From: an uncultured bacterium
Lineage (GTDB): Bacteria; Patescibacteriota; Andersenbacteria; UBA10190; CAIZMI01
Assembly: GCA_903934015.1 (NCBI GenBank)
Contig: CAIZMI010000022.1
Span: 1 to 62,323 of the forward strand
DNA length: 62,323 nt
Direction of reading: 5' to 3'
Positions 1 to 62,323 of the stretch are shown here, piece after piece. The translations under genes and the position numbers were made by a program. The notes under the pieces are model-generated. The model saw nothing but the letters and a program-made list of their open reading frames with translations, had not been told where the DNA came from and ran no database searches. Each line of letters starts with the position of its first letter. Position 1 is the first letter of the stretch.

Positions 1-24
1 ATGAGGGATGCGTAAACACTAACG

Positions 25-70
25 CTCTCTCCCCTTTGTAAGGGGAGATTAAGAGGGGTTTAGGGGTTTA
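25..70. repeat. Short palindromic intergenic repeat module, type M1 (CCCCTTT-loop-AAGGGG hairpin plus G-rich tail)
   Basis: Sequence ctctctcccctttgtaaggggagattaagaggggtttaggggttt. The same module type recurs at 44345, 45791, 49632, 50010, 59375 (rc) and 61172 (rc). Confidence 0.6.
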
Positions 71-218
71 TGCTCCCACTATTGCCTTATACACCGGCCT
101 AAATTTTTTTATTGCCGTTTTGTTGTATATGGCATTAGCGGTAGCAACAAAAAGTAATTTCAAGCCCAGCCGGCGGACGCCGGCAAACAAGGAGACGACT
201 TAATCAGTCGTTTCAAAA

Positions 219-521
219 ATGATTCAATATATTCTGTGCCTCCTGGGGAGGCACACACCTTTTGAGGTGTGTGGTGGAGACATCGTCTGTCTCCACTGTG
301 GGGTTGAGCTGTCAGACGGCCTTGACCGGCTGACCGCTTACATGTGTGGCACCCCCTGCCTAGATGTTTCGAGGGAGGAGGTTCAGGTCGTCGTCGGGAA
401 ACTGACGGCGACGGAAAAAAACAAACTCGTTCGGATGTCGGCATCCGAACGGGTGGGCTACCTCTCCGCCCGCACAAGATGCGGAGAAAGGATCGCGCGT
501 GCCGTTGCGCGATCAATGTAA
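219..521 (+). CDS. Hypothetical small Cys-rich protein (100 aa), first GC-rich cassette
   Basis: ATG ORF in the GC-rich block. It has CxxDxxCxxC-type cysteine pairs (CGGDIVCLHCG, CGTPC). An AAGGAG at 189-194 is separated from the ATG by a 6-bp hairpin (195-211). The antisense ORF 160-516 is judged a shadow. Confidence 0.4.
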   Translation: MIQYILCLLGRHTPFEVCGGDIVCLHCGVELSDGLDRLTAYMCGTPCLDVSREEVQVVVGKLTATEKNKLVRMSASERVGYLSARTRCGERIARAVARSM

Positions 522-711
522 TCCCAGATGTCGGTGCGCGTTAGCGCAAGGCAACGCCGACAAATCGAAATGTTGCCAACGTTCTTTTCGTTAGTTTCAT
601 CTCGGGAGACCACAATAATCATCATCGATATATTTGTGGTCTTCCTCCCATCTCTGCTTACTTGTACTCTGGCTACAAAATCATTTTTATGCCACAAGCA
701 GTACAAAGCAG

Positions 712-935
712 AGACGGGAGAAAAGGTTTCCAACAATACCAAAGGTATTTAGAAAAAACTTCTTGTTAGTATTCCATCCCGTAAATTTTCAACATCAGGT
801 GAAAATTATGCGGGATCCACGTTTAATAACAATGGACCCCGCATCTCCGCCAGTTGGCGGATGCGGGGTGGTATGACTTAAGAAGTTAAGCAAAGATACT
901 TTCGGCGTTGTTGGAAGAAAAATTTCAGACCCGCC
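712..935 (+). repeat. Structured AT-rich repeat, copy 1 (core 728-916 bounded by 21-nt inverted termini)
   Basis: ttccaacaataccaaaggtat (728-748) pairs with atactttcggcgttgttggaa (896-916). The internal sequence is near-identical to copies at 2716-2890 and 7538-7710. The terminal hairpin is extended by a self-complementary insertion (837-868). Confidence 0.9.
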
Positions 936-984
936 GGCGTAAGCCGGCAAACTTTAGCGGAGGCGGGCTTGGCCCGCAAAAAAA

Positions 985-1662
985 ATGAAGAATCAAGTTC
1001 TGGTCGGCAAGCGGGCGAGCGTGGCGTTTGCAGCTTTTTTGGTCAAGTACTCCCTCCCGGCCCCTATGGATGTCGAAATTTCCCGTCTGGGATTGCGTTC
1101 GGTTGAATTGGCCAAACGCGTCTGCGCGGGAAAAAAATCCGTCGGTGGGTGGCGAGGATTTTTGGGGCAGGTGGTGGACGTGGAAAAGGAGGAATATTTT
1201 TACGTCCTGGAGGGATCGGATGGTCGGCAGTTTTATCGCTCCCCGACCCCCCACAAGACACTCCACGTTGAATGGCAGTATGTCATACGTGGCACCGAGC
1301 TGTGGGCGGTGGCGGTAGGGCTTGCGTCCTCATTCCTCGACGGAAAGATGGACGTGAAACTCGTCGACCTCCCCGAGGAGGTCGTGGACGGCAACGCCAT
1401 CCTGCCGGAAGGCTGGGTGGCCGAGTACTGGCCCACCTGTTACTGTGGCTATGATGGCCACCCTGGCCAACTACTGTTCGAGTCGGAGGTGAAGGATTAC
1501 CTCCAGAAGTGGCTGGCGAGTCGCAGTCACACGGACACGTCGTTGTGTCCGTGTGGTCAACCGCTCGACTCGAGCGGGAACTGTCCGCACTGCGACTACT
1601 GCTCGCGCTGTGGCGCGGGAATCGCAGGACAGGGTGGCTGGTGCGCCACCTGTGACGGTTAG
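985..1662 (+). CDS. Hypothetical protein (225 aa) with C-terminal multi-Cys zinc-ribbon-like tail
   Basis: Long ORF in the GC-rich block. The C-terminus is CPCGQPLDSSGNCPHCDYCSRCG...WCATCDG. No clear SD. A perfect 11-bp hairpin follows. Confidence 0.5.
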   Translation: MKNQVLVGKRASVAFAAFLVKYSLPAPMDVEISRLGLRSVELAKRVCAGKKSVGGWRGFLGQVVDVEKEEYFYVLEGSDGRQFYRSPTPHKTLHVEWQYVIRGTELWAVAVGLASSFLDGKMDVKLVDLPEEVVDGNAILPEGWVAEYWPTCYCGYDGHPGQLLFESEVKDYLQKWLASRSHTDTSLCPCGQPLDSSGNCPHCDYCSRCGAGIAGQGGWCATCDG

Positions 1663-1681
1663 TCGCACCAAGTTGTTCTTT

Positions 1682-1722
1682 TCGGAGGCGGATAAGACTT
1701 TTAGTCTTTGTTCCGCCTCCGA
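1682..1722 (+). terminator. Long perfect hairpin immediately after ORF 985-1662 (possible terminator lacking a U-tract)
   Basis: tcggaggcgga (1682-1692) pairs with tccgcctccga (1712-1722). An inner aagac/gtctt helix lies within it. No T-run follows. Confidence 0.35.
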
Positions 1723-2112
1723 GATCCTGATCCGCGAATGGATGTTCGCGCTGATGAGTTCTTAGGATATTTTGAAGGACGAAATCAGGAAAAACGAGAA
1801 GGAAAAATTAATTAGCTTTGCAGTATTTTTATAAAATATAATACGCGATATTTAGCGAAAGTATCGAAAAAGATTTTTGGGACGCAGTTTAAGGGAAATC
1901 ATTAGCGGATAAAATATATCTGGCTTTCTTCCAGATCTTCGTTTGCATTAAACGAAGGTTTGAAAGAAGGGAATGATTCTCTTCAGTCTTCATTTGCCCC
2001 GCTTTCAGGGGATTGCTGGTGGCCGATTAGAGGCCATTGATTCCTGCCACAGGAAGCAATGAGCAGGGTCGTGGGTTACGACTTGCTCTTGTGTGGCATG
2101 GGGTTTTAACCC

Positions 2113-2517
2113 ATGAAGACTATCGTCAACTGTTGTCCGCACTCCCTCCGTATCCGAGTCAACGTCGCCAATGTGGTGGCAGAACCGGATGTGACCGACA
2201 TTGTCGTCGAACCCCGCAAGGGCGACGACGGCAAACCAGTGCCGGCCCGCGTCAGCACGACGCCGGGCGGTCGTTTGGATGACATCGCCGGCATCGCGGT
2301 CTTCGGCCCGACGGTATTTGGTGCCGTCGAAAACCTGCCGGATCCCGCCACGGACACGATCTATATCGTGTCGGCGGTCGTTGGCGGTCGGCCCGAGGTG
2401 CAAACGCGACCGGACGTCTTCGTCTTGGGGACGGGCCCCAGTGACGGAACAGTCCGGTTCGGAGAAGGCCTCCAGAAGGGGCAGGTCTACGCGGTCACGC
2501 GCCTCATCAAGGCGTGA
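2113..2517 (+). CDS. Hypothetical protein (134 aa)
   Basis: ATG ORF in the GC-rich block with plausible protein-like composition. The start codon lies in a 6-bp hairpin, catggg-gttttaa-cccatg. The antisense 241-aa ORF (2005-2730) is judged a GC-rich shadow. Confidence 0.5.
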   Translation: MKTIVNCCPHSLRIRVNVANVVAEPDVTDIVVEPRKGDDGKPVPARVSTTPGGRLDDIAGIAVFGPTVFGAVENLPDPATDTIYIVSAVVGGRPEVQTRPDVFVLGTGPSDGTVRFGEGLQKGQVYAVTRLIKA

Positions 2518-2696
2518 TCGCGGTCCGTCCGTTTTTGTTCTTTCAGTTCTTTTTTTACAGAAAGGGTTTATAAAAATCCCGCCGATCGCTTGTCGATCGC
2601 GTCGGGTCGGCGTGTACACTGCCGGAAACTGAAACGTGTACAGAGGAGTCTTTATTGGCTCCTCTCCTTCTTTCAACCCACAAACTTTTTTGTGAG

Positions 2697-2908
2697 TTGA
2701 AACGAAAGAATATTTTTCCAACAACACCAAAGGTATTAAAAAAAACTTCTTGTAATATTCCCATCCCGTAAATTTTCAACATCAGGTGAAAATTATGCGG
2801 GATCCACGTTTAATAACGATGGACCCCGCATCAAGTGCGGGGTGGTATAAATCAAAAAGATAAGCAAAGATACTTTCGGTGTTGTTGGAAACGGTTTCGG
2901 TTCGATTT
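2697..2908 (+). repeat. Structured AT-rich repeat, copy 2 (core 2716-2890)
   Basis: Inverted termini 2716-2736 and 2870-2890. Conserved core cccgtaaattttcaacatcaggtgaaaattatgcgggatccacgtttaataacgatggaccccgcatcaagtgcgggg. Confidence 0.9.
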
Positions 2909-3318
2909 TTGGCCTCACCTAAGGCATCGGGTGACGGCTGTAAAGAGAGGAGAAGGCCTTGGTAGGGCGGGGGGTACTGCCTTCTGGGGCGGGAACCCCA
3001 ACAGTGGAGTGACTGATCAAGCGAAGGTCCTCCGTGAAATCGAGTCTTTGCAGGCACCGGTGGTTTTGCGTTGAAGGTGTCGCCCTGGAGTTTGAAATCT
3101 CCGAAATCAAAATTAGTCGTTGTTTGTTCGCGTTCAGGGTCCGACCTTTTCAAAGGTCGGACCCTGATGCAAAAGTTGTTGTAAAACATGACAGGTCCAC
3201 CGCGTGAGAAACCACAGTTTCTTTTACGCGGCTTTTCTAAAGCTCATCGGAATAATTTCGGTGCGCCTTAGTGAAAGAAAAAAGAAAAACAATAAACAAG
3301 AAAAAAGGAGAATTGAAA

Positions 3319-5697
3319 ATGAACATTAAAAGAAATGGTCGGCAAGCATTGCCGATCGACGCGCGGATTCCTGAAATTCTCGCAACGATGCGGAAAAATC
3401 AGGTCGTGATCGTCGAAGCCGAAACGGGTGCCGGAAAAAGCACTCGGATCGGACAAGCGGCCATGGAGGCTGATCGATGGCTTCGCATCATCCACACCTT
3501 ACCGCGTCGTTTGGCGGTGCGGTCGATCGGTAAACGTATTGCCGACGAAGTGGGTTGCGAGGTTGGGGATCTCGTGGGCTGGCGCCTGCGAGGAGAAACA
3601 CCGCGCGTGTCCTCGCGGACGCGCATGGTGTTAGAAATCGATCAGACGCTCGCGAATTGGATTCGCGAGCACCAGAAACTGCCGGAAGGCCTGATAATCG
3701 TGGACGAAGCGCACGAGCGCTCGATCCCGACAGACCTTTTGTTGGGTATGTTAAAGGAGTATTTGCCCAACTCTCCAAATACAAAAATCGTCATCATGTC
3801 GGCGACTATCGATACGCAGAAATTCTCTGCGTTTTTCGGTGGCGCGCCGGTGATTTCGGTGAGCGGGCGGTGTTTTCCTGTCAGCACGGAGGTGGTGCAG
3901 TTGGGAAAGTATGAGCACCACTCGAATGCGGCCGGGCGCGCGGGAACGATGGTGATCGATCGGTTTTTGGCTGGACGGCTCGCCGTTCCAACCGAAGATG
4001 GTTTGTCATCGCGCTTTGTTGCCGGTGGTACGGTTCTCGTCCTCTTGCCCGGAAAAGAGGATATTTCTGAAGTTCGTCACTTGCTTCAGAAATACGCGAA
4101 AGAGAAAGAGTGCGAAGAGGCCGTGGTTGTGATGGAATGCCACGGCGAGAGTCGCGAAGATGAACAAAGAGCGGTCTTGACGCCGGTCGTCGAAGGAACG
4201 TTACGTTTTGTTTGTGCCACGGAAGTGGTACGGACGTCCGTGACCGTTCCCGATGTGATCGGAGTTATTGATTCTCTTCAGATCAAGCGGATGAAAACCA
4301 ATCCCAAGGGGATTGGCCGTTTGATCAAAATCCCAGTGTCCCGCGCCGAGGCTGATCAGGCAAAAGGGCGCGCCGGCCGGACACAACCCGGGTTCTACAT
4401 CGCCTGTTCGTTTGAAGGTGAGTATGAACTTGGACGGTTGGCACCTTACCCGACACCCCAAATTCTGATGTCGCCTGCCACGAGTGTTTGTTTACAAGTG
4501 GCAGCGATCGGTCGGTCGGCACGGACGTTTGCGTTTGTTGATCCGCTCGATCAGGATCGGGTTGCGCTCGCAATCCGACGCCTGCAAGACATCGGGGCGT
4601 TGGATGAAGCAGAAAAAATCACCGAGGAGGGTGAGTTTCTGCTTCGTTTCTCTATTCAGCCGGAACGTGCAAAGTGCCTGATTACCGCAGCAAAATGTGG
4701 AGTTCTTCCCGAAACGGTAATCGCCTGCGCGGTTCTTGAAACGGAAGGTTTCTACTTCCGCGTAAAGAACAAAGGGGAGAAGTTGATCGTGGATGAAAGA
4801 ATCCTGCGGTTGATTCTTTCTTACAAGGGTGAGTACGGGAGCTGGCAACGGAATCCGGCAAAAAAGCCGGATGAAGTTGATTTAACCCCGGAAAAAATCC
4901 CCGACTGGGCGACGATCAAGGGGCCCGGGGTTTATGAGATTAACTGCGGAGCATCGCGTTTCGCGGAAAACGGAACACACTTCGTGTCGGACGTATTACG
5001 AAGATTTTGGGCCGGCGAGAGCAGGTCTGATTTCTTTGGGATTGTCCAGGCATACCGCATGTTCAAACAGGCGGAACGAGAAGTGCGAGAATTGGGGGGT
5101 CGTTCACGCAAGGAGCAGGACGACATCCTCTACAACTGGTGCAAGACGTATCAGTTGAATATGAAGCGGATTCGCATGGCAGAGGAAACCATGCAAATGA
5201 TTCGCGATGAGTTGTGGAGCACGGAATTTCGGTTGGAGAACGGCCTTGGTGAGTGGCGGGAATTTGACGCCAAAGCCCTGACCGACTCTCTGTTGTCGGG
5301 GATGACCGACAACGTAGCGATTCTTTCCGGGCGTGGTAATTACGAAAGCCGGCTCGGGTCGCTACAGATCGCATATTCGTGCGTGACCCCGCAGAACGTT
5401 CAAGTGGCGTTGGTGGATGACGTCCGCCAAGTGCCGACTGGACGTCTGCGGACTAGTTTTATACAGTTGGCCGGATGCGCGGCGGAATTGACAATTGAAC
5501 GGATCATGAAAGTGGTCCCGCACCTTTGCCAGACCCTGAACATGGGTGACCATCAATATGACTGGGAAAATGACGCGGTGACCCGTACTCAAGTTCTGAA
5601 CATGCGGGACTTGCAGGTGGGCACGCGGAAAGTGCCCAGTCCGACGGAAGACGCCCAGCGTGTTTTCGCCGGCGCTCTGGCAGATCAAATGATATAA
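3319..5697 (+). CDS. DEAH-box (DExH) helicase, HrpA/HrpB-like
   Basis: Walker A ETGAGKST, motif II VDEAHERS, motif III SAT, motif VI QAKGRAGR, then an HA2-like segment (FVDPLDQDRVALAIRRLQDIGALD). I chose the ATG at 3319 because AAGGAG lies 8 nt upstream; the ORF track starts at 3271. Confidence 0.85.
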   Translation: MNIKRNGRQALPIDARIPEILATMRKNQVVIVEAETGAGKSTRIGQAAMEADRWLRIIHTLPRRLAVRSIGKRIADEVGCEVGDLVGWRLRGETPRVSSRTRMVLEIDQTLANWIREHQKLPEGLIIVDEAHERSIPTDLLLGMLKEYLPNSPNTKIVIMSATIDTQKFSAFFGGAPVISVSGRCFPVSTEVVQLGKYEHHSNAAGRAGTMVIDRFLAGRLAVPTEDGLSSRFVAGGTVLVLLPGKEDISEVRHLLQKYAKEKECEEAVVVMECHGESREDEQRAVLTPVVEGTLRFVCATEVVRTSVTVPDVIGVIDSLQIKRMKTNPKGIGRLIKIPVSRAEADQAKGRAGRTQPGFYIACSFEGEYELGRLAPYPTPQILMSPATSVCLQVAAIGRSARTFAFVDPLDQDRVALAIRRLQDIGALDEAEKITEEGEFLLRFSIQPERAKCLITAAKCGVLPETVIACAVLETEGFYFRVKNKGEKLIVDERILRLILSYKGEYGSWQRNPAKKPDEVDLTPEKIPDWATIKGPGVYEINCGASRFAENGTHFVSDVLRRFWAGESRSDFFGIVQAYRMFKQAEREVRELGGRSRKEQDDILYNWCKTYQLNMKRIRMAEETMQMIRDELWSTEFRLENGLGEWREFDAKALTDSLLSGMTDNVAILSGRGNYESRLGSLQIAYSCVTPQNVQVALVDDVRQVPTGRLRTSFIQLAGCAAELTIERIMKVVPHLCQTLNMGDHQYDWENDAVTRTQVLNMRDLQVGTRKVPSPTEDAQRVFAGALADQMI

Positions 5698-5840
5698 GCG
5701 TCGTTTTGTTTCTTTTAGTACTAGCCCCGTTGATGAAAATTCGACGGGGCACTTCTCAGAGTTTTTCAATTAAATGTTTTTTAGTTGGAAGACTGTGACG
5801 AAGACAACAAATATTTACAATAAACAAAAAGGAGCCCCGA

Positions 5841-7424
5841 ATGGACGAGAGAATGTCGGCGGTGATTACCGCCAACAAGGCGCGTCAAGCACGCGCGAAA
5901 GAATTAAACGCCCGTTCGGGCGAAAAAACTTTTCCCGTTTTATCGCGGGAAGAGTTGGCGACGTGGTTGCAAGAAAAACTGGACGGCGCGATTTCGGTCG
6001 CGACTGTCAAGGATTTAGAGCAACTGCGGTTGCCCCCGTTGGGTCAGGAGTTAGTCGACTTGGTGGTGACGGAAAACCCCGATTCGATTAAGGTTCTTGG
6101 TCGCGACTGCGCGGTGAATTATGTCGATTACCGCGAAGCACGTAAGTATCCGCAGGTGAAAATTGATTTTCGGGAAGAACAAGCCAACGATTGGCAAAAT
6201 CTCCCGGATGTTATTAATTTGCCGAGTGGTCGTGAAGTGGCTTTTTACTCGGCCATCGATGGGTACGGATATTACATCGATTGCCGGTCGTCGGAGTTCA
6301 AAGCGAAAGTTCGCGACGGCCTGAACGAAAGTCAGTGGTCAAACTGGCCGGAAACGGCACGACCTGCGATTGTTTTGCCCGACCCGGCGGATGAAAATTC
6401 CGTTGTCGCGGATGTCATTACAACTTGCTACGGCAAGTGCGTGGTGACGGCGACGGACCTGGTCGCCTTCGGGACTGTTGCCCTGAACCCGTATCGCAAT
6501 TACGAAAGCGATTCGTGGTTCAAGGTTCTCTGGACTCGCAACCGCACCGAGGCCGAGCAGGCGCACGATGCGGTTGTCGCAAAAATCGTCACCATTAAGG
6601 AGGAAGTAAAAAGGCGACGAGAGGAAGAAGAACGGCGGGCACGCGAGGAGAGCATGCTAGCGACTTTGCGGAGTCAAGCAGAGTTGGCCAAGGTCCGGGT
6701 CGGGGGATACTATGAATCTCTCTGTCACAAATCGGATATAGATCCCGTTCTTCGTGATCGGCTGTATGAACGGCGGTACGATTACCGCGCGCCTTCAACG
6801 GCGGACGGTCTTCGACGGTGGATTTTAGAGACCGACGCGCTTTGTGAAGAGGCGAAAACAGTCACCGCCGAAATCGAAGCGCGCAACGCGCGACGCGAAG
6901 CGCATCTCGAAGCCACGCGGAATTTATATTCGCAGGCCAGCTTGCTGGTTAATGAAGACGGAACGATTTCCGTCCTGCGTGGTAAAACATCGAAGATTGG
7001 ATCTTTCGAGGTCGACAATTCGGTCGGTGAGTGGTTCACGAGCGAGGTTTCAACCGATAATGAGGGTCGGTATTGCTCGTGGCAACCGGTTCGAACCGGA
7101 CGACTGGTGCGCTGTCGGGAGTTTTCCGGCGCTGGTAACCAAAAGGGTGAAGCGGAGTTCATCGTTCAGGACGGACAATTGACTCCGGGGGTTTGGAGTG
7201 TCGCCGAGGACGACAATGGTCGTTTCTTTTACCCTGTGATTTACTACAAGAACGGCCGGGAAATTGTTCCGGAAAAATTCGAAGTAGTGCGGGAAGTGAG
7301 GGAATGTCCGCGGGTCCACGGGCCGGTCGTAAAAGGCCCGCCCGCACCGGCTGGAAGTTTGGATATGACCAAACTTTTCGGTGGCGCTACTATGCCACGC
7401 GAAAAGCCAGTTCGCAGGCGGTAG
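5841..7424 (+). CDS. Hypothetical 527-aa protein coupled to the DEAH helicase (charged coiled-coil centre)
   Basis: AAGGAG lies 6 nt upstream of the ATG. Long GC-rich ORF with an EEVKRRREEEERRAREE coiled-coil-like stretch. I recognised no catalytic motif. Confidence 0.7.
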   Translation: MDERMSAVITANKARQARAKELNARSGEKTFPVLSREELATWLQEKLDGAISVATVKDLEQLRLPPLGQELVDLVVTENPDSIKVLGRDCAVNYVDYREARKYPQVKIDFREEQANDWQNLPDVINLPSGREVAFYSAIDGYGYYIDCRSSEFKAKVRDGLNESQWSNWPETARPAIVLPDPADENSVVADVITTCYGKCVVTATDLVAFGTVALNPYRNYESDSWFKVLWTRNRTEAEQAHDAVVAKIVTIKEEVKRRREEEERRAREESMLATLRSQAELAKVRVGGYYESLCHKSDIDPVLRDRLYERRYDYRAPSTADGLRRWILETDALCEEAKTVTAEIEARNARREAHLEATRNLYSQASLLVNEDGTISVLRGKTSKIGSFEVDNSVGEWFTSEVSTDNEGRYCSWQPVRTGRLVRCREFSGAGNQKGEAEFIVQDGQLTPGVWSVAEDDNGRFFYPVIYYKNGREIVPEKFEVVREVRECPRVHGPVVKGPPAPAGSLDMTKLFGGATMPREKPVRRR

Positions 7425-7464
7425 TTCATTTAGTCCGGCGACAAAAGACGGACAATCATTTATC

Positions 7465-7497
7465 GGGAAGAATTCGTCGCATTCTTCCCTCTTTTTT
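7465..7497 (+). terminator. Rho-independent terminator after ORF 5841-7424
   Basis: gggaagaat (7465-7473) pairs with attcttccc (7481-7489), followed by tctttttt. Confidence 0.7.
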
Positions 7498-7519
7498 GTA
7501 GCCCATATTTCTTGTAGGC

Positions 7520-7726
7520 TTCAACGAAAGAATAATTTTCCAACTACACCAAAGGTATTAGATAAACTTCTTGTCATATTCCATCCCGTAAATTTTCAAC
7601 ATCAGGTGAAAATTATGCGGGATCCACGTTTAACAACGATGGACCCCGCATCAAGTGCGGGGTGGTGATAATTTAGAAGTTAAAAATAGATACTTTCGGT
7701 GTTGTTGAAAGAGATTTTAGACCCGA
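7520..7726 (+). repeat. Structured AT-rich repeat, copy 3 (core 7538-7710), last element before host genes
   Basis: Termini 7538-7558 and 7690-7710, with two more mismatches than copy 2. Same conserved core. The GC-rich block ends here. Confidence 0.9.
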
Positions 7727-7855
7727 TTTTTTTTAGGTTTTTACTTAAAATATAATCCGCATCTCTCATTTGGTTTGTACAAAATTCCCCGTATCTTTTG
7801 ATAGTGGGGTGTTTTTAGTTTTCTCAAAAAGATAATATTCGGCTATGCTCATAGT

Positions 7856-9277
7856 ATGAATCAAACATTTAAACCAGGGACAAAAGTTTATTGTCTCGGC
7901 ATCGGTGGAATCGGTCTTTCCGGTGCGTCGCAATGGATGAAGGAGTTGGGTTGTGAAGTTTCAGGTTCAGATCGTGCCGTATCAATTGTGACGGAAATGT
8001 TGGAAAAGATGGGAATTTCAGTGAAAATTGAAGAAACGACAGTAAACGTTCCGGAAGAGACGCAAATTGTTGTTTATTCCGATGCGTTGCCGTTTGAACA
8101 CCCCGCTCGTGTTTTCGCGCGCGAGAAGGGGATTCGCGAAATGAACTATGCCAAATGTTTGGGCTTGCTTACTGAAAGTTATCGTTGTATCGCTGTTGCC
8201 GGAAGTCATGGAAAATCCACAACAACGGCGTTGATCGCACACATATTAACCGAGGCTGGTTTGGATCCGACGGTCGTGGTTGGCACAAAAGTTCCGACGC
8301 TGGGAAATGTAAATTTTCGTTTTGGGAAAAGCGATATTGTGGTTGTTGAGGCAGATGAATTTCGGAGCCATTTTTTGGAGCTTTCTCCAACAGTCGCCAT
8401 TATTAATAATATCGATCACGATCACGTTGATGTATTTCCAACGATTGAATTATATGTGGATGCATTTAGAAAGTTTATTGGGAAAATTAAAACGGGCGGA
8501 GAATTGATATTGTGGGCGAGTGATAAATATTCCACTGGTTTGATGGAATTGCGAAATGATTTGAAAATTTCAACTTTTGATTTGGTTAACGCGGAGATTG
8601 CTTCGGTCGCCACGCTGGCGACCTCGCAAAGACGAGACTACGCTGTAACTTTTCAAAGGTATGAAGATGGACGGCAATATTTTGTTGTCGCTTGTGATGG
8701 TGTTTCGTTGGGTGAATTTAATGTCGCATTTCCGGGCGATCACATGCTTTTGGATGCTGTTACAGCCATTTCGGCCGTAGCACCTTTCGTTGATGATGTT
8801 GAAAAAATTAGAAACGCTATGGCCACTTTTCGTGGTACGTGGCGTCGTTTTGAATTGGTCGGAAAATATAAAAGCGCGACCGTGATTTCGGATTACGCGC
8901 ATCATCCCACTGAATTAAGGGCGCTACTATCAGGAGCGAGACAAGCTTATCCAAACAAAAAAATTACGATCGTTTTTCAACCGCATCAAAGTACCAGAAC
9001 GCAAGCATTTGGGGACGATTTTGTTGAGGCTTTATCGCTGGCGGATGAGGTGCTTTTGGTGGAAGTGTTTAGTGTGGCGGGTAGGGATAATCCAAAAGAC
9101 TTTGCCACAGACAGGCATTGGGTGGAGATATTGAAGCAAAAAGGAAAAGAAGCATATTTTGCCGAGGATTTGTATATGGCAGAAAAGATGTTGCGTGAAA
9201 CGGAAACAACGGATGAAATTTTGTTGTTCGTGGGGGCGGGTTCAATTGATGGGTTGGCACGCAGTATTGTGCAATAA
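7856..9277 (+). CDS. murC: UDP-N-acetylmuramate--L-alanine ligase
   Basis: N-terminal GIGGIGLSG...GCEVSGSD Rossmann segment, P-loop AGSHGKSTTT, length 473 aa, adjacent to murB. Confidence 0.9.
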   Translation: MNQTFKPGTKVYCLGIGGIGLSGASQWMKELGCEVSGSDRAVSIVTEMLEKMGISVKIEETTVNVPEETQIVVYSDALPFEHPARVFAREKGIREMNYAKCLGLLTESYRCIAVAGSHGKSTTTALIAHILTEAGLDPTVVVGTKVPTLGNVNFRFGKSDIVVVEADEFRSHFLELSPTVAIINNIDHDHVDVFPTIELYVDAFRKFIGKIKTGGELILWASDKYSTGLMELRNDLKISTFDLVNAEIASVATLATSQRRDYAVTFQRYEDGRQYFVVACDGVSLGEFNVAFPGDHMLLDAVTAISAVAPFVDDVEKIRNAMATFRGTWRRFELVGKYKSATVISDYAHHPTELRALLSGARQAYPNKKITIVFQPHQSTRTQAFGDDFVEALSLADEVLLVEVFSVAGRDNPKDFATDRHWVEILKQKGKEAYFAEDLYMAEKMLRETETTDEILLFVGAGSIDGLARSIVQ

Positions 9278-9312
9278 TAGATACGTATTAATCCTTTCGG
9301 ACAGTAATCACA

Positions 9313-10185
9313 ATGCTAAATATTGAGGAAAATGTAATATTATCTAAATTTTGTACATGGCACGTTGGTGGTCCGGCGCGATATTTTGTGCGTGTTTCAA
9401 CTATCCAAGATCTTAAAGAGGCGTTGTTGTGGGCACAAGAAAAAAAACTTGCTCATTTTGTTTTAGGCGGTGGTTCAAATATACTTTTTTCGGATGTTGG
9501 TTATGCTGGATTAATTATCAAAATTGAGGGACGGGGAGTTGTAATTAACGGATCCGAATTGATTGTTGAAGCTGGAGCAATCGCTCGTTTGGCGGTGCTG
9601 AAGGCGTCTGAACTGAATCTGGGCGGATTGGAACATTTGGCGGGAATTCCCGGAACAATTGGCGGATTGGTGCGTGGTAATGCCGGTGCTTTTGGGATGG
9701 AAACAAAAGACTCTTTGGTGCGCGTGCATGTTCTTCATAATGTTGGTAATGAATGGAAGGAGGAAATATTGGAGAGGAAAGATGTATATTTTTCATATCG
9801 TGATTCGTTGTTTAAAAAGGAAACCGGTAGTTATATTATTTGGGACGCGACATTTGCGTTAATACCTATTCCGAAAGATGTAATCTTGAAGCTTGTGAAT
9901 GATGATTTATCTGCCAGAAAAGACAAACAACCATACACTTTTCCCAGTGCCGGATCGGTATTTAAGAATCCGTCACTTGAAATATCGGCCGGTCGATTGA
10001 TTGAAGAGTGTGGTTGTAAAGGCTTAAAAATTGGTGGGGCGGAAGTGAGCACACAACACGCCAATTTTATTTTAAACAAGGGAGGGGCGACTTCTTTTGA
10101 TATCCATGCGTTAATTGAGGAGATTAAAAAAAGAGTTTTTGAAGCAAAAGGGGTAAAACTGGTTGAGGAAGTAATTGTTCTATAA
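9313..10185 (+). CDS. murB: UDP-N-acetylenolpyruvoylglucosamine reductase
   Basis: GGGSNILF FAD-binding motif, SAGSVFKNP motif, 290 aa. Confidence 0.85.
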   Translation: MLNIEENVILSKFCTWHVGGPARYFVRVSTIQDLKEALLWAQEKKLAHFVLGGGSNILFSDVGYAGLIIKIEGRGVVINGSELIVEAGAIARLAVLKASELNLGGLEHLAGIPGTIGGLVRGNAGAFGMETKDSLVRVHVLHNVGNEWKEEILERKDVYFSYRDSLFKKETGSYIIWDATFALIPIPKDVILKLVNDDLSARKDKQPYTFPSAGSVFKNPSLEISAGRLIEECGCKGLKIGGAEVSTQHANFILNKGGATSFDIHALIEEIKKRVFEAKGVKLVEEVIVL

Positions 10186-10351
10186 TCAAGATTATGCCTG
10201 TAAAAAAACATTATATTCCATATATTTCTCTTATCAGTGGCATCGCGATTATAATAATTACCGTTGGGTTGATCATCTTTTTTCAGTGGGAAAATATTCA
10301 ACAAACAATAAGCAAGGTGACTTGTCAAGAGCGTGTTAATGTGCTATTTTA

Positions 10352-11311
10352 TTGTCAATGAAGTATTCTGTCGTAATTCCAGCATATAACGAAGAGGGTA
10401 ATATATCGCAGTTGGTGGCGAAAATTAGTGTGGTAATGAACCAACTTTCGCCCGATTGGGAGCTGATTTTTATTGACGACGGTTCTAAAGATAAAACTTT
10501 GGAAAAAATGCGCGAGGAGCGTCAAAAAGACAGTCGAGTAAAGATTATTCGTTTTCGTCGAAACTTTGGTCAGTCTGTCGGTTGGCAGGCGGGATTTGAT
10601 TATGCAACCGGTGAAATAGTAATAACCATGGATGCGGATATGCAGAACGATCCGGCCGATATACCGGCGATGGTGAAAATGGTTGAGACGGGTGGTTATG
10701 ATGTTGTTTCCGGTTGGCGTTCAATGCGACAAGATTCTTTGTACATAAAATTTTTGAGCAAGATTGGAAATTGGTTAAGAAGGATTGTTACCGGCGATAA
10801 AACGCATGATCATGGTTGCAGTCTTAAAGTGTATAAAAAAGAATGTCTGGATAGTATCGAATTTTATAGCGATTTGCATCGAAGGTATATTGCCGCCCTT
10901 TTGGCGTGGAAAGGTTTTAAAGTCGGAGAAATGAAAACCACGCATCATGCGCGAAAGTATGGTCAATCGAAATATTCCGTTAGAAAGAAATGGAAGGGTT
11001 TATTAGATTTATTGGTGGTTAAGTTTTGGATGCAATATTCGACGCGCCCAATTCATTTATTTGGTTCACTCGGATTAGCAATTTCCGGAGCGGGGTTTTT
11101 GCTGGGTGGAACTCTTTCCGTTCTTTGGTTGTTAAGGATGATTTCTTTGCAAAACAGAACCACGCCTCTTTTGGCGGTGTTGCTTGTGATGATCGGGTTA
11201 CAGCTTTTAATGACTGGTTTTATCGCAGATACGGTTTCGATGACCTACTATTCGACTAAGAGAGCTTATACTGTAGAGTTGTTGGAGGGGTTTGAAAAAC
11301 CTGGCGAATGA
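10352..11311 (+). CDS. GT2 polyprenyl-phosphate glycosyltransferase (DPM1/ArnC/GtrB-like) with C-terminal TM helices
   Basis: VVIPAYNEEGNI, FIDDGSKDKT, MDADMQNDP (DxD), two hydrophobic C-terminal helices. Confidence 0.85.
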   Translation: MSMKYSVVIPAYNEEGNISQLVAKISVVMNQLSPDWELIFIDDGSKDKTLEKMREERQKDSRVKIIRFRRNFGQSVGWQAGFDYATGEIVITMDADMQNDPADIPAMVKMVETGGYDVVSGWRSMRQDSLYIKFLSKIGNWLRRIVTGDKTHDHGCSLKVYKKECLDSIEFYSDLHRRYIAALLAWKGFKVGEMKTTHHARKYGQSKYSVRKKWKGLLDLLVVKFWMQYSTRPIHLFGSLGLAISGAGFLLGGTLSVLWLLRMISLQNRTTPLLAVLLVMIGLQLLMTGFIADTVSMTYYSTKRAYTVELLEGFEKPGE

Positions 11312-12492
11312 AATTATTACTGATCAACAATGAGTTTCCTCCGATTGGTGGCGGTGGCTCGACGGTTGCCAAGTACGCGGTAAAATATTTTTCTGAAGCT
11401 GGTCATGACGTAACCTTGATTACGTCTAGTTTTCGTGATTTGCCACGCAAGGAAAAATTTAGTGCTTCTTTTGTCGGGGATGGAATCAATAAAGGAAGCG
11501 TAACAATTATTCGTGTTCCGGCTTTTCGAAGATATAAAGATTATTGTTCGGCATGGGAATTAATTTCGTTTGGGATATCCGCCTTATTTTATTGTTTGTG
11601 GTATGTGCCAAGTCAAAAACCAGACGTTATTCATGCCTATTTCGCCTTACCCGCAGGATGGGTGGCCCGAATAATCCATCTTATTTATGGGACTCCTTTT
11701 TCAGTTTATTTCGGTGGCTCTGATATGCCTGGTTCAAATCCGTCACGTTATAAAAAATTATATCCGTATATCACCCTTTTGACGCGCTGGGTCTGGCGCG
11801 GTGCTTCAGTTTCTACAGTCTGTTCTCATGGTCTTTTTGAACTTGGTCGTAAATTGGATCCAAAATATGATTTTCGTTTGGTTCCGAATGGTGTGGAGCT
11901 TTCGCGGTTTGTTCCGGTGGAAAGACGGCCAAATCCAAAAGTAAAGATATTGTTTATTGGTCGTCTTATCGCGCGAAAAGGGTTTCAGTATGTCGTGCAG
12001 GCTTTACCGCGTATTCAACAGATTACTAACGTTCCATTCGAAGTGGAGGTTGTTGGAACCGGGGCAATGCGTTCTCATTTGGACGGTTTAGCCGTAAAAC
12101 TAGGGGTCAGTCATTTGATTAAATATGTTGGTACCGTGCCTTATGAAAAGTTGCATGAAAGTTATCAAGGAGCGGATGTTTTTGTGCTTACTTCCGAATC
12201 GGAGGGAATGCCGGCAGTTACACTTGAGGCGATGGGTTGTGGATTGCCAATTATTACAACAAATGTTCCCGGAAATCGGGAAATTGTGCGTGAAGGTGAA
12301 AACGGTTATCTTATTGATGTAGGCGATACGGAAAAACTGGCTCAAGATTTGGCTAAATTAATTCAAAATGAGGAGTTAAGAAAAAAAATGGGTGTAGCCA
12401 GTCGTCAATTTGTTCAGGGCTACGAATGGCGAGAGATAATTAAACAGTATGAAAATATTTTAAAGGAGATTGTTTATCACAAAAAAACATGA
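11308..12492 (+). CDS. GT4-family glycosyltransferase
   Basis: N-terminal EFPPIGGGGS and an E-x7-E region (SEGMPAVTLEAMGCGLPIITT). ATGA overlap with the upstream gene. Confidence 0.85.
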   Translation: MKLLLINNEFPPIGGGGSTVAKYAVKYFSEAGHDVTLITSSFRDLPRKEKFSASFVGDGINKGSVTIIRVPAFRRYKDYCSAWELISFGISALFYCLWYVPSQKPDVIHAYFALPAGWVARIIHLIYGTPFSVYFGGSDMPGSNPSRYKKLYPYITLLTRWVWRGASVSTVCSHGLFELGRKLDPKYDFRLVPNGVELSRFVPVERRPNPKVKILFIGRLIARKGFQYVVQALPRIQQITNVPFEVEVVGTGAMRSHLDGLAVKLGVSHLIKYVGTVPYEKLHESYQGADVFVLTSESEGMPAVTLEAMGCGLPIITTNVPGNREIVREGENGYLIDVGDTEKLAQDLAKLIQNEELRKKMGVASRQFVQGYEWREIIKQYENILKEIVYHKKT

Positions 12493-13517
12493 CAACGTCC
12501 AAAAGCGAAATTAAAGAAACTTCTAGTTTTGAGAAAACATTTGCGGGAAAGCGAGTATTAATTACCGGTGGTTTGGGTTTTATCGGGAGCAACATCGCGC
12601 ATGCGTTAGTGGAAATGGGTGCGGAAGTTACTGTTTTAGACGCATTACTTCCGCTTTATGGCGGAAACGAATTCAATGTCGCGGATATAAAAAATAAGAT
12701 AAAAGTGGTGATTGGAGATATCCGTGACGAGAAAATTGTTAATGAAGTGGTGGCGGGGCAGGATTTTATCTTTAATCTTGCGGCACAAGTAAGTTATATT
12801 GATAGCATTAACGAGCCATTTTTGGATTTAGATATTAATTGTTTGGGGCATTTGCGAGTCTTAGAAGCGGCGCGAAAATTTGCTCCGCAAACTAAAATCC
12901 TATTTTCTTCTTCGCGTTTGGCTTATGGTCGCATCATGACAACACCGGTGGATGAAAGTCATCCGACAAATCCTGTGAGTATGTATGGTGTGCATAAACT
13001 TACTGCCGAAAAATATTACCGTATCTATTTTGAAACGTATGGTTTGAAGTCGGCCGTAATTCGAATACCAAATCCGTATGGTCCGCGTCAACAAATGAAA
13101 CATAATAAATATTCGATTGTTGGTTGGTTTATTCGGCAGGCCTTAGAGGGGAAGGACATTACGATTTTTGGTGACGGAAAACAAGAAAGAGATTATTTGT
13201 ATATTGATGATATTGTTTCTGCTTTTTTGAAAGTGGCCTCTTCGGACAAAACAAACGGTGAGATTTATAATATTGGGACGCATGAGCGTGTCTGTTTTGT
13301 GGATATGGTAGACGCGATTTTGGCGGAAATTTCTACGGGTAAGAAAACACATATTCCATGGCCAAAAAATTACGAACGCAATGAAACCGGAAACTATATT
13401 GCCGATACGCGAAAAATAAAGCGCGCCGTTGGTTGGGAAGCGACGGTTTCGCTAAAATCCGGTATCACCGAAACGGTTGAATATTTTAAGGATAATAAAG
13501 AGCAATATTGGAAGTAG
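12489..13517 (+). CDS. NAD-dependent nucleotide-sugar epimerase/dehydratase (SDR)
   Basis: GGLGFIGSNIAHAL Rossmann motif, YGVHK (YxxxK), 342 aa. Confidence 0.85.
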   Translation: MTTSKSEIKETSSFEKTFAGKRVLITGGLGFIGSNIAHALVEMGAEVTVLDALLPLYGGNEFNVADIKNKIKVVIGDIRDEKIVNEVVAGQDFIFNLAAQVSYIDSINEPFLDLDINCLGHLRVLEAARKFAPQTKILFSSSRLAYGRIMTTPVDESHPTNPVSMYGVHKLTAEKYYRIYFETYGLKSAVIRIPNPYGPRQQMKHNKYSIVGWFIRQALEGKDITIFGDGKQERDYLYIDDIVSAFLKVASSDKTNGEIYNIGTHERVCFVDMVDAILAEISTGKKTHIPWPKNYERNETGNYIADTRKIKRAVGWEATVSLKSGITETVEYFKDNKEQYWK

Positions 13518-13533
13518 TTTATTATTAACAAGT

Positions 13534-13562
13534 AAAAAAAGACCTTCACGGGTGTGAAGGTG
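13534..13562. terminator. Bidirectional hairpin terminator between convergent genes
   Basis: aaaaaaa, then accttcac-gggt-gtgaaggt. The minus-strand reading is followed by a T7 run, directly after the stop of the 13563-14156 gene. Confidence 0.65.
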
Positions 13563-14156
13563 TTAATTGAGGCCACGATATCGAATTTTGTCTGTGAGGG
13601 ATTTTGCGAACATCCAAAGAAGGACGATAGCCCAGGCGAGGAGAAAGTCGATTCCTAGTCCGGCAATAGCCGTTATACAGATAATGGGGAAGATGCGCAT
13701 CTCTCCCGTTGTGTATTTGATCTCTCCATCGGGGATGTATTCTGTCTTCATAATTTCCACAAAGTAGGGTGCTTCGTCGACATACTTTTCAGTTGTGTAT
13801 ACTTTTCCGCTCCATATCGTGCGGTATGTTACTATGCCGATGGACCCGGGCGCTATCATTACCAGGTGACGATTGTCGGTCTTGGAAAAGTCTTTCTGGT
13901 ACTGATAGAACGGCACATTTTTTGCTCCCAACGCTTTGTCACGGCCGTTATTTTCCAGCCACTTGCCAATTTCGAAACCATCCGTACCCGTGTGAACCTC
14001 GGCGTTTTTTGGCAACCAAATTTTTGCCGTAAAAACACGGTTGCTGTTTGCCCTGCCTTTTCGGCAGGCGTCTGTGGCCACCCACGTGGGAATAGACAAG
14101 AAAAAGAGACAAAAAATGGCAAAGGCGCAAGTCTTCTTCAGTGTTTCAGTACTCAT
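13563..14156 (-). CDS. Hypothetical membrane-anchored protein (197 aa)
   Basis: N-terminal hydrophobic signal/anchor (CAFAIFCLFFLSIPTWV), C-terminal TM (FPIICITAIAGLGIDFLLAWAIVLLWMF), own terminator. Confidence 0.65.
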   Translation of the reverse strand: MSTETLKKTCAFAIFCLFFLSIPTWVATDACRKGRANSNRVFTAKIWLPKNAEVHTGTDGFEIGKWLENNGRDKALGAKNVPFYQYQKDFSKTDNRHLVMIAPGSIGIVTYRTIWSGKVYTTEKYVDEAPYFVEIMKTEYIPDGEIKYTTGEMRIFPIICITAIAGLGIDFLLAWAIVLLWMFAKSLTDKIRYRGLN

Positions 14157-14266
14157 CGTGTTTCCTTCTTCGGAAATGGTTTTTGGGAAAGAACAACTCT
14201 ATAACATACTCATAATCGACAAAATTGTCAAGTGGGGTGTTTGGCTGTAGAATATGAAATAGACAA

Positions 14267-16717
14267 ATGAATTTTTGTGATGCATTGAAAACAAGAAGCG
14301 GGTTTCTCGTGAAAGCGGGCTTGGTTTTAGCTGTGCTGATACTGCTGATAGTTGTCGTTGTTGGCTATGTAATACGCGTACCGTATGCTATCACGAGACA
14401 AAACTTAAACAATCGTTCGATTGATGAAATTACGGGAGCGAGGGAAGTGGGGCAGATTTTTAAATCTGAAGAAAATAATTTAGTTGGGATCGGTTTTCAA
14501 TTTGCCACTTTTGGCGAGCGCAAAAATGATAAGGAAGTAATCTTTGAATTGCGTCAAAACCTGGAAGACAGGGACCCGCTTCGAACAGTAGAAATTAATG
14601 CCAGTGTTTTGGTGGATCATGGGATGTATGAATTCAAATTCGATCCAATTATCGAATCGAAAGGAAAGAAGTATTACGCATCGGTTCGTTCACCCGAATC
14701 AGTAGAAGGGAACGCAATTACGGTTGATTATCGAAACGGTGATGTTTATGGTGGTAAGGAGAATTCGTTGATTGTTTTGGCAGGAGGCAGAGGTGTTGAA
14801 AAGGCCTTTGCAAACGTCCAAAAAACGGATCGTGATATGGCGTTTATGGTTTATAACAATATATCCGGATTGGAATTTGCGAAATTAACCGGAATTCGAG
14901 CGATAAAAGATTTTATTTTATCACTTAAAAATCAACGCGGTGAATATGAGCGTGCCGGGAGATTCATGTTTTTTGCCGTTTTGCTCGCCGTTGTTATTCT
15001 ATTTTTTCGCGACAAGGTAGAGCAGTTTTTTGACAATAGAAAATATTTTTGGATTTTTATTCTCGTGTTGGTATTGGGTGGAGCCGGTTTAAGAATGATG
15101 TATGTTAATCAGATGCCTTATACCAACGATGAAGGTTTTTATTTGTATGACGCGCGCACGGTTTTGCAGGGAAAACTGCCCGGTGGTGACGCGATAGCAA
15201 AGGCACCGGTATTTATTGGAGCCACCGCGTTAATGATCGCTGTTTTGGGCAATATATTAAGTGCCGGTCGATTGGTGAGCCTAATTTGTGGTGTTCTCAC
15301 GGCTTGGCCGTTGTATATATTGGGTAAACGTATTGGTGGAAAACGGGCAGGGATTATTGCTTCCGCTATTTGGTTATTAACCGGTGCCCCAGCATTATTT
15401 AATTCCTACGGCCACACGCAAAGTATTCAAATGCTGTTTAGTGCGCTTGCTTTGGCGTTTTTAGTGATTGCTCAAAATAAGAAAAAATGGCAGTGGTTTA
15501 TTTTTGCGGGAATCATTCTTGGAATTAGTATCGTTGCGCGTAAAAGTTCCTTAGCGCTAGGTTTTCCAATTATTTTTATTTTGTTGATGGATAAAATAAC
15601 ATGGAAAAATCGTCTTATTAATACTGGAATTTTTGGGCTTGGCATGTTGGCAGTTCTTGTCACCTTTCTTGGGATAATTTTCGAGCTATATGGAAAAACA
15701 GGCGTTTTGTATGCCACCGGAATCAGTTTGGCCAAAGAGTCAATTGATCAACTTGGTGATAGGGGGGATTTGTATGCTACTTATTCAGTAAATGGTATTT
15801 TACCTTTTTTCCGTGAGGCATTACCGTTGATTTTTTTGGCATTTGTAATGTTGGGTCAATTTTTGGAGCGTCTTCTTGCGCGCGTAAATTGGTTGCTTGC
15901 TCGCTTTGCTTGGGTTGTGCCGTTAATGTTAGTGGCGGGAAGTAAGTATTTTCTTGATAATTTTGAAGAAAAAACTCGTCTTTCGCCCGGGGTAGGAATT
16001 TTTTGGGCGGTAATGGGGATAATAATTGTTTTATTGGCAATCTTTCCGTTGCGCAGAAAGGAAACAGATTTAGTCGAAAATATTTTATGGCAGTGGATGC
16101 CATTGATTTGGTTTGTAGCGATTGCAATCTTCTATGCCGTTTGGATAAAATTTACCGCCAATTACATCGCCGAATTTTTACCGGCATTGGCGTTAACGGC
16201 GACTTTTGGAGCAAAATGGTTGGCGGATAGTTTTCAAAAAAGAAAAGTCGCGTTAGTGCTGGTCGCAACAATGCTTATTTGGGCAAACTATAGCTCGGCC
16301 GAAAATTCATTTAAATTTAATCATACCGGTACGTTTCATTGGTCAGCGATATTGGAAACAGCCGATTATTTAAAGAAGAATGTTCCGCAGAACGAATTGG
16401 TGCAAACAGGCGCTGTCGCGATTCCGTATGTATCGGGACATCATGTGCCATTCGATGCTTCGCATCCTACCTGGTATGCGTATGGGTTTATCGAGCCCGA
16501 ATTACGTAATGTCTTTATGGCTTCATCTGAACAAATGGTTGATGCGGTGTTAAATAAAGTAAATTGGTTTGTGTTGGATAAGGTGACAGAATTTTCCTAT
16601 TATTTGGAATATCCAATGATCGAAAAAGATGTAAATGATAATTATTCTCTTGTTAAATCGATTGAAAATTATTCAAACACAATTCGAGTTTATAAACGCA
16701 ATAAGTCTTCTCAGTAA
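14267..16717 (+). CDS. Large polytopic membrane protein, GT-C (ArnT/PMT-like) glycosyltransferase candidate with N-terminal extracytoplasmic domain
   Basis: 816 aa with more than 10 hydrophobic segments. An acidic loop motif (YTNDEGFYLYDA) follows a TM, as in the ArnT/PMT family. Confidence 0.7.
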   Translation: MNFCDALKTRSGFLVKAGLVLAVLILLIVVVVGYVIRVPYAITRQNLNNRSIDEITGAREVGQIFKSEENNLVGIGFQFATFGERKNDKEVIFELRQNLEDRDPLRTVEINASVLVDHGMYEFKFDPIIESKGKKYYASVRSPESVEGNAITVDYRNGDVYGGKENSLIVLAGGRGVEKAFANVQKTDRDMAFMVYNNISGLEFAKLTGIRAIKDFILSLKNQRGEYERAGRFMFFAVLLAVVILFFRDKVEQFFDNRKYFWIFILVLVLGGAGLRMMYVNQMPYTNDEGFYLYDARTVLQGKLPGGDAIAKAPVFIGATALMIAVLGNILSAGRLVSLICGVLTAWPLYILGKRIGGKRAGIIASAIWLLTGAPALFNSYGHTQSIQMLFSALALAFLVIAQNKKKWQWFIFAGIILGISIVARKSSLALGFPIIFILLMDKITWKNRLINTGIFGLGMLAVLVTFLGIIFELYGKTGVLYATGISLAKESIDQLGDRGDLYATYSVNGILPFFREALPLIFLAFVMLGQFLERLLARVNWLLARFAWVVPLMLVAGSKYFLDNFEEKTRLSPGVGIFWAVMGIIIVLLAIFPLRRKETDLVENILWQWMPLIWFVAIAIFYAVWIKFTANYIAEFLPALALTATFGAKWLADSFQKRKVALVLVATMLIWANYSSAENSFKFNHTGTFHWSAILETADYLKKNVPQNELVQTGAVAIPYVSGHHVPFDASHPTWYAYGFIEPELRNVFMASSEQMVDAVLNKVNWFVLDKVTEFSYYLEYPMIEKDVNDNYSLVKSIENYSNTIRVYKRNKSSQ

Positions 16718-16747
16718 GACAATTTTATTGTATTGTTGATATAGTTC

Positions 16748-18778
16748 ATGCGCATAATAAATTTGGTAAAGAATAATAGGGGGGTGCTGTTGGAGGCACT
16801 GATTATTTTGATAGTGGCACTTGTGCCAAGACTTTATGGTATCGGTCTTTTTCTTACGGCTGATGAGAAAAATTGGGTTAATCGGTCGGCGGAATTTATT
16901 AAGGCGTGGCGACATTTGCGGATCAACGATACGCTTCAAACAACGCATCCTGGTATAACCGTTTTGTGGGTTTCGGGTTTGGCTGTTTATACTGCTCAAC
17001 TTGTTTACCAGACGGTTTTTAACATGAACGATATTTTGAAGTTTGCCGCTTTTGCGCAAGTACCGATGGCGGTTATTAATTCTTTGCTGGTCGTCGCAAT
17101 TTTTATTGTTTTAAGAAAATTGTTACCGCGCAGTTTGGCGTTTATCGCGGGATTGGCGCTCGCGCTGGATCCATATCTGATCGGATTTAGTAAGATTGTG
17201 CATGTTGATGCTTTTTTGACCGGTTTTTTGGCGGTGGCAGTCCTTTTGCTGATTTTATATGATAAAAATAAGTCTAAAAAGATTTATTGGTTATCGGCTT
17301 TTTTCGCAGGGTTGGCTATTCTTACAAAAATACCCGCGATTGCGGTTTTGCCGTTTGCCGGTATTTTATTTGCTTTTCGTAACGATATATTAACCAAACA
17401 CATATTTTGGAAACAACTTAAATTGTATGGCGGGTGGTTGGTCATTGTGGCGGTAGTGGTGGCGCTTTTTTGGCCTTCGCTTTTATGGGTGTCGCGCCCA
17501 TTGGATAATATCAGTCAAGTTGGAAAAGATATGAAAGTGGCAACCTTGCAACCGCATGATATGGATGAACCATATTCCATGGAGGCTTGGCATTATCCGG
17601 CGACATTATTAACAAGATCTACTATTTCTGTGGTATTAGGTTTTGTTGTGCTTGTGTCGATGTTGTGTTTCAGGAAAACTCGGGAGAAAATATTTCAGAT
17701 TGCGAATTGGCGTGTTTTATTTTTTCTTAGTTTATTTGTTCTGATTTTTATGGTGGAAATGACAATTGGCGCCAAGAAAGGTGATCGATATGTGTTGCCC
17801 GTTTTTCCGGCGATAACAATTCTTGGTTGCGTCGGTATTTATGGCGCAGTAGCAGTGTTGAACAGGAATAGATTATCAAAAAATACGCAAAATGCGGTGG
17901 TCGCGGTATTAATTTTAGCATCCGCCGTTGTTGCATTAATTAAATTAGGGCCGTATGAATTGGCTTATTATAATCCGTTGTTTCCGCCAAACATGAGTCA
18001 GGAATTGGGTTGGGGGGAAGGTTTTGATAAGGTCGCAAAATTTCTGGACGCGCAACCGGATAAAAATTATGTCGCGTCATGGTATCCGGATGAACTTGGT
18101 GCTTTGACAAAAAAGACCGTTTTGACGATTAGTGCCTATCAGGAGAATAGAATGGGTTATGTTGTTTTGTATCGCAATATGTTTGGGCGCAACCCGGATC
18201 ATTGGGCAAATGACTTTTTGGATGAGTATTATAAAAAGCGGAAGCCTATTTTTACCGCTTATGTTAATGGTTTAGAGTATGCTTGGGTTTATCGTCAGCC
18301 GGTAGTTACGGCAATAGTTGGAGAAATACTGCCTAAACAAACTCTTGTACTACAAAAGAAAATGAATGCCGATAATTTGTCGGCAATAAGTTTTGCCGTG
18401 GCAACATATAGCGGAAAAGCGAAAGCGGGAACAATGACGGTGCATGTTCGAGAACAATTAGACGGACAGGATCTTCGAGCGGTTACTGTGCCTGTTACAC
18501 AATTGCAGGATGGCGGATTAACAAAGTTCAAATTTGAACCGTTAGCAGATATTTTAGGTAAAGATTTGTATTTTATTGTTACAACAGATGGTACATTTCC
18601 CACAAATGCTCCTACTTTAAGGGTAGCTAAAGATGAACCGAATTTTACTTATGCATTAGTAAAAGATGGCCCACTTTCAAAAAAGGCGTTGATTGATAGT
18701 ACGCACCCGGGTTGGATTGGTGTCGATTGGTATTTTATTCGAGATGGTAAGGAATTATCGCAATTAGAAGTAAAATGA
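16748..18778 (+). CDS. GT-C (ArnT/PMT-like) membrane glycosyltransferase candidate
   Basis: 676 aa. The first loop is LTADEKNW, multiple TMs follow, and there is a C-terminal soluble domain. Confidence 0.7.
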   Translation: MRIINLVKNNRGVLLEALIILIVALVPRLYGIGLFLTADEKNWVNRSAEFIKAWRHLRINDTLQTTHPGITVLWVSGLAVYTAQLVYQTVFNMNDILKFAAFAQVPMAVINSLLVVAIFIVLRKLLPRSLAFIAGLALALDPYLIGFSKIVHVDAFLTGFLAVAVLLLILYDKNKSKKIYWLSAFFAGLAILTKIPAIAVLPFAGILFAFRNDILTKHIFWKQLKLYGGWLVIVAVVVALFWPSLLWVSRPLDNISQVGKDMKVATLQPHDMDEPYSMEAWHYPATLLTRSTISVVLGFVVLVSMLCFRKTREKIFQIANWRVLFFLSLFVLIFMVEMTIGAKKGDRYVLPVFPAITILGCVGIYGAVAVLNRNRLSKNTQNAVVAVLILASAVVALIKLGPYELAYYNPLFPPNMSQELGWGEGFDKVAKFLDAQPDKNYVASWYPDELGALTKKTVLTISAYQENRMGYVVLYRNMFGRNPDHWANDFLDEYYKKRKPIFTAYVNGLEYAWVYRQPVVTAIVGEILPKQTLVLQKKMNADNLSAISFAVATYSGKAKAGTMTVHVREQLDGQDLRAVTVPVTQLQDGGLTKFKFEPLADILGKDLYFIVTTDGTFPTNAPTLRVAKDEPNFTYALVKDGPLSKKALIDSTHPGWIGVDWYFIRDGKELSQLEVK

Positions 18779-20790
18779 TGTGCAAAAAACGGATTTTACT
18801 TGGTGTGTTGCCGTTGCTGTTATTTATCGCGGTTGCTTGCGTTTGGTTTTTTCCGGTCTTACAGCATTTTAGCACTTCAGTTGCGGGTATTGGTGGCGAT
18901 CCTTATCAAACTCTTTGGCGGTTTAATCGTTTGGGTGAAACAGTTAAACAAGGATCAATTTTTGTGTCTGATGAAAAGACACTTCCGAACTTGGCACCGC
19001 TTCCTTGGTTGCCGGTCTACTATTTGTTTGGGGATGTTGTTGCCTACAATACGGCGTGGATTACGTCCGTAATCTTGGCGGGATATCTGGGGTATGTTTT
19101 AGCAAGAGCCGGGGGAGCACAGTTTTGGCCGGCGCTTGTTGCGGGCTTATTAATCGAACTTGCACCATATCGCATCGCGCAGTCGTTGGGTCATTTTGGG
19201 GCGATGCAGTTTTGGAGTTTGCTGGCTGTTTTGGTCTGTTTGACGGTTTGGTACCAAAAAAACAATCTCTGGTATTTCTTTCTTGGAATGGTTTTTTCCA
19301 TATGGACGGCGTGGACTGATCATCAATTGTTTGTAATTTTAATGTTAATCATCGCAGTAATTGCGCTGGTTTATTGGAAAGAGATTGTTCGAATCAGAAA
19401 AAAAATTCCGGTATTTGCGACAATATTTTTTGTTACAATCCTCATTGCTGTTTTGCCATTTTTCGGATCAATCATTCATGTTTCAAAAAGCGATGGAAAT
19501 TTTAATCTTGGTGATACACAGCGGGAAACATATTCCGCAACTCTGCGATCATTGCTTTTGCCGGCACCTTTTTCCTTAATTGGGGCGAAAGTTTATAGTG
19601 CAAATCTGGCAACTGATAATGTGCAAACAATTGGTTTTGTTTTGCCAGTTATTGCCCTGGTTGCTTTCTTGGTAACTATAAAAAAGAAGAAGGATTTATT
19701 ATTCGTGATTCTTATCTTGTCGGGAATCATTCTTTCTCTTGGTGCGACATTAAGAGTCAAAGGATTTGATTTGTGGTTGCCGGGGGAGTTTATTTTCCGG
19801 CTACCCGTTCTTTCGGCCATTCGTACTGTAGGGCGCTTTGTTGTTTTGCCTGTGATTTTTTTACCCATTTATTTTGCAATCAAGTGGAATGTAAAAAAGA
19901 ATATCTATTTGTTTCCGTTGATCGCTTTATGTTTAGTTGAAATAATTCCTATTACTGGTTTCCCGGTAATGGCGATAGATCACGTGGTTTCAAAAGAAGT
20001 GGCTAGCTATTTGGAAAATGGGGCAATATTGGCTATTCCGGCTTATACGAATTATCGGTATGGCTCTGAACAGCTATATTATTCATTAGATTATAAGAAG
20101 TCGGTGGTGGGAAATTCTGCTTTGCTAAGAATTATCGATCCGAAATCATTGGAAGTATTTTTGGCAACACCGATCATTCGCGATTTGGTTTTACTTCGAC
20201 TTTCGGATTTTGATTTACCAACTATTTTTGGTCAACAAAATAAAGATATCGTTAATTTGGCTTTCACCTCTCAGGGAATAACGAATGTGATTTTTGAAAC
20301 AAATCCGCAAGGCGGGGTAGTCTCACTTGAAGGGAATAAGCAAACGATTCTGGATCAAACACAGGTTGTAAAAGTCCAAACATATCTGCGAGATATTTTG
20401 GGGTTGCGTGAAAATAAAGTAGGGGAGAGTACTTTTGTGTATAGTATTTCTGGAAACAAATCTACAGATGCGCATTACTATGTAATGGAAGGAAGGGGTT
20501 GGCAGATCAAGAAGAAGACAGCAGATCGGAGCGTAATTGAATTACAAAAAAGCGCGCAATTTTATGTGTACGCTTCGGAAAAAGGAGTGATTAATTTGAA
20601 TATGAACGTAATTGATGTGGCTTCAAATAATCATCTTGTATTAAGGAGCGAAAAGGGGGAAAGAAATATTTCTCTTGTGGACGGCCAGAAAATAAATATG
20701 GAACTGGAAACGGAGGCTGGCAAGTTGATTAAATACACCATAGAACTTGACAGAAACCCAATTTTGGTGGAGAATCCACGGATTCAATAG
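18775..20790 (+). CDS. Large polytopic membrane protein, possible third GT-C-type transferase
   Basis: 671 aa with many TM segments, a GGDPYQTLW loop after TM1, and ATGA overlap with the upstream gene. Confidence 0.6.
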   Translation: MMCKKRILLGVLPLLLFIAVACVWFFPVLQHFSTSVAGIGGDPYQTLWRFNRLGETVKQGSIFVSDEKTLPNLAPLPWLPVYYLFGDVVAYNTAWITSVILAGYLGYVLARAGGAQFWPALVAGLLIELAPYRIAQSLGHFGAMQFWSLLAVLVCLTVWYQKNNLWYFFLGMVFSIWTAWTDHQLFVILMLIIAVIALVYWKEIVRIRKKIPVFATIFFVTILIAVLPFFGSIIHVSKSDGNFNLGDTQRETYSATLRSLLLPAPFSLIGAKVYSANLATDNVQTIGFVLPVIALVAFLVTIKKKKDLLFVILILSGIILSLGATLRVKGFDLWLPGEFIFRLPVLSAIRTVGRFVVLPVIFLPIYFAIKWNVKKNIYLFPLIALCLVEIIPITGFPVMAIDHVVSKEVASYLENGAILAIPAYTNYRYGSEQLYYSLDYKKSVVGNSALLRIIDPKSLEVFLATPIIRDLVLLRLSDFDLPTIFGQQNKDIVNLAFTSQGITNVIFETNPQGGVVSLEGNKQTILDQTQVVKVQTYLRDILGLRENKVGESTFVYSISGNKSTDAHYYVMEGRGWQIKKKTADRSVIELQKSAQFYVYASEKGVINLNMNVIDVASNNHLVLRSEKGERNISLVDGQKINMELETEAGKLIKYTIELDRNPILVENPRIQ

Positions 20791-20793
20791 ATT

Positions 20794-21942
20794 ATGAAAA
20801 TACTTCTTATTAACTACGAATATCCCCCTCTTGGAGGTGGTGGGAGCATTGAGGCACAGGATTTGGCTGAACAATTAGCTAAAACCCATGAGGTTTTCGT
20901 GTTGACTACCGGCTTTCATAATTTGTCGCGTAAAGAAACACGAAACGGGGTAAAAATCTACCGTGTTCCAGTTTTTGGAAGAATGGATTTGCCGACGGCT
21001 TCAACCATTTCTCTGGTTTCATTTTTTCCATCCGCCCTTATTTATGGTCTATTTTTAGTGCCTAAAATTAGACCCAGTGTTATCAATGCTCACTTTGCTG
21101 TTCCATCCGGATTACCGGCGGCTTTCTTGGCAAAAATTTATAAAATCCCTTTTGTTTTGACGTTAATCGGAGGAGATATTTACGATCCAAGTAAGGGAAT
21201 TTCACCACATCGTCACGGTCTTTTGCGATTTATCATAAGACGGATTATGCGTTGCGCTGATAAAATCACCGCCATTTCTCACGATACGAAAGAAAGGGCG
21301 ATTCGTTACTATCAAGCCCCCGAGGGGATTGAGGTGATTCCGCTTGGTTTGGTGCCACCGACGAGTATATTGGGTACGGGGGATAGAGTGAAGGATGAAA
21401 GTGGTAAGACGCACTTCGTCTCAATTGGTCGGCTGGTGGCACGAAAAGGGTATTTTGATTTGTTCCGCGCGTTTGCTTCCATGGAAAACAAGAACACAAA
21501 TTTGCACGTGATTGGTGATGGTCCGCTGTTACCGGAATTGCGCATGGAGATTAGTAAACTCGGAGTTACAGATCGAATTGAAATGCATGGACGCGCGACG
21601 GAAGAACAGAAATATCAGATATTGAAACAATCCGACGTCTATGTGTCTGCATCGCATCATGAAGGTTTTGGGATTTGTTTTCTTGAGGCAATGTATTCTG
21701 GATTACCGATTATCACAACAAATATTGGCGGACATACAGATTTTCTTATTCCGGGAAAAAACGCAATGCTGGTTAATGTTGGCGATATCAATAAGTTGTC
21801 CAAAGCGATGGATCAGTTAGTTGTTGATCTGGCGATGAGGAAAACTATTGGTGAGGCAAACAAAAAAGATGTGGAAAATTTTCTGATTGAAAACACAACG
21901 AAACGGTATGAATTAATTTTTCAAGAATTAAATAACCATTAA
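20794..21942 (+). CDS. GT4-family glycosyltransferase
   Basis: YEYPPLGGGGS N-terminus and HHEGFGICFLEAMYSGLPIITT E-x7-E region. Confidence 0.85.
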   Translation: MKILLINYEYPPLGGGGSIEAQDLAEQLAKTHEVFVLTTGFHNLSRKETRNGVKIYRVPVFGRMDLPTASTISLVSFFPSALIYGLFLVPKIRPSVINAHFAVPSGLPAAFLAKIYKIPFVLTLIGGDIYDPSKGISPHRHGLLRFIIRRIMRCADKITAISHDTKERAIRYYQAPEGIEVIPLGLVPPTSILGTGDRVKDESGKTHFVSIGRLVARKGYFDLFRAFASMENKNTNLHVIGDGPLLPELRMEISKLGVTDRIEMHGRATEEQKYQILKQSDVYVSASHHEGFGICFLEAMYSGLPIITTNIGGHTDFLIPGKNAMLVNVGDINKLSKAMDQLVVDLAMRKTIGEANKKDVENFLIENTTKRYELIFQELNNH

Positions 21943-21944
21943 AA

Positions 21945-23051
21945 ATGGCGCGTATTGCCCTTGAGGCCCGTTCATTGTCGACCCTCGGCGGTGGTGTGCG
22001 TACATACACAAAAGAAGTTATTAGTCGTATTTTGAAAAGTGGGGGCGAAAACGAATATATTGTTTATCATGACAACAATAAAAATGTCGGTGGTTTTGGT
22101 CCGGCAAAAGAAAAGGTGGTTCCAGTTGGACACCCGTTGTTTCGTATTGGTTGGGATTACTTTTTGTTACCAGGGGCATTAAAGAGGGACAAAATTGATT
22201 TTATTCATTATTTTAAACCGGCGACTACGCCGTTTAAAAAGCCTACGGCAATTGCGACAATGTACGACGTTATTCCGTTGCTTTATCCGGAAACACAAAC
22301 GGCAATTCAGTTGGCTTATTGGCGCAAGCAGTTACCGCTTGTGGCGAAAACATGCGCACACTTGATTACAATTTCCGAATGTTCAAAACGCGACATTGTG
22401 AGACTTTTGCAGGTCGATCCGGCAAAAATAACAGTTACGTCACTCGGCGTAGATGCTAAGTTTAAACAGGCCTCTGAAAACGAAAAAACAATGGTACGTG
22501 AAAAATATAAACTTCCAGAAATTTATATTTTGTATGTTGGTACGATAGAACCGCGAAAAAATATTGCGCGGTTGATTCGCTCTTATAATAAAGTTGCCTC
22601 AAAAATACCGCATAGTTTGTTGCTCGTCGGTAAGTGGGGGTGGGGTTTTGAAGACGTCAAAGATGAAATTGCCAAATCTCCGTTTCGCGACCGAATTATT
22701 AGTTTGTCTTATGTTGAATCAGAATATTTACCTGTAATTTACAGTTTAGCAACCTTATTTGTTTTTCCGAGTTTGTATGAAGGGTATGGCTTACCGCCGT
22801 TAGAGGCGATGGCGTGCGGAACCCCCGTAATCACTTCGAATGTTTCCAGTTTGCCGGAAGTGGTGGGCGATGCCGCGATAACAATCAATCCCCTAGACGA
22901 AGATTCTTTAGCGCGGGAGATGGAAAGATTAGCGTTGGATATTGTTTTACAAAGCCAGTTAAGAGAAAAGGGCTTAGTCAGAGCGGCGCAATACAATTGG
23001 GACAAAACAACAGAGCAGACCCTTGCGGTGTATAAGAAAATTTTCGTGTAA
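21945..23051 (+). CDS. GT4-family glycosyltransferase (mannosyltransferase-like)
   Basis: YEGYGLPPLEAMACGTPVITSNVSSLPEV motif, 368 aa. Confidence 0.85.
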   Translation: MARIALEARSLSTLGGGVRTYTKEVISRILKSGGENEYIVYHDNNKNVGGFGPAKEKVVPVGHPLFRIGWDYFLLPGALKRDKIDFIHYFKPATTPFKKPTAIATMYDVIPLLYPETQTAIQLAYWRKQLPLVAKTCAHLITISECSKRDIVRLLQVDPAKITVTSLGVDAKFKQASENEKTMVREKYKLPEIYILYVGTIEPRKNIARLIRSYNKVASKIPHSLLLVGKWGWGFEDVKDEIAKSPFRDRIISLSYVESEYLPVIYSLATLFVFPSLYEGYGLPPLEAMACGTPVITSNVSSLPEVVGDAAITINPLDEDSLAREMERLALDIVLQSQLREKGLVRAAQYNWDKTTEQTLAVYKKIFV

Positions 23052-23097
23052 GGGAAAGATTCTTGGAATCGCCCCATCGCGTGGTAAACTCAATTAT

Positions 23098-24300
23098 ATG
23101 AAAATTGCCTTCCTTTCCTCGCATTTTCCTCCGGAGTTTATTGGTGGCGGGGAATGGTCCACAAAATACATTGCGGAGGGGATGGTTTCTCTTGGTCATG
23201 AAGTGACGGTAGTTTGTGGTGCTAAAGAAGATAGAATAGAAATCATTAACGGCGTGACAATTAAGCGCGTAAAAGCCTTGCTTGGTCTTTGGGAAAAACC
23301 ACTTTTTGAAAATTGTAAAAGCACAAAACTATCTAAAGTATTACAGCGAGAATTGTCAGAAAAATTTGATATTGTTCATGCGCATGATTTTCGCACTGCG
23401 CAGGCGTTAGCAAAATTACATTTGCCAAACACGTTTGTTACTGTTCGTGATTTCGCCCCGATTTGCGGAACAACGAATAATATGTGGTCTGATGGAAAGT
23501 CTTGCGATGGCTGTACGTTGGCGAACGTTTGCTTGCGTTGTCACCGAGTTTGCGAGGCTTCAATCGCGCGCAAGCCATTTCGAATTTGGCAATATAAATA
23601 TAACCTCGGTTTTCGCAATGAAACCTATCAAGCGTTTAAAAACCAGGTGTATATCAGCGAGGCTTTACGACAACGCGTGTCATCGCGTCTAAAATTGCCA
23701 CAAAATACAACTGTCATCCCAAATCCGATTAGTCCTGATTGGTTAACGCCGATTAAACCGATTGCAGGGAAGAAAATCGTTTATGCCGGGACAGTAGAGG
23801 ATTATAAAGGTATTAAAGTTCTGATTGATGCTTTCGCAAGACTACAGACAAGAGAAAAAGACGTCGAGCTCGTAATCATCGGAAAAGGAAAAATTGAGCA
23901 ATACAAAAAAAATATCACTGAAAATTGTATCGATATATCGATACAATTCGTTGGTAAAAAAACACAAGAAGAAGTGAAACAATATTTTGATGATGCGATG
24001 GTTGTTGTTCAGCCAAGTATTTGGGAAGAACCGTTTGGTCGAACGATTATCGAGGCTTACGCGCGTGGTCGTGCGGTTGTAGCCTCGGATATTGGAGGAA
24101 TAAAGGAAACATTTAAAGAGGGAACGGGGTATTTGGTTAAACCAGGCAGTGTCGATGAATTATCTGTTGCATTAAAAAAAGTTATAGAAAACAAGAAAGA
24201 AGCCCAAAGGATGGGTGAAAATGGGAGGGCGCACGTAGAGCAAAATTTTACCGCGCAAATTATTGCGCAGAAATATGTTGAATTTCATGGTGGTATTTAG
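23098..24300 (+). CDS. GT4-family glycosyltransferase with internal Cys cluster
   Basis: MKIAFLSSHFPPEFIGGGEW N-terminus, so the start is moved from 23023 to the ATG at 23098. WEEPFGRTIIEAYARGRAVVASDIGG motif. Cysteine cluster CDGCTLANVCLRCHRVC. Confidence 0.8.
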   Translation: MKIAFLSSHFPPEFIGGGEWSTKYIAEGMVSLGHEVTVVCGAKEDRIEIINGVTIKRVKALLGLWEKPLFENCKSTKLSKVLQRELSEKFDIVHAHDFRTAQALAKLHLPNTFVTVRDFAPICGTTNNMWSDGKSCDGCTLANVCLRCHRVCEASIARKPFRIWQYKYNLGFRNETYQAFKNQVYISEALRQRVSSRLKLPQNTTVIPNPISPDWLTPIKPIAGKKIVYAGTVEDYKGIKVLIDAFARLQTREKDVELVIIGKGKIEQYKKNITENCIDISIQFVGKKTQEEVKQYFDDAMVVVQPSIWEEPFGRTIIEAYARGRAVVASDIGGIKETFKEGTGYLVKPGSVDELSVALKKVIENKKEAQRMGENGRAHVEQNFTAQIIAQKYVEFHGGI

Positions 24301-24751
24301 AGACGCCGATAAGAATATTGTCGAATATGATGGATCTCCGATTTTGTTTCGTGTGTCAGTTTACGCAGTTGTTGTTAGGGAAGGCAGTGTTTTAATTATC
24401 AAAAATAGGACTGAAAGGCTATTCGATATTCCTGGTGGGGGCGTTGAAATTGGAGAAACGATCAAAGATGCGTTAAAGCGTGAAGCACTCGAGGAGGCTG
24501 GTGCAGTTGTTGAGCCCAGGAATTTAGTTGATATAAATGAAAGTTATTTTTACAGCAGATCACAGGATAAGTATTTCCAATCAATTCAACTATTTTATAA
24601 AGCAGATTTGATCGGAGAATTGGGCCAACCAATCGAGGCGGATAATATTGAAAACAAATTTGTTAACTTGGTTGATTTGGAAAATTATCCCTTAGCTGAG
24701 GAAGTTATCAGAGTTATTAAAAAAATTACCGATCCGCTTTTTCCAGCATAA
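24275..24751 (+). CDS. NUDIX hydrolase
   Basis: Nudix box GGGVEIGETIKDALKREALEEAG. The start is uncertain (TTG 24263, ATG 24275 or ATG 24287). Confidence 0.8.
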   Translation: MLNFMVVFRDADKNIVEYDGSPILFRVSVYAVVVREGSVLIIKNRTERLFDIPGGGVEIGETIKDALKREALEEAGAVVEPRNLVDINESYFYSRSQDKYFQSIQLFYKADLIGELGQPIEADNIENKFVNLVDLENYPLAEEVIRVIKKITDPLFPA

Positions 24752-26117
24752 AGAATCTTGAGAGGGCGGGAACGTTTTCGTGTGACACAGTAGCGATTAT
24801 TTCATCGCCGTTTTGGATTACTTCCGCCTTGCTATCACTGATGTTTGTGCTAATAAGACTTTCGATAATGTGGCCGTTTCTTGGGTCTAGTTCAGCAATT
24901 TTTAGTGTATCTTTTTCAAAGAAAAGTATTTGGTGAGACCCTGCGTACCAAGCCGGCTTGCGTATCGGTGAAGAGAGGCGAGCGATTAATTCCGGTACAA
25001 ACGGGTTTAAAAGAGTTCTTTTTTCATGCAAATTCATAATCCATAAATCAAATTCCGATTCTTGCCAACTAATTTTATCTCCTTCCGGTGACCAATTGAT
25101 ATTATCCGCATGCTCAGTTATTTCGTGCCATGAGTGATCTGTATTATCCCAAATCATCAACTTTTGTGTTGGTTGTACTAAAATGGCGATATCTCCCGAT
25201 GAGGAGAGAAAAATATCGTTTATTGGGAATTTAGCGAGCGAGGGGACACTAATTTGATCTTGTTCGTTGCCACTTAATGAAAAAGTACGAATGTTGTATT
25301 TTTCATCATTTTTTTCCAAAATGGCGAAACTATTCGTGTTAAAACTGATTGCTTCCGTTTTCAAAGAAATAGTTTCCGTACCGGTTCCCTTTAATGGAGA
25401 AATAATTGTTTTATTTGATTTAAGTTTTACCAGTTTTTCATCTGTCAATGTTGAAACCCACCCCATAATTTTTGATCCATCATTTACCAATTCGGTTGAA
25501 TTACCGTTGTTGATTTCTACAAGATAGTTCCTGGATGTTTTATTCATCGAAAGTTGAAGGATCAAATAGTCTTCATTTGGTGACCATAAAAAATTGACGG
25601 TTTCTTTGCTGTTAATAAGTACTTTCACATTAATTCCGGGGTCCGCGTATTTATTGAAGGAAACGATTTTGAGTTGATTACCATTCTTGGTTTTATCAAT
25701 TAAGCCAAGCCATTGTCTTTTTGGGGAAATCGAAAAATTGATGATATCGGTTCGCATAACATCTTCTTCGATAACGGCGGGAATGAGGCGAACATCTCGT
25801 ATGTCAGTAATTAAGGTTCCGGTGATGGGCAATTTTTTGTTCCATTGACGATAGCCATCTTTTTCAACGCGAAGATTGTATTGCCCCGGTAAAAGATTTT
25901 GGATTGATGAAGGTGTTTTATTTCCCAATAATTTTTCGTTTAGAAAAACTTCTGCGCCGTTGGGAACAGTACGAAGAAGAAAGGTGCCGACTGATACGGG
26001 GTTGGCTGAGTTTGTTGTGATGCGATGGCCCATGGAGTAACTAATAAGAAATGGAGCTATTGCTAAAAATGCAAACCAAGCCAAAATATTGACAATTAAA
26101 CGAGCGCGGGGTGTCAT
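24726..26117 (-). CDS. Membrane-anchored PEGA-domain protein with beta-propeller-like C-terminal region
   Basis: N-terminal TM (ILAWFAFLAIAPFLISY). PEGA-like segment (VPNGAEVFLNEKLLGNKTPSSIQNLLPGQYNLRVEKDGY). 463 aa. Confidence 0.75.
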   Translation of the reverse strand: MTPRARLIVNILAWFAFLAIAPFLISYSMGHRITTNSANPVSVGTFLLRTVPNGAEVFLNEKLLGNKTPSSIQNLLPGQYNLRVEKDGYRQWNKKLPITGTLITDIRDVRLIPAVIEEDVMRTDIINFSISPKRQWLGLIDKTKNGNQLKIVSFNKYADPGINVKVLINSKETVNFLWSPNEDYLILQLSMNKTSRNYLVEINNGNSTELVNDGSKIMGWVSTLTDEKLVKLKSNKTIISPLKGTGTETISLKTEAISFNTNSFAILEKNDEKYNIRTFSLSGNEQDQISVPSLAKFPINDIFLSSSGDIAILVQPTQKLMIWDNTDHSWHEITEHADNINWSPEGDKISWQESEFDLWIMNLHEKRTLLNPFVPELIARLSSPIRKPAWYAGSHQILFFEKDTLKIAELDPRNGHIIESLISTNISDSKAEVIQNGDEIIATVSHENVPALSRFFMLEKADR

Positions 26118-26271
26118 GAGTGTTTAACGGATTATAACTTGGTTGTAAGAAAAAATCCATTAAAATTTTGATCTGCCAAGGGTTATAATAAAATTGTATT
26201 TTTGTAGTATTCGTATAATTTTTTATCGATTGAAACTATTGGGCTTCAATGTTACATTAGTTTAACTTACT

Positions 26272-27282
26272 ATGTTCAACCGACGTATTGGAATTGATTT
26301 GGGAACGGCTAACACTTTGGTTTATGTGCCAAAGAGGGGAGTTGTGCTTTCTGAACCGACCGTTGTGGCTGTTTCCGTGGAAGATAATAGGATTTTGGCC
26401 ATTGGAAACGAAGCCAAAGAAATGCTTGGCAGAACACCTGAAAGTGTCATAACGTCACGTCCGTTACGTGATGGAGTAATTGCCGATTTTCGTGTTACAG
26501 AAGCCATGTTGCGGTATTTTATTGAAAGAGCGATGGGGCGAGGTATCAGTTTTTTTCGACCGGATGTGATGATCGCCGTTCCCGCCGGTATAACAAGTAC
26601 GGAAAGGCGTGCCGTTACCGAAGCGGCGTTGTCCGCTGGAGCTAAAAATGCCTATTTGGTGAAAGAACCACTCGCCGCGGCAATAGGAGCGGGTATTCCG
26701 ATTGGTGAGACTTCCGGCAACATGGTGATTGATATTGGTGGAGGAACTTCAGAGGTCGCGGTTATTTCTTTGGGAGGGATTGTCGCATCGCATTCCGCGC
26801 GGGTTGGTGGAAATAAAATTGATTTCGCGATCGCTGAATATATTCGAAAACGACACGGTTTATCGGTTGGAGAAAGAACGGCAGAAGACGTAAAAATCGC
26901 GATTGGTAGCGCGCTTCCCGTAGAAGAACAGAAAGAGTATGTAATCCGAGGTCGAGATGTAAGTAGTGGTTTGCCAAAAGAGGTTTCAATTTCCTCCTTT
27001 GAGGTAACGGAAGCTATCCAGGATGAATTAGAAAATATTACACAAGCCATAAAACTTGTTTTACAAGATACACCTCCTGAACTTTCCGCGGACGTGATTG
27101 ATAAGGGGATTGTTTTGTCGGGGGGAGGCGCGTTATTGCGAAATATGGATAAACTTGTCGCCAAGGTGACTTCTGTCCCTTGTTCAATTGCGGAAAATCC
27201 GTTGCAATGCGTGATTAAGGGTGTCGGAGTTGCCGTTGAGAATTTGGAAGTGTACAAAAAAAGCTTATTGGCAGCAAGATAG
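26272..27282 (+). CDS. mreB: Rod-shape actin homolog MreB (paralog 1)
   Basis: IGIDLGTANTLVY, VIDIGGGTSEVAVISLGG, VLSGGGALLRNMDK. Confidence 0.9.
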   Translation: MFNRRIGIDLGTANTLVYVPKRGVVLSEPTVVAVSVEDNRILAIGNEAKEMLGRTPESVITSRPLRDGVIADFRVTEAMLRYFIERAMGRGISFFRPDVMIAVPAGITSTERRAVTEAALSAGAKNAYLVKEPLAAAIGAGIPIGETSGNMVIDIGGGTSEVAVISLGGIVASHSARVGGNKIDFAIAEYIRKRHGLSVGERTAEDVKIAIGSALPVEEQKEYVIRGRDVSSGLPKEVSISSFEVTEAIQDELENITQAIKLVLQDTPPELSADVIDKGIVLSGGGALLRNMDKLVAKVTSVPCSIAENPLQCVIKGVGVAVENLEVYKKSLLAAR

Positions 27283-27284
27283 TT

Positions 27285-28316
27285 ATGCACGTTGGTATTG
27301 ATGGGTCTCGGTGTGTTTTGGACAAGTCTACCGGTGTTGAGAGATATTGTTTGCTTGTCTTGCCTCCGTTAATAAAAGAACTTAAAAAAAAGGGTCATAA
27401 AGTCACTGTATACGCACGGAAAGATTCGAGCATATTTACGGGTGCAATAGTAAAAACCTCCGACCTGCGTTATTTGTGGTCTCATTTGTATTTAGGCATT
27501 AAAGCGCAATTTGACGGAGTTGATTGTCTATTTGTGCCTTCGCATGTTCTTCCAATTATCCGCCCTAAAAAGAATGTTATATACATTCATGATGTATGTT
27601 TTGAAGAATTTCCCAAAGTGTATCCTTTTTTTCAACGTTTATATTTGCGATTGACTGGGGCTAATGCAGTACGTACTTCTAGTGTTATTACGCATTCATT
27701 TGCCACTAAGAATCAAATCGAAAATATTTTTGGAGCAGGTCGTGTGAGTGTAGTTAAGCCGGCTTCAATTTTGGTAGTCAAGAATGAAAAGTCAATCGCA
27801 TGGCCAAAGCCCTATTTATTATTTGTTGGTCGAATTGAAACAAAGAAAAATTTATTTATGCTATTGGAAGCATATGATTTATTGCTGATAAATAATCCGG
27901 AAATTAAACATAATTTGGTTTTGATTGGTAAGGATGGATATGGGGCGCAGGAAATTAATCACTTTGCGGAAAAACTCCGTAATAAAAATCGTATAATTTT
28001 TTATGGCTATGCGACAGATGGTTTACGCGATCAGGCAATGAGAGAGGCGAGTGGCGTGGTGTTACCCAGTCTTTGCGAAGGCAGTAGTTTGGTGCTTTTG
28101 GAAGCAAGAGCGACACGTGTACCGTTTGTGGCAAGTGCTTGTGAACCCTGTATTGAAGCGGGAGGAAATGCGGGTATTTATGTTAAAGAAAACCTTGTGG
28201 CAAATTGGGTTGTAGCATTAAAAAATTTGATATTAAAACCGGTGACGCCCGCGCCTGTTCCCAATCGAAATTGGGAGGATGTTGCGCGTGAAATTTCAGA
28301 AATAATTACCTCGTAA
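27285..28316 (+). CDS. GT4-family glycosyltransferase
   Basis: CEGSSLVLLEARATRVPFVAS E-x7-E-like motif, 343 aa. Confidence 0.75.
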   Translation: MHVGIDGSRCVLDKSTGVERYCLLVLPPLIKELKKKGHKVTVYARKDSSIFTGAIVKTSDLRYLWSHLYLGIKAQFDGVDCLFVPSHVLPIIRPKKNVIYIHDVCFEEFPKVYPFFQRLYLRLTGANAVRTSSVITHSFATKNQIENIFGAGRVSVVKPASILVVKNEKSIAWPKPYLLFVGRIETKKNLFMLLEAYDLLLINNPEIKHNLVLIGKDGYGAQEINHFAEKLRNKNRIIFYGYATDGLRDQAMREASGVVLPSLCEGSSLVLLEARATRVPFVASACEPCIEAGGNAGIYVKENLVANWVVALKNLILKPVTPAPVPNRNWEDVAREISEIITS

Positions 28317-28318
28317 AT

Positions 28319-29428
28319 ATGAAAATCGCACTTGTGCATGAGTCATTAACAAGGCTGGGCGGAGCAGAACGGGTTTTGGCAGAAATGCATCGCTTGTACC
28401 CGGATGCGCCGATATATGCTTTGCTTCATGAAAATTCTGTCACAAAGGCGCTATTTCCTGACGCTGATTTGCATTTTTCTTTTTTGCGACGTTTTCCTGA
28501 ATTTTTACGAAAACGTGAAAGATTGTTTTTGCCGTTGCTCCCCGTAGTTCCGGAGACTTTTGATTTGAGTCGCTATGATGTTGTGATTAGTAGCGCGTCT
28601 GCTTTCGCAAAGGGTGTGGTAACACGACCAGGCACGTTGCATATTTGTTTTTGTCATTCGCCAACACGATATTTGTGGGATTGGTATCCGCACGTTTTGG
28701 AAGAATTTGGTGGCGGTACATTGAAATACGGAGTGCTTACTATTTTGTTGCATTACTTGCGACTATGGGATCAAGCGGCATCAAGGCGCGTCGATTATTA
28801 TATTGCCAACTCAAATACAACCGCGGGGCGGATTAAGAAATATTATGGAAGAGATTCGCATGTAGTATATCCACCGGTAAATATAAACAAATTTTCACCG
28901 ACGAAAGCGCATAAAGGCTATTTTTTAATTGTCTCCAGGCTTTCTCCATATAAACGTATTGATGTGGCTATTCATGCTTTTAATAAGTTAGAACTACCGT
29001 TGGTAATTGTGGGAGAGGGCAGGGACTTGGAACGCTTGCAGGGGATTGCCGGCCCAACGATAACATTTAAGGGGTTCGTGAGTGACGATAAATTACCGGA
29101 TATTTATGCAGGTGCTAGGGCGGTAATATTTCCCGGTGAAGATGATTTTGGGATTGTCCCCGTTGAAGCGATGGCGAGTGGTAAACCAGTAATCGCCTTA
29201 CGTCGGGGTGGTGCGACGGAAACTATCGTGGAAGGAGTAACGGGTGAATTTTTTGATGAACCACACGAAGCGTTATTGGCAGAAGCGGTCCGTTCTTTTA
29301 TGGAGAAAGAAAAGGATTATGATTGTCTTAAAATTCGCGCCAGAGCAGAGTTGTATTCAGAAGAAAACTTTAGGAATAATTTGGAGAAATATGTGGCAGA
29401 AAAGTGGAAGGAATGGCAGATGAGATAA
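28319..29428 (+). CDS. GT4-family glycosyltransferase
   Basis: MKIALVHESLTRLGGAERV N-terminus and EDDFGIVPVEAMASGKPVIALRRGGATE motif. Confidence 0.85.
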   Translation: MKIALVHESLTRLGGAERVLAEMHRLYPDAPIYALLHENSVTKALFPDADLHFSFLRRFPEFLRKRERLFLPLLPVVPETFDLSRYDVVISSASAFAKGVVTRPGTLHICFCHSPTRYLWDWYPHVLEEFGGGTLKYGVLTILLHYLRLWDQAASRRVDYYIANSNTTAGRIKKYYGRDSHVVYPPVNINKFSPTKAHKGYFLIVSRLSPYKRIDVAIHAFNKLELPLVIVGEGRDLERLQGIAGPTITFKGFVSDDKLPDIYAGARAVIFPGEDDFGIVPVEAMASGKPVIALRRGGATETIVEGVTGEFFDEPHEALLAEAVRSFMEKEKDYDCLKIRARAELYSEENFRNNLEKYVAEKWKEWQMR

Positions 29429-29606
29429 AAATTACAATATCTAATGAAAAGTTTAATTATGTAACATATCGTTAGCGTTTGGTAATTTGCGCATTTCATT
29501 AAAAATTAGATATTAGTAATTAGAAATTAATGAACACAACAATGTATTTATTTTCAAAACTTCCCCTTGTCATTCATACTTATTCGTGGCAAGATAAATT
29601 ATTGTT

Positions 29607-32216
29607 ATGATCGCATTATTTGACCGTTTCATGGGCCGAGATTCGGCGAAACTTGATAAGATCAAGAAGATTGCCGACCGTGTTCTCGCTCTGGAGCCGG
29701 AGATGCGTAAGCTCTCTGACGCGGGTCTTCCTGAAAAATTGAACGAATTACGCGTTGTCGCAAAAGAAAAATCAACCGATGAACTGTTGCCGGATGCGTT
29801 TGCATTAGTCCGCGAAACAGCGCGTCGCGTGCTTGGTGAACATCCATTTCCGGTTCAAGTAATGGGTGGAATTATTTTACACCAAGGAAATATTTCGGAA
29901 ATGAAAACCGGAGAAGGTAAAACACTGGTTTCGACCATGCCTATTGTTTTGAACGCTTTACATGGAAAGGGTGTTCATTTGGTAACGGCGAATGATTATT
30001 TGGCAAAACGTGATGCTGAGTGGATGGGTAAAATTTATCAAACGCTGGGATTGACTGTCGGGGTGACAGCGCATGGTCAGACGGCTTTTGAAAAACGCGC
30101 CGCATACGCTTCGGATATTACTTATGGAACAAACAACGAATTCGGTTTTGATTATCTGCGGGACAATATGGCGTATCGCGTCGAAGAAAAAGTTCAACGC
30201 GAGTTATATTATGCAATTGTCGATGAAGTTGATTCAATCTTAATCGATGAAGCCCGTACACCATTAATTATTTCCGCTCCAGACGAAGAATCAAGTAAAC
30301 AGTACGCGGAGTTTGCGCGTATCGCTCCTCAGTTGGAAAAAGAAAAACATTATGAAGTGGATGAAAAAGAGCGGGCTGTTACGTTAACTGACGAAGGTAT
30401 TTCGCGCGTTGAAAAAATATTGGGTGTTGAAAATATTTACGGTTCCGGTGAAGTGAAGGTTGTGCATCATTTGGAGCAAGCTTTGCGGGCAATGGCGTTA
30501 TATAAGCGCGACGTGGATTATGTTGTCAAAGAAGGAGAGGTGATGATTGTTGATTCGTTTACCGGTCGACTAATGCCCGGTCGTCGATATTCTGAAGGTC
30601 TGCATCAGGCGATTGAGGCAAAAGAAGGTGTTAAAGTGCAACAAGAAAGTCGCACAATGGCGACAATTACTTTTCAAAACTATTTTCGTCTGTATAAAAA
30701 ATTAGCAGGAATGACGGGTACGGCAAAAACATCCGAAGAAGAGTTTCAAAAAGTATACAACTTGGATGTTTTGGTGGTTCCAACAAATAAATCGCTTATC
30801 AGGAAAGATGAAGCGGACCGAATTTATCGGACGGAATTAGGTAAATTTAGGAACGTGGTGAAAGAAATTAAGGAGCGTAATAAAATTGGACAACCGGTTT
30901 TGGTTGGTACGGTGGCAATAGAAAAATCGGAATTATTGAGTAACATGCTCATTCGTGAAGGCGTTAAGCATGAAGTGTTGAATGCGAAAAATCACGCTCG
31001 TGAAGCCGAAATTGTGGCAAATGCCGGACAAAAAGAAGCGGTAACAATTTCTACTAACATGGCTGGTCGCGGAACGGATATTAAGCTTGGTGATGGAGTG
31101 CGTGAAATTGGTGGATTGCATATTATCGGTACAGAACGGCACGAAGCTCGTCGTATAGACAATCAGTTACGTGGACGCGCCGGGCGTCAGGGTGATATGG
31201 GTAGTTCGCAGTTCTTTATTTCGGCCGAGGATGATGTAATGCGTATATTTGGTGCCGATCGAATGAAAAATTTGCTGACGCGATTTAATATCCCTGAAGA
31301 TGAACCGATAGAAAGCCGACTTGTTTCAAAGGCGGTTGAAAGTGCGCAGGCACGCGTGGAAGGATTTTATTTTGATTCAAGAAAACATGTTTTGGATTAC
31401 GACGATGTGATGAATAAACAGCGCGAAGCTTTTTATCGTCTACGCAATAATGTATTGGAAACTCAGGGTGATAATTCAAAATTACGCGTAATCGTTACAG
31501 AACTTCTGGCGCAAACACTTTGCGAGGTGGTAAATACCGCACTAATTGCCCCGGCGCCGGAAGGCGGAGAAGCGGAACATGAGGTTGAACAGGAAGTTAA
31601 GAAAACCATTGAGAGGTTAATTAATCTCACTGATATCGAGTGGCAAGAGATTAAAGAAACAATTCCCGTGGATGCTACGAGTGGAATAACCGATAAAACA
31701 AAAGAAGTATTGCGCGTGTTTGTAGGGCGTCATTATGATGGGCAAGAAGCGCGCACAAACAAAGACCCAATGTTTTATGATGTGATTCGCAGTATTGTTC
31801 TTAGGGCATTGGATTTTCTTTGGACAGACCATTTGGACACAATGGAGTATTTGCGCACTGGTATCGGGTTGCGCGGTTATGGTCAACGTGATCCATTGGT
31901 TGAATATCGACGAGAAGGGCATCAGTTGTTTCAGAATTTAATGGCAACTTTCAGGCAAGAGGCATCAGCGGCGATATTCCATTTGGATATTCATCCGCAA
32001 ACGGCGCCACGTGTCGAAGAAAACCAGACAAAAAATATTACGATGGTGCATCCTGATGCGGTTAAGCCGAACGAGGCCCTTGTTCCTGCCGGTTCAGTAT
32101 CCGCAAACAATGTTTCCGAGCAATCTCCAGTCAAGAAGAAACCGACAATTGGTCGAAATGATCCCTGTTTTTGCGGATCAGGAAAAAAATATAAGAAGTG
32201 TCACGGGAAGGCATAA
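29607..32216 (+). CDS. secA: Preprotein translocase ATPase SecA
   Basis: MKTGEGKTLV Walker A, VDEVDSILIDEARTPLIIS, C-terminal zinc motif CFCGSGKKYKKCHG, 869 aa. Confidence 0.95.
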   Translation: MIALFDRFMGRDSAKLDKIKKIADRVLALEPEMRKLSDAGLPEKLNELRVVAKEKSTDELLPDAFALVRETARRVLGEHPFPVQVMGGIILHQGNISEMKTGEGKTLVSTMPIVLNALHGKGVHLVTANDYLAKRDAEWMGKIYQTLGLTVGVTAHGQTAFEKRAAYASDITYGTNNEFGFDYLRDNMAYRVEEKVQRELYYAIVDEVDSILIDEARTPLIISAPDEESSKQYAEFARIAPQLEKEKHYEVDEKERAVTLTDEGISRVEKILGVENIYGSGEVKVVHHLEQALRAMALYKRDVDYVVKEGEVMIVDSFTGRLMPGRRYSEGLHQAIEAKEGVKVQQESRTMATITFQNYFRLYKKLAGMTGTAKTSEEEFQKVYNLDVLVVPTNKSLIRKDEADRIYRTELGKFRNVVKEIKERNKIGQPVLVGTVAIEKSELLSNMLIREGVKHEVLNAKNHAREAEIVANAGQKEAVTISTNMAGRGTDIKLGDGVREIGGLHIIGTERHEARRIDNQLRGRAGRQGDMGSSQFFISAEDDVMRIFGADRMKNLLTRFNIPEDEPIESRLVSKAVESAQARVEGFYFDSRKHVLDYDDVMNKQREAFYRLRNNVLETQGDNSKLRVIVTELLAQTLCEVVNTALIAPAPEGGEAEHEVEQEVKKTIERLINLTDIEWQEIKETIPVDATSGITDKTKEVLRVFVGRHYDGQEARTNKDPMFYDVIRSIVLRALDFLWTDHLDTMEYLRTGIGLRGYGQRDPLVEYRREGHQLFQNLMATFRQEASAAIFHLDIHPQTAPRVEENQTKNITMVHPDAVKPNEALVPAGSVSANNVSEQSPVKKKPTIGRNDPCFCGSGKKYKKCHGKA

Positions 32217-32319
32217 TGGCTATTGTATTAAATTGTTATCTGGATTGATTGGTTTTGGAAAAAGTCCTTATTGATCCGCATTTCTCATAAATAAATGACA
32301 GTACAATTATGTTAGTTAT

Positions 32320-33027
32320 ATGACCCAACGCTTGATAAATTTTATTAAGTATACAAAAAGTCGTGTTCAGAAAACAGTTCAAATGTCCTATTGTGGTTTG
32401 GGTTCCGCTTCTGACCATTACTATTTGAAAAAGGACATTTCCCATCTTAATACCGTTTTAGATCTTGGCGCCTGTGTGGGTGAATTTTCCAGGGAGCTAT
32501 CACTCATGAGGCCCGATGCGAGTTATATATTAGTGGAAGCTAATCCCAATCTTGCGTTAAAATTGCATAAATTAATAACGCCCAAGAATAAAAAAATTAT
32601 CAATGCTTGTATTGTCGGGGAAAAGGATAGAAATAAAAAAAACGTTTTATTCAATCTTACAGACAATATTTCTTCAAGTACGATGAATGATGATTTTGCA
32701 AAAAACATATTGATACGGGAAAAGATTAGAGTGCCAACAATTACTATGGAAAAGATATTTAACCTATGTTCGATAAAGAAGATTGATTTATTAAAAATTG
32801 ATATTGAAGGTGCAGAGTGGGGATTGTTGGAAACTTTTGGGAAGGATGAATATGAGCGAATCAAATCGATTACAATTGAATTTCACGATTTTATAGATGC
32901 ACGTTTTCAGACGCAAACATTGAATTGCATAGAAAGATTAAAATTATTAGGCTACAAATTTATTAGCGAGAATAACGCTTATTTTGGGAAATACTTTAAT
33001 TGTCTTTTTTATAAGCAAGATGAATAA
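32320..33027 (+). CDS. FkbM-family SAM-dependent methyltransferase
   Basis: LDLGACVGEFS motif I and IDLLKIDIEGAEW, typical of FkbM. Confidence 0.75.
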   Translation: MTQRLINFIKYTKSRVQKTVQMSYCGLGSASDHYYLKKDISHLNTVLDLGACVGEFSRELSLMRPDASYILVEANPNLALKLHKLITPKNKKIINACIVGEKDRNKKNVLFNLTDNISSSTMNDDFAKNILIREKIRVPTITMEKIFNLCSIKKIDLLKIDIEGAEWGLLETFGKDEYERIKSITIEFHDFIDARFQTQTLNCIERLKLLGYKFISENNAYFGKYFNCLFYKQDE

Positions 33028-33973
33028 TGTAATTGAAAATTTACAGCGCATCAGCGTAGTTTCATCGATTGACCAAAATATGGTTTATCCGTTGGCAGTT
33101 ATGTTGTTTTCGTTGATGAAAAACATGTCACCGGCATATACGGTAGAAATTACAATAATCGAAAATGGTTTAACTGAATCATATAAAAAGATTCTCTTGG
33201 ATGCTGTTGCAAGGTTTTCGAATGCTAGAATTAGTTTTTTTCCTGCGGATTTATCATTGTTCAATTCTGTTTACTTGGGTCACTTATCGACAGCGACATA
33301 TTTTCGTTTGCTTCTTCCGCGCGTTGTTGATGATAGTTTTGAAACATCCATTTACTTGGATGCCGATATGATTATTTTGGACGATGTGAGCAAGCTTTGG
33401 TCTATTGAACTTGGGGAAAATTTATTGGGTGCGGTGGCAGATTCATACGGAGAAAATAGTTTTAACGCCGGTGTTTTGATATATAACTTGCGAAAATGGA
33501 GAAATGAAAATCTGAGTGAAAAAAGTATTGAATTTGTAAACAAAAATGCTTCAATTCTTGTTTACCATGATCAGCAAGCACTCAACATGTTGTGTTCCGG
33601 AAAATGGTTGCCACTGGATATGGCCTGGAATGTTTGTAAACATCATTTTTCTTTTGCAAAAATCGATATTGAAAATTATTATTATATTTTTAAACCGCGC
33701 ATCATCCATTTCAGTGGATATCCCAAGGTGTGGCACCATGGTTTTCATCCATACATGGTCGAATACAAGAAATATGCGGAGGAGATTGGTTGGAATATTT
33801 TCGAGCCGGTATCTTTTGTGGAACGAATTATGTATCAGTTTTCTTTTAGAACCATACTCAGTATTATGCGTCCATTGTTTGTGTTTAGATCGTGGTTGGA
33901 GAAAAGATTTTTAAAACCGACAAGAAATTTGCGTGGGCGGATGGGGATAAAAAAATCACAATTATTTGGTTGA
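33020..33973 (+). CDS. GT8-family glycosyltransferase
   Basis: YFRLLLPRVV... and YLDADMIILDD (DxD). The start is moved to the ATG at 33020 (MNNVIENL), overlapping the upstream stop. Confidence 0.8.
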   Translation: MNNVIENLQRISVVSSIDQNMVYPLAVMLFSLMKNMSPAYTVEITIIENGLTESYKKILLDAVARFSNARISFFPADLSLFNSVYLGHLSTATYFRLLLPRVVDDSFETSIYLDADMIILDDVSKLWSIELGENLLGAVADSYGENSFNAGVLIYNLRKWRNENLSEKSIEFVNKNASILVYHDQQALNMLCSGKWLPLDMAWNVCKHHFSFAKIDIENYYYIFKPRIIHFSGYPKVWHHGFHPYMVEYKKYAEEIGWNIFEPVSFVERIMYQFSFRTILSIMRPLFVFRSWLEKRFLKPTRNLRGRMGIKKSQLFG

Positions 33974-34006
33974 CTGTTTTTGGATTAAGAGTGCAAAATA
34001 TGTATT

Positions 34007-34471
34007 ATGGCTGATATAATAAAAAACAAAAATGATTTGAAGCGCGGAGTGGACTTTATCGGAGTCGGTGTCGTTTTTATTTGCCATGACGGTCATGGGC
34101 GTGTTTTGTTGCACAAGCGCAGTAACAAGTGTCGAGATGAACATGGTCATTGGGACAATGGCGGGGGAGCGGTGGAGTTTGGGGAGGATTTGGAGTCGGC
34201 GGTTCGTCGTGAGGTAATGGAAGAATATGGCGTTGAACCGATTGAATTGAAGTATTTGGAACATGTAAATGTGATTAGACAAAATGGCGATTATCAAACA
34301 CATTGGGTGGCGATGCGATATTCGGTGCTAGTTGATCCTAAAAAAGTTGTAAATGGTGATCCTGAAAAAATTGACGATATCGGTTGGTTTACTTTAGAAA
34401 ATTTGCCTTCGCCCTTGCATTCAGTTCTGGAGAAGGAATTGAAATTGGTAAAAAGAGTACTGGGGGTGTAA
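34007..34471 (+). CDS. NUDIX hydrolase
   Basis: Nudix box GGGAVEFGEDLESAVRREVMEEYG. Confidence 0.85.
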   Translation: MADIIKNKNDLKRGVDFIGVGVVFICHDGHGRVLLHKRSNKCRDEHGHWDNGGGAVEFGEDLESAVRREVMEEYGVEPIELKYLEHVNVIRQNGDYQTHWVAMRYSVLVDPKKVVNGDPEKIDDIGWFTLENLPSPLHSVLEKELKLVKRVLGV

Positions 34472-34550
34472 TAATAAAGCCATGATGTAAGATGATAATT
34501 TCTCACTAATCAAGCAGGTGACGAATTATTTTTAATGAAAGACAACTGAT

Positions 34551-35846
34551 ATGAATAAAACAGAATTAAAGAAGAGTGATCCTGAGGTCTACGCAACAGT
34601 TGAGGGGGAAATGCAAAGACAACGTGAGGGTGTTGAATTAATTGCGTCTGAAAATTATGTTTCGCCGGCGGTGTTGGAGGCCTTGGGTAGTCATATGACA
34701 AATAAATATGCCGAGGGTTTTCCGGGAAAGCGTTACTATGGTGGTCAGGAATTTACGGATGCAGTTGAGACGCTGGCAATTGAAAGGGCAAAGAAGATAT
34801 TTCGTTGTAATCATGCCAACGTGCAACCGCTTTCCGGTGCACCGGCCAACATTGCGGTGTATTTTTCTTGGTTGGAGCCGGGTGATGCAATTATGGGAAT
34901 GGATCTTTCGCATGGAGGTCACTTAACGCATGGCAGTCCGGTTACTTATATGTCGAAATTGTTTAACTTTGTGCGGTATAAGATGGGTGACCTAGAAACC
35001 GGTGCAATTGATTATGACGACATGTTAAAGGTGGCAAAACAAGAAAAAGTTAAAATTATTCTTGCGGGTTTTTCGGCTTATCCAAGAGAGCTGGATTACG
35101 CAAAAATACGCGCTGTTGCTGATGAAGTGGGGGCAATCGCCATGGCGGATGTTGCGCACGTTGCCGGGTTGATTGCGGCCGGTGAACTTAAAAACCCGTT
35201 TGATTATGGCTTTAATGTTGTGACAACAACAACCCATAAAACCTTGCGTGGTCCACGGGGTGGCATGATTTTGTCACAAGGGAAAGTTTCCAATCCCTTA
35301 AAGGCGGTTGAAAAAACGGTGGAGAATTTGCCTACTCTGATTGATCGCAGTGTTTTTCCGGGTTTTCAAGGCGGACCGCACATGAATAATATTGCTGCGA
35401 TTGCCGTAGCGTTGGGTGAAGCAATGCAACCGGAATATAAAGTTTATGCCAAGCAGGTAATTTTAAATGCAAAAACCATGGCCGAGCGCCTAATGTCCAA
35501 TGGCTGTAAGTTGGTTACTAATGGTACCGATAATCACATGATGGTTGTCGATTGCGTAAAGTCATTTGGCTTGAATGGCAAAGAAGTACAGCACATTTTA
35601 GATGAAGTGGGCATCAGTGCCAGTAAAAGCACGGTTCCCGATGATACGTTACCGCCATATTCACCGAGCGGGTTACGTCTTGGAACTCCGGCGATTACCA
35701 CGCGTGGCATGAAGGAACCGGAAATCGATAAACTTACCGATTTTATGTTACAAGCAATTCGTGAACATGCGGATGAGGCAAAAATGGCACAACTTAAGGT
35801 GAGTGTTCGAGAGTTTTGTTTGTCGTTTCCGTTGCCCGGCGTGTAG
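34551..35846 (+). CDS. glyA: Serine hydroxymethyltransferase
   Basis: HGGHLTHGS and the PLP-lysine motif TTTTHKTLRGPRGG, 431 aa. Confidence 0.95.
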   Translation: MNKTELKKSDPEVYATVEGEMQRQREGVELIASENYVSPAVLEALGSHMTNKYAEGFPGKRYYGGQEFTDAVETLAIERAKKIFRCNHANVQPLSGAPANIAVYFSWLEPGDAIMGMDLSHGGHLTHGSPVTYMSKLFNFVRYKMGDLETGAIDYDDMLKVAKQEKVKIILAGFSAYPRELDYAKIRAVADEVGAIAMADVAHVAGLIAAGELKNPFDYGFNVVTTTTHKTLRGPRGGMILSQGKVSNPLKAVEKTVENLPTLIDRSVFPGFQGGPHMNNIAAIAVALGEAMQPEYKVYAKQVILNAKTMAERLMSNGCKLVTNGTDNHMMVVDCVKSFGLNGKEVQHILDEVGISASKSTVPDDTLPPYSPSGLRLGTPAITTRGMKEPEIDKLTDFMLQAIREHADEAKMAQLKVSVREFCLSFPLPGV

Positions 35847-35953
35847 GGGCAATTCATGAATTGCCCATATAAATTATGATGCGTTTTCTTGTTTTAGTTA
35901 TTATTTGTTGATTGGTGTGACAAAATGACATATTTGTGTTAAATTATTTTACT

Positions 35954-36814
35954 ATGAATCCACAAATTCTCGACGGTCGAAAATTAGCAACAAAATTTGA
36001 TGAACAATTGTCGAAGCGTATTGGTTTACTAAAGACTGCCGGTATTATTCCCGGGTTAGCTATCTTGCTAAAAGAAGGGGATAAAGAGAGCGCAATTTTT
36101 GTACGCCAGAAGGAAAAAAAGTGTGAACTTTTGGGAATTGAAGTTGTTATTGAAACGTTGCCAAAAGAAGGTTTTTTGGAGAATGCTACCAAGATTGTCG
36201 CAAGATGGAATGAAAATCCGAAAATGCATGGGATTGTTGTGCAGGTGCCACGGGGCGACGCCAGCGAAATGCGAGAGGTAATTAAATTAGTTGATCCGAA
36301 AAAAGACGTTGATTGTTTGCATCCCGAAAATATCGGCCTGCTTTCCTTTAGTAAACCCCGTTTTTTACCGCCAACGCCAGCCGGAATTCATCAGCTATTA
36401 ATCAAAAATAAAATTAATTTTGATGGTAAGCATGTCGTGATTATTGGCCGTGGAAATTTGGTGGGGAAGCCGTTAGCGTTACTTCTTTTGCAAAAGAAAA
36501 AAGATGCCAATGCGACTGTGACCGTTTGTCATCGTCACACAAAGGATTTGGCCAAGCACACAAAGCAGGCCGATATTTTGGTAGTCGCTATCGGGCAAAA
36601 AGAATTCATTGGAAAAGAATATATTAACAAAGGTTGTGTATTGGTTGATGTTGGAATTCATAAAGTCGGTGACAACTGGTTTGGTGATGTGAAACATTCA
36701 GAAGTTGATAAGTTGGTTTCGGCAGTAACTCCTGTTCCGGGTGGTGTCGGTCCGATGACGGTAACGATGCTTTTGTCTAATGTAATTTTGTCCGCGGAGA
36801 ATCTGTTGGCCTAG
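35954..36814 (+). CDS. folD: Bifunctional methylenetetrahydrofolate dehydrogenase/cyclohydrolase
   Basis: MNPQILDGRKLA N-terminus (start moved from GTG 35936), VIIGRGNLVGKPLALLL, PVPGGVGPMTVTMLL. Confidence 0.9.
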   Translation: MNPQILDGRKLATKFDEQLSKRIGLLKTAGIIPGLAILLKEGDKESAIFVRQKEKKCELLGIEVVIETLPKEGFLENATKIVARWNENPKMHGIVVQVPRGDASEMREVIKLVDPKKDVDCLHPENIGLLSFSKPRFLPPTPAGIHQLLIKNKINFDGKHVVIIGRGNLVGKPLALLLLQKKKDANATVTVCHRHTKDLAKHTKQADILVVAIGQKEFIGKEYINKGCVLVDVGIHKVGDNWFGDVKHSEVDKLVSAVTPVPGGVGPMTVTMLLSNVILSAENLLA

Positions 36815-36928
36815 TTTGGTAATCATAAACTTCGCATATAGCAGTTTTGTATATAGTCTTTGGTATTTAGTATAAGGATTTAGAGAGCGATATTTCTCTC
36901 GAATTATTTTGGATAGAATTGGTTAAAT

Positions 36929-36959
36929 AAAAAAAGACCGGATAGGGTTGTCTATCCGG
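36929..36959 (-). terminator. Rho-independent terminator of the 38-aa gene
   Basis: Minus-strand reading: ccggatag-acaacc-ctatccgg followed by tcttttttt. Confidence 0.7.
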
Positions 36960-36978
36960 CGGACTGCGCACTTGTTGC

Positions 36979-37095
36979 TCACCCGCTGACGGGTGGCGGA
37001 TCGGTCGGACCACCGCCATCCTTGTCACAGCACCCCTTGATCGGGCAACAGCAACAGCCGAGAGCGAGTAGTGCCCACAAAATAATGCTTCTCAT
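36979..37095 (-). CDS. 38-aa Cys-rich lipoprotein-like peptide (MRSIILWALLALGCCCCPIKGCCDKDGGGPTDPPPVSG)
   Basis: AGGAGA lies 6 nt upstream of the ATG. It has a signal-like N-terminus with LALGC (lipobox-like) and is followed by a strong terminator. It is too short for the ORF track. Confidence 0.55.
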   Translation of the reverse strand: MRSIILWALLALGCCCCPIKGCCDKDGGGPTDPPPVSG

Positions 37096-37197
37096 GACCA
37101 TTCTCCTGACAAAAAAAAGAGTAACGAACACAGGTGGATTGAACTGTATAAATTATTCGATATTTAGTCAAATTGAAGTATATAGTAAGTTGTTAAG

Positions 37198-37226
37198 AAA
37201 AAACCGGGCAAGTGTTACTTGCTCGG
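37198..37226 (-). terminator. Rho-independent terminator of the 40-aa gene
   Basis: Minus-strand reading: ccgagcaag-taaca-cttgcccgg (one mismatch) followed by tttttt. Confidence 0.6.
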
Positions 37227-37245
37227 GGGGGGGCTCCTAACGTTG

Positions 37246-37368
37246 CTACGCTCGTTTCTTTCTCGTTCTCAGGTGCACCAAGACCATATACGCGGTGAGG
37301 GAAACCGCGCCTACGGTCAACAGAAAGTTCGCAAAAAGGATTAATCCCGACACCAATGGTGACGCCAT
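37246..37368 (-). CDS. 40-aa single-TM peptide (MASPLVSGLILFANFLLTVGAVSLTAYMVLVHLRTRKKRA)
   Basis: AAGGAGG lies 6 nt upstream of the ATG. A TTGACA-17-TATAGT promoter lies upstream and a terminator downstream. Hydrophobic core plus a basic tail. Confidence 0.6.
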   Translation of the reverse strand: MASPLVSGLILFANFLLTVGAVSLTAYMVLVHLRTRKKRA

Positions 37369-37436
37369 TTTGTGCCTCCTTGAAAAAGAAAACCGAAACT
37401 AACTAACGCAAATTGTTACCTAAACAACAAGACTGT

Positions 37437-37465
37437 ACTATACACCCATCAGGCGAAATTGTCAA
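37437..37465 (-). promoter_or_regulatory. Sigma70-like promoter (TTGACA-17 nt-TATAGT) driving the 40-aa gene
   Basis: The rc of 37460-37465 is TTGACA and the rc of 37437-37442 is TATAGT. The spacer is exactly 17 nt. Confidence 0.6.
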
Positions 37466-37485
37466 GCCCTTTAAGCACGTATGCA

Positions 37486-37659
37486 CTCACAGGTTAAGGA
37501 TTCTTCGTAGAGATCACGTCGGAGGTGGTGCATGCTTGCACTTCCTCCGACGTGGACGACGGTTCGCGTCGACGTAAACCTTCCACCACTCCCGAAGAAG
37601 TGCCTCGGCACCACTTCGGGAGTGAACGCGACGATTTGTTTCTTTCCTTAACCTGTGAG
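37486..37659. other. GC-rich 174-nt multi-hairpin element closed by a perfect 15-bp helix (candidate structured RNA or MITE-like insertion)
   Basis: ctcacaggttaagga (37486-37500) pairs with tccttaacctgtgag (37645-37659). There are two internal 11-bp perfect hairpins (37515-37554 and 37587-37624), each with an extra 5-bp distal helix. Confidence 0.5.
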
Positions 37660-37691
37660 CGGTTACTTCCCCGTATACATCCACTTGATGA

Positions 37692-39074
37692 ATGTTGTAC
37701 GGGGTGTACGTAAAATTTGTTTTCGTTTATAATTTTTTTGTGACGACTAAGACTAAATCACTGCTCGGGGTATTGGGGATTGTTTTGCTGACAGTTTTGG
37801 CTGTTTTGATCATTATTCCCAATGGTCGTATTCCGGTTATTAATAAGATTTTTAATAAGAGTTTTCGACTTGGTTTGGATTTGCAGGGTGGAACTCAGCT
37901 TGTTTATCATGCCGATTTAGAATCAATCAAATCCGACAACAAAACCGCTTCATTGCAAGGGGTGCGTGATGTTATTGAACGCAGGGTAAATGCTTTTGGT
38001 GTTTCGGAACCGCGCGTGCAAATTACCGGTGGTATTTCGGAAGCACGTATTGTGGTGGAATTAGCCGGTATAAAAAATCCGGATGATGCGATTAAACTGA
38101 TCGGTGAAACACCAATTTTGGATTTTCGAGAAGAAGGAAAAATTAACGCCGAGAATATTAAAACAGAAAATGGGGCGTTGCCTGTTGTGTGGAAGCAGAC
38201 GGAATTAACGGGTAGGAACTTAACTAACGCGGCGGTGGAATTTAATCAAAACTCAAACGCACCGGAGATTTCATTGCAATTTGACAGTCAGGGCGCAAAA
38301 TTATTTGAGGATATTACGGGACGCAACGTAGGCAAGCGGGTCGGAATTTTTCTTGACGGCTCAGTGTTAACAGCACCGACGGTTCAATCAAAAATTTCTG
38401 ATGGCCGAGCCGTTATTACCGGCAGCTACAAGCTTGAAGAAGCAAAACAATTAGCTACTCGCTTAAACGCCGGTGCTTTGCCGGTAGCAATTACGCTTAT
38501 TAATCGCACATCCGTTGGTCCAACCTTGGGGCGTGATTCACTTGGTCGCAGTATGGTGGCCGGCGTGATCGGGCTTTTGACAATGATCATTTATATGCTT
38601 GTTTTGTATCGCTACCCGGGGTTTCTTGCCGCCTACGCATTGGTATTATACGCATTACTTAATCTTGCTGTGTATAAAATTATGGGGGTCACGATGACCT
38701 TGGCTGGTATCGCCGGATTTATTTTGTCGATTGGGATGGCCGTGGACGCGAATGTTCTAATTTTCGAACGTCTTAAAGAAGAATTGCGCAATGGACGGCA
38801 ATTAATTCCCGGCGTAACGGGTGCATTTACGGAGGCCTGGGCTTCGATTCGCGATTCGAACGTGTCTAGCCTTATTACCTGCGCGCTTTTGTATCTGCTT
38901 GGGTCCAGTATCGTTAAAGGTTTCGCATTAACGCTCGCGGTTGGTATTATTATTAGTATGTTTTCGGCGATTTCTGTTACGCGAACACTTTTAATGGCTT
39001 CTTCAAATTTGAAATTGTTTCGTAGTAAGAAAATTTATGCCGATGGATTAATAACAGAGGGTAAGAAGGTATGA
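37692..39074 (+). CDS. secD: Protein translocase subunit SecD
   Basis: GLDLQGG and DANVLIFERLKEE motifs plus a C-terminal TM bundle. The start is uncertain: ATG 37692 sits in a hairpin, and the in-frame GTG 37740 (VTTKTKSLLG) gives a more typical N-terminus. Confidence 0.9.
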   Translation: MLYGVYVKFVFVYNFFVTTKTKSLLGVLGIVLLTVLAVLIIIPNGRIPVINKIFNKSFRLGLDLQGGTQLVYHADLESIKSDNKTASLQGVRDVIERRVNAFGVSEPRVQITGGISEARIVVELAGIKNPDDAIKLIGETPILDFREEGKINAENIKTENGALPVVWKQTELTGRNLTNAAVEFNQNSNAPEISLQFDSQGAKLFEDITGRNVGKRVGIFLDGSVLTAPTVQSKISDGRAVITGSYKLEEAKQLATRLNAGALPVAITLINRTSVGPTLGRDSLGRSMVAGVIGLLTMIIYMLVLYRYPGFLAAYALVLYALLNLAVYKIMGVTMTLAGIAGFILSIGMAVDANVLIFERLKEELRNGRQLIPGVTGAFTEAWASIRDSNVSSLITCALLYLLGSSIVKGFALTLAVGIIISMFSAISVTRTLLMASSNLKLFRSKKIYADGLITEGKKV

Positions 39075-39976
39075 TTTTAAAGTTTCTAAGCATTTCTAAA
39101 ACGGCAAAATATTGGTTTAGTTTTTCCATAATTTTGATGGTGTTGAGTTTTGTGGCATTGGGCGTTTGGGGATTGCGTCCCGGGATTGATTTTGTCGGTG
39201 GCAGTATTATGGAAGTGCGCGGTCAAAACGCAACAGTTGCGTCAGTCAGGGCATTACTGGAAAAGAATGATCAAAAAAGCATCGAGGTACAGTCTACCGG
39301 TAACAATAGTATTCAGGTGAGGATGCAACAATTGGATAACGATCAGCACACGAAATTATTGGCGGTTTTGAAGGATGCGTTCCCGGGGTTAGAAGAATTG
39401 CGGTTTGATAGCGTTGGTCCAATTTTCAGCAAAGACTTGGTATTTAAATCCATCTTGGCCATTGTGCTGTCGTCGTTGGGAATTCTTATCTATCTCGCGT
39501 TTGTATTTAATAAATCCAGCGCGGTTGTTTCTTCCTGGGCATTTGGCATTTTTGCCGTAGTCGCTCTTGTTCACGATGTGGTGATTATTGCCGGTTTTTT
39601 CGCGGTTTACGCTCATTACTTCAGCGCCTCCGCTGATTCATTGTTTGTTTCCGCTATTTTGACCGTGATTGGTTTTTCCGTTCACGACACAATCGTTATT
39701 TATAACAGGGTAAAATCAAATTTAAGAATTTTACGGTTACCGTTTGGAGAATTGGTAGACTTGAGCGTATTGGAAACATTTACGCGTTCCGTGAATACTT
39801 CCGTCACAACTTTATTGGTGTTGTTATCTTTATTGTTTTTCGGAGGCAGTACGATTCGGCCGTTTGTCGCGACACTTTGTTTTGGTATTATTTTGGGGTC
39901 TTATTCATCGGTTTTTGTGGCCGCTCCACTTTTGGTTTGGTGGCAAGAGCGTAATCATCCGATAAAGAAAAAATAA
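39071..39976 (+). CDS. secF: Protein translocase subunit SecF
   Basis: GIDFVGG and HDTIVIYNRV motifs. ATGA overlap with secD. Confidence 0.9.
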   Translation: MILKFLSISKTAKYWFSFSIILMVLSFVALGVWGLRPGIDFVGGSIMEVRGQNATVASVRALLEKNDQKSIEVQSTGNNSIQVRMQQLDNDQHTKLLAVLKDAFPGLEELRFDSVGPIFSKDLVFKSILAIVLSSLGILIYLAFVFNKSSAVVSSWAFGIFAVVALVHDVVIIAGFFAVYAHYFSASADSLFVSAILTVIGFSVHDTIVIYNRVKSNLRILRLPFGELVDLSVLETFTRSVNTSVTTLLVLLSLLFFGGSTIRPFVATLCFGIILGSYSSVFVAAPLLVWWQERNHPIKKK

Positions 39977-39977
39977 T

Positions 39978-40952
39978 TTGGAAAATAGGATTATTGGCAA
40001 TACCGCTCTCGTCAGTTTTCTTAATAAACTTGTAGACGCCGACAAAATGCCAACGGCCGTACTTTTGGCCGGGCCGGCAATGGTTGGTAAGGCAACAATC
40101 CTTGAAAGCATCGCGAAAAGAATTATTTGCACAGAAAGGACTGTTTGCGGGAAATGCGCTGGCTGTTTGGTTGGCGTAGGTAATCATCCGGACGTGTTAC
40201 GACTTGGACCATCCGAGGAAGAGTCGTTGCGAAAGGGAATAAGTAATCTGTTGAAACGCATTTACCAAAAGCCGGTGCTTGGAAATAAATTAATAGTATT
40301 TTTGGAAAATATCGATGAATTTCATTGGGCATCATCACCACTATTGTTAAAAGTGTTGGAAGACGCGCCAACTTTCGTCATATTCTTTTTGACCGCGGAA
40401 AATTTGGATGCGGTGCTTCCAACGATTCGGTCTCGATCAATGGTGCGCCTCGTTAGTCCGATTGATCAAAAAACATTTAAAGAAGAGCTTTCTCAGCGGT
40501 TCGCTGTAGGGGAAATGCATGAATTGCCCCAAGCAGGAGAGGTTTCGCCGAGTTCTCAAACCGGCGTCAATGGTGTAGATTTAATAGACCAGATAGTTTC
40601 TTTGGCCGGTGGTCGGCCCGGTCTGGCGCTAAGGCTTTTTGGAGATAGTGAGTTGCGAGAAAAATATAAATCTTGGCGCGCTAACTTATCAAATATGTCC
40701 GACAAAACTATTGGCGAAAGATCGCAATTCGCGGAAACGATTGAAAAGGCCGGAGACGGAAAAGAAGTAATTAATTTATTACAAAGCTTGTTGAGAGATC
40801 GAGTGGCTGAAGTTGCCATGACGGAAAAAGAGCACATCGCAAATTCAAAGAATTTCTTTGGAACCATTAGGCGCAGTCGTGAGGCAACAGCGATGTTTAA
40901 GGCAAATATTCCACAAAGATTAGTTCTTGAGTATGTATTCTTTAATCAATAA
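39978..40952 (+). CDS. holB: DNA polymerase III delta-prime subunit (clamp-loader AAA+)
   Basis: LLAGPAMVGKAT P-loop-like segment, CGKCAGC zinc module, SRS motif (TIRSRS). TTG start. Confidence 0.75.
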   Translation: MENRIIGNTALVSFLNKLVDADKMPTAVLLAGPAMVGKATILESIAKRIICTERTVCGKCAGCLVGVGNHPDVLRLGPSEEESLRKGISNLLKRIYQKPVLGNKLIVFLENIDEFHWASSPLLLKVLEDAPTFVIFFLTAENLDAVLPTIRSRSMVRLVSPIDQKTFKEELSQRFAVGEMHELPQAGEVSPSSQTGVNGVDLIDQIVSLAGGRPGLALRLFGDSELREKYKSWRANLSNMSDKTIGERSQFAETIEKAGDGKEVINLLQSLLRDRVAEVAMTEKEHIANSKNFFGTIRRSREATAMFKANIPQRLVLEYVFFNQ

Positions 40953-40960
40953 TAGAAATT

Positions 40961-41509
40961 ATGAAAAACATTAAATTGTCTCCCAATTTTGAACCGGCGG
41001 TAAGCCATTTGGTGGAACAGTTGCGTGGTATTCGAACCGGGCGCGCATCTACCGGACTGGTGGAAGGTGTTACCGTTGACTACTATGGAACGCAAACCAG
41101 GTTAAAAGACATCGCGTCAATTACTACGCCCGGTGCCCAACTTATTCAAATAGAACCTTGGGATAAAAATGCCGTAAGTAATGTCGTGAAAGCGATTGAA
41201 ATTTCATCATTGGGCTTGAACCCAACTGTTGCCGGATCAATAATCCGTCTTAATTTGCCACAATTAACCGAAGAACGTCGTAAGGAATTAGTTAAGGTGG
41301 TTGGCAAATACGTGGAGGAAGCAAAAATTGCCGTTCGCAACGTGCGTGAAAAACTTTTGCGTGAAATTAAAAATCAGTTAGATGCCAAGGAACTTTCCGA
41401 AGATGAGCATCGAGGCGAAAAAGAAACGATTCAAAAAGAGGTAAATGATGCTTTGCAAGTAATAGATGAAGAAGGTAAAGAAAAAGAAAATGAACTTCTT
41501 ACGGTGTAA
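40961..41509 (+). CDS. frr: Ribosome recycling factor
   Basis: LRGIRTGRAS..., VTVDYYG, typical length of 182 aa and a charged C-terminal helix. Confidence 0.9.
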   Translation: MKNIKLSPNFEPAVSHLVEQLRGIRTGRASTGLVEGVTVDYYGTQTRLKDIASITTPGAQLIQIEPWDKNAVSNVVKAIEISSLGLNPTVAGSIIRLNLPQLTEERRKELVKVVGKYVEEAKIAVRNVREKLLREIKNQLDAKELSEDEHRGEKETIQKEVNDALQVIDEEGKEKENELLTV

Positions 41510-41512
41510 TCA

Positions 41513-42604
41513 ATGTTAACAATTATCATTTTTGTTTTAGTTCTCTTCGTCTTGGTGGTGGCGCATGAGTTTGGTCATGCGATGGCGGCGTGGTTGACAG
41601 GGTGCCGGGTTGAGGAGTTTGGCGTGGGTTTTCCGCCAAAGTTATTCGGAAAAAAAATTGGTGATACATTATTTTCATTAAACGCCGTGCCGTTGGGTGG
41701 TTTTGTGCGGATTACGGGGGAAGATGGGGTAACCGGCGCGGACGGTACTATTAATGTTGATAAAAAATCGTTTGCCAATAAAAATTTTGTTATAAAGTTG
41801 ATTATCTTAGTCGCGGGAGTAACGATGAATCTGTTGCTGGCGGTGTTAATATATACGATTATTGCCGGGGTTGGTTCCAGTATTCCGACTGCGGGTATTC
41901 CGGCGGATGTGCCAATCATGAATAAGCGAGTCGAAATTGTGGCGGTTGAAAACAATGAGCTCCTATCGAAAACAGATATTAAAGTTGGTGACACAATAAG
42001 TAAAGTTAATGGTGAATCGGTGGGCGATTCGTCAACTGTCGCGTTAACCATTAGAAATTTTACCGGCACTGAAATGGCGTTAACCTTAGCAAATCGCCAG
42101 GGGACGCGCGATGTAAAAATTGTTTTTAATGGTCAGCACGAGGTTGGAAAACCGGTCGGTCTTTCATTGCTAGATGTTGGAACCTACAAAGTTGCTTGGT
42201 ATAAGGCGCCTGTTGAAGGGGTTAGAGCAACTACGCGTGTTGTAAAAATGACTGCCGTTGGTATTGGCGGATTATTTAAGGATCTTGTTATTCAAAGACA
42301 CGTTCCATCTGATGTTGCCGGGCCGGTAGGCATTGCTAAAATAGTTGGCCAAGTAGGTAGCCAAGGTTTTCTCCCTTTACTGGAGTTAATGGCAGTCTTA
42401 AGCGTAAATTTGGCGTTGATTAATATTTTGCCATTTCCCGCTTTAGACGGCGGTAGGGCAATGTTCGTGATTCTTGAGGCTTTGGGTATCCGTGTTTTCA
42501 GGGGGAAGATTGAGCAAATGGCCCATTCAATCGGTTTTGCCTTGCTTATTTTGTTGGTTTTGCTTATAACAATTAATGATATTCGACGTATCATCTATCC
42601 ATGA
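41513..42604 (+). CDS. rseP: Site-2 (M50) zinc metalloprotease, RseP-like, with PDZ domain
   Basis: HEFGHAMAA (HExxH), NILPFPALDGGR, and a central PDZ-like segment. Confidence 0.85.
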   Translation: MLTIIIFVLVLFVLVVAHEFGHAMAAWLTGCRVEEFGVGFPPKLFGKKIGDTLFSLNAVPLGGFVRITGEDGVTGADGTINVDKKSFANKNFVIKLIILVAGVTMNLLLAVLIYTIIAGVGSSIPTAGIPADVPIMNKRVEIVAVENNELLSKTDIKVGDTISKVNGESVGDSSTVALTIRNFTGTEMALTLANRQGTRDVKIVFNGQHEVGKPVGLSLLDVGTYKVAWYKAPVEGVRATTRVVKMTAVGIGGLFKDLVIQRHVPSDVAGPVGIAKIVGQVGSQGFLPLLELMAVLSVNLALINILPFPALDGGRAMFVILEALGIRVFRGKIEQMAHSIGFALLILLVLLITINDIRRIIYP

Positions 42605-44343
42605 ATAAAACTAAAATTTCTCAAAAGCAATCAGAATTTTTTTGCAAAACCACAAGGGAAACACCTAAGGATGTTGAGTATGATTCACATGCCTATTTAA
42701 TTAGGGGTGGTTATATTCGCGAGTCGGTCGCCGGGCGTTATTATTTTTTACCGCTTGGTTATAAGGTGCAACAAAAAATCATGGAAGTTGTTCGCGAAGA
42801 AATGAATAATGCCGGCGCGCAAGAAATGTTGGCTCCGATTTTGCATCCGTTGGAATTGTGGAAAGAAACAAACCGCACAAATACGACGGGTTTTGAGCTT
42901 ATGAAAGTTACGGATCGGCGTGGTGGAGAATTCGCACTTGGCGGAACGGCCGAAGAAATGTTTGTCGACTTAGTGCGACAATTTAAATTGAGCTACAAAG
43001 ATTTGCCATTTCAGCTTTATCAGTTCTCGCCAAAGTTTAGGGATGAATTACGCGCTCGCGGTGGGTTATTGCGTGTGCGTGAATTTATTATGAAAGATGG
43101 CTACTCATTTCATCGAAACGAGGAAGATTTTAAGGAAACATATGAAAAAATGAAAAAGGCCTATACGAAAATGTTTAGTCGATTGGGGCTTAAAACGGCG
43201 ATTGTCGAATCCGATAACGGCTATATTGGTGGCGAATATTGTCACGAGTTTATTGTAGAATCGGAAATTGGCGAGAGTAAATATTTCACTACCGAAAATG
43301 GCGATTATTCGGCGCACGAGGACGTTGCAAAATTTATGAAATTTAAGGAAGAAAATACCAATGAACCGGAAAAAGCAAGAGAAGATGTTGAAGGTGTTGG
43401 AATTATCGGCGTTGAGGAATTGGCAAAATTCTTGCAAATTCCGGCCGAAAAGACAACTAAAACAATTCTTTTTGTGACAGAAAAAGGCGAAGTGGTTGCA
43501 GTCGCGATTAATGGTATTTATGACATCAATGAAACGAAACTAAAAAATATTCTTGGTTGCGCGCAATTAAAATTGGCTTCGCCGGAAGTGGTCGAAAAAA
43601 TTACCGGCGCTACGGTTGGCTATGCCGGTATATTGAATCTGCCGAAGGAAGTAAGAGTTGTGATGGACGAATCGCTAAAAGGAAGAAAGAATTTTGAGTG
43701 CGGTGCCAACAAGACAAATTATCACTCGATTAATTTAAATTTTGGTCGCGATATCATTGAACCTGAAAAATATTACGATATTGCTCTCGCAAAGGCCGGC
43801 TATTTGGCGCTTGATGGAAAACAGCCTCTTGTTGAGAAAAAAGGCATCGAAGTCGGAAATATTTTTCAGCTTGGTTATCATTATTCAAAATTAATGAAGG
43901 GCGCGGTTTACACAGACGCGGATGGAAAAGAAAAGCCTTTTTACATGGGTTGTTATGGATTTGGTGTTGGTCGCACGATGGCGACCATTGCCGAGAAATA
44001 TCACGATGTAAAAGGATTGATGTGGCCAAGTATCGTGGCGCCATTCGATGTTCATGTTGTTTCACTAAAAGACAATGATTATGCCGTAAAAGTGGTTGAA
44101 ATGTTGAATGCTGAGGGACTGGAAGTGTTGTTTGATGAACGCGATGGCGCATCTGTCGGAGAAAAATTTGCCGATAGCGAACTGATTGGTATTCCGGTGC
44201 AAGTGATCGTCAGCGAGCGGGGCGCGAAAGAAAACATTGTCGAAATTCGCGAACGGAAAGACTTAAAAAATTCCCAAAAAATAAATCGTGATTTAGGGTT
44301 AATTTTGGCGGAAATTAATAAAATATTAAAGTATAATGATTAA
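42601..44343 (+). CDS. proS: Prolyl-tRNA synthetase (bacterial type with insertion domain)
   Basis: Class II motif 2 FRDELRARGGLLRVREFIMKD, motif 3 region GCYGFGVGR, 580 aa. Confidence 0.9.
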   Translation: MNKTKISQKQSEFFCKTTRETPKDVEYDSHAYLIRGGYIRESVAGRYYFLPLGYKVQQKIMEVVREEMNNAGAQEMLAPILHPLELWKETNRTNTTGFELMKVTDRRGGEFALGGTAEEMFVDLVRQFKLSYKDLPFQLYQFSPKFRDELRARGGLLRVREFIMKDGYSFHRNEEDFKETYEKMKKAYTKMFSRLGLKTAIVESDNGYIGGEYCHEFIVESEIGESKYFTTENGDYSAHEDVAKFMKFKEENTNEPEKAREDVEGVGIIGVEELAKFLQIPAEKTTKTILFVTEKGEVVAVAINGIYDINETKLKNILGCAQLKLASPEVVEKITGATVGYAGILNLPKEVRVVMDESLKGRKNFECGANKTNYHSINLNFGRDIIEPEKYYDIALAKAGYLALDGKQPLVEKKGIEVGNIFQLGYHYSKLMKGAVYTDADGKEKPFYMGCYGFGVGRTMATIAEKYHDVKGLMWPSIVAPFDVHVVSLKDNDYAVKVVEMLNAEGLEVLFDERDGASVGEKFADSELIGIPVQVIVSERGAKENIVEIRERKDLKNSQKINRDLGLILAEINKILKYND

Positions 44344-44344
44344 G

Positions 44345-44433
44345 GTTTCGTTGTCGTTACCCTCCTTTATTAAAGGAGGGCGGGGGTGGATTTCGTCACA
44401 GTTTTCCGTCATTCCTGCAGGGGAGCAGGAATC
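44345..44433. repeat. Repeat mosaic M1 + M2
   Basis: ccctcctttattaaaggaggg hairpin plus tail (M1), then gtcattcctgcaggggagcaggaatc (M2, 8-bp stem attcctgc/gcaggaat). Confidence 0.7.
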
Positions 44434-44475
44434 AGTAGTCACCAATTTATCCAATTCTACATATATTTTTAATTA

Positions 44476-45528
44476 ATGTTTGATCGACTGTTTGGAAAAT
44501 TTTCACAGGATTTAGGAATTGATCTTGGTACGGCCAATACTCTTGTTTATAGTAAGGGAAGAGGGATTGTAATAAATGAACCATCGGTGGTGGCAATGAA
44601 TATCAAAACCAAGCAGATTTTGGCAATTGGTACGGAAGCGAGAAAAATGGTCGGTAAAACGCCCGCCCACATTGTGGCAACGCGTCCGCTTCGCGACGGT
44701 GTTATTTCCGATTTCGAAATCACGGAACACATGTTACGCTATTTTATCGACAAAGTGCATCATGATTCATTTTCATTGGTGCCAAGACCGCGGGTAATTA
44801 TTGGTGTGCCTTCCGGAGTAACCGAGGTAGAAAAACGCGCCGTGGAAGACGCGGCGATGCGCGCCGGCGCGCGCAAGGCATTTCTGATCGAAGAGCCAAT
44901 GGCGGCCGCGATTGGGTCCCGTCTTCCGGTGCAAGATTCGGCTGGAAATTTAATTGTTGATATTGGCGGTGGTACAACCGAGGTTGCGGTTATTTCGCTT
45001 GGGGGTGTGGTTGTTAGTCGTTCCTTGCGTATTGCCGGTGATGAATTGAGCGAAAACGTGATTCAATACGCGCGTGATGAATTTAATTTGCTTTTGGGGG
45101 AACGCACCGCGGAAGAAATAAAGATTGGGATCGGTTCGGCGTGGGAACTTTCAGAACCATTGGAAATGCCAATGCGAGGGCGTGATTTGGTAACGGGACT
45201 TCCTAAAGAGGTAATCGTAAACGACACGCAAATTCGTGAAGCATTAAGTCGATCCGTAAGAACGATTATTAATAGTGTTAAATCGACAGTAGAAGAGACT
45301 CCGCCGGAATTATTAGCGGATATTATGGAGCGGGGAATTGTGTTGTCTGGCGGTGGCGCGCTTTTGCGTGGTTTGGATAAATTAGTTGCTTCAACAACAC
45401 ATATTCCAACACGAGTGGCCGATGATCCGCTTACGGCCGTTGTGCGTGGTACAGGCATTGTTTTGGAAGAATTGGAATCACTGCAAGAAGTCTTGGCCCC
45501 ATCACCGTCCCCCAAGCCGTTGAGATAG
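44476..45528 (+). CDS. mreB: MreB paralog 2
   Basis: LGIDLGTANTLVY, IVDIGGGTTEVAVISLGG, VLSGGGALLRGLDK. Pro/Ser-rich C-terminal tail. Bracketed by repeat mosaics. Confidence 0.9.
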   Translation: MFDRLFGKFSQDLGIDLGTANTLVYSKGRGIVINEPSVVAMNIKTKQILAIGTEARKMVGKTPAHIVATRPLRDGVISDFEITEHMLRYFIDKVHHDSFSLVPRPRVIIGVPSGVTEVEKRAVEDAAMRAGARKAFLIEEPMAAAIGSRLPVQDSAGNLIVDIGGGTTEVAVISLGGVVVSRSLRIAGDELSENVIQYARDEFNLLLGERTAEEIKIGIGSAWELSEPLEMPMRGRDLVTGLPKEVIVNDTQIREALSRSVRTIINSVKSTVEETPPELLADIMERGIVLSGGGALLRGLDKLVASTTHIPTRVADDPLTAVVRGTGIVLEELESLQEVLAPSPSPKPLR

Positions 45529-45532
45529 TTAG

Positions 45533-45891
45533 TTCCTTCCCTTTGTAAGTGGCGCGGCGGATGCCCCGAAAACACTCGGTGAGTGTTTGAGAGGGTGCCT
45601 GCGCCGACATATCAGTGTCGTGCCGGGCGGGGATGGGTTTAGTCAGGATCACGCGCAGAACAGGGGCAGTTATTAGACAAAAAAAAAGCGTCTTTGCGAG
45701 CATCAGCGAAGCAATCTCCGCGTCGTAGCCGTCGCGCCGTATCTTTCCTTACCTAAGAACCTGTCCACAACTTGATTGGCGAGAAGGCGCGGATGGGTTT
45801 TGTCGTCGCCTTCCCCCTTTATTCAAAGGGGGACTAAGGGGGATTTCGTCGTCGTTCGTAGCGTGTTATTCCTGCCCGCGAGCAGGAATCC
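45533..45891. repeat. Repeat mosaic: M3, a 150-bp insert (carrying M5), M1, M2
   Basis: M3 45533-45640, insert 45641-45790 flanked by ggatgggttt direct repeats, M1 45791-45856, M2 45865-45891. M1 and M3 lie contiguous in reverse orientation at 61172-61330. Confidence 0.8.
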
Positions 45892-45910
45892 GTGTAGAGA
45901 TAAAACAACT

Positions 45911-47368
45911 TTATTTCTTATTCAGAAAAACAATTTTTGAGGTGGTTGGTTTCGCTGTTGCGAAATTAATACCAAATTTCGAAATGTAATCAAAATATTT
46001 CATCGCGCTATCATCTTTTAAATTTTTCAATGTATCCCTTTTGCCGAATTTTATTTCTGCCTTGACTAGGGTCATTTTTTTTCTTTCTTGCGCTGATAAT
46101 CCGGAATTATCCATGCGCTCTCGCAGAGCGTAAAAGTGCGCGTAAAGCATTCTTTCTTTCCAGTCATCATCTTTCATATATGCCATCTGCTTTTTCGCGA
46201 ACTCATAATTTGGATTCATACTAAGCGCCAGTTGAAGCATTTTTTTACCCATTTTCTCTTCACCACACGCAAAATGGCAAACAGCTTTATTTGCGAACAT
46301 TCGATAAATATCGTGGCGAACCACAAATTCCTTAATTAGTAAATCAAAGACTTCATACCAAGTATCCAGGGCGGAAACAAAACTATTTTGCTTCATTAGT
46401 TTATTGGCTTTCTCAAGTTTCATCCAACACTTGTCGCCACCTATTTTATTAACGTCCCAAATTAATTCGGCATCGGCGGACGGGTTTTCTAAATTCTTTT
46501 GTTGAGGCGACTTTCCATTCAAATCTTTTTGGGGAGAGGTGTTTTGAACATCAATAAAGGCGTGTGTTATTTCATTAATAATGGGGGTGTTATCATATTT
46601 GTCTGGAACCAGTCCCAAAATTATTGATACAAATTCAATCGGGTTTTTAGATTCAATATTTTGGAACCATTCAACAATTTTTTCAACCGAGATATATTGA
46701 TTGATTTCCGCCTTTACCAGAAGCTCCGCAAGTCGAAAACGCGCTTGTTTGGCGTCGATTATTCTTTCGTCATTATTTGACTTTTCTTTTTTTTCTTTTG
46801 CAAAGCCAAATGCGTCCTTGGCGGTTAATTTCTTTTTATCTTTTCTAAAAATATTTCTAATATTTTCCGTTGTTTCTACAGTTGGAAGAACATTATTATC
46901 GGCTCCCACCAACTCCCAGTGATCTCCCACTTTGGCAACGCGATTAAAAAATATGTTTCCGGGGCGTAAGTTATGCGTGGCGGATTTTTCTTTTACTTCA
47001 TAAATCGTGTCGGTTTTTAAATCGCGCATTGTCAATCCTTCGTCAATCCGTACTGAAATAACTTCAAAAAAACCAAAGTTCTGCGTTTTGATGAGATCGT
47101 CATAAAGACTCAATAGTGTCTGGTCTGTATGTTGTTTGGTAACCTCTCGATATTCCTGAATTAAGTTGTTACCATTTTCCAATTTAAAGTCGAAAAGAAC
47201 CCATTCATTGAATATTCCTTCTTGCGTTGTTGACAGTTCAAGGTCAGCAAAATCCTCAATCTTTTTGAGGTTAAAAAATTCCAAAACCGCACCCTTTATT
47301 TCGTCGGAATAAAATGGGTTTGCCGTGAAGAAGTCAACTATTTGTTTGAGGCTTCCACTTGGTAGCAT
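45911..47368 (-). CDS. Hypothetical 485-aa protein with C-terminal TPR-like repeats
   Basis: Long clean ORF. The C-terminal helical repeats (ALDTWYEVFDLLIKE...MLQLALSMNPNYEFAKKQ) look TPR-like. I did not recognise the N-terminal domain. Confidence 0.75.
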   Translation of the reverse strand: MLPSGSLKQIVDFFTANPFYSDEIKGAVLEFFNLKKIEDFADLELSTTQEGIFNEWVLFDFKLENGNNLIQEYREVTKQHTDQTLLSLYDDLIKTQNFGFFEVISVRIDEGLTMRDLKTDTIYEVKEKSATHNLRPGNIFFNRVAKVGDHWELVGADNNVLPTVETTENIRNIFRKDKKKLTAKDAFGFAKEKKEKSNNDERIIDAKQARFRLAELLVKAEINQYISVEKIVEWFQNIESKNPIEFVSIILGLVPDKYDNTPIINEITHAFIDVQNTSPQKDLNGKSPQQKNLENPSADAELIWDVNKIGGDKCWMKLEKANKLMKQNSFVSALDTWYEVFDLLIKEFVVRHDIYRMFANKAVCHFACGEEKMGKKMLQLALSMNPNYEFAKKQMAYMKDDDWKERMLYAHFYALRERMDNSGLSAQERKKMTLVKAEIKFGKRDTLKNLKDDSAMKYFDYISKFGINFATAKPTTSKIVFLNKK

Positions 47369-47527
47369 GAGATATTTGGATGGTATAAGTTATTGGGATA
47401 ATTTTCAACAGGAGATAGTGTCTAATATGAAAAAGTCTCCTTAAGTAGTAAGCCGTCCGGATCCCTTTTCTTCTGCTTAATTCAATGGTACCTGAATTTA
47501 CAAGCTTACCAAGTGCCAATACCGCGT

Positions 47528-47605
47528 GTCATTCCTGCCCGCGAGCAGTAATCCGGGTGTTAGGGTCCGTCACCGGCTGAAGAAGTAACCGGATCCTGGT
47601 TAGTG
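47528..47605. repeat. Repeat mosaic M2 + M4
   Basis: gtcattcctgcccgcgagcagtaatcc (M2), then gttagggtccgtcaccggctgaagaagtaaccggatcctggttagtg (M4). Confidence 0.7.
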
Positions 47606-47618
47606 TAAACATGGAATT

Positions 47619-47709
47619 TTCACGGTTATGAGTGAAAAAACGTGAAAAAGTGTGTAAAAATCACTATTATTCACGCTTAACTTGACAAAACCGTGAAATA
47701 ATGTATGAT
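47619..47709 (+). promoter_or_regulatory. Fic promoter (TTGACA-16 nt-TATGAT) preceded and overlapped by five TTCACG/CGTGAA half-sites
   Basis: -35 at 47682-47687 and -10 at 47704-47709. Motif copies: ttcacgg 47619, gtgaaaa 47632, cgtgaaa 47641, ttcacgc 47670, cgtgaaa 47692. Confidence 0.55.
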
Positions 47710-47715
47710 GCATGT

Positions 47716-48600
47716 ATGCCCAAAACATCAAAAATGTTCAATCAAATTAACGTATTACGCAAGAGGTATTTCGAAGCAATCACCGGTAAGGAATCCTTGT
47801 TAAGGTTAATTTCCGAAAGTGAAGTTGCCGAACAGGTATATAATTCCAATGCCATCGAAAACAGCACGCTTACCTTTGAAGAAACAGAAAAAATTCTTCT
47901 TCAAATTGACTTGGATAGATTTATCACGGAACGTGAAATTTTTGAGGCAAAAAATCTTGCTCGCGTAGTTTCGTATATAGACAAAAGAGCAAAGGAGTTA
48001 GAATTGAATGTTGAAGTAATTTTGTCGTTACATAAAATGCTTCTTTCGAATATCCGTGATGAGGTGGCGGGTCGTTTTAGGAAAGAAAAAGAGTTTGTGC
48101 GTGTTGGTAGTCATATTGCGCCTCGCTCGGAGGAAGTGATTGGTCGGCTTGAAAAAATGTTTACCGAATATCATTCTGCTAGCCATGAAAATATTATTAA
48201 GCGTATCGCAAAACTGCATCTTGAATTTGAATATACACACCCGTTTATTGATGGAAATGGCAGGATCGGGCGCGTAATTAATAACTTCTTATTAACGCGC
48301 GAAGGATTTGTTCCGATTAACATTAAATTTATTGATCGGAATAAATACTATGACGCTTTTAGCGAGTATGATGAAAAAGGCGCGACGGGAATAATGGAAG
48401 AAATTGTGGGAAAAGCACTAACCAATAGTTACCACAAACGCTTAGCGTATTTAGAGAGTAAGAACATTACCACTCTTTCTGATTTTGCGAAAAATAATAA
48501 AATTTCGCACTCCAACTTGATCAATAAAGCCAACCGGCAAACCATAGAGGCGTTCTTGGAAAAAGGTATTTGGAAAATCGGAGAAGACACAACAGTTTAA
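47716..48600 (+). CDS. Fic-family protein (class II, N-terminal inhibitory helix)
   Basis: Fic motif HPFIDGNGRIGR and inhibitory motif SNAIEN ([ST]xxxE[GN]). The track start 47701 lies inside the -10 box, so ATG 47716 (possibly leaderless) or 47734 is more likely. Confidence 0.85.
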   Translation: MPKTSKMFNQINVLRKRYFEAITGKESLLRLISESEVAEQVYNSNAIENSTLTFEETEKILLQIDLDRFITEREIFEAKNLARVVSYIDKRAKELELNVEVILSLHKMLLSNIRDEVAGRFRKEKEFVRVGSHIAPRSEEVIGRLEKMFTEYHSASHENIIKRIAKLHLEFEYTHPFIDGNGRIGRVINNFLLTREGFVPINIKFIDRNKYYDAFSEYDEKGATGIMEEIVGKALTNSYHKRLAYLESKNITTLSDFAKNNKISHSNLINKANRQTIEAFLEKGIWKIGEDTTV

Positions 48601-48615
48601 AATAATCAGTCGTCT

Positions 48616-48775
48616 GTCATTCCTGCCCGCGAGCAGGAATCCGCCGTCGAATTGCGCCGTCTCCCTTCTTTCGACAAATGGCGCGGCGGATGCCCCGAGA
48701 ACATCCTGTGAATGTTCGAGAGGGTGCCAGCGCCGGCACATCAGTGCCGTGGGTACGAAGAGGGGTTCCGTCGTC
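48616..48775. repeat. Repeat mosaic M2 + M3 (+ truncated M1 junction)
   Basis: gtcattcctgcccgcgagcaggaatcc, then an M3 copy. Its internal hairpin carries two compensatory base-pair changes relative to the 45.5-kb copy. Confidence 0.75.
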
Positions 48776-49022
48776 GTACTTTTCTTTTCTCGTAACTATC
48801 CTTATATCTTCCAACGTTCCTTCATCTTCGCCACCAGCGGTTCCGCAATCTTTTTACTTTCTTCAAAATTCAATCGTTCAAACTTATCCAACTTCCGTTG
48901 TAATTCGTTTGGTAATCCCTTATTATCCGCCCAACTTTTTAAGGCTTGTTGTAATTTTGCGTCGGCAAAGAAGGCGATCGCATCCGCGTCCCTAGGGCTT
49001 GGTAATTAATAAACGTCTCATC

Positions 49023-49583
49023 TTATGCCCAATCCATCTCCAAATACAACTGCTTCTCAATCAAAAATCTTTCAACGTATGTTGAATACGCTTCAAGATT
49101 TTGTTCAATCAAAGACAGTCGTCTTTGAAGCGTATTGAACATAATCTTGAAACGTTTATTAATTACCAAGCCCTTAATAATTTTATTTTCCAAACTGTCG
49201 CTTTCTTCCTTAAGAATGTTTATTAAAGCTTCATATTGATCTTCATCCAGATCCAAAGACTTCAGAAATTTCTCACTAAACTCAAAAGCCATTTTGCCGT
49301 GATTGGCGCGCAAAGTATCTTCATCCGCTTTCGACGCTTTTCCGATATCGTGCAAAAGCGCGCCAACAGAAACCACTTCCAAATCCGCGTCGGGGAAGTG
49401 GGTGGCCAGATGTAGGGCAAAACTGCACACCACAACACTGTGGTGGTACATAATTTCCCAGTCGTTAAAACTAAAAGCCGGGTTATCTTGAAAAGACTGC
49501 TTGAGAAATTTTTCCGCCGCCTCAGTATTGTCCATAGGGATATGGTAGCGTAACTGTTGCGCAAAGCGAATGGGGTCCAACAT
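49023..49583 (-). CDS. HD-domain phosphohydrolase (186 aa)
   Basis: H...HD signature (MYHHSVVVCSFALHLA ... GALLHDIGKA). Confidence 0.8.
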   Translation of the reverse strand: MLDPIRFAQQLRYHIPMDNTEAAEKFLKQSFQDNPAFSFNDWEIMYHHSVVVCSFALHLATHFPDADLEVVSVGALLHDIGKASKADEDTLRANHGKMAFEFSEKFLKSLDLDEDQYEALINILKEESDSLENKIIKGLVINKRFKIMFNTLQRRLSLIEQNLEAYSTYVERFLIEKQLYLEMDWA

Positions 49584-49585
49584 CG

Positions 49586-49765
49586 TCCGTCTTTGCGAGC
49601 CCGCCGATGTAGCGGATGAAGCAAGCCTCGTGTCGTCGTTTTCCCTCCCTTTGTAAGGGAGGGATAAAGGGTGGGTTTAGTCGTAGCGTGTCATTCCTGC
49701 CCGCGAGCAGGAATCCGTGTATTAGGGTCCGTCACTGGCTGAAGACGTAACCGGACCCTGGTTGG
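49586..49765. repeat. Repeat mosaic M5 + M1 + M2 + M4
   Basis: gtctttgcgagc...gcggatgaagcaagcc (M5), ccctccctttgtaagggaggg (M1), gtcattcctgcccgcgagcaggaatcc (M2), agggtccgtcactggctgaagacgtaaccggaccct (M4). Confidence 0.75.
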
Positions 49766-50009
49766 GGAGGTTTAGTTTACGATAATTTTTGTTGACATCG
49801 TATCTTACAATATCAACAAAAAAATCAATTACGTTGATAATGCGAAGAGCAATAGCAACAAACAATTCGTGGTAAGGATTGTTTAGAAAATAGATTTCCG
49901 CCGGGCGGAAATCATTGAAAGATAAATCTAACAAAACCAAACTTCCAAAAAACCGTAGTGAACGGTCATTTCGGAAGATCAGAGTTTTTGTGGGAAAAAG
50001 CGGTGTAGT

Positions 50010-50132
50010 GCCCCGCCTCCTTCCCTTATTCAAGAGAAGGCGAGGATGGGTTACGTAATCATCATTCTTTGCGAGGCGTTTCAGCGTCGAAGTAATCCCC
50101 TAGGTCATTCCTTTGTGCTAGTGAATAGGCAC
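50010..50132. repeat. Degenerate repeat mosaic M1 + M5 + M2-like
   Basis: ccgcctccttcccttattcaagagaaggcgaggatgggtt, then cattctttgcgaggcgtttcagcgtcgaagtaatcc, then gtcattcctttgtgctagtgaatagg. Confidence 0.55.
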
Positions 50133-50194
50133 CTCTGTAATGTCGCAATATAATTGCCCAATTAACCAATTTGGGCGTATATTGAGCCAAGATT

Positions 50195-52030
50195 ATGCAA
50201 AAAATTATTGGAAAAGAAAAGTCGTTGAGTGATCTTCTGTCTAATAAGAAGTACACGATTCATTATTATCAACGTGAGTATCGTTGGGGTAAAAAACAGA
50301 TTGAAGAACTAATCGATGATTTGACCGGTGAATTTTATGATTCTTTTGATATAGAAAATTCACGCGATGAAGTTGAACGATATGGTCATTATTATTTGGG
50401 TTCGATTGTTTTTAGTAGTGGTGAAAACCAAGCAGCCATTATTGATGGGCAACAAAGGCTCACTTCTTTAACACTATTGTTAATATATCTAAATAATCTT
50501 CAAAAAAACAAAGTTGCAGAAAACAAAGTTGCGATTGATCATCTTGTATTTTCTGATAGACATGGCGTGCGATCATTCAATATACACGTTGATGAAAGGG
50601 AAAAATGTTTAAATGCTTTATATACAGACAATATTGATGGTTTTGATACAAGCAACAATGTTCCAGAAAGTGTAAAAAACATATTTGAAAGGTATAAAGA
50701 TATTGCTGAAATATTTCCAGAGGACCTTAAAGATAGAGCCTTACCGTTTTTTATCGATTGGCTAATTTACAATGTCGATTTGGTTGAGATTTCCGCATAT
50801 ACCGAACAAGATGCTCATAAAATTTTTGTTTCTATGAATGATCGTGGGTTGAGCCTAACTCCAACGGAAATGTTAAAAGGGTTCTTGCTTTCTGAAATTA
50901 AATCAGATAAAAACAGAAGTGAAGCGAATGAAATATGGAAAAATCAAATCATGGAGCTTTCTACTATCGGGCCGAAAGAGGATGATGATTTTTTCAAAAA
51001 TTGGTTAAGAGCACAATACGCAAATTCTATTCGTGAAACAAAAAAAGGCGCCGTTAATGAAGATTTTGATATTATAGGAACAACTTTTCACAAGTGGGTC
51101 AGGGAGAATTCTGAGGAAATGGGCCTAGAAAACACTGAAGCCTATGAAAAATTCGTGATGATATATTTACCAAAATATGCGAGGGTTTATAAAACCCTTA
51201 AAAAATATTCCATGGAGTTTTCTTCTGACTATGAGTGTGTATTTTTCAATGCTGATAGAAATTTTACGTTACAATTTCAAGTGATTCTCTCGGCTGTTGA
51301 CCCAGAAGATAATGATGAAATCACTAAGAAAAAGATTCAAATAGTCAGCAGGTATGTTGATCAATATATTGCTCGTCGTAGTTTCAATTTCAAGATGCTC
51401 GGATACAACACGATAAAAAATGCGATGTTTACCATTTCAAAGAAAATACGTAGAAAATCAGTCGAGGAGCTGAAAGAGACTTTGCAAAAAGAGTTACAGA
51501 ATATGGATTTTGGTTTGGACGCAATTGACGATTTTTATTTAAGTCAATTTACAATAAAAAATATGCGCCATGTGTTGGCTAGGATGACTTATTATATCGA
51601 AAATGGGAGTGGTTTAAATACAAAATTCGATGATTATGTGAATCGAGAAATCAGAAATCCGTACGATATCGAGCATATTATGGCTGATCATTTTGAGCGA
51701 TTTGCAGATCAATTTCAAGAAGAAAAAGCTTTTCATGAGGCTAGAAATAAATTTGGAGATTTGCTGATTTTGCCACAGGACAAAAATAGAAGTTTTAATG
51801 ACTCAAAATACGATGAAAAATTACCAATGTATTTTGGTGAGAATTTGCTTGCTAAATCTCTAAATGGAAAATGCTATCAGAATAATCCACAATTTTTACG
51901 GTTTATTGAGGGCGAGAGACTTGAGTTTAAGGCGATTGATGATTTTACAAAAGGTAGTATCCAATCTCGGCAAGAGCTTTATAAGACAATTTGTAAAAAG
52001 ATTTGGGATGCTGAATTATTGAGTAGATAG
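50195..52030 (+). CDS. DUF262/DUF1524 (GmrSD-like) two-domain nuclease, first gene of the RM operon
   Basis: N-terminal YQREYRWGKKQIEELIDDL and IIDGQQRLTSL (ParB/DGQQR motif). The C-terminal region IEHIMADH...LILPQDKNRSFND looks like a His-Me/HNH finger. Confidence 0.8.
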   Translation: MQKIIGKEKSLSDLLSNKKYTIHYYQREYRWGKKQIEELIDDLTGEFYDSFDIENSRDEVERYGHYYLGSIVFSSGENQAAIIDGQQRLTSLTLLLIYLNNLQKNKVAENKVAIDHLVFSDRHGVRSFNIHVDEREKCLNALYTDNIDGFDTSNNVPESVKNIFERYKDIAEIFPEDLKDRALPFFIDWLIYNVDLVEISAYTEQDAHKIFVSMNDRGLSLTPTEMLKGFLLSEIKSDKNRSEANEIWKNQIMELSTIGPKEDDDFFKNWLRAQYANSIRETKKGAVNEDFDIIGTTFHKWVRENSEEMGLENTEAYEKFVMIYLPKYARVYKTLKKYSMEFSSDYECVFFNADRNFTLQFQVILSAVDPEDNDEITKKKIQIVSRYVDQYIARRSFNFKMLGYNTIKNAMFTISKKIRRKSVEELKETLQKELQNMDFGLDAIDDFYLSQFTIKNMRHVLARMTYYIENGSGLNTKFDDYVNREIRNPYDIEHIMADHFERFADQFQEEKAFHEARNKFGDLLILPQDKNRSFNDSKYDEKLPMYFGENLLAKSLNGKCYQNNPQFLRFIEGERLEFKAIDDFTKGSIQSRQELYKTICKKIWDAELLSR

Positions 52031-52032
52031 AT

Positions 52033-54588
52033 ATGTCAAATTCCAAGGAAGCAAAAGCACGGATAAAGATCAATAAAATGCTCGAAGATTCTGGCTGGCG
52101 TTTTGAGGACGATAAGAACGGCAGAGGCAACATTCAACTTGAGCCGGGGGTAAAATATGCCGAACTTGGTGATGATTTTGAAAATGAAACTCACGGTTTT
52201 ATTGATTTTCTTTTGCTTGACAAAGACGGACGCGCGCTCGTCGTGGTGGAAGCTAAAAGGGAAGCCGTTGATCCACTATCTGCCAAAGAACAAGCTCGCA
52301 ATTATGCTCGCAATGTCGGTGCCCGTTTCGTGATCCTCTCAAACGGCAATATCCATTATTTTTGGGATACCAAACACGGAAATCCAGACACTATTTCACG
52401 TTTTCCAACACAGGATTCCATTACACAATACGAAAAATATACGCCGAATCCTGCCGAGCTAGTGCAAACAGTTGTCGATGAAAATTATATTGTTTCGACA
52501 CAGATTCCAACCTTTGCGACGGATCCCGCTTTTCTGGACAAAACAACTCGTGTGGAGTTTTTAAAAACCAATAAACTTAAACAACTTCGTCCGTATCAAG
52601 TGCAAGCCATCAAGGCCCTTCAGGCATCAGCGCAGAGTGGAAATCAGAGATTTTTGTTTGAAATGGCAACGGGAACTGGCAAAACCCTTATTTCCGCGGC
52701 GGTTATCAAACTTTTTCTTAAGTCAGGTAACGCGCGTCGAGTTCTTTTCTTGGTTGACCGTCTTGAACTTGAAGATCAGGCGAAAAAAGCGTTCGTTCAC
52801 TACCTTGGTAAAGATTATCGCTGTGTTGTTTATAAAGAAAACAAAGATTCTTGGGCAAATGCCAGCATTGTTGTTTCTACAATCCAAACTTTTCTTGCCG
52901 GTGATCGTTATAAAAAAGAATTTTCCCCGACTGATTTTGAACTGATAATATCCGACGAAGCACATCGCTCCATCGGCGGTAACAGTCGCGCGGTATTTGA
53001 ATATTTTGTCGGCTACAAGCTTGGTCTAACCGCCACGCCAAAAAATTATCTAAGAGGTTTTGATGCCGAAGGTGCGGATAGCCAAAGGGAATATGAACGA
53101 CGACTATTGATTGATACCTATAAAACATTTGGTTGTGAAGCCGGAACTCCCACCTTTTCATATGATCTCGAAAAAGGCGCGGATGAGGGTTATCTCATCA
53201 AGCCAACTATTGTTGGCGCACGCACCAACATCACCACGGAACTTCTTTCGGAAGAAGGTTACGCCGTTCATACACTCACTGAAAATGGCGAAACAGTTGA
53301 CGAAATTTTCAACGAACGTCATTACGAGCGCAAAATATTCAACAAAGAAACTAACATCGCTATGTGCAAGGCGCTCATTGATAATGGTCTTTATGATCCG
53401 GTTGCCAAAAAACTAGGCGTAGATCTTTTTGGAAAAACAATTGTCTTTGCAGTATCGCAAAATCACGCCGCCGGACTGACAAACATTTTAAACAAAATCG
53501 CTTATGAAAAATGGCCGGAACAATACAGCGAATCAAATTTCGCTATGCAAGTTTCTTCACAAGTTGCGGACGCCCAGCAGATGACTATTAATTTCGCCAA
53601 TAATCGTCTTGGTGGACAAACAAGCCGTCCCGAAGGTTATGACACCAGTAAAACTCGCGTTGCCGTAACTGTGGGGATGATGACGACCGGCTATGATTGC
53701 CAAGATTTACTCAATATCGCTCTGATGCGTCCGGTTTTTTCTCCAACTGATTTTGTACAAATCAAAGGACGAGGTACTAGGAAATGGCAGTTTGAATACA
53801 ATGATTATCAAAACGATCCAATTACAGAATCAAAAGAAAAATTCAAGTTTTTCGATTTCTTCGCGACTTGTGATTATTTTGAAAATGAATTTGATTATGA
53901 TGAAAAAATTGAAATTCCTTTTAATTATTACCCACCAACAACTGGCCCTGATGATGCTGACGTGAGCGCAGATGGTACAGGGGTTGTGGGTGATGAACCT
54001 ATTGGGGCAAAAGGCCCGATTGATCTTGCGACGGGTGACGCATTGGCCACGCTTTCCGAAACCCCTGAGGGTGTGATTATGCGCATTGACCGCGAGGGCT
54101 TCAAGCGTGCCGTGGAAGAAGATGTGCTTGGCAACGAAAAACTCAAAAATATGTGGGAAAACGGTGACACCGAAGAAGCCGAAAATTTTGCTCAAAAGCA
54201 GATTTTTGATAAGCCAAAATATTTTCTCAATCTCGATAGAATCAAACGAATTTTCGGTGTTGATCGTCGTATTACTGTTAAAGAGTTTTTGCAGGTGGCA
54301 TTTGGTGAGAAAGAATCTTTTGAAACGAAAGACGAGCTTCTAGAGTCAGAATGGGTGAAGTTTATGGAGGTGAATCCGGTGGACCAAGTGCACTACGAAC
54401 CCGTAAAAATGTTTTTCAAGGCATATGTGACAGACGAAAAAGTTCGCGAAATTGTCGCGAGTCGTCAAATCGGTCGTTTTAGTACCGAGTCATCGTTCAA
54501 TTCTGATGAATACACCAAGCTTAATGGATTTAAAACAGCTGTCCCACAATATATTCATGATTATGCTTATCATTTAACAAACTTATAA
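52033..54588 (+). CDS. hsdR: Type I restriction enzyme R subunit (HsdR), EcoEI-like
   Basis: N-terminal PD-(D/E)xK region (IDFLLLDKDGRALVVVEAKRE), Walker A FEMATGTGKT, DEAH box IISDEAHRS, motif VI QIKGRGTR. The start lies 2 nt after the upstream stop. Confidence 0.85.
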   Translation: MSNSKEAKARIKINKMLEDSGWRFEDDKNGRGNIQLEPGVKYAELGDDFENETHGFIDFLLLDKDGRALVVVEAKREAVDPLSAKEQARNYARNVGARFVILSNGNIHYFWDTKHGNPDTISRFPTQDSITQYEKYTPNPAELVQTVVDENYIVSTQIPTFATDPAFLDKTTRVEFLKTNKLKQLRPYQVQAIKALQASAQSGNQRFLFEMATGTGKTLISAAVIKLFLKSGNARRVLFLVDRLELEDQAKKAFVHYLGKDYRCVVYKENKDSWANASIVVSTIQTFLAGDRYKKEFSPTDFELIISDEAHRSIGGNSRAVFEYFVGYKLGLTATPKNYLRGFDAEGADSQREYERRLLIDTYKTFGCEAGTPTFSYDLEKGADEGYLIKPTIVGARTNITTELLSEEGYAVHTLTENGETVDEIFNERHYERKIFNKETNIAMCKALIDNGLYDPVAKKLGVDLFGKTIVFAVSQNHAAGLTNILNKIAYEKWPEQYSESNFAMQVSSQVADAQQMTINFANNRLGGQTSRPEGYDTSKTRVAVTVGMMTTGYDCQDLLNIALMRPVFSPTDFVQIKGRGTRKWQFEYNDYQNDPITESKEKFKFFDFFATCDYFENEFDYDEKIEIPFNYYPPTTGPDDADVSADGTGVVGDEPIGAKGPIDLATGDALATLSETPEGVIMRIDREGFKRAVEEDVLGNEKLKNMWENGDTEEAENFAQKQIFDKPKYFLNLDRIKRIFGVDRRITVKEFLQVAFGEKESFETKDELLESEWVKFMEVNPVDQVHYEPVKMFFKAYVTDEKVREIVASRQIGRFSTESSFNSDEYTKLNGFKTAVPQYIHDYAYHLTNL

Positions 54589-54591
54589 ATT

Positions 54592-56997
54592 ATGAACACC
54601 GACACAAAAAGACACATCGATTCTGCGCGCCAAGTTTTGGTTGGAGTCGTGCCAAATCCTACTTCACAAATCGATCAGATCACTAACGCGCTCATCTATA
54701 AATTTATGGATGATATGGATCAGGCTTCTATCAAACAAGGTGGCGAGCCAGCATTTTTTGTGGGCGACTTGGAGCTGTTCGCGTGGACGCGCTTGATGGA
54801 TTCGCGAATAGGTAATCAAGAACGGATGAATCTCTATGGCGAGGCACTGATCAAATTTTCCCAAGCCAAACAATTACCGGAACTTTTTCGTGGTATTTTC
54901 AAATCGGCGTTTTTGCCATATCGCTCACCTGAAACGCTTGGGCTTTTCCTTAAAGAAATTGATTACTTTGACTACTCGCACCCTGAAGAACTTGGCAATG
55001 CTTACGAATACTTGCTTTCCATAATGTCTTCCCAAGGCGATGCCGGACAATTCCGCACACCGCGCCACATTATTGATTTTATTGTGGATGTAGTGAACCC
55101 GACCAAAGACGACAAAGTGTTGGATCCCGCTTGTGGCACTGGTGGCTTCTTGGTTAGCTCATACAAACATATTTTAGAGCAACACGACAGCAAAGACGAC
55201 CCAGAGAAAAAAGAAAAGCCACTTACCCCCGACGATCGCAAGAAATTGATGGCGAATTTTGAAGGGTACGACATAGACCCAACCATGGTGCGCATCGCAC
55301 AGGTCAATATGTATCTGCACCAATTCAAAAATCCAAAAATTTTTCAATACGATTCACTTTCCAGTGAAGAACGATGGAATGACAGGTTTGATGTCATTCT
55401 TGCCAATCCGCCGTTTATGTCGCCAAAAGGCGGAATCAAACCGCATAGCAAATTTGGTATTCAGTCTAGTCGTAGCGAAGTGCTTTTTGTTGATTACATA
55501 ATTAACCATCTGCGACCAAGAGGCCGCGCCGGAATAATCGTACCGGAAGGGATTATTTTTCAGTCAGGCACTGCTTATAAACAACTACGCAAGAATCTCG
55601 TGGAAGAAGGCCTTTATGCCGTGGCCAGTTTGCCGTCGGGGGTATTCGCGCCGTATAGCGGAGTAAAAACCAGCATTTTGTTTTTCAACAACGAGCTGGC
55701 AAAAACAAGCCGAGAAATTTTGTTTGTAAAAATAGAGCAGGATGGTTTTGATCTTGGTGCACAAAGAAGGGTCAGTATAAAAAATGATTTGCCCCAAGCG
55801 CTTACTGTTTTGAATAAATGGAATACTGGTGAAAAAGTTGAAAACAAGCTAGCGGTTTATGTAGAAAAATCAAAAATTGGCGAGAATGGCGAATATAATC
55901 TTTCTGTAGAACGTTATCGAATAGCGACCGATTACACTAATGCCAAGTGGTCAATGGTTAAGTTAGAGGATGTTTGTGATGTCTATCAACCGAAAACAAT
56001 CACATCAAACGAAATTAAAGAATCTGGTAAATATAAAGTTTTTGGAGCGAATGGTGTGATTGGATATTTTGATGAATATAATCACGAAGAGTCAGAAGTT
56101 GCCGTGACTTGTCGGGGTGCTACTTGCGGAACTATTAATTTTACGGAGCCGAGATCTTGGATCACGGGAAATGCAATGGTTATTAAACCAAAGGAAAATA
56201 ATCTCAATAAAAGATACTTGTTTTTTCTTTTGCGCAGTACAGACTTGTCCTCTGTTATTACGGGAGCGGCGCAACCACAAATAACCGGCAGTGCATTAAA
56301 GCCATTTTTAATCCCTCTCCCACCTCTCGAAATTCAAGGGCAAATAGTGGCGGAGCTGGACGGCTACACCAAAATTATCGAAGGAGCCAAACAAATAGTT
56401 CGAAACTGGAAACCCAAAATCGACATTGACCCGGCGTGGGAGAAGGTTAAATTGGGGGAGGTTTGTGAAATTTATGGTGGCGGTACACCCTCTCGAACAG
56501 AAGAAAAATATTGGGGCGGAGCTATCCCATGGCTTTCGGCAAGATATTTTTCAGATGATCACAGAATTAAAGGTTCAGAAATGATTACAGAATTAGGTTT
56601 GAAAAATAGCTCAAGTAAAATTGCACCTAAGGGTTCAACTATCCTTATTACTCGAGTATCTGTTGGAAAATTTGCGATAGCTGATCAAGATTATGCAATA
56701 AATCAAGATTTAACTGCATTAGAATCTAAGGGTGGAAATCTTGATGCAAAATATTTGTGGCTAGTTTCTGAAATAGTTGCAAAAAAAATTAAAGATAATG
56801 CTGTTGGCGTAGGTGTAACTGGTGTAACGAGGGACTTTGTAGTAAATCAAGAAATCCCTCTTCCATCCCACGCCGTTCAAAAGCAAATTGTGGAAAAAAT
56901 CGAAGCCGAGCGTGCCCACGTCGAATCAGCCAATAAACTGATCGCAATCTATGAACAAAAAACAAAAGAAGTTATCAGTAAGTTATGGCAAGACTAA
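54592..56997 (+). CDS. Fused Type I methyltransferase-specificity polypeptide (HsdM N-terminal half + two-TRD HsdS C-terminal half)
   Basis: Motif I LDPACGTGGFL and motif IV ILANPPFMSP. From about residue 440 there are two target-recognition-like domains, separated by LEIQGQIVAELDG... and ended by a QKQIVEKIEAERA... conserved helix. Confidence 0.8.
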   Translation: MNTDTKRHIDSARQVLVGVVPNPTSQIDQITNALIYKFMDDMDQASIKQGGEPAFFVGDLELFAWTRLMDSRIGNQERMNLYGEALIKFSQAKQLPELFRGIFKSAFLPYRSPETLGLFLKEIDYFDYSHPEELGNAYEYLLSIMSSQGDAGQFRTPRHIIDFIVDVVNPTKDDKVLDPACGTGGFLVSSYKHILEQHDSKDDPEKKEKPLTPDDRKKLMANFEGYDIDPTMVRIAQVNMYLHQFKNPKIFQYDSLSSEERWNDRFDVILANPPFMSPKGGIKPHSKFGIQSSRSEVLFVDYIINHLRPRGRAGIIVPEGIIFQSGTAYKQLRKNLVEEGLYAVASLPSGVFAPYSGVKTSILFFNNELAKTSREILFVKIEQDGFDLGAQRRVSIKNDLPQALTVLNKWNTGEKVENKLAVYVEKSKIGENGEYNLSVERYRIATDYTNAKWSMVKLEDVCDVYQPKTITSNEIKESGKYKVFGANGVIGYFDEYNHEESEVAVTCRGATCGTINFTEPRSWITGNAMVIKPKENNLNKRYLFFLLRSTDLSSVITGAAQPQITGSALKPFLIPLPPLEIQGQIVAELDGYTKIIEGAKQIVRNWKPKIDIDPAWEKVKLGEVCEIYGGGTPSRTEEKYWGGAIPWLSARYFSDDHRIKGSEMITELGLKNSSSKIAPKGSTILITRVSVGKFAIADQDYAINQDLTALESKGGNLDAKYLWLVSEIVAKKIKDNAVGVGVTGVTRDFVVNQEIPLPSHAVQKQIVEKIEAERAHVESANKLIAIYEQKTKEVISKLWQD

Positions 56998-56998
56998 A

Positions 56999-57550
56999 AT
57001 GAACGAAGCTAAAGAAAAATTGTATAATTGGGCTGGAATTTTATGGAAAATAAATAATGTTTATAATGGAAATATTGATTTTGAAGCGCTGTGCCCAGTA
57101 GGTGGATGCCGCTGTAAATTAAGGGAGGGAGATGTCTCCCTTAATCAGCTGCAGCACACATACTATTGTTTTAAATGTGGTTTTAAAATTATTTTGAATT
57201 CCACGATTGAGGAAAAGGCAAGTGATTTAATAGATGTTTTAGAATCTGAAAAAAATATTGACGCTGAAATTATTAACGTTGACGGTGAGCTCATTAAGGT
57301 TCAACGTGAAGAAATTAAGGATTCTGATTATTGGGTTGATGTGAAGATCTCAAAAAATAAGAAAGGTGAGGCACAGTTGATGGTTTTGGCTGGTAGTAAA
57401 AAAGAAAAAGATAAAACGCAGTTATTTATTGATCCCAAAAAAGAACGATTAGCATTTGATCAAAACAATGATCACCCCGCCAAGGTGTTTTCCAAAGTCA
57501 CAGCTATGTTTAAAAATTCAAAATCAGTAATTAAATCTCATATTAAATAA
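56999..57550 (+). CDS. Hypothetical Zn-ribbon protein (183 aa from ATG 56999)
   Basis: CPVGGCRC...YYCFKCGF gives four Cys in a ribbon arrangement. The ATG lies 1 nt after the hsdMS stop; the ORF track's 56951 start would overlap hsdMS. Confidence 0.7.
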   Translation: MNEAKEKLYNWAGILWKINNVYNGNIDFEALCPVGGCRCKLREGDVSLNQLQHTYYCFKCGFKIILNSTIEEKASDLIDVLESEKNIDAEIINVDGELIKVQREEIKDSDYWVDVKISKNKKGEAQLMVLAGSKKEKDKTQLFIDPKKERLAFDQNNDHPAKVFSKVTAMFKNSKSVIKSHIK

Positions 57551-57567
57551 TATTATAATGTTGTATT

Positions 57568-58272
57568 ATGACGAGCTTACCTTTTTCTTTAAATATATTT
57601 AAGCAAATTGAGTATTTTCAGGTTATTGAACGTTTAGATGAGCAATTTGAACAGATGAAAAAAGATTGGATTGATGGGGGATATTTGAATAATGGGTTAA
57701 GTGATGAAGTAAATATCAATTATCCCACATGGGAAATTGAAAAGAAGATATTGCTTTGGACATCTAGACATCATAAACACTTAGGATCGCCACTTTCTTC
57801 TGGAAGTTTGAGTGATAAATTAAATGATCTACATATTTCACAAACAGAAATTGATTTTTCGTCAAGAAATGTAATTTTAAAAAATCTTGTTGTACGCGGA
57901 CTGGGAAATCCGGATGGCGATGGTGGTACTGTAATATCACAAGTTGGGTTAGAATATGGGCTACTTATTAGCCAGCTTTATGGATTAGAGAAGGAAAATT
58001 CTATTAAAGAAGGGGATGTCAAGTATCGTGATGAAATGCTTGTGAGAAATGAGTTTGTTTTTTTTGGGTATAAACTAATGTATTGTGTGGGGGTTCTTGT
58101 TATTATTTTATCGTTGCTTCTGTTAGGTGCTAGTGTGTTTGAAAAACTAAATATTTCTATTACAATTGTCCCTGTTCAATTTATTGCAACAATTAAAATA
58201 ATTTTAGGAATAATTTCTTTTTTACCCGTTAGTTTATTTGTTACTGGTTTGTATTTAATTAATAATAAATAA
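57568..58272 (+). CDS. Hypothetical protein with soluble N-domain of about 170 aa and two C-terminal TM helices
   Basis: TM segments LMYCVGVLVIILSLLLLGASVF and ATIKIILGIISFLPVSLFVTGLYLI. Last gene of the operon. Confidence 0.7.
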   Translation: MTSLPFSLNIFKQIEYFQVIERLDEQFEQMKKDWIDGGYLNNGLSDEVNINYPTWEIEKKILLWTSRHHKHLGSPLSSGSLSDKLNDLHISQTEIDFSSRNVILKNLVVRGLGNPDGDGGTVISQVGLEYGLLISQLYGLEKENSIKEGDVKYRDEMLVRNEFVFFGYKLMYCVGVLVIILSLLLLGASVFEKLNISITIVPVQFIATIKIILGIISFLPVSLFVTGLYLINNK

Positions 58273-58273
58273 A

Positions 58274-58372
58274 ATGTCAGGTATCTTTATTAATCTTCAA
58301 AAAGCGATTCGGTTTGCCACCGCTGTTCATGCCGGCCAAACACGGAAAGGCAAGCTGACTTTTGAATATTGT
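58274..58372 (+). pseudogene. 5' remnant of an HD (RelA/SpoT-type) hydrolase paralog
   Basis: ATG...cttcaaaaagcgattcggtttgccaccgctgttcatgccggccaaacacggaaaggcaag matches the first ~75 nt of the intact gene at 58827 with five point differences in the 60-nt core I aligned by eye. It then diverges and stops after 32 codons. Confidence 0.7.
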
Positions 58373-58402
58373 TAATCATAAAAGATTGGAATATACAAAT
58401 TT

Positions 58403-58428
58403 AAAAAACACCGAAACGAGTTCGGTGT
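58403..58428 (-). terminator. Rho-independent terminator of the 93-aa gene
   Basis: Minus-strand reading: acaccgaa-ctcgt-ttcggtgt followed by tttttt. Confidence 0.7.
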
Positions 58429-58458
58429 GGGAAGTAATTCGTCCTTGCCTTGCCGAGG

Positions 58459-58740
58459 CTAGTGTGGTGCGACGGCTTCGAAGTAGCGATTAACGGCGTC
58501 GAGTAGTGCGGTGGCAATGGTGACCAGTCCGTGTTGTTTAGCGTTGCCTGCCACGTTGCAGAAATCTCGGATAGCGTAAAGCAGGACGTAATACTTAATT
58601 TCGGGATCGCGCAAAAATATGATCCACGCTTCACTAACCTTCTCTTTCTGCACACTGATCAAACTTGCGTCAGTTGCTTCACGGGGCAACACGAGAGCCC
58701 TGATCATGCTTTCAATGTGTTGGATTGGCTTTTTTGCCAC
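58459..58740 (-). CDS. Hypothetical 93-aa protein, autonomous transcription unit
   Basis: GTG start with AAGGAA 8 nt upstream. A TTGACA-17-CATAAT promoter (rc of 58818-58823 and 58795-58800) and its own terminator. More GC-rich than its surroundings. Confidence 0.6.
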   Translation of the reverse strand: MAKKPIQHIESMIRALVLPREATDASLISVQKEKVSEAWIIFLRDPEIKYYVLLYAIRDFCNVAGNAKQHGLVTIATALLDAVNRYFEAVAPH

Positions 58741-58826
58741 GACGATTTCCTTTCATTCGTAAAGATCAATAACCGGTAAAAACGGTAACTGTACATTATG
58801 CTCGTTTATTGTGTTATTGTCAATAG

Positions 58827-59399
58827 ATGGGAATAATCATTCTCCAAAAAGCGATTCGGTTTGCCACTGCTGTTCATGTCGGCCAAACGCGGAAAGGGAA
58901 GTCGGAGGTTCCATATATTACTCATCCACTTGCTGTTGCTCTGATTTTGGCTCGGGTTGGGGCTTCGGAGGATGTTATTACGGCGGGGATCTTGCACGAC
59001 ACGGTGGAGGACAGTCATGGAAAAGTTGCTGTTGCTGATATTTCACGGGAATTTGGTGACGCGGTGGCTAAACTGGTGGATTACGTTACGGAAAAAGATC
59101 ATGATTTGCTTTCTTGGGAAGAACGAAAAAGTACGGCGCGGGCGCATATTGCAGACATGTCGCATGATGCTCTGCTTTTGAAATCTGCCGATATTCTTTA
59201 TAACCTGCGAGATTTGCTCGCAGATTTGGAAGAAACGGGCGAAGAAGTTTGGTTGCGTTTTAATGCGCCAAAAGAAAAACAGATTGAGCATCATATGAAA
59301 CTGGCCGTGGTACTTTCGAAGGTGTGGCCGGAAAATCCTTTGCTTTCGGAGGTGCAGACGGCGGTGGGATGGTTAAAATCCCTCCCAACCTCCCTTTGA
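58827..59399 (+). CDS. RelA/SpoT-type HD-domain hydrolase (small alarmone hydrolase-like, 190 aa)
   Basis: HVGQTRKGK..PYITHPLAVA and AGILHDTVEDS motifs. The C-terminal codons and the stop run into an M1 repeat. Confidence 0.8.
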   Translation: MGIIILQKAIRFATAVHVGQTRKGKSEVPYITHPLAVALILARVGASEDVITAGILHDTVEDSHGKVAVADISREFGDAVAKLVDYVTEKDHDLLSWEERKSTARAHIADMSHDALLLKSADILYNLRDLLADLEETGEEVWLRFNAPKEKQIEHHMKLAVVLSKVWPENPLLSEVQTAVGWLKSLPTSL

Positions 59400-59425
59400 A
59401 TAAAGGGAGGAGGCGACGCGGCGGT
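59375..59425. repeat. M1 repeat module (reverse orientation) overlapping the 3' end of the HD gene
   Basis: aaaatccctcccaacctccctttgaataaagggaggaggcgacgcgg. Confidence 0.65.
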
Positions 59426-59497
59426 GTGGCTGAAATATTTAATTTTCATCAAGTAAACACGTCAAAAAATGGCTACGGAAAGGGAATAAATGTTTGC

Positions 59498-59532
59498 TTG
59501 ACGTTACTAGTATAACCAAATATACTAGTAAC
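59498..59532 (+). promoter_or_regulatory. Promoter (TTGACG-17 nt-TATACT) with an embedded perfect 12-bp inverted repeat operator
   Basis: -35 at 59498-59503 and -10 at 59521-59526. gttactagtata (59503-59514) and tatactagtaac (59521-59532) are exact reverse complements. Confidence 0.6.
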
Positions 59533-59559
59533 ATAGATTACTAATATATTTCAATATAT

Positions 59560-60993
59560 ATGAAACAGGAACTTATCCAATACGTTCAGAAGCAGATAAA
59601 CACCACATCCGACCGACTAAATAAATATACACATGATATAAATGGGAAAAGACTTCCCGCCCGCTACATGTATGTAAAGTTGCGGAAATATGTTGATGAT
59701 TTTTTGGGGAAGAATTTTGATAATCGATTGATAATCATTCCCGGTCTTCGCGGTGTTGGAAAGACAACTTTAATGGCGCAAGTGTGCAGTGAGGTCATGG
59801 AAAACAACAAAAATGTAAAAGTATTGTTTTTATCAATAGATGAGGCTAAAAATTTGTTTAGCGCGGGCATTTCGGAAATTGTGCAAGCGTATGAAGAAAT
59901 TTTAGGCGAAAACGTCGAAAGCTTAACGCAGGATGTAATAATATTTTTTGATGAAGTGCAGGCCGATCCTAATTGGGCGAAGACATTAAAAACGCTCCAT
60001 GATAAAACAAAACGAGTTTTCTTTTGTTGTACCGGTTCCTCGGCGTTGATTTTGCAAACAACTCCCGATATTGCACGAGGAAGGGCAATTTTTGAAAGAA
60101 TGACGCCATTGTGTTTTGCGGAATTTGTAATGATTGGCAGTGGAATTCATCCTATTAAAAATCTCAAGAACAGTATTCGAGAGGCGATATATTTTTCATC
60201 TGATGCCAAAGAAGTGTTTGAAAAATTAAAGAAATTGGAAAGTACGGTAAATGGGTATTGGAGCACGGTGAACAGAAAAGACGTGGATAAGTTTTTAACG
60301 TTCGGTTCGTTGCCATTTACTCTGCGCTTACCGAATGAATCAGCAATTTACGACGCAATCTCCCTGCTTTTAGATGGTGTTATCAAGAAGGATTTGCCAC
60401 TTTTGGGAAGCTTTGACGCAAAAACATTAACGCAAGTAAAAAGGCTCCTCTTTATTATTGCTGAAAATGATATAACCAGCTTAAATAGTTTAGATGAAAT
60501 ATTGGGTATTGATCGACTGACAATTCTTGGTTTGCTGGATGCGCTTGAAAAAGCGGAATTATTGATAAAGGTGTCGGCCTATGGCTCAAATATGTCTGTG
60601 GCAAAAAAACCGGCAAAATATCTGTTTATGTCATCAGCGATTCGGATGTCTTTTTTTGCTGTTTCTGGAAATGAGGGGACGCTTATGACGCGGAAGGGGA
60701 AATTATTGGAGGATTCTGTTGGATCGCATTTGTATCGTGAATTTATTTTGCGTGGTGGCGGGGCGTTTAGATATGACAGTTCACAAAAAGGCGCGGATTT
60801 TATTTTGCAAATTGCCAACAAAAAGCAAATTCTGATTGAAGTCGGTTTAGGTAAAAAAGACAGACGGCAGATTATGAATAGTATGAAAAGAATAAAATCT
60901 GATTATGGAATTGTGTTTTCGAGTAACCCTTTGGTAATCGATCAAGAAAATAAAATCGTGAATGTGCCATTGGATTTTTATTTCTTGATGTAA
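59560..60993 (+). CDS. AAA+ ATPase (AAA_14/DUF4143-like architecture)
   Basis: Walker A PGLRGVGKTTL and Walker B IIFFDEVQ, 477 aa. Confidence 0.8.
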   Translation: MKQELIQYVQKQINTTSDRLNKYTHDINGKRLPARYMYVKLRKYVDDFLGKNFDNRLIIIPGLRGVGKTTLMAQVCSEVMENNKNVKVLFLSIDEAKNLFSAGISEIVQAYEEILGENVESLTQDVIIFFDEVQADPNWAKTLKTLHDKTKRVFFCCTGSSALILQTTPDIARGRAIFERMTPLCFAEFVMIGSGIHPIKNLKNSIREAIYFSSDAKEVFEKLKKLESTVNGYWSTVNRKDVDKFLTFGSLPFTLRLPNESAIYDAISLLLDGVIKKDLPLLGSFDAKTLTQVKRLLFIIAENDITSLNSLDEILGIDRLTILGLLDALEKAELLIKVSAYGSNMSVAKKPAKYLFMSSAIRMSFFAVSGNEGTLMTRKGKLLEDSVGSHLYREFILRGGGAFRYDSSQKGADFILQIANKKQILIEVGLGKKDRRQIMNSMKRIKSDYGIVFSSNPLVIDQENKIVNVPLDFYFLM

Positions 60994-61044
60994 TTGTTAC
61001 TGATTCTGTTTTGATGAAGCGGAGTGAGAAGTATATTTATGGAC

Positions 61045-61190
61045 GAGGCCTTACGGTTTAACGCCACCGAAGGAATAACAGATTGCGCACTGCAACAAAC
61101 CTGTTGAGGGATTTACGACGGTTTGGCCGGAGAATCCTCTGCTCAGGGAGGTGCGCGACGCGGTGGGACGACTAAATCCCCCTTAGTCCC
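61045..61190 (+). pseudogene. 3' remnant (frameshifted) of the HD hydrolase paralog
   Basis: ttacggtttaacgcc...cagattg...gtttggccggagaatcctctgctcagggaggtgcgcgacgcggtggga parallels the intact gene's LRFNAP..QIE..VWPENPLLSEVQTAVGW region. An in-frame stop and a frame change are present. Confidence 0.6.
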
Positions 61191-61398
61191 CCTTTGGATA
61201 AAGGGGGAAGGCGACGACGAAACCCATCCCCGCCCAGCACGACACTGATGTGTCGGCGCAGGCACCCTCTCAAACACTCACCGAGTGTTTGAGAGGCATC
61301 CGCCGCGCCACTTACAAAGGGAAGGAGAAGACTCGACGAAATATTTTTTGATGCCAATCAGGGTCCGGCCCTGGCTTCGGCCAGTGACGGACCCTACT
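61172..61398. repeat. Repeat mosaic M1(rc) + M3(rc) + M4(rc)
   Basis: 61172-61228 is the rc of the 45791-45856 module. 61222-61330 is the rc of the 45533-45640 module, joined here without the insert. M4 at 61359-61398 carries a ctggc-ttcg-gccag inner hairpin. Confidence 0.8.
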
Positions 61399-61513
61399 GT
61401 GCGACGCGGATTTTTGCTTTGCTCATTTTTTAGTGGGTGGGTGCTGAGACCGGAAGGACGCAATAATAAAAAACCGCGACCTTTTTAGGAGGCGGTGGGG
61501 GCCGTTGTTCCTG

Positions 61514-61669
61514 CTACTTTGGCTTTTCCGTTGTGGAAGAATCGTCTTTTTTTTCACCAGGTTCTTCTTCCTTGTTGAGCTCGGCGTCGGGGGTTGGTGG
61601 AGTTTCACCTGGGCGCGCGTGTCCCGGGTGAGAACGATCGTATTTGATCCCGCTTTTTGGTCTGGCCAC
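61514..61669 (-). CDS. Possible 51-aa Pro/Lys/Glu-rich protein
   Basis: GTG start with AAGGAG 8 nt upstream (rc of 61678-61683). Low-complexity charged sequence (…PGETPPTPDAELNKEEEPGEKKDDSSTTEKPK). Too short for the ORF track. Confidence 0.35.
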   Translation of the reverse strand: MARPKSGIKYDRSHPGHARPGETPPTPDAELNKEEEPGEKKDDSSTTEKPK

Positions 61670-61831
61670 CTTGAATACTCCTTATGGCTCTAGAACAACG
61701 AAACGAAAGGAACTGAAATTACTGTCGTCCTACTTTACAATCCAATGATAAAACCGTCAATAAGAGGGTGTGAGTGAAAATCGTTACTATGGCGTATTTT
61801 GTTTTATATTTTATGGTGCTAAAATATAATT

Positions 61832-62146
61832 ATGATTGTGGATATGTTGTTACGGGTTTTGGGGGAGAATCCTGCGGGGTATCCGAGTTTTTCAGATAAA
61901 ATGGCAGGAATAACAGCTGTGTTATTAGGGTATTCAACAATTTATTTTTCATATCTATTTGCAATAATCCCATGGGTTTGGCTTTTGTGGCAAAAAAAGA
62001 AAAAAAGAACGATAACAAAAAAAAAGATTATTGTTGTGGTTATCGTTAGTATTTTATTGTTTTGGCTAGGTTATAATTTGCCATGGTGGATTATTGAAAT
62101 AATGGGTGGAATTACCGTTCGGGGTATTTATGGCGGTCAAATATAG
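61832..62146 (+). CDS. Small membrane protein (104 aa, about 3 TM)
   Basis: Hydrophobic segments ITAVLLGYSTIYFSYLFAIIPWVWLLW and IIVVVIVSILLFWLGY. The start is uncertain because a TATAAT box abuts the ATG at 61832. Confidence 0.5.
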   Translation: MIVDMLLRVLGENPAGYPSFSDKMAGITAVLLGYSTIYFSYLFAIIPWVWLLWQKKKKRTITKKKIIVVVIVSILLFWLGYNLPWWIIEIMGGITVRGIYGGQI

Positions 62147-62323
62147 ACAATTTATTTTCGTTGTTCTTTCCATTTTTGTTCTTTTGTTGCCTGTATTTTC
62201 TGTTCGTGCATCGTGTGACGGCGTTTGTCCGGTTGTGATTGTTCCCGGAATATTAGCGTCTTTTGATAAAAAATTAATGTATCAGGACATCGAAGATAAT
62301 AAATGGAAATTTGTTCCATTTGG
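62130..62323 (+). CDS. Secreted protein, 5' partial (runs off the window), possibly an alpha/beta-hydrolase-type enzyme
   Basis: Signal-like N-terminus FIFVVLSIFVLLLPVFSVRA, then CPVVIVPGILAS, reminiscent of lipase/PGAP1-like N-termini. The assignment is weak. Confidence 0.5.
   Translation, partial: MAVKYRQFIFVVLSIFVLLLPVFSVRASCDGVCPVVIVPGILASFDKKLMYQDIEDNKWKFVPF

Follow-up and report, generated by a model that had tools for sequence, protein, structure and literature searches.

The first 7.7 kb of the DNA analysed here (the window, 62,323 nt in full) consists of GC-rich genes divided by three copies of one structured repeat, designated R, and ends beside the cell-wall gene murC. This arrangement raises the question of whether R joins the units of a recombination-driven cassette array, the reading favoured by the initial annotation, or is a repeat of another kind that came to lie between acquired genes.

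A GC-rich island between murG and murC

The host is an uncultured ultra-small bacterium of the CPR/Patescibacteria, and the GC-rich block is foreign DNA inserted between its murG and murC genes. In the relatives L029 and L030 (MurG 79%) the flanking synteny is identical and only 29 nt separate the two genes, from which it follows that the block was inserted into the cell-division cluster. The insertion starts upstream of the window, since the end of murG lies 1.8 kb before window base 1, as seen in L006. The main features are:

1..140 (+): conserved end part of the left arm of the murG/murC hotspot, kept in L021, L019 and L020, with divergence right after ~140
~30-75 (+): J hairpin, CCCCTTTGTAAGGGG plus a G-rich tail, within the conserved left arm
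~73-140 (+): junction motif GTACACCGGCCTAAATTT..TTGCCGTTTTGTTGTA..GGCATT, within the conserved left arm
141..7537 (+): GC-rich foreign cargo, 52.5% GC; the site is empty in L029/L030
7856..9277 (+): murC, the first host gene past the island

The same slot held unrelated cargo in L019 (1 kb), L020 (3.6 kb) and L021 (at least 9 kb). The cargo was GC-rich in L020 and L021, the relatives' islands where composition was measured, and in L021 it was partly defence-associated (Csx3/Csx3-AAA). Because four of the five lineages compared were occupied and the cargo differed in each relative, the slot is a lineage-wide hotspot. Empty and occupied forms of the site, conserved core flanks, atypical composition and variable cargo, the marks by which genomic islands are recognized, were all found here. 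No mobility genes were in view at the slot, and no presence/absence variants were detected among the 14 contigs compared, which came from several samples.

The block had been described as compositionally foreign, and the measurements bear this out. GC content was 0.525 at 141-7537 vs. 0.409 at 7711-62323 (per kb, 0.48-0.54 across 1-7000 and about 0.32-0.48 beyond), and GC3 was 0.59-0.76 in the island ORFs vs. 0.22-0.45 in host genes, in addition to the empty site in a relative. A coding-type GC1/GC2/GC3 pattern was observed in five + strand ORFs (219-521, 985-1662, 2113-2517, 3319-5697 and 5841-7424). Minus-strand ORFs at 2005-2730 and 2782-3189, called by some gene callers, were discounted, as they had no coding-type pattern or overlapped a gene having homologues; all credible ORFs are therefore on the + strand, in agreement with the initial annotation. 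An AAGGAG Shine-Dalgarno (SD) sequence precedes the helicase gene and the 527-aa gene, and the typical host genes are SD-less, as was also stated earlier.

Cargo genes

The genes and terminators of the cargo are:

219..521 (+): ORF100, Cys-rich, no family match (GC1/GC2/GC3 of 0.60/0.47/0.63)
985..1662 (+): ORF225, with a Cys-rich, zinc-ribbon-like C-terminal tail, no family match
1680-1724 (+): ORF225 terminator hairpin
2113..2517 (+): ORF134, a small protein matching PADLOC 'Unk_01, sometimes fused to CARF' (PADLOC 2.1e-8; PHROG 3.6e-8)
2642..2665 (+): hairpin resembling a terminator, with a T-rich tail, before R2
3319..5697 (+): DEAH/RHA-family helicase of the HrpA/Prp16 type, with the AAGGAG SD upstream
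5841..7424 (+): 527-aa helicase partner, its N-terminal ~350 aa forming a domain
7465..7489 (+): hairpin resembling a terminator, with a T run after it, before R3

ORF100 gave no match in Pfam, NCBIfam, PADLOC or PHROG, and the 527-aa protein gave none in Pfam, PDB or phage searches. The domain formed by the N-terminal ~350 aa of the 527-aa protein is elsewhere fused C-terminally to DEAH/HA2 helicases, which indicates that the helicase and the 527-aa gene together make up a split helicase.

Directly 3' of the ORF225 terminator hairpin, at 1725..1790 on the + strand, lies a candidate type III hammerhead ribozyme. At the sequence level it agrees with type III in a UH cleavage site, in the complete core (UC / CUGAUGAG / CGAAA) and in three helices, of which stem III is open, and stems I, II and III are predicted to have 8, 6 and 7 pairs. 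The score of the segment against Rfam RF00008 was 21.5 bits, under the gathering score of 48.5. A purpose-built hammerhead descriptor had one match across all loci and none in 300 shuffles.

Anatomy and conservation of R

Repeat search, MAFFT and nhmmer reproduced the three near-identical repeats first reported, and found exactly three copies in the window:

728..916 (+): R1, 189 nt, its third hairpin enlarged by a 13-nt palindromic insertion
2716..2890 (+): R2, 175 nt, the copy whose termini are best preserved (13 perfect base pairs)
7538..7710 (+): R3, 173 nt, where the island meets host DNA; L018 has an orthologue upstream of murC

Each copy carries the 21-nt inverted termini noted before: TTCCAACAACACCAAAGGTAT matched six times, as three inverted pairs, against 0.01 matches expected by chance. 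The termini form a closing stem, which in R2 consists of the 13 perfect pairs, one A.C and one G.T opposition and 4 further pairs, and the enclosed core is made of three hairpins of REP-like arms (ATCCCGCAT/ATGCGGGAT). R folds far more stably than its shuffled versions on either strand (z = -8.6 and -9.1). Its GC content of 0.38-0.41 is host-like (host 0.41), and the sole ORF within it has 17-22 codons and a C-terminus that is not conserved. Similarity between copies exceeds the termini by ~30 nt on the left and ~16 nt on the right, so that the repeated unit is ~240-260 nt long.

All three copies are in a single orientation, co-directional with the genes. Each is found after a terminator and before the next unit, starting 207, 199 and 114 nt past the preceding stop codons, and T runs occur 15-20 nt downstream of R2 and R3. 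The block ends where the initial annotation placed its end, with R3 exactly at the island/host boundary. Short direct motifs had also been reported on both sides of each copy. Purine-rich 5-6-mers (GAAAA, AAAGA and GAAACG) do recur there, but at offsets that differ per copy, and their inconsistent distances from the termini rule them out as target-site duplications.

The core of R is constrained. Over ~82 aligned core columns the copies showed 1-2 differences, compared with 14-21 (16-23%) in about 90 columns of the periphery (Fisher p = 4e-5 to 7e-4 vs. core). The L018 orthologue (MurC 83%) differed at 5 of 75 positions and was identical in the core part; in the same comparison the third codon positions of murC were just 58.5% identical. 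Among 62 predicted base pairs none showed compensatory change between copies, and seven were broken in one copy.

Distribution of R and of other palindromic repeats

R was seen only in this window and, upstream of murC, in L018. The remaining 55 kb of the window contained no copy, nor did the loci fetched from relatives, among them 21 kb surrounding the empty site and what was visible of three other islands. No match was returned by exact-word scans of GTDB genomes, JGI metagenomes and IMG/VR or by BLAST against plasmids and phages, and no parent IS sharing the R termini was found in the collections searched. The initial annotation could match the repeat to no described system; Rfam scans concur, as no family matches R. 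Assemblies break within R in three contigs, that of L018 included, as expected of a multi-copy repeat. The left-flank motif GTTGAAACGAAAGAA is present without R in the L020 island, where it is followed by GAAAAACTGCCCGG, resembling the right flank of R1; judged by sequence, this looks like an unoccupied target at a non-orthologous site.

R is one of several palindromic families in this genome. The J hairpin (further copies at 44360, 45813 and 50020), a CATTCCTGC..GCAGGAATC hairpin and 76-78-nt units group together at 44.3-50.1 kb, in a second variable region; the relative L017 has one of these other families as well. A stand-alone hairpin related to the R core is located 350 nt past murG, outside the island. 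Relatives without R hold a different closed, multi-hairpin element, S, upstream of murC, with compensatory change in 17 of 56 pairs.

Origin and role of R

The explanation that we prefer, and to which we give about even chances, is that R is a new lineage-specific, non-coding structured intergenic repeat of the MITE/ERIC/Correia kind, with a constrained core, situated in a horizontally acquired island. On this explanation R belongs to the host lineage rather than to the cargo, and the genes of the cargo, GC-rich and SD-using, were acquired horizontally as a set; among them are those for a split HrpA-like helicase and for a small CARF-associated protein. A host-type repeat is favoured because the GC content of R is that of the host and not that of the island ORFs (0.54-0.64). 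A MITE-like repeat is favoured by the inverted termini, the small size, the lack of a long ORF and the stable fold on both strands, and by the other palindromic families and the core-related hairpin after murG. The insertion and its hotspot, the R-less left-flank motif in L020, the constrained core and the assembly breaks within R also count in favour of the preferred explanation. R has the terminal inverted repeats and small size of a MITE and carries no transposase gene; a fixed-length target-site duplication abutting the termini was not found. The similarity that extends past the termini and the inconsistent flanking motifs speak against this reading, as does the lack of R elsewhere in the window, in relatives' loci and in the searched collections, and we know of no cognate transposase. 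A purely selfish element is disfavoured because the core is better conserved than the termini, and a selected RNA structure is unproven given the absence of compensatory pairs and the seven broken ones.

For the route of spread and the role of the core we infer the following. Copies of R may have entered, or been copied into, a purine-rich spacer motif (..ACGAAAGAA..) past the terminators of island transcription units, and would persist by a function of the core. The likeliest function would be that of a cis-acting structured element at transcription-unit boundaries, either an RNA hairpin or a protein-binding DNA site, through which expression of the following unit, murC included, would be insulated or tuned. 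The ORF-then-repeat periodicity need not reflect cassette capture; it may have arisen because a very compact genome would offer few sites that tolerate insertion, the spacers of acquired DNA among them. Of the alternatives listed in the initial annotation, both the MITE in an acquired island and the regulatory or structured module fit the data better than the cassette array does, although the two are not fully separable from each other.

R could instead be primarily RNA, which we consider possible but rather unlikely. The copies would then be three paralogous small-RNA genes, or cis-acting leaders of ORF225, the helicase operon and murC, and the inverted termini would be merely the closing helix. 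The strong fold, the invariant core, the gene-like orientation, the position of each copy between a terminator and the next unit and the T runs after R2 and R3 would all suit such RNAs, as would the covarying element S that R-less relatives hold upstream of murC. However, R has no Rfam match and no covariation of its own, both strands fold equally, no promoter-like site lies upstream on the + strand, and the three downstream genes are unrelated.

More doubtful is a role of R as a recombination joint, at which modules were captured successively by site-specific or homologous recombination within R, to give R - module - R - module - R next to murC. This could be tandem island accretion at an att site, or an integron-like array with its recombinase encoded elsewhere. 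Three direct repeats in one orientation are expected of recombination sites and have a 1-in-4 chance for random insertions. The two modules differ in distribution (the helicase pair is found without the R1-R2 genes in L009, L011 and L013), R3 marks the island boundary and has an orthologue in L018, the hotspot slot has cargo that differs per relative, the termini carry AAC...GTT, and the constraint on the core is what a protein-binding site would show. Against this, no tyrosine or serine recombinase domain was detected in the screened window ORFs or the 1.8 kb upstream (64 kb in total); the upstream extension advised in the initial annotation thus gave no such domain. No R lies between the genes of the three relatives' islands in the slot, those of L020 and L021 having no inter-gene repeat of any sort, and the left edge of the cargo is also without R. 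The modules between R copies (1.8 kb and 4.65 kb, 2 genes each) have their own terminator-like hairpins, long non-coding spacers and SD sequences, and the 14 contigs offered no presence/absence variants.

It is improbable that R multiplied by segmental duplication or gene conversion of one ~250-nt island spacer and that the copies are remnants with neither mobility nor function. The similarity past the termini on both sides and the confinement of all copies to 7 kb in one orientation would be explained, but not the low divergence of the core relative to the periphery, the conservation of the L018 orthologue far above synonymous sites, or the related stand-alone hairpin outside the island.

The termini TTCCAAC/GTTGGAA had been said to resemble but not match the integron attC consensus (RYYYAAC/GTTRRRY), and indeed 6 of 7 positions agree per side; the AAC/GTT triplets are kept, also in the R3 variant GTTGAAA, and the outermost base is off-consensus on both sides. 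In attC sites an R box and an L box surround an unpaired central spacer, and 2-3 extrahelical bases mark the recombined strand; the usual length is roughly 57-141 nt, and the site begins near the stop codon of an ORF that is promoterless and usually alone. That R is a true attC and the block a CALIN (cassettes with no integrase nearby) is highly improbable despite this fit and the co-orientation with the ORFs: the first and last consensus positions mismatch, the 13 perfect pairs leave no room for an unpaired central spacer, mismatches where they occur are symmetrical, with no bulged or extrahelical bases and with equivalent strands, the 173-189-nt copies are too long and begin 114-207 nt past the stop codons before them, the units are multi-gene with terminators, and no IntI was found in the 62-kb window or in the 1.8 kb that precedes it. 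With no recombinase detected, no attC irregularities, multi-gene units and R-less islands in relatives, the cassette array first favoured is not upheld.

Comparison with known systems

Like attC/CALIN arrays, the locus has a co-oriented ORF-then-repeat periodicity, imperfect palindromes ending in ..AAC / GTT.. and foreign cargo; unlike them, R is without the defining hairpin irregularities, size or cassette compactness, and the 64 kb examined yielded no integrase. Direct repeats that part blocks of different origin beside a conserved gene are also a feature of tandem island accretion at one att site. Here, however, no integrase was detected, R is not a duplicated gene end, and none lies at the left edge.

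Correia (Neisseria), ERIC/IRU (Enterobacteriaceae) and RUP (Streptococcus pneumoniae) are MITE-type structured intergenic repeats, of which ERIC is unusually conserved between species. R shares with them a length of 100-200 nt, terminal inverted repeats closing a long hairpin, the lack of coding capacity, a location in spacers between co-directional genes and a host-like, AT-rich composition. It differs from Correia, which has a TA target-site duplication, in having none, and from all three in sequence, in a core more conserved than the termini, and in consisting so far of three linked copies and one orthologue with no known parent IS. The R core resembles REP/BIME and REPIN mosaics in its short GC-rich palindromic arms, found also as a stand-alone hairpin, and this genome has further hairpin families in mosaic arrangement. 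Unlike these mosaics, R keeps to a fixed unit of 173-189 nt, whose termini are long and AT-rich, and no RAYT-type transposase is in view.

The slot itself resembles cDHS1 and cDHS2 of Pseudomonas aeruginosa, hotspots of accessory and defence genes between conserved core genes (PMC10250203): it is a fixed site between conserved core genes, here murG and murC, with variable, partly defence-associated cargo, to which the CARF-associated small protein of the window is counted along with the Csx3 genes of L021. In contrast to cDHS1/cDHS2, it belongs to a CPR genome of roughly 1 Mb and is located within the dcw cell-wall/division cluster, its cargo is 10-20 GC points above the host (measured in the window, L020 and L021), and conserved non-coding arms, the left motif on one side and an S or R element on the other, flank the cargo.

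A GC-Rich Block at a murG–murC Hotspot

GC content was 0.525 in the block between murG and murC (141–7537) vs. 0.409 at 7711–62323; in 1-kb steps, it ranged from 0.48 to 0.54 over the first 7.5 kb and from ∼0.32 to 0.48 in the later part of the window. The five plus-strand ORFs of this island all show the gene-type pattern GC1 > GC2 < GC3, and their GC3 values are 0.59–0.76 vs. 0.22–0.45 in host genes. Three methods placed the copies of a ∼180-nt hairpin-forming repeat (R) at the positions given in the initial annotation, and this annotation of a GC-rich plus-strand ORF block with three repeat copies was confirmed by GC content, ORF pattern, and repeat detection. The features are listed below.

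Features of the GC-rich block
219–521, + strand, ORF, no family match
728–916, + strand, repeat copy R1
985–1662, + strand, ORF225, no family match
2113–2517, + strand, ORF134, PADLOC "Unk_01, small protein sometimes fused to CARF" (2e-8)
2716–2890, + strand, repeat copy R2
3319–5697, + strand, DEAH/RHA helicase, nearest solved relatives Prp16 and HrpA
5841–7424, + strand, 527-aa protein, helicase partner, family defined by the N-terminal ∼350 residues
7538–7710, + strand, repeat copy R3

Two minus-strand ORFs found in some public gene calls were rejected as spurious: 2005–2730 overlaps ORF134, and 2782–3189 has flat codon-position GC and runs into R2. Shine-Dalgarno (SD) sequences are absent from host genes, and AAGGAG precedes both the helicase gene and its partner gene, which points to a GC-richer, SD-using donor of the cargo. 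A prophage or phage origin of the block was rejected, as PHROG gave no informative matches and the 527-aa protein had no tblastn match in phages.

The N-terminal ∼350 residues of the 527-aa protein belong to a family of 287 representative clusters (E ≤ 0.001), and in family members of 1000–1500 aa this domain stands behind a DEAH/HA2 helicase. From this arrangement, we infer that the two genes form a split HrpA-like helicase with an uncharacterized C-terminal module, for which no counterpart was found in Pfam, PDB, or phages. The AF2 model of the 527-aa protein reached a pLDDT of 65, the usable part being the N-terminal 350 aa, and Foldseek returned nothing from PDB with E < 0.08. The helicase pair (3319–7424) is conserved in three other contigs (L009, L011, and L013), there without the R1–R2 genes and without R. 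The L009 pair, too, is part of a GC-rich island, which spans ∼8 kb with a GC content of 0.51–0.62 in an AT-rich genome (0.40). Inverted 30-nt AT-rich repeats are found at the edges of the L009 island.

Relatives were found through MurC and MurG homologs. No close GTDB representative was detected (best MurC match 26% identical), and the named MurC homologs assign the organism to the Parcubacteria/Patescibacteria. The same locus is present on contigs from other samples, and one of them (L006) reaches 1.8 kb further upstream and ends in murG. In the relative L029/L030 (MurG 79%, 1-Mb contig), the murG–murC gap is only 29 nt, i.e., an empty site, with the same synteny on both sides (mraY-murD-ftsW-murG and murC-murB-GT2-GT4-epimerase-PMT_2). 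The slot is occupied in other relatives. L020 (MurG 83%) carries 3.6 kb, including a 2.5-kb stretch with a GC content of 0.51–0.62 that encodes a secreted 309-aa protein and a 252-aa protein. L021 (GCA_030647555.1, contig JAUSJG010000008.1, MurG 91%) carries at least 9 kb (GC 0.52–0.60) with genes for Csx3, Csx3-AAA, a MoxR-type ATPase, and a VWA protein. In L019 (MurC 81%), the slot is ∼1 kb with one membrane protein. No cargo proteins were common to the compared islands. All occupied genomes have a common non-coding left arm with the end motif GTACACCGGCCTAAATTT..TTGCCGTTTTGTTGTA..GGCATT, and the sequences part at window base ∼140, right after this motif. The empty site, the varied cargo, and the common left arm show that the dcw cluster of this lineage contains a hotspot, of which the block is one occupant.

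No tRNA or tmRNA that could serve as an integration target was found in L006, L019, L020, L021, or L009. A tRNA-Asn(att) called by ARAGORN at 41202–41275 (− strand) sits in the ribosome-recycling-factor gene (40961–41509) and is almost certainly a false positive.

Compared with L020 and L030, MurC and MurB (7856–10185), encoded immediately downstream of the hotspot, are only 48–60% and 56–70% identical in amino acid sequence; the upstream MraY, FtsW, and MurG are 79–91% identical, and GT2, GT4, and the epimerase further downstream 73–88%. Either recombination at the edge of the hotspot or merely a faster rate of evolution could explain this divergence. An extra small ORF lies between murC and murB in L017 (1962–2348, 128 aa), L018 (1856–2395, 179 aa), and L019 (2519–2917, 132 aa). 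The window has no such ORF, with murC ending at 9277 and murB beginning at 9313, and this gap may be another small variable slot.

Structure and Conservation of the Repeat R

Each copy of R ends in 21-nt inverted termini, whose motif TTCCAACAACACCAAAGGTAT matches six times (0.01 expected). Within the closing stem, a second helix of 8–9 bp is followed by a core of hairpins with similar arms (CCATCCCG / ATGCGGGAT / ACCCCGCAT / TGCGGGGTGG), for which two alternative pairings are possible. The predicted fold is very stable on either strand (z = −8.6 and −9.1). The last hairpin of R1 bears a 13-nt palindromic insertion, and a stand-alone hairpin 350 nt 3′ of murG combines R-core arms with this inserted palindrome. 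Similarity between the copies extends beyond R by ∼30 nt leftward (..CTTGTRRG..AACGAAAGAATAWTT) and ∼16 nt rightward. A terminator-like hairpin with a T run lies 5′ of both R2 and R3. The GC content of R (0.38–0.41) is host-like. R contains a small ORF (17–22 codons, with ATG and an SD-like AGGTGA), which was not accepted as a gene because its C-terminus varies from copy to copy and SD sequences are not used by the host.

By nhmmer, R was found only at the three sites of this organism, which are identical across all strains sampled, and at the start of L018 (ERZ27247823, MurC 83%). There, it lies directly upstream of murC and is the ortholog of R3. No strain presence/absence variants were seen, all island-bearing contigs having the same arrangement and identical R. 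R was absent from L017, L019, L020 and its island, the visible 9 kb of L021, and 21 kb around the empty site. Neither the core nor the termini of R turned up in exact-word searches of GTDB genomes, JGI metagenomes (two patterns), or IMG/VR (two patterns), a type of search that could miss diverged relatives. No plasmid or phage sequence matched R by BLAST, and Rfam at gathering and permissive thresholds, run on the window and its relatives, assigned no family to R or to S, the other element found upstream of murC. R is a structured element that has not been described before.

The paralogs differ at 1–2 of 82 core columns vs. 14–21 of ∼90 peripheral columns (Fisher p 4e-5 to 7e-4). In L018, the 75 visible nucleotides of R show five differences from R3 with an identical core, and the R3–murC spacer is likewise well conserved; murC third codon positions are only 58.5% identical between the window and L018. 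The core/periphery contrast and the L018 ortholog point to purifying selection on the R core, or else to very recent exchange. Conservation of the core is well above neutral expectation, and R is thus a specific candidate for either a cis-acting RNA or a site of protein binding. To our knowledge, almost no regulatory elements have been characterized in CPR/Patescibacteria.

Some assembly ends fall at the same places. L002, L004, and L018 begin at one common point inside R, at its R3 site, and assemblies of several samples start or end at the left junction and its hairpin, J (L006 1741–1881, window −44 to 97). Repeats or strain heterogeneity could account for these ends at the hotspot edge.

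Other Structured Elements

In L017, L019, and L020, the position of R is taken by S, a closed multi-hairpin element of 190–310 nt, which is absent from the window, L018, and the empty-site genome.

Copies of element S, upstream of murC
L017, 150–375
L019, 640–955
L020, 9770–9965

S has the conserved boxes GAATCAGAYCGGGGA and TTCAATTTTCTCTCCTGA, followed by GGCGGTTTTTT. Compensatory changes were found in 17 of 56 predicted pairs of S, five of which follow one another in the closing helix.

A candidate type III hammerhead ribozyme lies at 1725–1790 (+ strand) between ORF225 and ORF134, directly after a terminator-like hairpin (1680–1724), with predicted cleavage 3′ of C1731. Its core is complete (UC cleavage site, CUGAUGAG, and CGAAA; stems of 8, 6, and 7 pairs), and its Rfam RF00008 score is only 21.5 bits. 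A hand-written descriptor matched once in all fetched DNA and in 0 of 300 shuffles.

The genome contains further palindromic repeat families, namely the J hairpin, a CATTCCTGC..GCAGGAATC hairpin, and 76–78-nt units. These families cluster in a second variable region (44300–50100), which holds five copies of the hairpin CATTCCTGCCCGCGAGCAGGAATC and three J hairpins (CCCCTTTATTCAAAGGGGG plus a G-rich tail); J also occurs at window 30–75 and in L020, and one family is also found in L017. The genes among these repeats are mreB, a 485-aa unknown ORF (− strand), Fic (+ strand), and HD (− strand), and the GC skew flattens across the region. Structured repeats of the lineage thus gather in flexible parts of the genome, which alone can give an ORF-then-repeat appearance.

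Directly after this region, defense genes are found at 50195–56997 (a GmrSD-type restriction enzyme, a type I restriction R subunit, and a fused M-S subunit). Further along, a 66-nt direct repeat (58289–58354 and 58836–58901, 89% identical) joins the start of an HD_4-domain gene (58827–59399) with the sequence just upstream, suggesting a partial duplication. An AAA_14/DUF4143 ATPase is encoded at 59560–60993, and the last ∼800 nt before 61832 (61000–61830) have no ORF and a GC content of 0.48.

Nature of R

We give about an even chance to R being a new, lineage-restricted MITE- or ERIC-like structured intergenic repeat whose core is under functional constraint and which lies in the spacers of the acquired island. 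R fits a MITE in its termini, its size, its lack of coding capacity, and its host-like composition, and the other palindromic families clustered in the second variable region also favor this reading. In the L020 island, the left-flank motif GTTGAAACGAAAGAA occurs without R and is followed by sequence resembling the right flank of R1. The short repeats flanking R speak against insertion of this kind: they are offset differently in each copy and therefore are not target-site duplications.

That R is instead a structured RNA without mobility is less likely. Because the two strands fold equally well, a function at the RNA level is indistinguishable from one at the DNA level. Of the 62 predicted pairs, none has compensatory changes, and at seven of them pairing is lost in one copy, a comparison of three near-identical copies that carries no covariation signal; the terminal changes of R1 and R3 break pairs rather than preserve them.

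R as a recombination joint is an unlikely explanation. It would fit the single orientation of all copies, the location of R3 precisely at the cargo/host boundary, and the different distribution of the two modules, the helicase pair occurring elsewhere without its R1–R2 neighbors. An extended version, rather improbable in our judgment, takes R and S, which is unrelated to R but closed in a similar way, as structured right-hand sites of a gene-capture platform maintained by a clade of CPR bacteria between murG and murC, a functional analog of integrons built from different parts. The order would be a conserved left arm with its junction motif, co-oriented foreign cargo, and a folded site (R or S); the recombinase would act in trans or be of an unrecognized kind, and the three R copies would be scars of successive captures. 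As a recombination site, R would represent a new cassette system. On present evidence, it is more probably an element of an ordinary, MITE/ERIC-like type found in an unusual location.

The integron-like cassette array favored in the initial annotation was not supported, and a true attC array is very improbable: R exceeds the typical attC length, its stem of 13 perfect pairs has no unpaired spacer or bulged bases and so misses the irregularities that define attC, it starts 114–207 nt past the preceding stop codons, the R-bounded units (1.8 and 4.65 kb) hold two genes each with terminators and long spacers, one spacer containing the hammerhead candidate, the left edge of the cargo has no R, other occupants of the hotspot have no repeats between genes, and the ORFs screened in the window and the 1.8 kb upstream revealed no recombinase domain. 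A retron, DGR, or other RT element was rejected, as the island ORFs have no reverse-transcriptase domain and the differences between R copies are not adenine-specific.

Genomes of CPR/Patescibacteria are tiny and tightly packed, and how they take up and organize foreign genes is little understood. The hotspot lies in an essential cell-wall/division cluster and, of the five lineages compared, is empty in one and filled with different cargo in the other four. This cargo is in part defense-associated; it is rich in GC and uses SD in the window, and it is GC-rich in two relatives. The slot is thus a defined, comparable landing site for study. ORF134 and the L021 Csx3 genes fall into families listed among the type III CRISPR accessory proteins, which hints that the slot is often occupied by defense-related genes, similar to the core defense hotspots of Pseudomonas (PMC10250203).

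Follow-up and report, generated by a model that had tools for sequence, protein, structure and literature searches.

The REP/BIME and REPIN elements reported from proteobacteria are extragenic palindromic units that occur as mosaics at the 3' ends of transcription units and form hairpins in single-stranded DNA or in RNA. Correia (CREE) and ERIC elements, reportedly bacterial MITEs, are intergenic repeats of 100-190 bp with terminal inverted repeats of 20-26 bp; co-transcribed copies form long hairpins, and close relatives are polymorphic for them. Among the attC sites of integrons are chromosomal-array repeats that closely resemble one another, for example the VCRs. In mosaic phages, as in the pdif-flanked modules of Acinetobacter plasmids, short conserved non-coding borders allow the exchange of unrelated gene blocks. 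Here we compare these systems, together with attenuators and riboswitches, with a repeated element, the rod, from a DNA stretch of 62,323 nt (the window), which is the forward strand of contig CAIZMI010000022.1 (GCA_903934015.1; Patescibacteriota, Andersenbacteria, UBA10190, CAIZMI01).

The window contains three rods of 173-189 nt each in direct orientation (Table 1), all of which fall within an 8-kb island; the remaining 54 kb contain none. They are confined to this GC-rich cargo island, which separates murG from murC in a Patescibacteria-like genome. GC content is 52-54% over the window's initial 7.7 kb and about 41% beyond, and murG lies directly upstream of the island on L001, a longer contig of the same strain. 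The rods divide the island into three gene groups and are all oriented with the co-directional genes. Their own GC content is host-like (38-41%), that of the cargo ORFs 54-64%. Based on their anatomy, island restriction and sequence-level constraint, on the absence of RNA-type covariation and on the variable cargo in relatives, we propose, with a probability of about 40%, that the rod is a sequence-constrained DNA palindrome marking the boundaries of cargo modules, where modules are gained, lost or exchanged. It is an island-specific composite palindrome of two 21-bp inverted arms around an invariant four-motif core, and copies of it lie in direct orientation where each cargo transcription unit ends. 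The arms and core would act as sequence-specific recognition sites at the DNA level, and modules might be excised as loops, duplicated or exchanged by recombination at the rods. We infer both the recognition of arms and core by a protein and the movement of modules by such recombination; the rods are proposed as places of exchange because direct repeats flank the gene modules. The fold of the rod would be a by-product of the palindrome, one that a read-through transcript would also adopt.

Each of the described systems shares some features with the rod. Like REP/BIME elements, it is extragenic, follows terminator-like hairpins and has a core built from hairpin units, which reuses the CCCGCAT/ATGCGGG stem of one of several such hairpin families in the host. 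In contrast to them, it is longer (175-190 nt), has non-palindromic 21-bp inverted arms and a three-way-junction centre, and is limited to one island, with three copies in the 62-kb window and no RAYT-type transposase seen with them there. Like Correia and ERIC elements, the rod is palindromic and extragenic, lies in a 3' position and has inverted-repeat arms; however, it has no target-site duplication, its homology extends past the inverted repeats, its copies are not dispersed, and its centre is more conserved than the sequence adjoining its ends. As with attC sites, the rods are direct repeats that bound co-directional foreign modules, with an imperfect palindrome, AAC…GTT ends, conserved imperfections and a composition resembling the host, but they are too long, have a conserved centre, lack extrahelical bases, a central spacer and an integrase, and are accompanied by terminators and long spacers. 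The rod also resembles phage linkers and pdif borders in being conserved, non-coding and located at module borders. Phage linkers, however, are not long palindromes, and pdif sites are 28-bp Xer sites of alternating orientation, whereas no exchange was observed at the rods. Finally, four segments of the rod can pair as 1:2 and 3:4 or as 2:3 (with 1:4) at similar energies, as in attenuators and riboswitches, yet the rod is devoid of a terminator U-tract, a sequestered ribosome-binding site, an aptamer family, covariation and strand asymmetry.

Table 1. Rods, their parts and the surrounding features of the cargo island (window coordinates)
Feature	Position	Strand	Details
Rod copy 1	728-916		189 nt; arms 728-748 and 896-916
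Copy 1, inner helices	757-764/880-887; 774-783/862-871		helix 2; P3
Copy 1, centre	784-791/800-807; 808-844		hairpin A; H2
Copy 1, extra palindromic tip	846-861		TCCGCC-AGTT-GGCGGA; fourth junction arm in MFE
Rod copy 2	2716-2890		175 nt; arms 2716-2736 and 2870-2890; the copy named in the sequence-only reading
Copy 2, nested fold	2761-2770/2836-2845; 2771-2778/2787-2794; 2795-2831		P3; hairpin A; H2
Copy 2, alternative hairpins	2765-2801; 2824-2842		H1; H3
Rod copy 3	7538-7710		173 nt; abuts host murC promoter region; 3' half orthologous to L012:1-76
Invariant core	2761-2845		four copies of ATGCGGGRTSS (or complement) in alternating orientation
Core motif copies	2761-2769; 2795-2805; 2821-2831; 2835-2845		a (partial); b; c; d
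Rod 5' flank, conserved	2672-2715	+	…TTGTGAGTTGAAACGAAAGAATATTT
Terminator-like hairpin	2642-2675	+	T-rich tail; closes ORF134 unit, ~40 nt 5' of rod 2
Terminator-like hairpin	7465-7499	+	with TCTTTTTTGT; closes helicase/P527 unit, ~40 nt 5' of rod 3
Small ORF in core	2795-2863	+	MRDPRLITMDPASSAGWYKSKR (stop); AGGTGA five bases upstream (AGGTGA-N5-ATG, 2784-2797)
Candidate relic	125-190	+	rod 3' arm and downstream flank, 5' of first cargo gene
Cargo group 1	219-521	+	ORF100
Cargo group 2	985-1662; 2113-2517	+	ORF225; ORF134
Cargo group 3	3319-5697; 5841-7424	+	HrpA/HrpB-like DEAH helicase; conserved partner P527 (527 aa)

The whole rod is a palindrome, as indicated by its match to its own reverse complement (E = 1e-13). 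It ends in terminal inverted repeats with arms of 21-22 bp that are 86-91% complementary, and the 21-mer arm occurs six times at no more than three mismatches versus 0.01 expected. The sequence-only reading had described the outer 21-bp helix, with one A.C mismatch and one G.U pair, a second helix (aacttctt/aagaagtt) in copy 1 and three central hairpins, H1, H2 and H3. We recovered all of these at the positions given, the hairpins in each of the three copies, and the self-complementary extra palindrome of copy 1 is real as well. Both the A.C mismatch (position 14) and the G.U pair (position 17) of the outer helix are identical in 3/3 copies. The homology between rods runs on past the arms, for ~50 nt upstream and 20-50 nt downstream, and therefore the unit has fuzzy edges and no precise recombination junctions. 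The 5' flank of rod 2, which comes after a terminator-like hairpin as its counterpart at rod 3 does, is common to copy 3 (7497-7537) and, weakly, to copy 1 (690-727), and its 15-mer GTTGAAACGAAAGAA also occurs at 8753-8767 of L014, in an unrelated cargo island without a rod. In the candidate relic, positions 150-190 closely match 917-950 and the arm part is weak (about 55-60%).

The long rod with competing central pairings, as claimed, is real and proved to be very stable, with z-scores between -7.3 and -8.7 against shuffled sequences. For copy 2 the minimum free energy (MFE) of the RNA was -78.5 kcal/mol versus -41.7 +/- 4.3 for the shuffles (z -8.6), and the corresponding z-scores for copies 1 and 3 were -8.1 and -7.3. 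The MFE structure is identical to the centroid and represents a rod ending in a nested three-way junction, which is closed by P3, a helix absent from the earlier description. Inside this junction are hairpin A, which is a shortened H1, and the entire H2, both compatible with each other and with P3, while copy 1 adds a fourth arm. The three central hairpins had been described as mutually exclusive; indeed, H2 is incompatible with either neighbour, H1 or H3, but these two can form together. Similarly, the competing pairings behind the claim that only alternating conformations are possible are real, but constrained folding resolved them into two global folds and not three hairpins. The nested fold accounts for 84-93% of the ensemble and a fold with H1, a small H2 and H3 for 6-15%, the energy gap between the nested and the H1+H3 fold being 1.1-2.1 kcal/mol. 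Exclusive conformations of similar energy, as looked for in attenuators, are thus present in the rod. This bistability arises because the core consists of four alternating copies of one 11-nt motif, and therefore the pairings a:d with b:c and a:b with c:d are both possible. Motif copies b, c and d were found by pattern search (three per rod), and the partial copy a was recognized by eye.

The fold shows no strand asymmetry. For the 212-nt stretch around copy 2, the minus strand folds at -77.5 kcal/mol and the plus strand at -78.5 with RNA parameters (-39.2 versus -40.4 with DNA parameters), the two strands differ by at most 3.2 kcal/mol in all three copies, and the outer helix has one wobble and one mismatch on either strand. 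In the alignment of the three copies, which as a set of three sequences has low power, none of the 62 base pairs was altered on both sides, and 10 of the 185 cells were broken by uncompensated single changes located in the outer helix, helix 2 and the base of P3. In every case, the substitutions within helices weaken the pairing. Variable columns make up 2/81 of the core, 4/44 of the arms and 21/47 of the linkers (Fisher p = 3e-9 and 1e-4), and the invariance of the core takes in its loops and junction bases. No compensatory population SNPs were found, because all contigs are clonal. The earlier view that the structure rather than the sequence is preserved has to be turned around: the primary sequence is kept while the linkers drift, with no compensatory change in any pair. 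The same holds for the insertion in copy 1, which had been taken as structure-preserving. It matches at 92% a free-standing palindrome at L001:1584-1621, ~1 kb upstream of the rod and outside the window, which is an indel relative to L014, a distant relative; therefore the insertion represents either a palindromic unit or an indel of the tip, self-complementary by construction, and it is not compensatory evolution.

The interpretation of the rod as an RNA expression platform of the attenuator or riboswitch type is not supported by these data, given its strand-symmetric fold, the lack of covariation, of an Rfam match and of a U-tract, and the unrelated genes downstream. The covariance models of Rfam 15 gave no match in the window at gathering thresholds, and only chance-level matches at E<=10 (e.g. 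sRNA162 at 23 bits versus a gathering score of 78), so that membership in a known family, which had been considered, received no match beyond chance level. Among other candidates, 6S RNA, a retron msr/msd, bridge RNA or omega-RNA and a tmRNA-type att site were rejected for want of a matching RNA model and of a reverse transcriptase, IS110 or TnpB gene. As noted before for H3, which is no canonical terminator, there is no U-tract after any hairpin of the rod, and the scan for terminator-like sites inside the rods found none. No sequestered ribosome-binding site of a downstream gene was found; the genes that follow rods 1-3 start 69, 429 and 146 nt beyond them, respectively, and are mutually unrelated. 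Plus-strand sigma70-like promoters were detected neither in nor before the rods, and hand inspection of the 5' flank yielded poor spacings only. The small ORF within the core has 17-22 codons across the three copies and its tail is retained in L012, a locus from a relative; it is probably incidental to the palindrome, because the minus strand likewise reads MRGPSLLNVDPA up to a stop. Nothing in these comparisons favours an RNA-level function for the rod, and together they suggest a DNA-level boundary repeat rather than an RNA switch.

The available material comprises three full rods, one half copy and one free-standing hairpin. Exact and degenerate scans of genome, metagenome and viral collections with four patterns (the core 23-mer, the gapped arm pair, the 3' arm 20-mer and the H3 module) returned no matches, and BLAST of phage and plasmid records only a 33-nt chance match. 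A chimeric six-frame peptide query for ORFs miscalled across rods recovered nothing but the 135-aa ORF of the window itself, a 45-aa peptide encoded by the rod had no match in an exhaustive search, and an nhmmer profile of the three copies detected no diverged copy in 16 loci. The literature search for such repeats in Patescibacteria produced nothing relevant. The order of the array is conserved at >=99.98% identity in at least 14 contigs from several samples, so no movement or shuffling of modules was seen. Short-read assemblies break inside the rod core.

The orthologous site was compared in relatives of the window lineage (loci L011-L015). In L015, with 57% MurC identity, murG and murC are separated by only 97 nt, and this empty site shows that the island is an insertion. 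L014 (60% MurC identity) carries a different GC-rich cargo of 3.6 kb at the site. For L013 (81%), only the murC-upstream flank was assembled, with other cargo and with murG off the contig. The half copy of the rod was found in L012, where MurC is 83% identical: the 3' half of the rod occupies the orthologous place and the contig breaks inside the core. This half-rod is 93% identical (69/74), as compared with 62% for murC third codon positions (binomial p = 8e-10) and 80% for the adjacent spacer, and so it reflects purifying selection or recent transfer. No rod is present at the murC-upstream site of L011 and L013 (81-82% MurC identity). The cargo of L013 and L014 varies without rods, so variability at this site does not depend on them. 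The intergenic regions of the related islands are also unusually structured (z -3.3 to -6.1).

Several other conserved sequences were observed around this site. About 600 nt of non-coding DNA located just after murG (window 1-66, L001:1234-1850, L014:6400-7010) are 75% identical between genomes whose MurC proteins are only 60% identical, with long invariant blocks, and open with a consensus TTGACA-17-TATTAT/TATAAT promoter. An Rfam search of this region and of the related loci found no match; it is a candidate for a new ncRNA or for the platform of the variable island. The L014 island is flanked by the 11-mers TCAGGAGAGAA / TTCTCTCCTGA as an inverted pair (L014:6634-6644 and 9851-9861). The right-hand 11-mer is kept upstream of murC in L011 (270-280) and L013 (810-820), the window lineage has the left one only (L001:1425-1435), with rod copy 3 in the right-hand place, and the empty site of L015 has neither.

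The CCCGCAT/ATGCGGG-type core motif also occurs in free-standing REP-like hairpins elsewhere in the genome, and the window contains other hairpin mosaics at 44.3-50.1 kb. There, the REP-like hairpin GTCATTCCTGCCCGCGAGCAGGAATCC is present in five copies (44399-49763), along with two longer repeat pairs (45547-45622/48676-48751 and 47524-47601/49686-49763). These repeats form BIME-like mosaics around mreB, a 485-aa ORF on the minus strand, a Fic gene (47701-48600) and an HD-domain gene (49023-49583). Another small unit, which recurs in many intergenic regions, combines a hairpin of the CCCTCC…GGAGGG type with a G-rich tail behind it (…GGGGTGGATTT / GGGTGGGTTT). This unit was found in the window at 25-70, 44360-44395, 45812-45850, 49645-49680 and 50010-50050 and in other loci at L001:1250-1290 and L014:6975-7010, and is thus kept in a distant relative.

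Functional assignment of the cargo genes by Pfam, PHROGs, PADLOC, NCBIfam and PDB sequence searches was limited to the HrpA/B-like helicase and a weak match of ORF134. The latter matches the PADLOC entry 'Unk_01, small protein sometimes fused to CARF' (E = 2e-8) and two PHROGs with no assigned function. The two-gene module of helicase and P527 recurs on four other contigs, all of them without rods. A helicase with a ~500-aa partner was observed, for example, at L006:8043-11515, L010:454-4049 and L008:2-3666, in at least five lineages and always within GC-rich inserts. The module has no PADLOC match, the AlphaFold model of P527 (pLDDT 65) matched no PDB fold, and no P527 relatives were found in viral contigs. 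Recombinase and transposase domains were found neither in the island nor in any scanned ORF of the window, and no Y1-transposase domain was seen in the 62 kb; no integron integrase was found in the window or adjoining the array, where murG is the gene directly upstream. Three independent assemblies break at 1788-1814, in the AT-rich spacer between ORF225 and ORF134 (L005 ends at 1788, and L019 and L020 start at 1814), and this breakpoint may mark a repeat or a structural variant.

Four other explanations of the rod deserve consideration. It is a doubtful but serious alternative that the rod is a cis-acting RNA hairpin in read-through or polycistronic transcripts of the island, being the target of a double-strand-specific RNase or a 3'/5' stabiliser, with a quasi-continuous duplex of ~45 bp (the 21-bp outer helix, helix 2 and P3) that separates transcription units. 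The intergenic RNase III sites of T7 and transcribed Correia, ERIC and BIME repeats provide precedents. All rods share the orientation of the co-directional genes and lie between transcription units, the fold is well defined (centroid equal to MFE) and of high stability (z about -8), P3 has several G.U pairs on the plus strand, and the intergenic regions of related islands are structured too. On the other hand, terminator-like hairpins precede rods 2 and 3, no plus-strand promoter lies before or in the rods, the minus strand folds equally well, and the arm substitutions are all disruptive, with no compensatory changes; moreover, loops and junctions are as invariant as stems, which an RNase III site would not need. 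Far less probable is a bistable regulatory RNA of the attenuator or riboswitch kind, possibly driven by translation of the mini-ORF, the Shine-Dalgarno sequence of which lies in hairpin A. Its two folds are indeed near-isoenergetic, and the AGGTGA-N5-ATG start opens a short ORF that all copies retain, as does the L012 tail. However, this bistability follows automatically from the four alternating motif copies and the fold is strand-symmetric, while a U-tract terminator, a downstream helix sequestering a ribosome-binding site, covariation and an Rfam family are all missing, and the unrelated downstream genes are 69-429 nt away.

Among the DNA-level explanations, it seems unlikely that the rod is a selfish non-autonomous element of the MITE or REPIN type, mobilized in trans by a transposase from elsewhere in the genome and functionless for the island. 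Its terminal inverted repeats, whole-element palindrome and lack of convincing coding capacity have the appearance of such an element, and further points in this direction are its occurrence upstream of murC in L012 but not in L011 or L013, the 5' flank motif of L014, where no rod is present, the assemblies that break within the core and a genome rich in REP/BIME-like hairpins. Yet none of the three copies has a target-site duplication, the similarity continues past the inverted repeats, the copies are all in the 8-kb island, and no further copy appeared in any searched collection or among ORFs called across a rod. The divergence in situ is also non-uniform, with linkers drifting and arms and core kept, which inert insertions would not show. 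An attC-like folded-DNA site is slightly harder still to accept; here, a module and its rod would constitute a cassette of an integron-like array, with the recombinase encoded elsewhere and the conserved promoter-bearing non-coding region after murG as the platform. This explanation draws on the position of the rods at the borders of co-directional gene modules, on the outermost TTCCAAC…GTTGGAA, which match the RYYYAAC/GTTRRRY boxes at 6/7 positions each, on the conserved stem imperfections and the branched centre that the stem encloses, on the cargo of relatives, which differs 3' of a conserved region bearing a TTGACA-17-TATAAT promoter, and on the possible half-site relic 5' of the first cargo gene. 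It is opposed by the lack of an integrase beside the array or in the window, by the length of the rods (173-189 nt versus 57-141 for attC), by a continuous 21-bp stem with no extrahelical bases, bulge or unpaired central spacer, by a centre that is the most conserved part of the rod and would be variable in attC, by the terminators and 40-430 nt of non-coding DNA around the rods, and by the absence of cassette shuffling across samples. The wider version, in which the entire murG-murC site of this lineage is a new kind of cassette platform, integron-like but without a linked integrase, and the rods are folded-DNA sites for a recombinase from elsewhere, appears very unlikely; the ~600-nt promoter-bearing region would then be a candidate ncRNA or a platform like attI, with interchangeable GC-rich modules after it.

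The restriction of the rods to the island, their position at module borders, their direct orientation and the uncompensated conservation of arms and core argue for a cis-acting, protein-recognised DNA element and against both a decaying MITE and an RNA switch. The weak points of this boundary reading are that there is no recombinase, no observed rearrangement, fuzzy edges and few copies. In addition, the high identity of the core could result from gene conversion and that of the L012 half-rod from recent transfer. If the rods are functional boundaries, they would show how bacteria of the candidate phyla radiation, with their tiny genomes, take up and swap accessory or defence-like genes at one fixed place in the chromosome and without an obvious linked recombinase. 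If they are mere palindromic repeats, they offer a caution: a stable and bistable-looking fold with z about -8 can stem purely from DNA palindromy, and no riboswitch or attenuator should be called without strand asymmetry or covariation.

A few features distant from the rods were also recorded. ARAGORN called a tRNA-Asn with the unusual anticodon ATT at 41202-41275 on the minus strand, antisense in the ribosome-recycling-factor gene (40961-41509), which is probably a false positive; apart from this doubtful call far from the island, tRNA and tmRNA searches found none in the window, L001, L011, L013 and L014. The window includes a defence cluster at 50195-56997, composed of a GmrSD-type endonuclease, a type I/III-like restriction helicase and a fused type I methylase/specificity protein, and an AAA_14/DUF4143 STAND-like ATPase at 59560-60993. 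In L006, the GC-rich island is bounded by 30-nt AATACT-rich inverted repeats located 10 kb apart (3466-3495 and 13509-13538) and contains repeated AT-rich intergenic units resembling promoters or operators (e.g. 6400-6485 and 7555-7643).

Follow-up and report, generated by a model that had tools for sequence, protein, structure and literature searches.

In EcoprrI-PrrC and RloC, a Type Ic hsd locus houses an anticodon nuclease that acts as its guard. The Panacea/SocA antitoxin domain and the WYL/BrxR-type regulators are conserved defence-associated partners that occur with variable effectors. To our knowledge, bacteria of the CPR largely lack CRISPR, and few immune functions are known from them. 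GmrSD-like genes embedded in Type I restriction-modification (R-M) loci have already been described (bioRxiv 10.1101/2024.01.29.577857; PMC11411939), and HEC-06 and BrxU function as single genes (10.1101/2024.01.29.577857). An engineered fusion of the HsdM and HsdS subunits of EcoKI, termed 'Type IMS', needed extra free HsdM in vitro (PMC3510504).

The five-gene block

The locus described here is part of a 62,323-nt contig of an uncultured bacterium (the window, i.e. the whole stretch of DNA that was analysed). The source genome, probably of the Patescibacteria/CPR, is small (1.34 Mb) and 98% complete, and the block is chromosomal. Five open reading frames, all on the + strand, are packed within positions 50195-58272, with intergenic gaps of 2, 3, 1 and 17 nt. 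The features are as follows.

Promoter-like site TAGGCA-17-TATAAT, 50126-50154, + strand, upstream of g1; consensus match only
g1, 50195-52030, + strand, 611 aa; predicted single-chain GmrSD-type (HEC-06-like) Type IV enzyme, low-GC accessory cassette
g2, 52033-54588, + strand, 851 aa; HsdR with PD-(D/E)xK nuclease and SF2 helicase motor, inherited core
g3, 54592-56997, + strand, 801 aa; HsdM-HsdS fusion ('Type IMS' layout) that includes two TRDs; M part inherited, TRDs swapped
g4, 56999-57550, + strand, 183 aa; Zn-ribbon and novel beta-rich domain, uncharacterised R-M/defence-associated family
g5, 57568-58272, + strand, 234 aa; long N-terminal helix, winged-helix-like domain and two C-terminal TM helices, uncharacterised R-M-embedded family
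Boundary to the right of the swapped g4-g5 cassette, 58271-58350, no strand; homology to a same-genus genome resumes (blastn, 85% over 80 nt)

A first-pass annotation of this DNA had named the products a GmrSD-like nuclease, HsdR, a fused HsdMS, a Zn-ribbon protein and a 2-TM protein. Pfam, PADLOC, motifs and hydropathy agree with these identities, and the tight packing that it described is real. PADLOC matched g1 to HEC-06 and g2 to REase_I; g4 and g5 had no match there. In the explanation that we favour, with a probability of roughly two-thirds, the five genes are a mosaic cluster of defence genes on the chromosome of a lake bacterium with a small genome, and not a dedicated five-component system.

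Because of the gene spacing, one operon, with a single transcript for the five genes and one promoter, is plausible. Promoter-like sites across the region are in total no more numerous than in shuffled sequence. No convincing + strand terminator was found inside the five-gene block, and it contains no copy of the palindromic repeat modules with which the intergenic gaps on either side are filled.

The Type I core and its fused subunit

The g2 sequence matches HSDR_N_2 + ResIII (2.9e-40) in Pfam, REase_I (1.4e-58) in PADLOC and the R subunit of PDB 3h1t (6.8e-28). Its catalytic and helicase motifs are intact (D..VEAK, TGTGKT, DEAH and QIKGRGTR). The g3 sequence displays N6_Mtase (Pfam, 1.4e-54) and two Methylase_S stretches, matches both M and S subunits in PDB and has intact DPACGTGGF and NPPF motifs. 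The two genes together encode the parts of a Type I R-M system, an HsdR nuclease with an SF2 motor in g2 and an N6-adenine methyltransferase with a two-TRD HsdS in g3. The locus departs from the R2M2S1 plan of separate M and S subunits in that M and S form one 801-aa open reading frame.

The fusion in g3 is in keeping with the variant that PMC3510504 calls 'Type IMS'. As in the EcoKI construct, HsdM and a two-TRD HsdS are joined in one polypeptide and HsdR is separate, but g3 is a natural fusion whereas that of EcoKI was engineered. The HsdM-HsdS fusion is conserved in several lineages (at least six loci), and no second hsdM was detected at E<=1e-20 in the 98%-complete genome. A conserved fusion with no free HsdM found therefore poses a question of stoichiometry.

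Two narrower assignments were considered and rejected. The g2 product is related to, but is not a member of, the Type IB (EcoAI/FtnUII) HsdR equivalog (NF046051, 213 bits vs a cut-off of 550). Membership in MADS was suggested by NCBIfam/PADLOC matches to MAD2/MAD5 equivalogs, but the scores are far under the cut-offs (NF047738, 121.5 vs 720; NF047740, 37 vs 400) and reflect generic MTase/S similarity only.

The GmrSD-like gene

The g1 product has an N-terminal DUF262 domain (PF03235 GmrSD_N, 9.4e-34, residues 11-231) and a C-terminal DUF1524 His-Me finger (PF07510 GmrSD_C, 5.7e-9, 36.4 bits vs a cut-off of 23). The top PADLOC model is HEC-06 (7e-31, residues 3-547). The motifs are intact: QR (YQREY, aa 25-29), DGQQR (84-88), FxxMN (FVSMN, 211-215) and DIEHI (491-495). 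The last carries the (D/E)H motif and aligns in type with EHICP of HEC-06 and DHIYP of BrxU. Both the DUF262 motifs and the DUF1524 (D/E)H that mark the GmrSD family are thus present. Judged by its sequence, g1 is a GmrSD/HEC-06-like Type IV enzyme, predicted to cut modified DNA.

This gene is not a regular companion of the core. It has no counterpart in any of 60 relatives, the same genus included, and the R-M core is present without a GmrSD gene at loci L007 (HsdR 85% aa), L010, L036, L012 and L077.

As in the published pairings of GmrSD with methylation-based systems, the DUF262/DUF1524 gene has the same orientation as its neighbours and lies flush against them, and the two enzymes would target modified and unmodified DNA in a complementary manner. 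The present locus differs in that the GmrSD gene is upstream of hsdR and not between hsd genes, and in that the host is an uncultured small-genome bacterium. It also differs from TgvAB, a two-protein system, since g1 is a single chain. The proposal that predicted modification-dependent (GmrSD) and modification-blocked (Type I) activities are encoded side by side is upheld, but the layered Type IV and Type I defence is not a new arrangement, having been published already (10.1101/2024.01.29.577857; PMC11411939). The locus contributes no more to that documented idea than one example, from an uncultured lineage with a small genome.

Mosaic origin

The block is of mosaic origin. In a genome of the same genus, G001, hsdR and hsdMS are kept at the same chromosomal site without g1, g4 and g5. 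The hsdR genes of the two genomes are 89% identical in amino acids and 84% in nucleotides. The M part of hsdMS is likewise close (87% aa, 80% nt), whereas the TRD part is only 43% identical in amino acids. Nucleotide homology to G001 (blastn) extends over 52042-56999, is patchy over the TRDs after 55760, and resumes at 58271-58350 and again at 61816-62314. The comparison illustrates 'guilt by embedding' cleanly in a natural setting: the R-M core is conserved, and the cassettes on either side of it are swapped exactly.

Base composition differs along the same lines. GC3 is 0.29 in g1, 0.29 in g4 and 0.22 in g5, vs 0.37-0.44 in the core and 0.38-0.42 in housekeeping genes; within g3 it is 0.30 in the TRD part vs 0.44 in the M part. 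Both g1 and g4 were found in just one of 61 related genomes.

The five-gene composite proposed in the first-pass annotation does not stand as a unit. The HsdR/HsdMS core occurs without the DUF262 gene in G001 and at the five loci named above, and g4 and g5 are missing from G001, where other genes are in place. G001 has an accessory slot between R and MS, which holds a SLFN_AlbA_2/HATPase_c_4 gene, and another after MS with an unrelated 207-aa gene. The latter was tried as a member of the HEPN-like family that follows g4 elsewhere and proved unrelated to it.

In relatives of this locus, HEPN-like or AAA_13 genes occupy the g4-g5 slot. The likeness to EcoprrI-PrrC and RloC lies in an Abi-type gene placed within a Type I operon or added on to it; the window differs in having neither a PrrC-like ABC ATPase nor a HEPN domain, the slot being filled by g4 and a TM/wHTH protein. 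A guard of the PrrC/RloC type was rejected, as g4 and g5 display no AAA_13 or HEPN match; such genes are found only in related loci (L034, L077).

At the right-hand boundary, segment 58271-58350 is a duplicate derived from the 5' part of the HD gene at 58836-58901 and belongs to repeat family D4.

The g4 family

An alignment of homologues favours the ATG at 56999 as the start of g4 over an alternative at 56951. The protein carries the Zn-ribbon motif CPVGGCRC..CFKC, in which C32, C37, C57 and C60 are invariant, and a conserved C-terminal motif block. The family has 118 close homologues and ~200 clusters (209 50%-cluster representatives), and is found mostly in CPR/Patescibacteria, with ~55-60% identity across phyla. 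There is no curated family for g4 or g5 in Pfam, NCBIfam, PADLOC or PHROGs; the sole sequence match for either in these libraries was GH32_C (5e-4), under its cut-off.

The AF2 model of g4 (pLDDT 80.7) gave nothing at E<0.001 with Foldseek against PDB and BFVD; the top fold matches are at E 0.26 in PDB and E 0.003 in BFVD, the latter to an unnamed protein. Resemblances to Pur-alpha, to a 'restriction alleviation protein' and to an intron-endonuclease were too weak to use. A PD-(D/E)xK or His-Me nuclease, which the residues D95...D114-x-K116 and DHP might suggest, is unsupported; no nuclease fold was found, and D114, K116 and H159 are not conserved in the divergent homologues P0114, P0118 and P0287.

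Gene neighbourhoods were compared over ~31 distinct loci in which the upstream neighbour of g4 could be interpreted. In ~12 of these, a Type I M, S or MS gene immediately precedes g4, or g4 is inside a Type I operon. Other genes that precede it are Type IIG, Type ISP, ResIII helicase and GmrSD genes, and the gaps to adjoining genes are usually <20 nt. The genes downstream are effector-like: the HEPN-like family (four loci), HEPN_Cthe2314, Shedu SduA_C (two loci), AAA_13/23, PDDEXK_1 and Trypsin_2, with TIR as the second gene downstream. In places that lack a nearby R-M gene, g4 likewise stands ahead of Shedu, HEPN, TIR and SIR2-context genes. At one locus (L077), g4 is fused to HEPN_AbiU2 directly after an HsdMS gene, but this fusion, situated close to an A-run and known from a single assembly, could be an assembly error. 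Solitary copies adjoin the housekeeping genes pheT, typA and dnaE; g4 can thus do without both an R-M system and a downstream partner.

In the g4 tree, members linked to Type I genes are scattered and copies with the same partner group together. The window copy pairs with that of L078, which also has a g5 partner (support 99/95), and L007, L010 and L036, with the HEPN-like partner, form another group. The g4-g5 pairing was directly seen in two loci only, the window and L078, with two further putative cases, and may reflect a single event.

With Panacea/SocA and WYL/BrxR, g4 shares the property of one conserved small protein beside many unrelated effector or defence genes. It differs from them in having no sequence or fold similarity and in its position, which is usually after a big gene and before the effector, not at the operon head.

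No homologues of g4 or g5 were found in IMG/VR, INPHARED or PLSDB, collections of phages, plasmids and viral contigs, and a phage, plasmid or anti-restriction origin was rejected on this basis. A mobile element is also a poor description of g4, as only two loci have a serine recombinase close by and the upstream gaps of 2-10 nt leave no room for terminal repeats.

The g5 family

The g5 protein has hydrophobic C-terminal segments at residues ~165-190 and 200-231 (hydropathy). Its AF2 model (pLDDT 85.3, pTM 0.82) yielded weak PadR/MarR/DtxR wHTH matches in PDB with Foldseek (best E 0.047) and nothing at E<0.001. The PadR and MarR matches point to no more than a wHTH, a weak similarity that would fit a regulator as well as an effector.

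The family is small (27 homologues). Strong matches (E <= 1e-40) occur in two of 401 genomes of the phylum, one being the window's own, and weak partial ones in four more. The contexts nevertheless recur. Gene g5 is inside Type III operons at two loci, in the orders mod-g5-res (L062) and HTH-g5-mod-res (L080); it directly follows a Type IIG gene in L065, is one gene after Type IIG in L079 and follows g4 in L078. L005 represents another context, where a 186-aa gene was tried as a g4 homologue and rejected (hmmsearch E 7).

Both g4 and g5 are thus strongly and repeatedly linked to R-M genes, which are of four types, and the two uncharacterised families are not random passengers. The association of the DUF262 gene and the two trailing genes with the core, as first proposed, is therefore upheld in part: the DUF262 gene is unlinked, since the core occurs elsewhere without it, and g4 and g5 are recurrent beside R-M genes and not randomly associated.

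Interpretation

The mosaic cluster can be pictured as three layers. The inherited 'Type IMS' enzyme, composed of HsdR and one HsdM/two-TRD-HsdS polypeptide, would methylate a bipartite site on host DNA and translocate along and cut unmethylated DNA. The g1 enzyme, stand-alone and single-chain, would have been acquired flush upstream of the core and would cut modified DNA that escapes it. The g4-g5 cassette would have been acquired flush downstream, in a slot held by other Abi-like genes in relatives, as a back-up module of the abortive-infection or guard type. In this module g4 may be a zinc-ribbon sensor or regulator that binds nucleic acid or the R-M complex, and g5 a membrane-acting effector. 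We infer co-transcription from one promoter, the independence of the three layers and all functions of g4 and g5.

A more specific proposal, tentative and possible rather than probable, is that g4 is the sensor/adaptor half of a modular two-gene immune cassette in which the effector can be exchanged (HEPN RNase, Shedu nuclease, protease, ATPase or g5). Such a cassette would dock preferentially behind R-M methyltransferase genes, perhaps guarding against anti-restriction, and g5 would represent a second, independent R-M-embedded membrane effector family. The conservation of g4 is unusually high for a phage sensor, which counts against a sensing role.

That the five genes form one integrated system, in which the GmrSD and Type I enzymes would assemble or signal together with the two small proteins and each would depend on the others, is suggested by the tiny gaps on one strand and by the freedom of the block from the repeat modules of the neighbouring intergenic gaps. 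It is nonetheless highly improbable, given the same-genus core without g1, g4 and g5, the five other loci without g1, the differences in GC3 among the parts, a g1 family known to act alone and the unrelated partners with which g4 and g5 each occur. Another interpretation sees in g4 and/or g5 R-M regulators or establishment factors of the restriction-alleviation or controller type, which would tune methylation against cleavage on entry into a new host. Both families lie flush against methyltransferase genes of R-M types I, IIG, ISP and III; g5 has a wHTH-like domain and in L080 follows a small HTH controller-like gene; and the high conservation of g4 is what one would expect if it bound a conserved target. 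In BFVD, the Zn-ribbon of g4 weakly resembles a phage 'restriction alleviation protein' (E 0.26, prob 0.92), which is a lead only. A regulatory role is rather unlikely, however, as g4 also precedes defence genes with no R-M gene nearby and adjoins housekeeping genes, the same core operates without g4 in G001 and many other relatives, and a membrane anchor would be unusual in an R-M controller.

A toxin-antitoxin-like addiction pair would explain why a small conserved gene is followed by a variable, toxic-looking one (HEPN, TM protein, nuclease or protease), as in antitoxin-toxin operons. Here g4-g5, or g4 alone as a promiscuous antitoxin-like or hitchhiking gene, would stabilise the island and have no direct anti-phage role; the orphan g4 copies and the clustering of copies by partner in the tree are in keeping with this. 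We consider it improbable. Neither protein is similar to known antitoxin or toxin families in the libraries searched, and the enrichment of both families beside R-M genes would be left unexplained, although toxin-antitoxin and Abi functions are not mutually exclusive. Should g4 and g5 act in defence or in R-M control, the short list of CPR immune functions would be extended.

Occurrence in lake water

The block is carried by four lake-water DNA runs, and no structural variants of it were seen in their contigs. When RNA runs were sought, DNA metagenomes alone turned up. Two of the runs cover it by shorter exact pieces. In each of the two deepest (X1 and X2), one 9717-nt contig (49686-59402) spans the block with no differences and at uniform depth.

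The five-gene block

Five tightly spaced genes lie on the same strand at 50195-58272, with intergenic gaps of 2, 3, 1 and 17 nt in order; ORF positions, gaps and domain matches bear out this much of the first-pass annotation. The genes make up a Type IMS restriction-modification (R-M) core, a stand-alone GmrSD-type gene and members of two R-M-linked accessory families.

50195-52030, + strand: g1, GmrSD-type, 611 aa; GmrSD_N and GmrSD_C (Pfam), top PADLOC models HEC-06
52033-54588, + strand: g2, HsdR, 851 aa; HSDR_N_2 and ResIII, PADLOC REase_I
54592-56997, + strand: g3, HsdMS, 801 aa; N6_Mtase and two Methylase_S domains in a single chain
56999-57550, + strand: g4, 183 aa; four-Cys ribbon
57568-58272, + strand: g5, 234 aa; two hydrophobic helices at the C-terminus

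The catalytic and binding motifs of g1, g2 and g3 are all intact. HsdR resembles EcoAI-type R subunits, though its score is well under the cut-off of that equivalog (NCBIfam). No curated family in Pfam, PADLOC or NCBIfam was matched by g4 or g5. The g4 ATG at 56999 matches the start position in all homologues of the alignment; an alternative ATG is possible upstream, at 56951. The block is carried by four lake-water DNA metagenome runs, and in the two deepest it lies on one 9.7-kb contig of uniform depth, with no variants within it.

One predicted transcript for all five genes is plausible. A promoter-like site is present at 50126-50154, upstream of g1, no convincing + strand terminator was found inside the block, and palindromic repeat modules fill every neighbouring intergenic gap while the block is free of them. 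Because the gene junctions display no obvious SD sequences, translational coupling can only be presumed.

Mosaic origin

Sequence comparison shows the block to be a mosaic, most decisively when it is set against G001, a genome of the same genus. Nucleotide homology to G001 starts at 52042, nine bases past the hsdR start at 52033, ends at 56999, immediately past the g3 stop codon, and picks up again at 58271-58350 and 61816-62314. Identity is 84% (nt) and 89% (aa) over hsdR, and 80% and 87% over the HsdM part of g3; over the g3 TRDs homology is patchy (43% aa). G001 lacks g1, g4 and g5. Its locus (L076 = G001:C24, reverse strand) has a 479-aa SLFN_AlbA_2 and HATPase_c_4 gene embedded between hsdR and hsdMS (12692-14131), and the slot after hsdMS (9425-10048) is occupied by an unrelated 207-aa protein with an R-x4-H (HEPN-like) motif and no family match.

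Gene distribution, GC3 and other loci agree. Both g1 and g4 are present in one of 61 related genomes; g5 has a strong match in 2 of the 401 genomes of the phylum, including the window's own, and a weak partial match in four more. GC3 is 0.29 in g1, 0.29 in g4, 0.22 in g5 and 0.30 in the TRDs, against 0.37 in hsdR, 0.44 in the M part and 0.38-0.42 in housekeeping genes. The same HsdR/HsdMS core occurs without any GmrSD gene at loci L007, L010, L036/L012 and L077 from other genomes or metagenomes; the L007 HsdR has 85% aa identity, and the genes upstream are housekeeping. Given these loci, G001, the distribution and GC3, the linkage that had been proposed is not conserved, either for the DUF262 gene (g1) or for the five-gene composite, of which G001 keeps only the core. 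The composite is a chance-assembled yet typical defence cluster, a variant of a known layout.

Relation to known systems

The earlier interpretation of layered Type IV and Type I defence is partly supported: the gene-level observation holds, and unit status and novelty do not. Published work describes GmrSD-like genes that sit within Type I R-M, BREX and Hma systems, and gives the reasoning that modified and unmodified DNA are attacked in a complementary way (bioRxiv 10.1101/2024.01.29.577857; PMC11411939). What remains of interest is the natural Type IMS core, along with g4 and g5, two uncharacterised R-M-associated families.

Type IMS denotes an HsdM-HsdS fusion engineered from EcoKI, with HsdR separate (PMC3510504). 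The window likewise has fused HsdM-HsdS and a separate HsdR, but here the fusion is natural and is found in at least six loci. The EcoKI fusion required additional free HsdM in vitro (PMC3510504); no second hsdM was detected at E<=1e-20 in the genome holding the window (1.34 Mb, 98% complete).

The g4 and g5 families

For g4 there are 118 close homologues, and clustering at 50% gives 209 representatives; almost all of these proteins stand alone and are 175-200 aa long. Patescibacteria/CPR MAGs supply nearly all of the closest homologues of g4, and likewise of g5; neither family has members in phage, plasmid or viral-contig collections. The Cys ribbon of g4 and a C-terminal block, DYW..K.S.N.K...QLM.LAGS....K.QLF......FDQNN.HP, are strongly conserved. 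An AF2 model (pLDDT 80.7) matched nothing significant in PDB or BFVD.

Neighbours were surveyed at 35 distinct loci (GTDB genomes and metagenomes) plus L077 and L078, with upstream genes interpretable in ~31. At ~12 of these ~31, g4 stands behind Type I HsdMS, HsdS or HsdM or within a Type I operon. Elsewhere the upstream gene is Type IIG, Type ISP, ResIII helicase, GmrSD_N, DUF3644, SIR2_2 or DUF87, two further loci have a divergent N6_N4 methyltransferase, and a few copies adjoin pheT, typA or dnaE. Gaps to neighbours are mostly <20 nt. On the downstream side, effector-like genes are common: an HEPN-like family (4 loci), HEPN_Cthe2314, Shedu SduA_C (2 loci), AAA_13/23, PDDEXK_1, Trypsin_2, TIR (second gene downstream), DUF3800 and NOV_C. 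L077 (330-7143) runs from HsdR through DUF3800 and fused HsdMS to a 380-aa ORF joining g4 to HEPN_AbiU2; an A7 run lies near the junction, and an assembly error is a possible source of this fusion.

Type I-linked members are scattered in the g4 tree, which means that the association arose either repeatedly or long ago, with later shuffling. Some groups form by partner, namely the window's g4 with L078 (g5 partner, 99/95) and L007 with L010 and L036 (HEPN-like partner); neighbours can also differ widely between very close g4 sequences. In Wolfebacteria (L001-L003, L009; 217-10573) the g4 homologue is last in a run of small genes that ends in a DUF87 (HerA/VirB4-like) ATPase; with a large serine recombinase next to it, the run may be an integrated element. 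Small GIY-YIG genes (84-86 aa) are found repeatedly close to g4 and g5 loci in a number of CPR genomes (L005, L008, L018, L020).

The g5 family has 27 homologues. In its AF2 model (pLDDT 85, pTM 0.82) a long helix at the N-terminus is followed by a winged-helix-like domain and two TM helices; all fold matches (PadR, MarR, DtxR) are weak. Without g4, g5 is found in Type III contexts, between mod and res (L062) or between a small HTH gene and mod-res (L080); with Type IIG enzymes, immediately behind (L065) or one gene further on (L079); near an N6_N4 methyltransferase (L005); and behind RhuM fragments (L063). L064 has no R-M gene near g5. The g4-g5 pair is seen in the window and L078, and probably occurs on two further short contigs, judged from matching lengths only.

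Proposed function

Transcription of all five genes would start at the promoter-like site ahead of g1. The core would methylate host DNA and cut unmodified DNA, and g1 would cut modified DNA that escapes the core. The likeliest role of the g4-g5 pair is as a back-up module, of either abortive-infection or guard type; g4 would be the sensor or regulator and g5 the membrane effector. Genomic context points this way: R-M linkage, effector-like partners, one fusion and partner-wise clustering. The high conservation of g4 and its solitary copies beside housekeeping genes argue against a partner-specific sensor. Its absence from G001 shows g4 to be swappable; given the fusion and the partner-wise clades, it may still be a partner of the HEPN gene. 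The g4-g5 pair may instead regulate R-M or alleviate restriction, or it may form a TA-like addiction pair, and both readings are real rivals to the back-up module.

Chromosomal setting and flanking DNA

The window is chromosomal, with secA, glyA, secD, rseP, proS and mreB upstream of the block. Its sole predicted tRNA (ARAGORN), a tRNA-Asn at 41202-41275 (-), has the anticodon ATT instead of the usual GTT and finds nothing at gathering score in Rfam. Fic-domain and HD-domain genes directly upstream of the block, at 47701-48600 and 49023-49583 (-), share its low-GC accessory region.

Families of short palindromic REP/MITE-like repeat modules, such as GTCATTCCTGCCCGCGAGCAGGAATCC (5 copies), occupy intergenic gaps on both flanks (44399-49765 and 58289-61396), and long inverted matches join 45.5-45.9 kb and 61.2-61.3 kb; none of either is inside the block. 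Relative to G001, 58351-61815 is an insertion that holds a 93-aa gene (-), a 190-aa HD/RelA-SpoT-like gene, a 477-aa AAA/DnaA-like ATPase gene and repeats. A 5' fragment of the HD gene is duplicated (58289-58354 and 58836-58901, 89% identity) and brackets the insertion.
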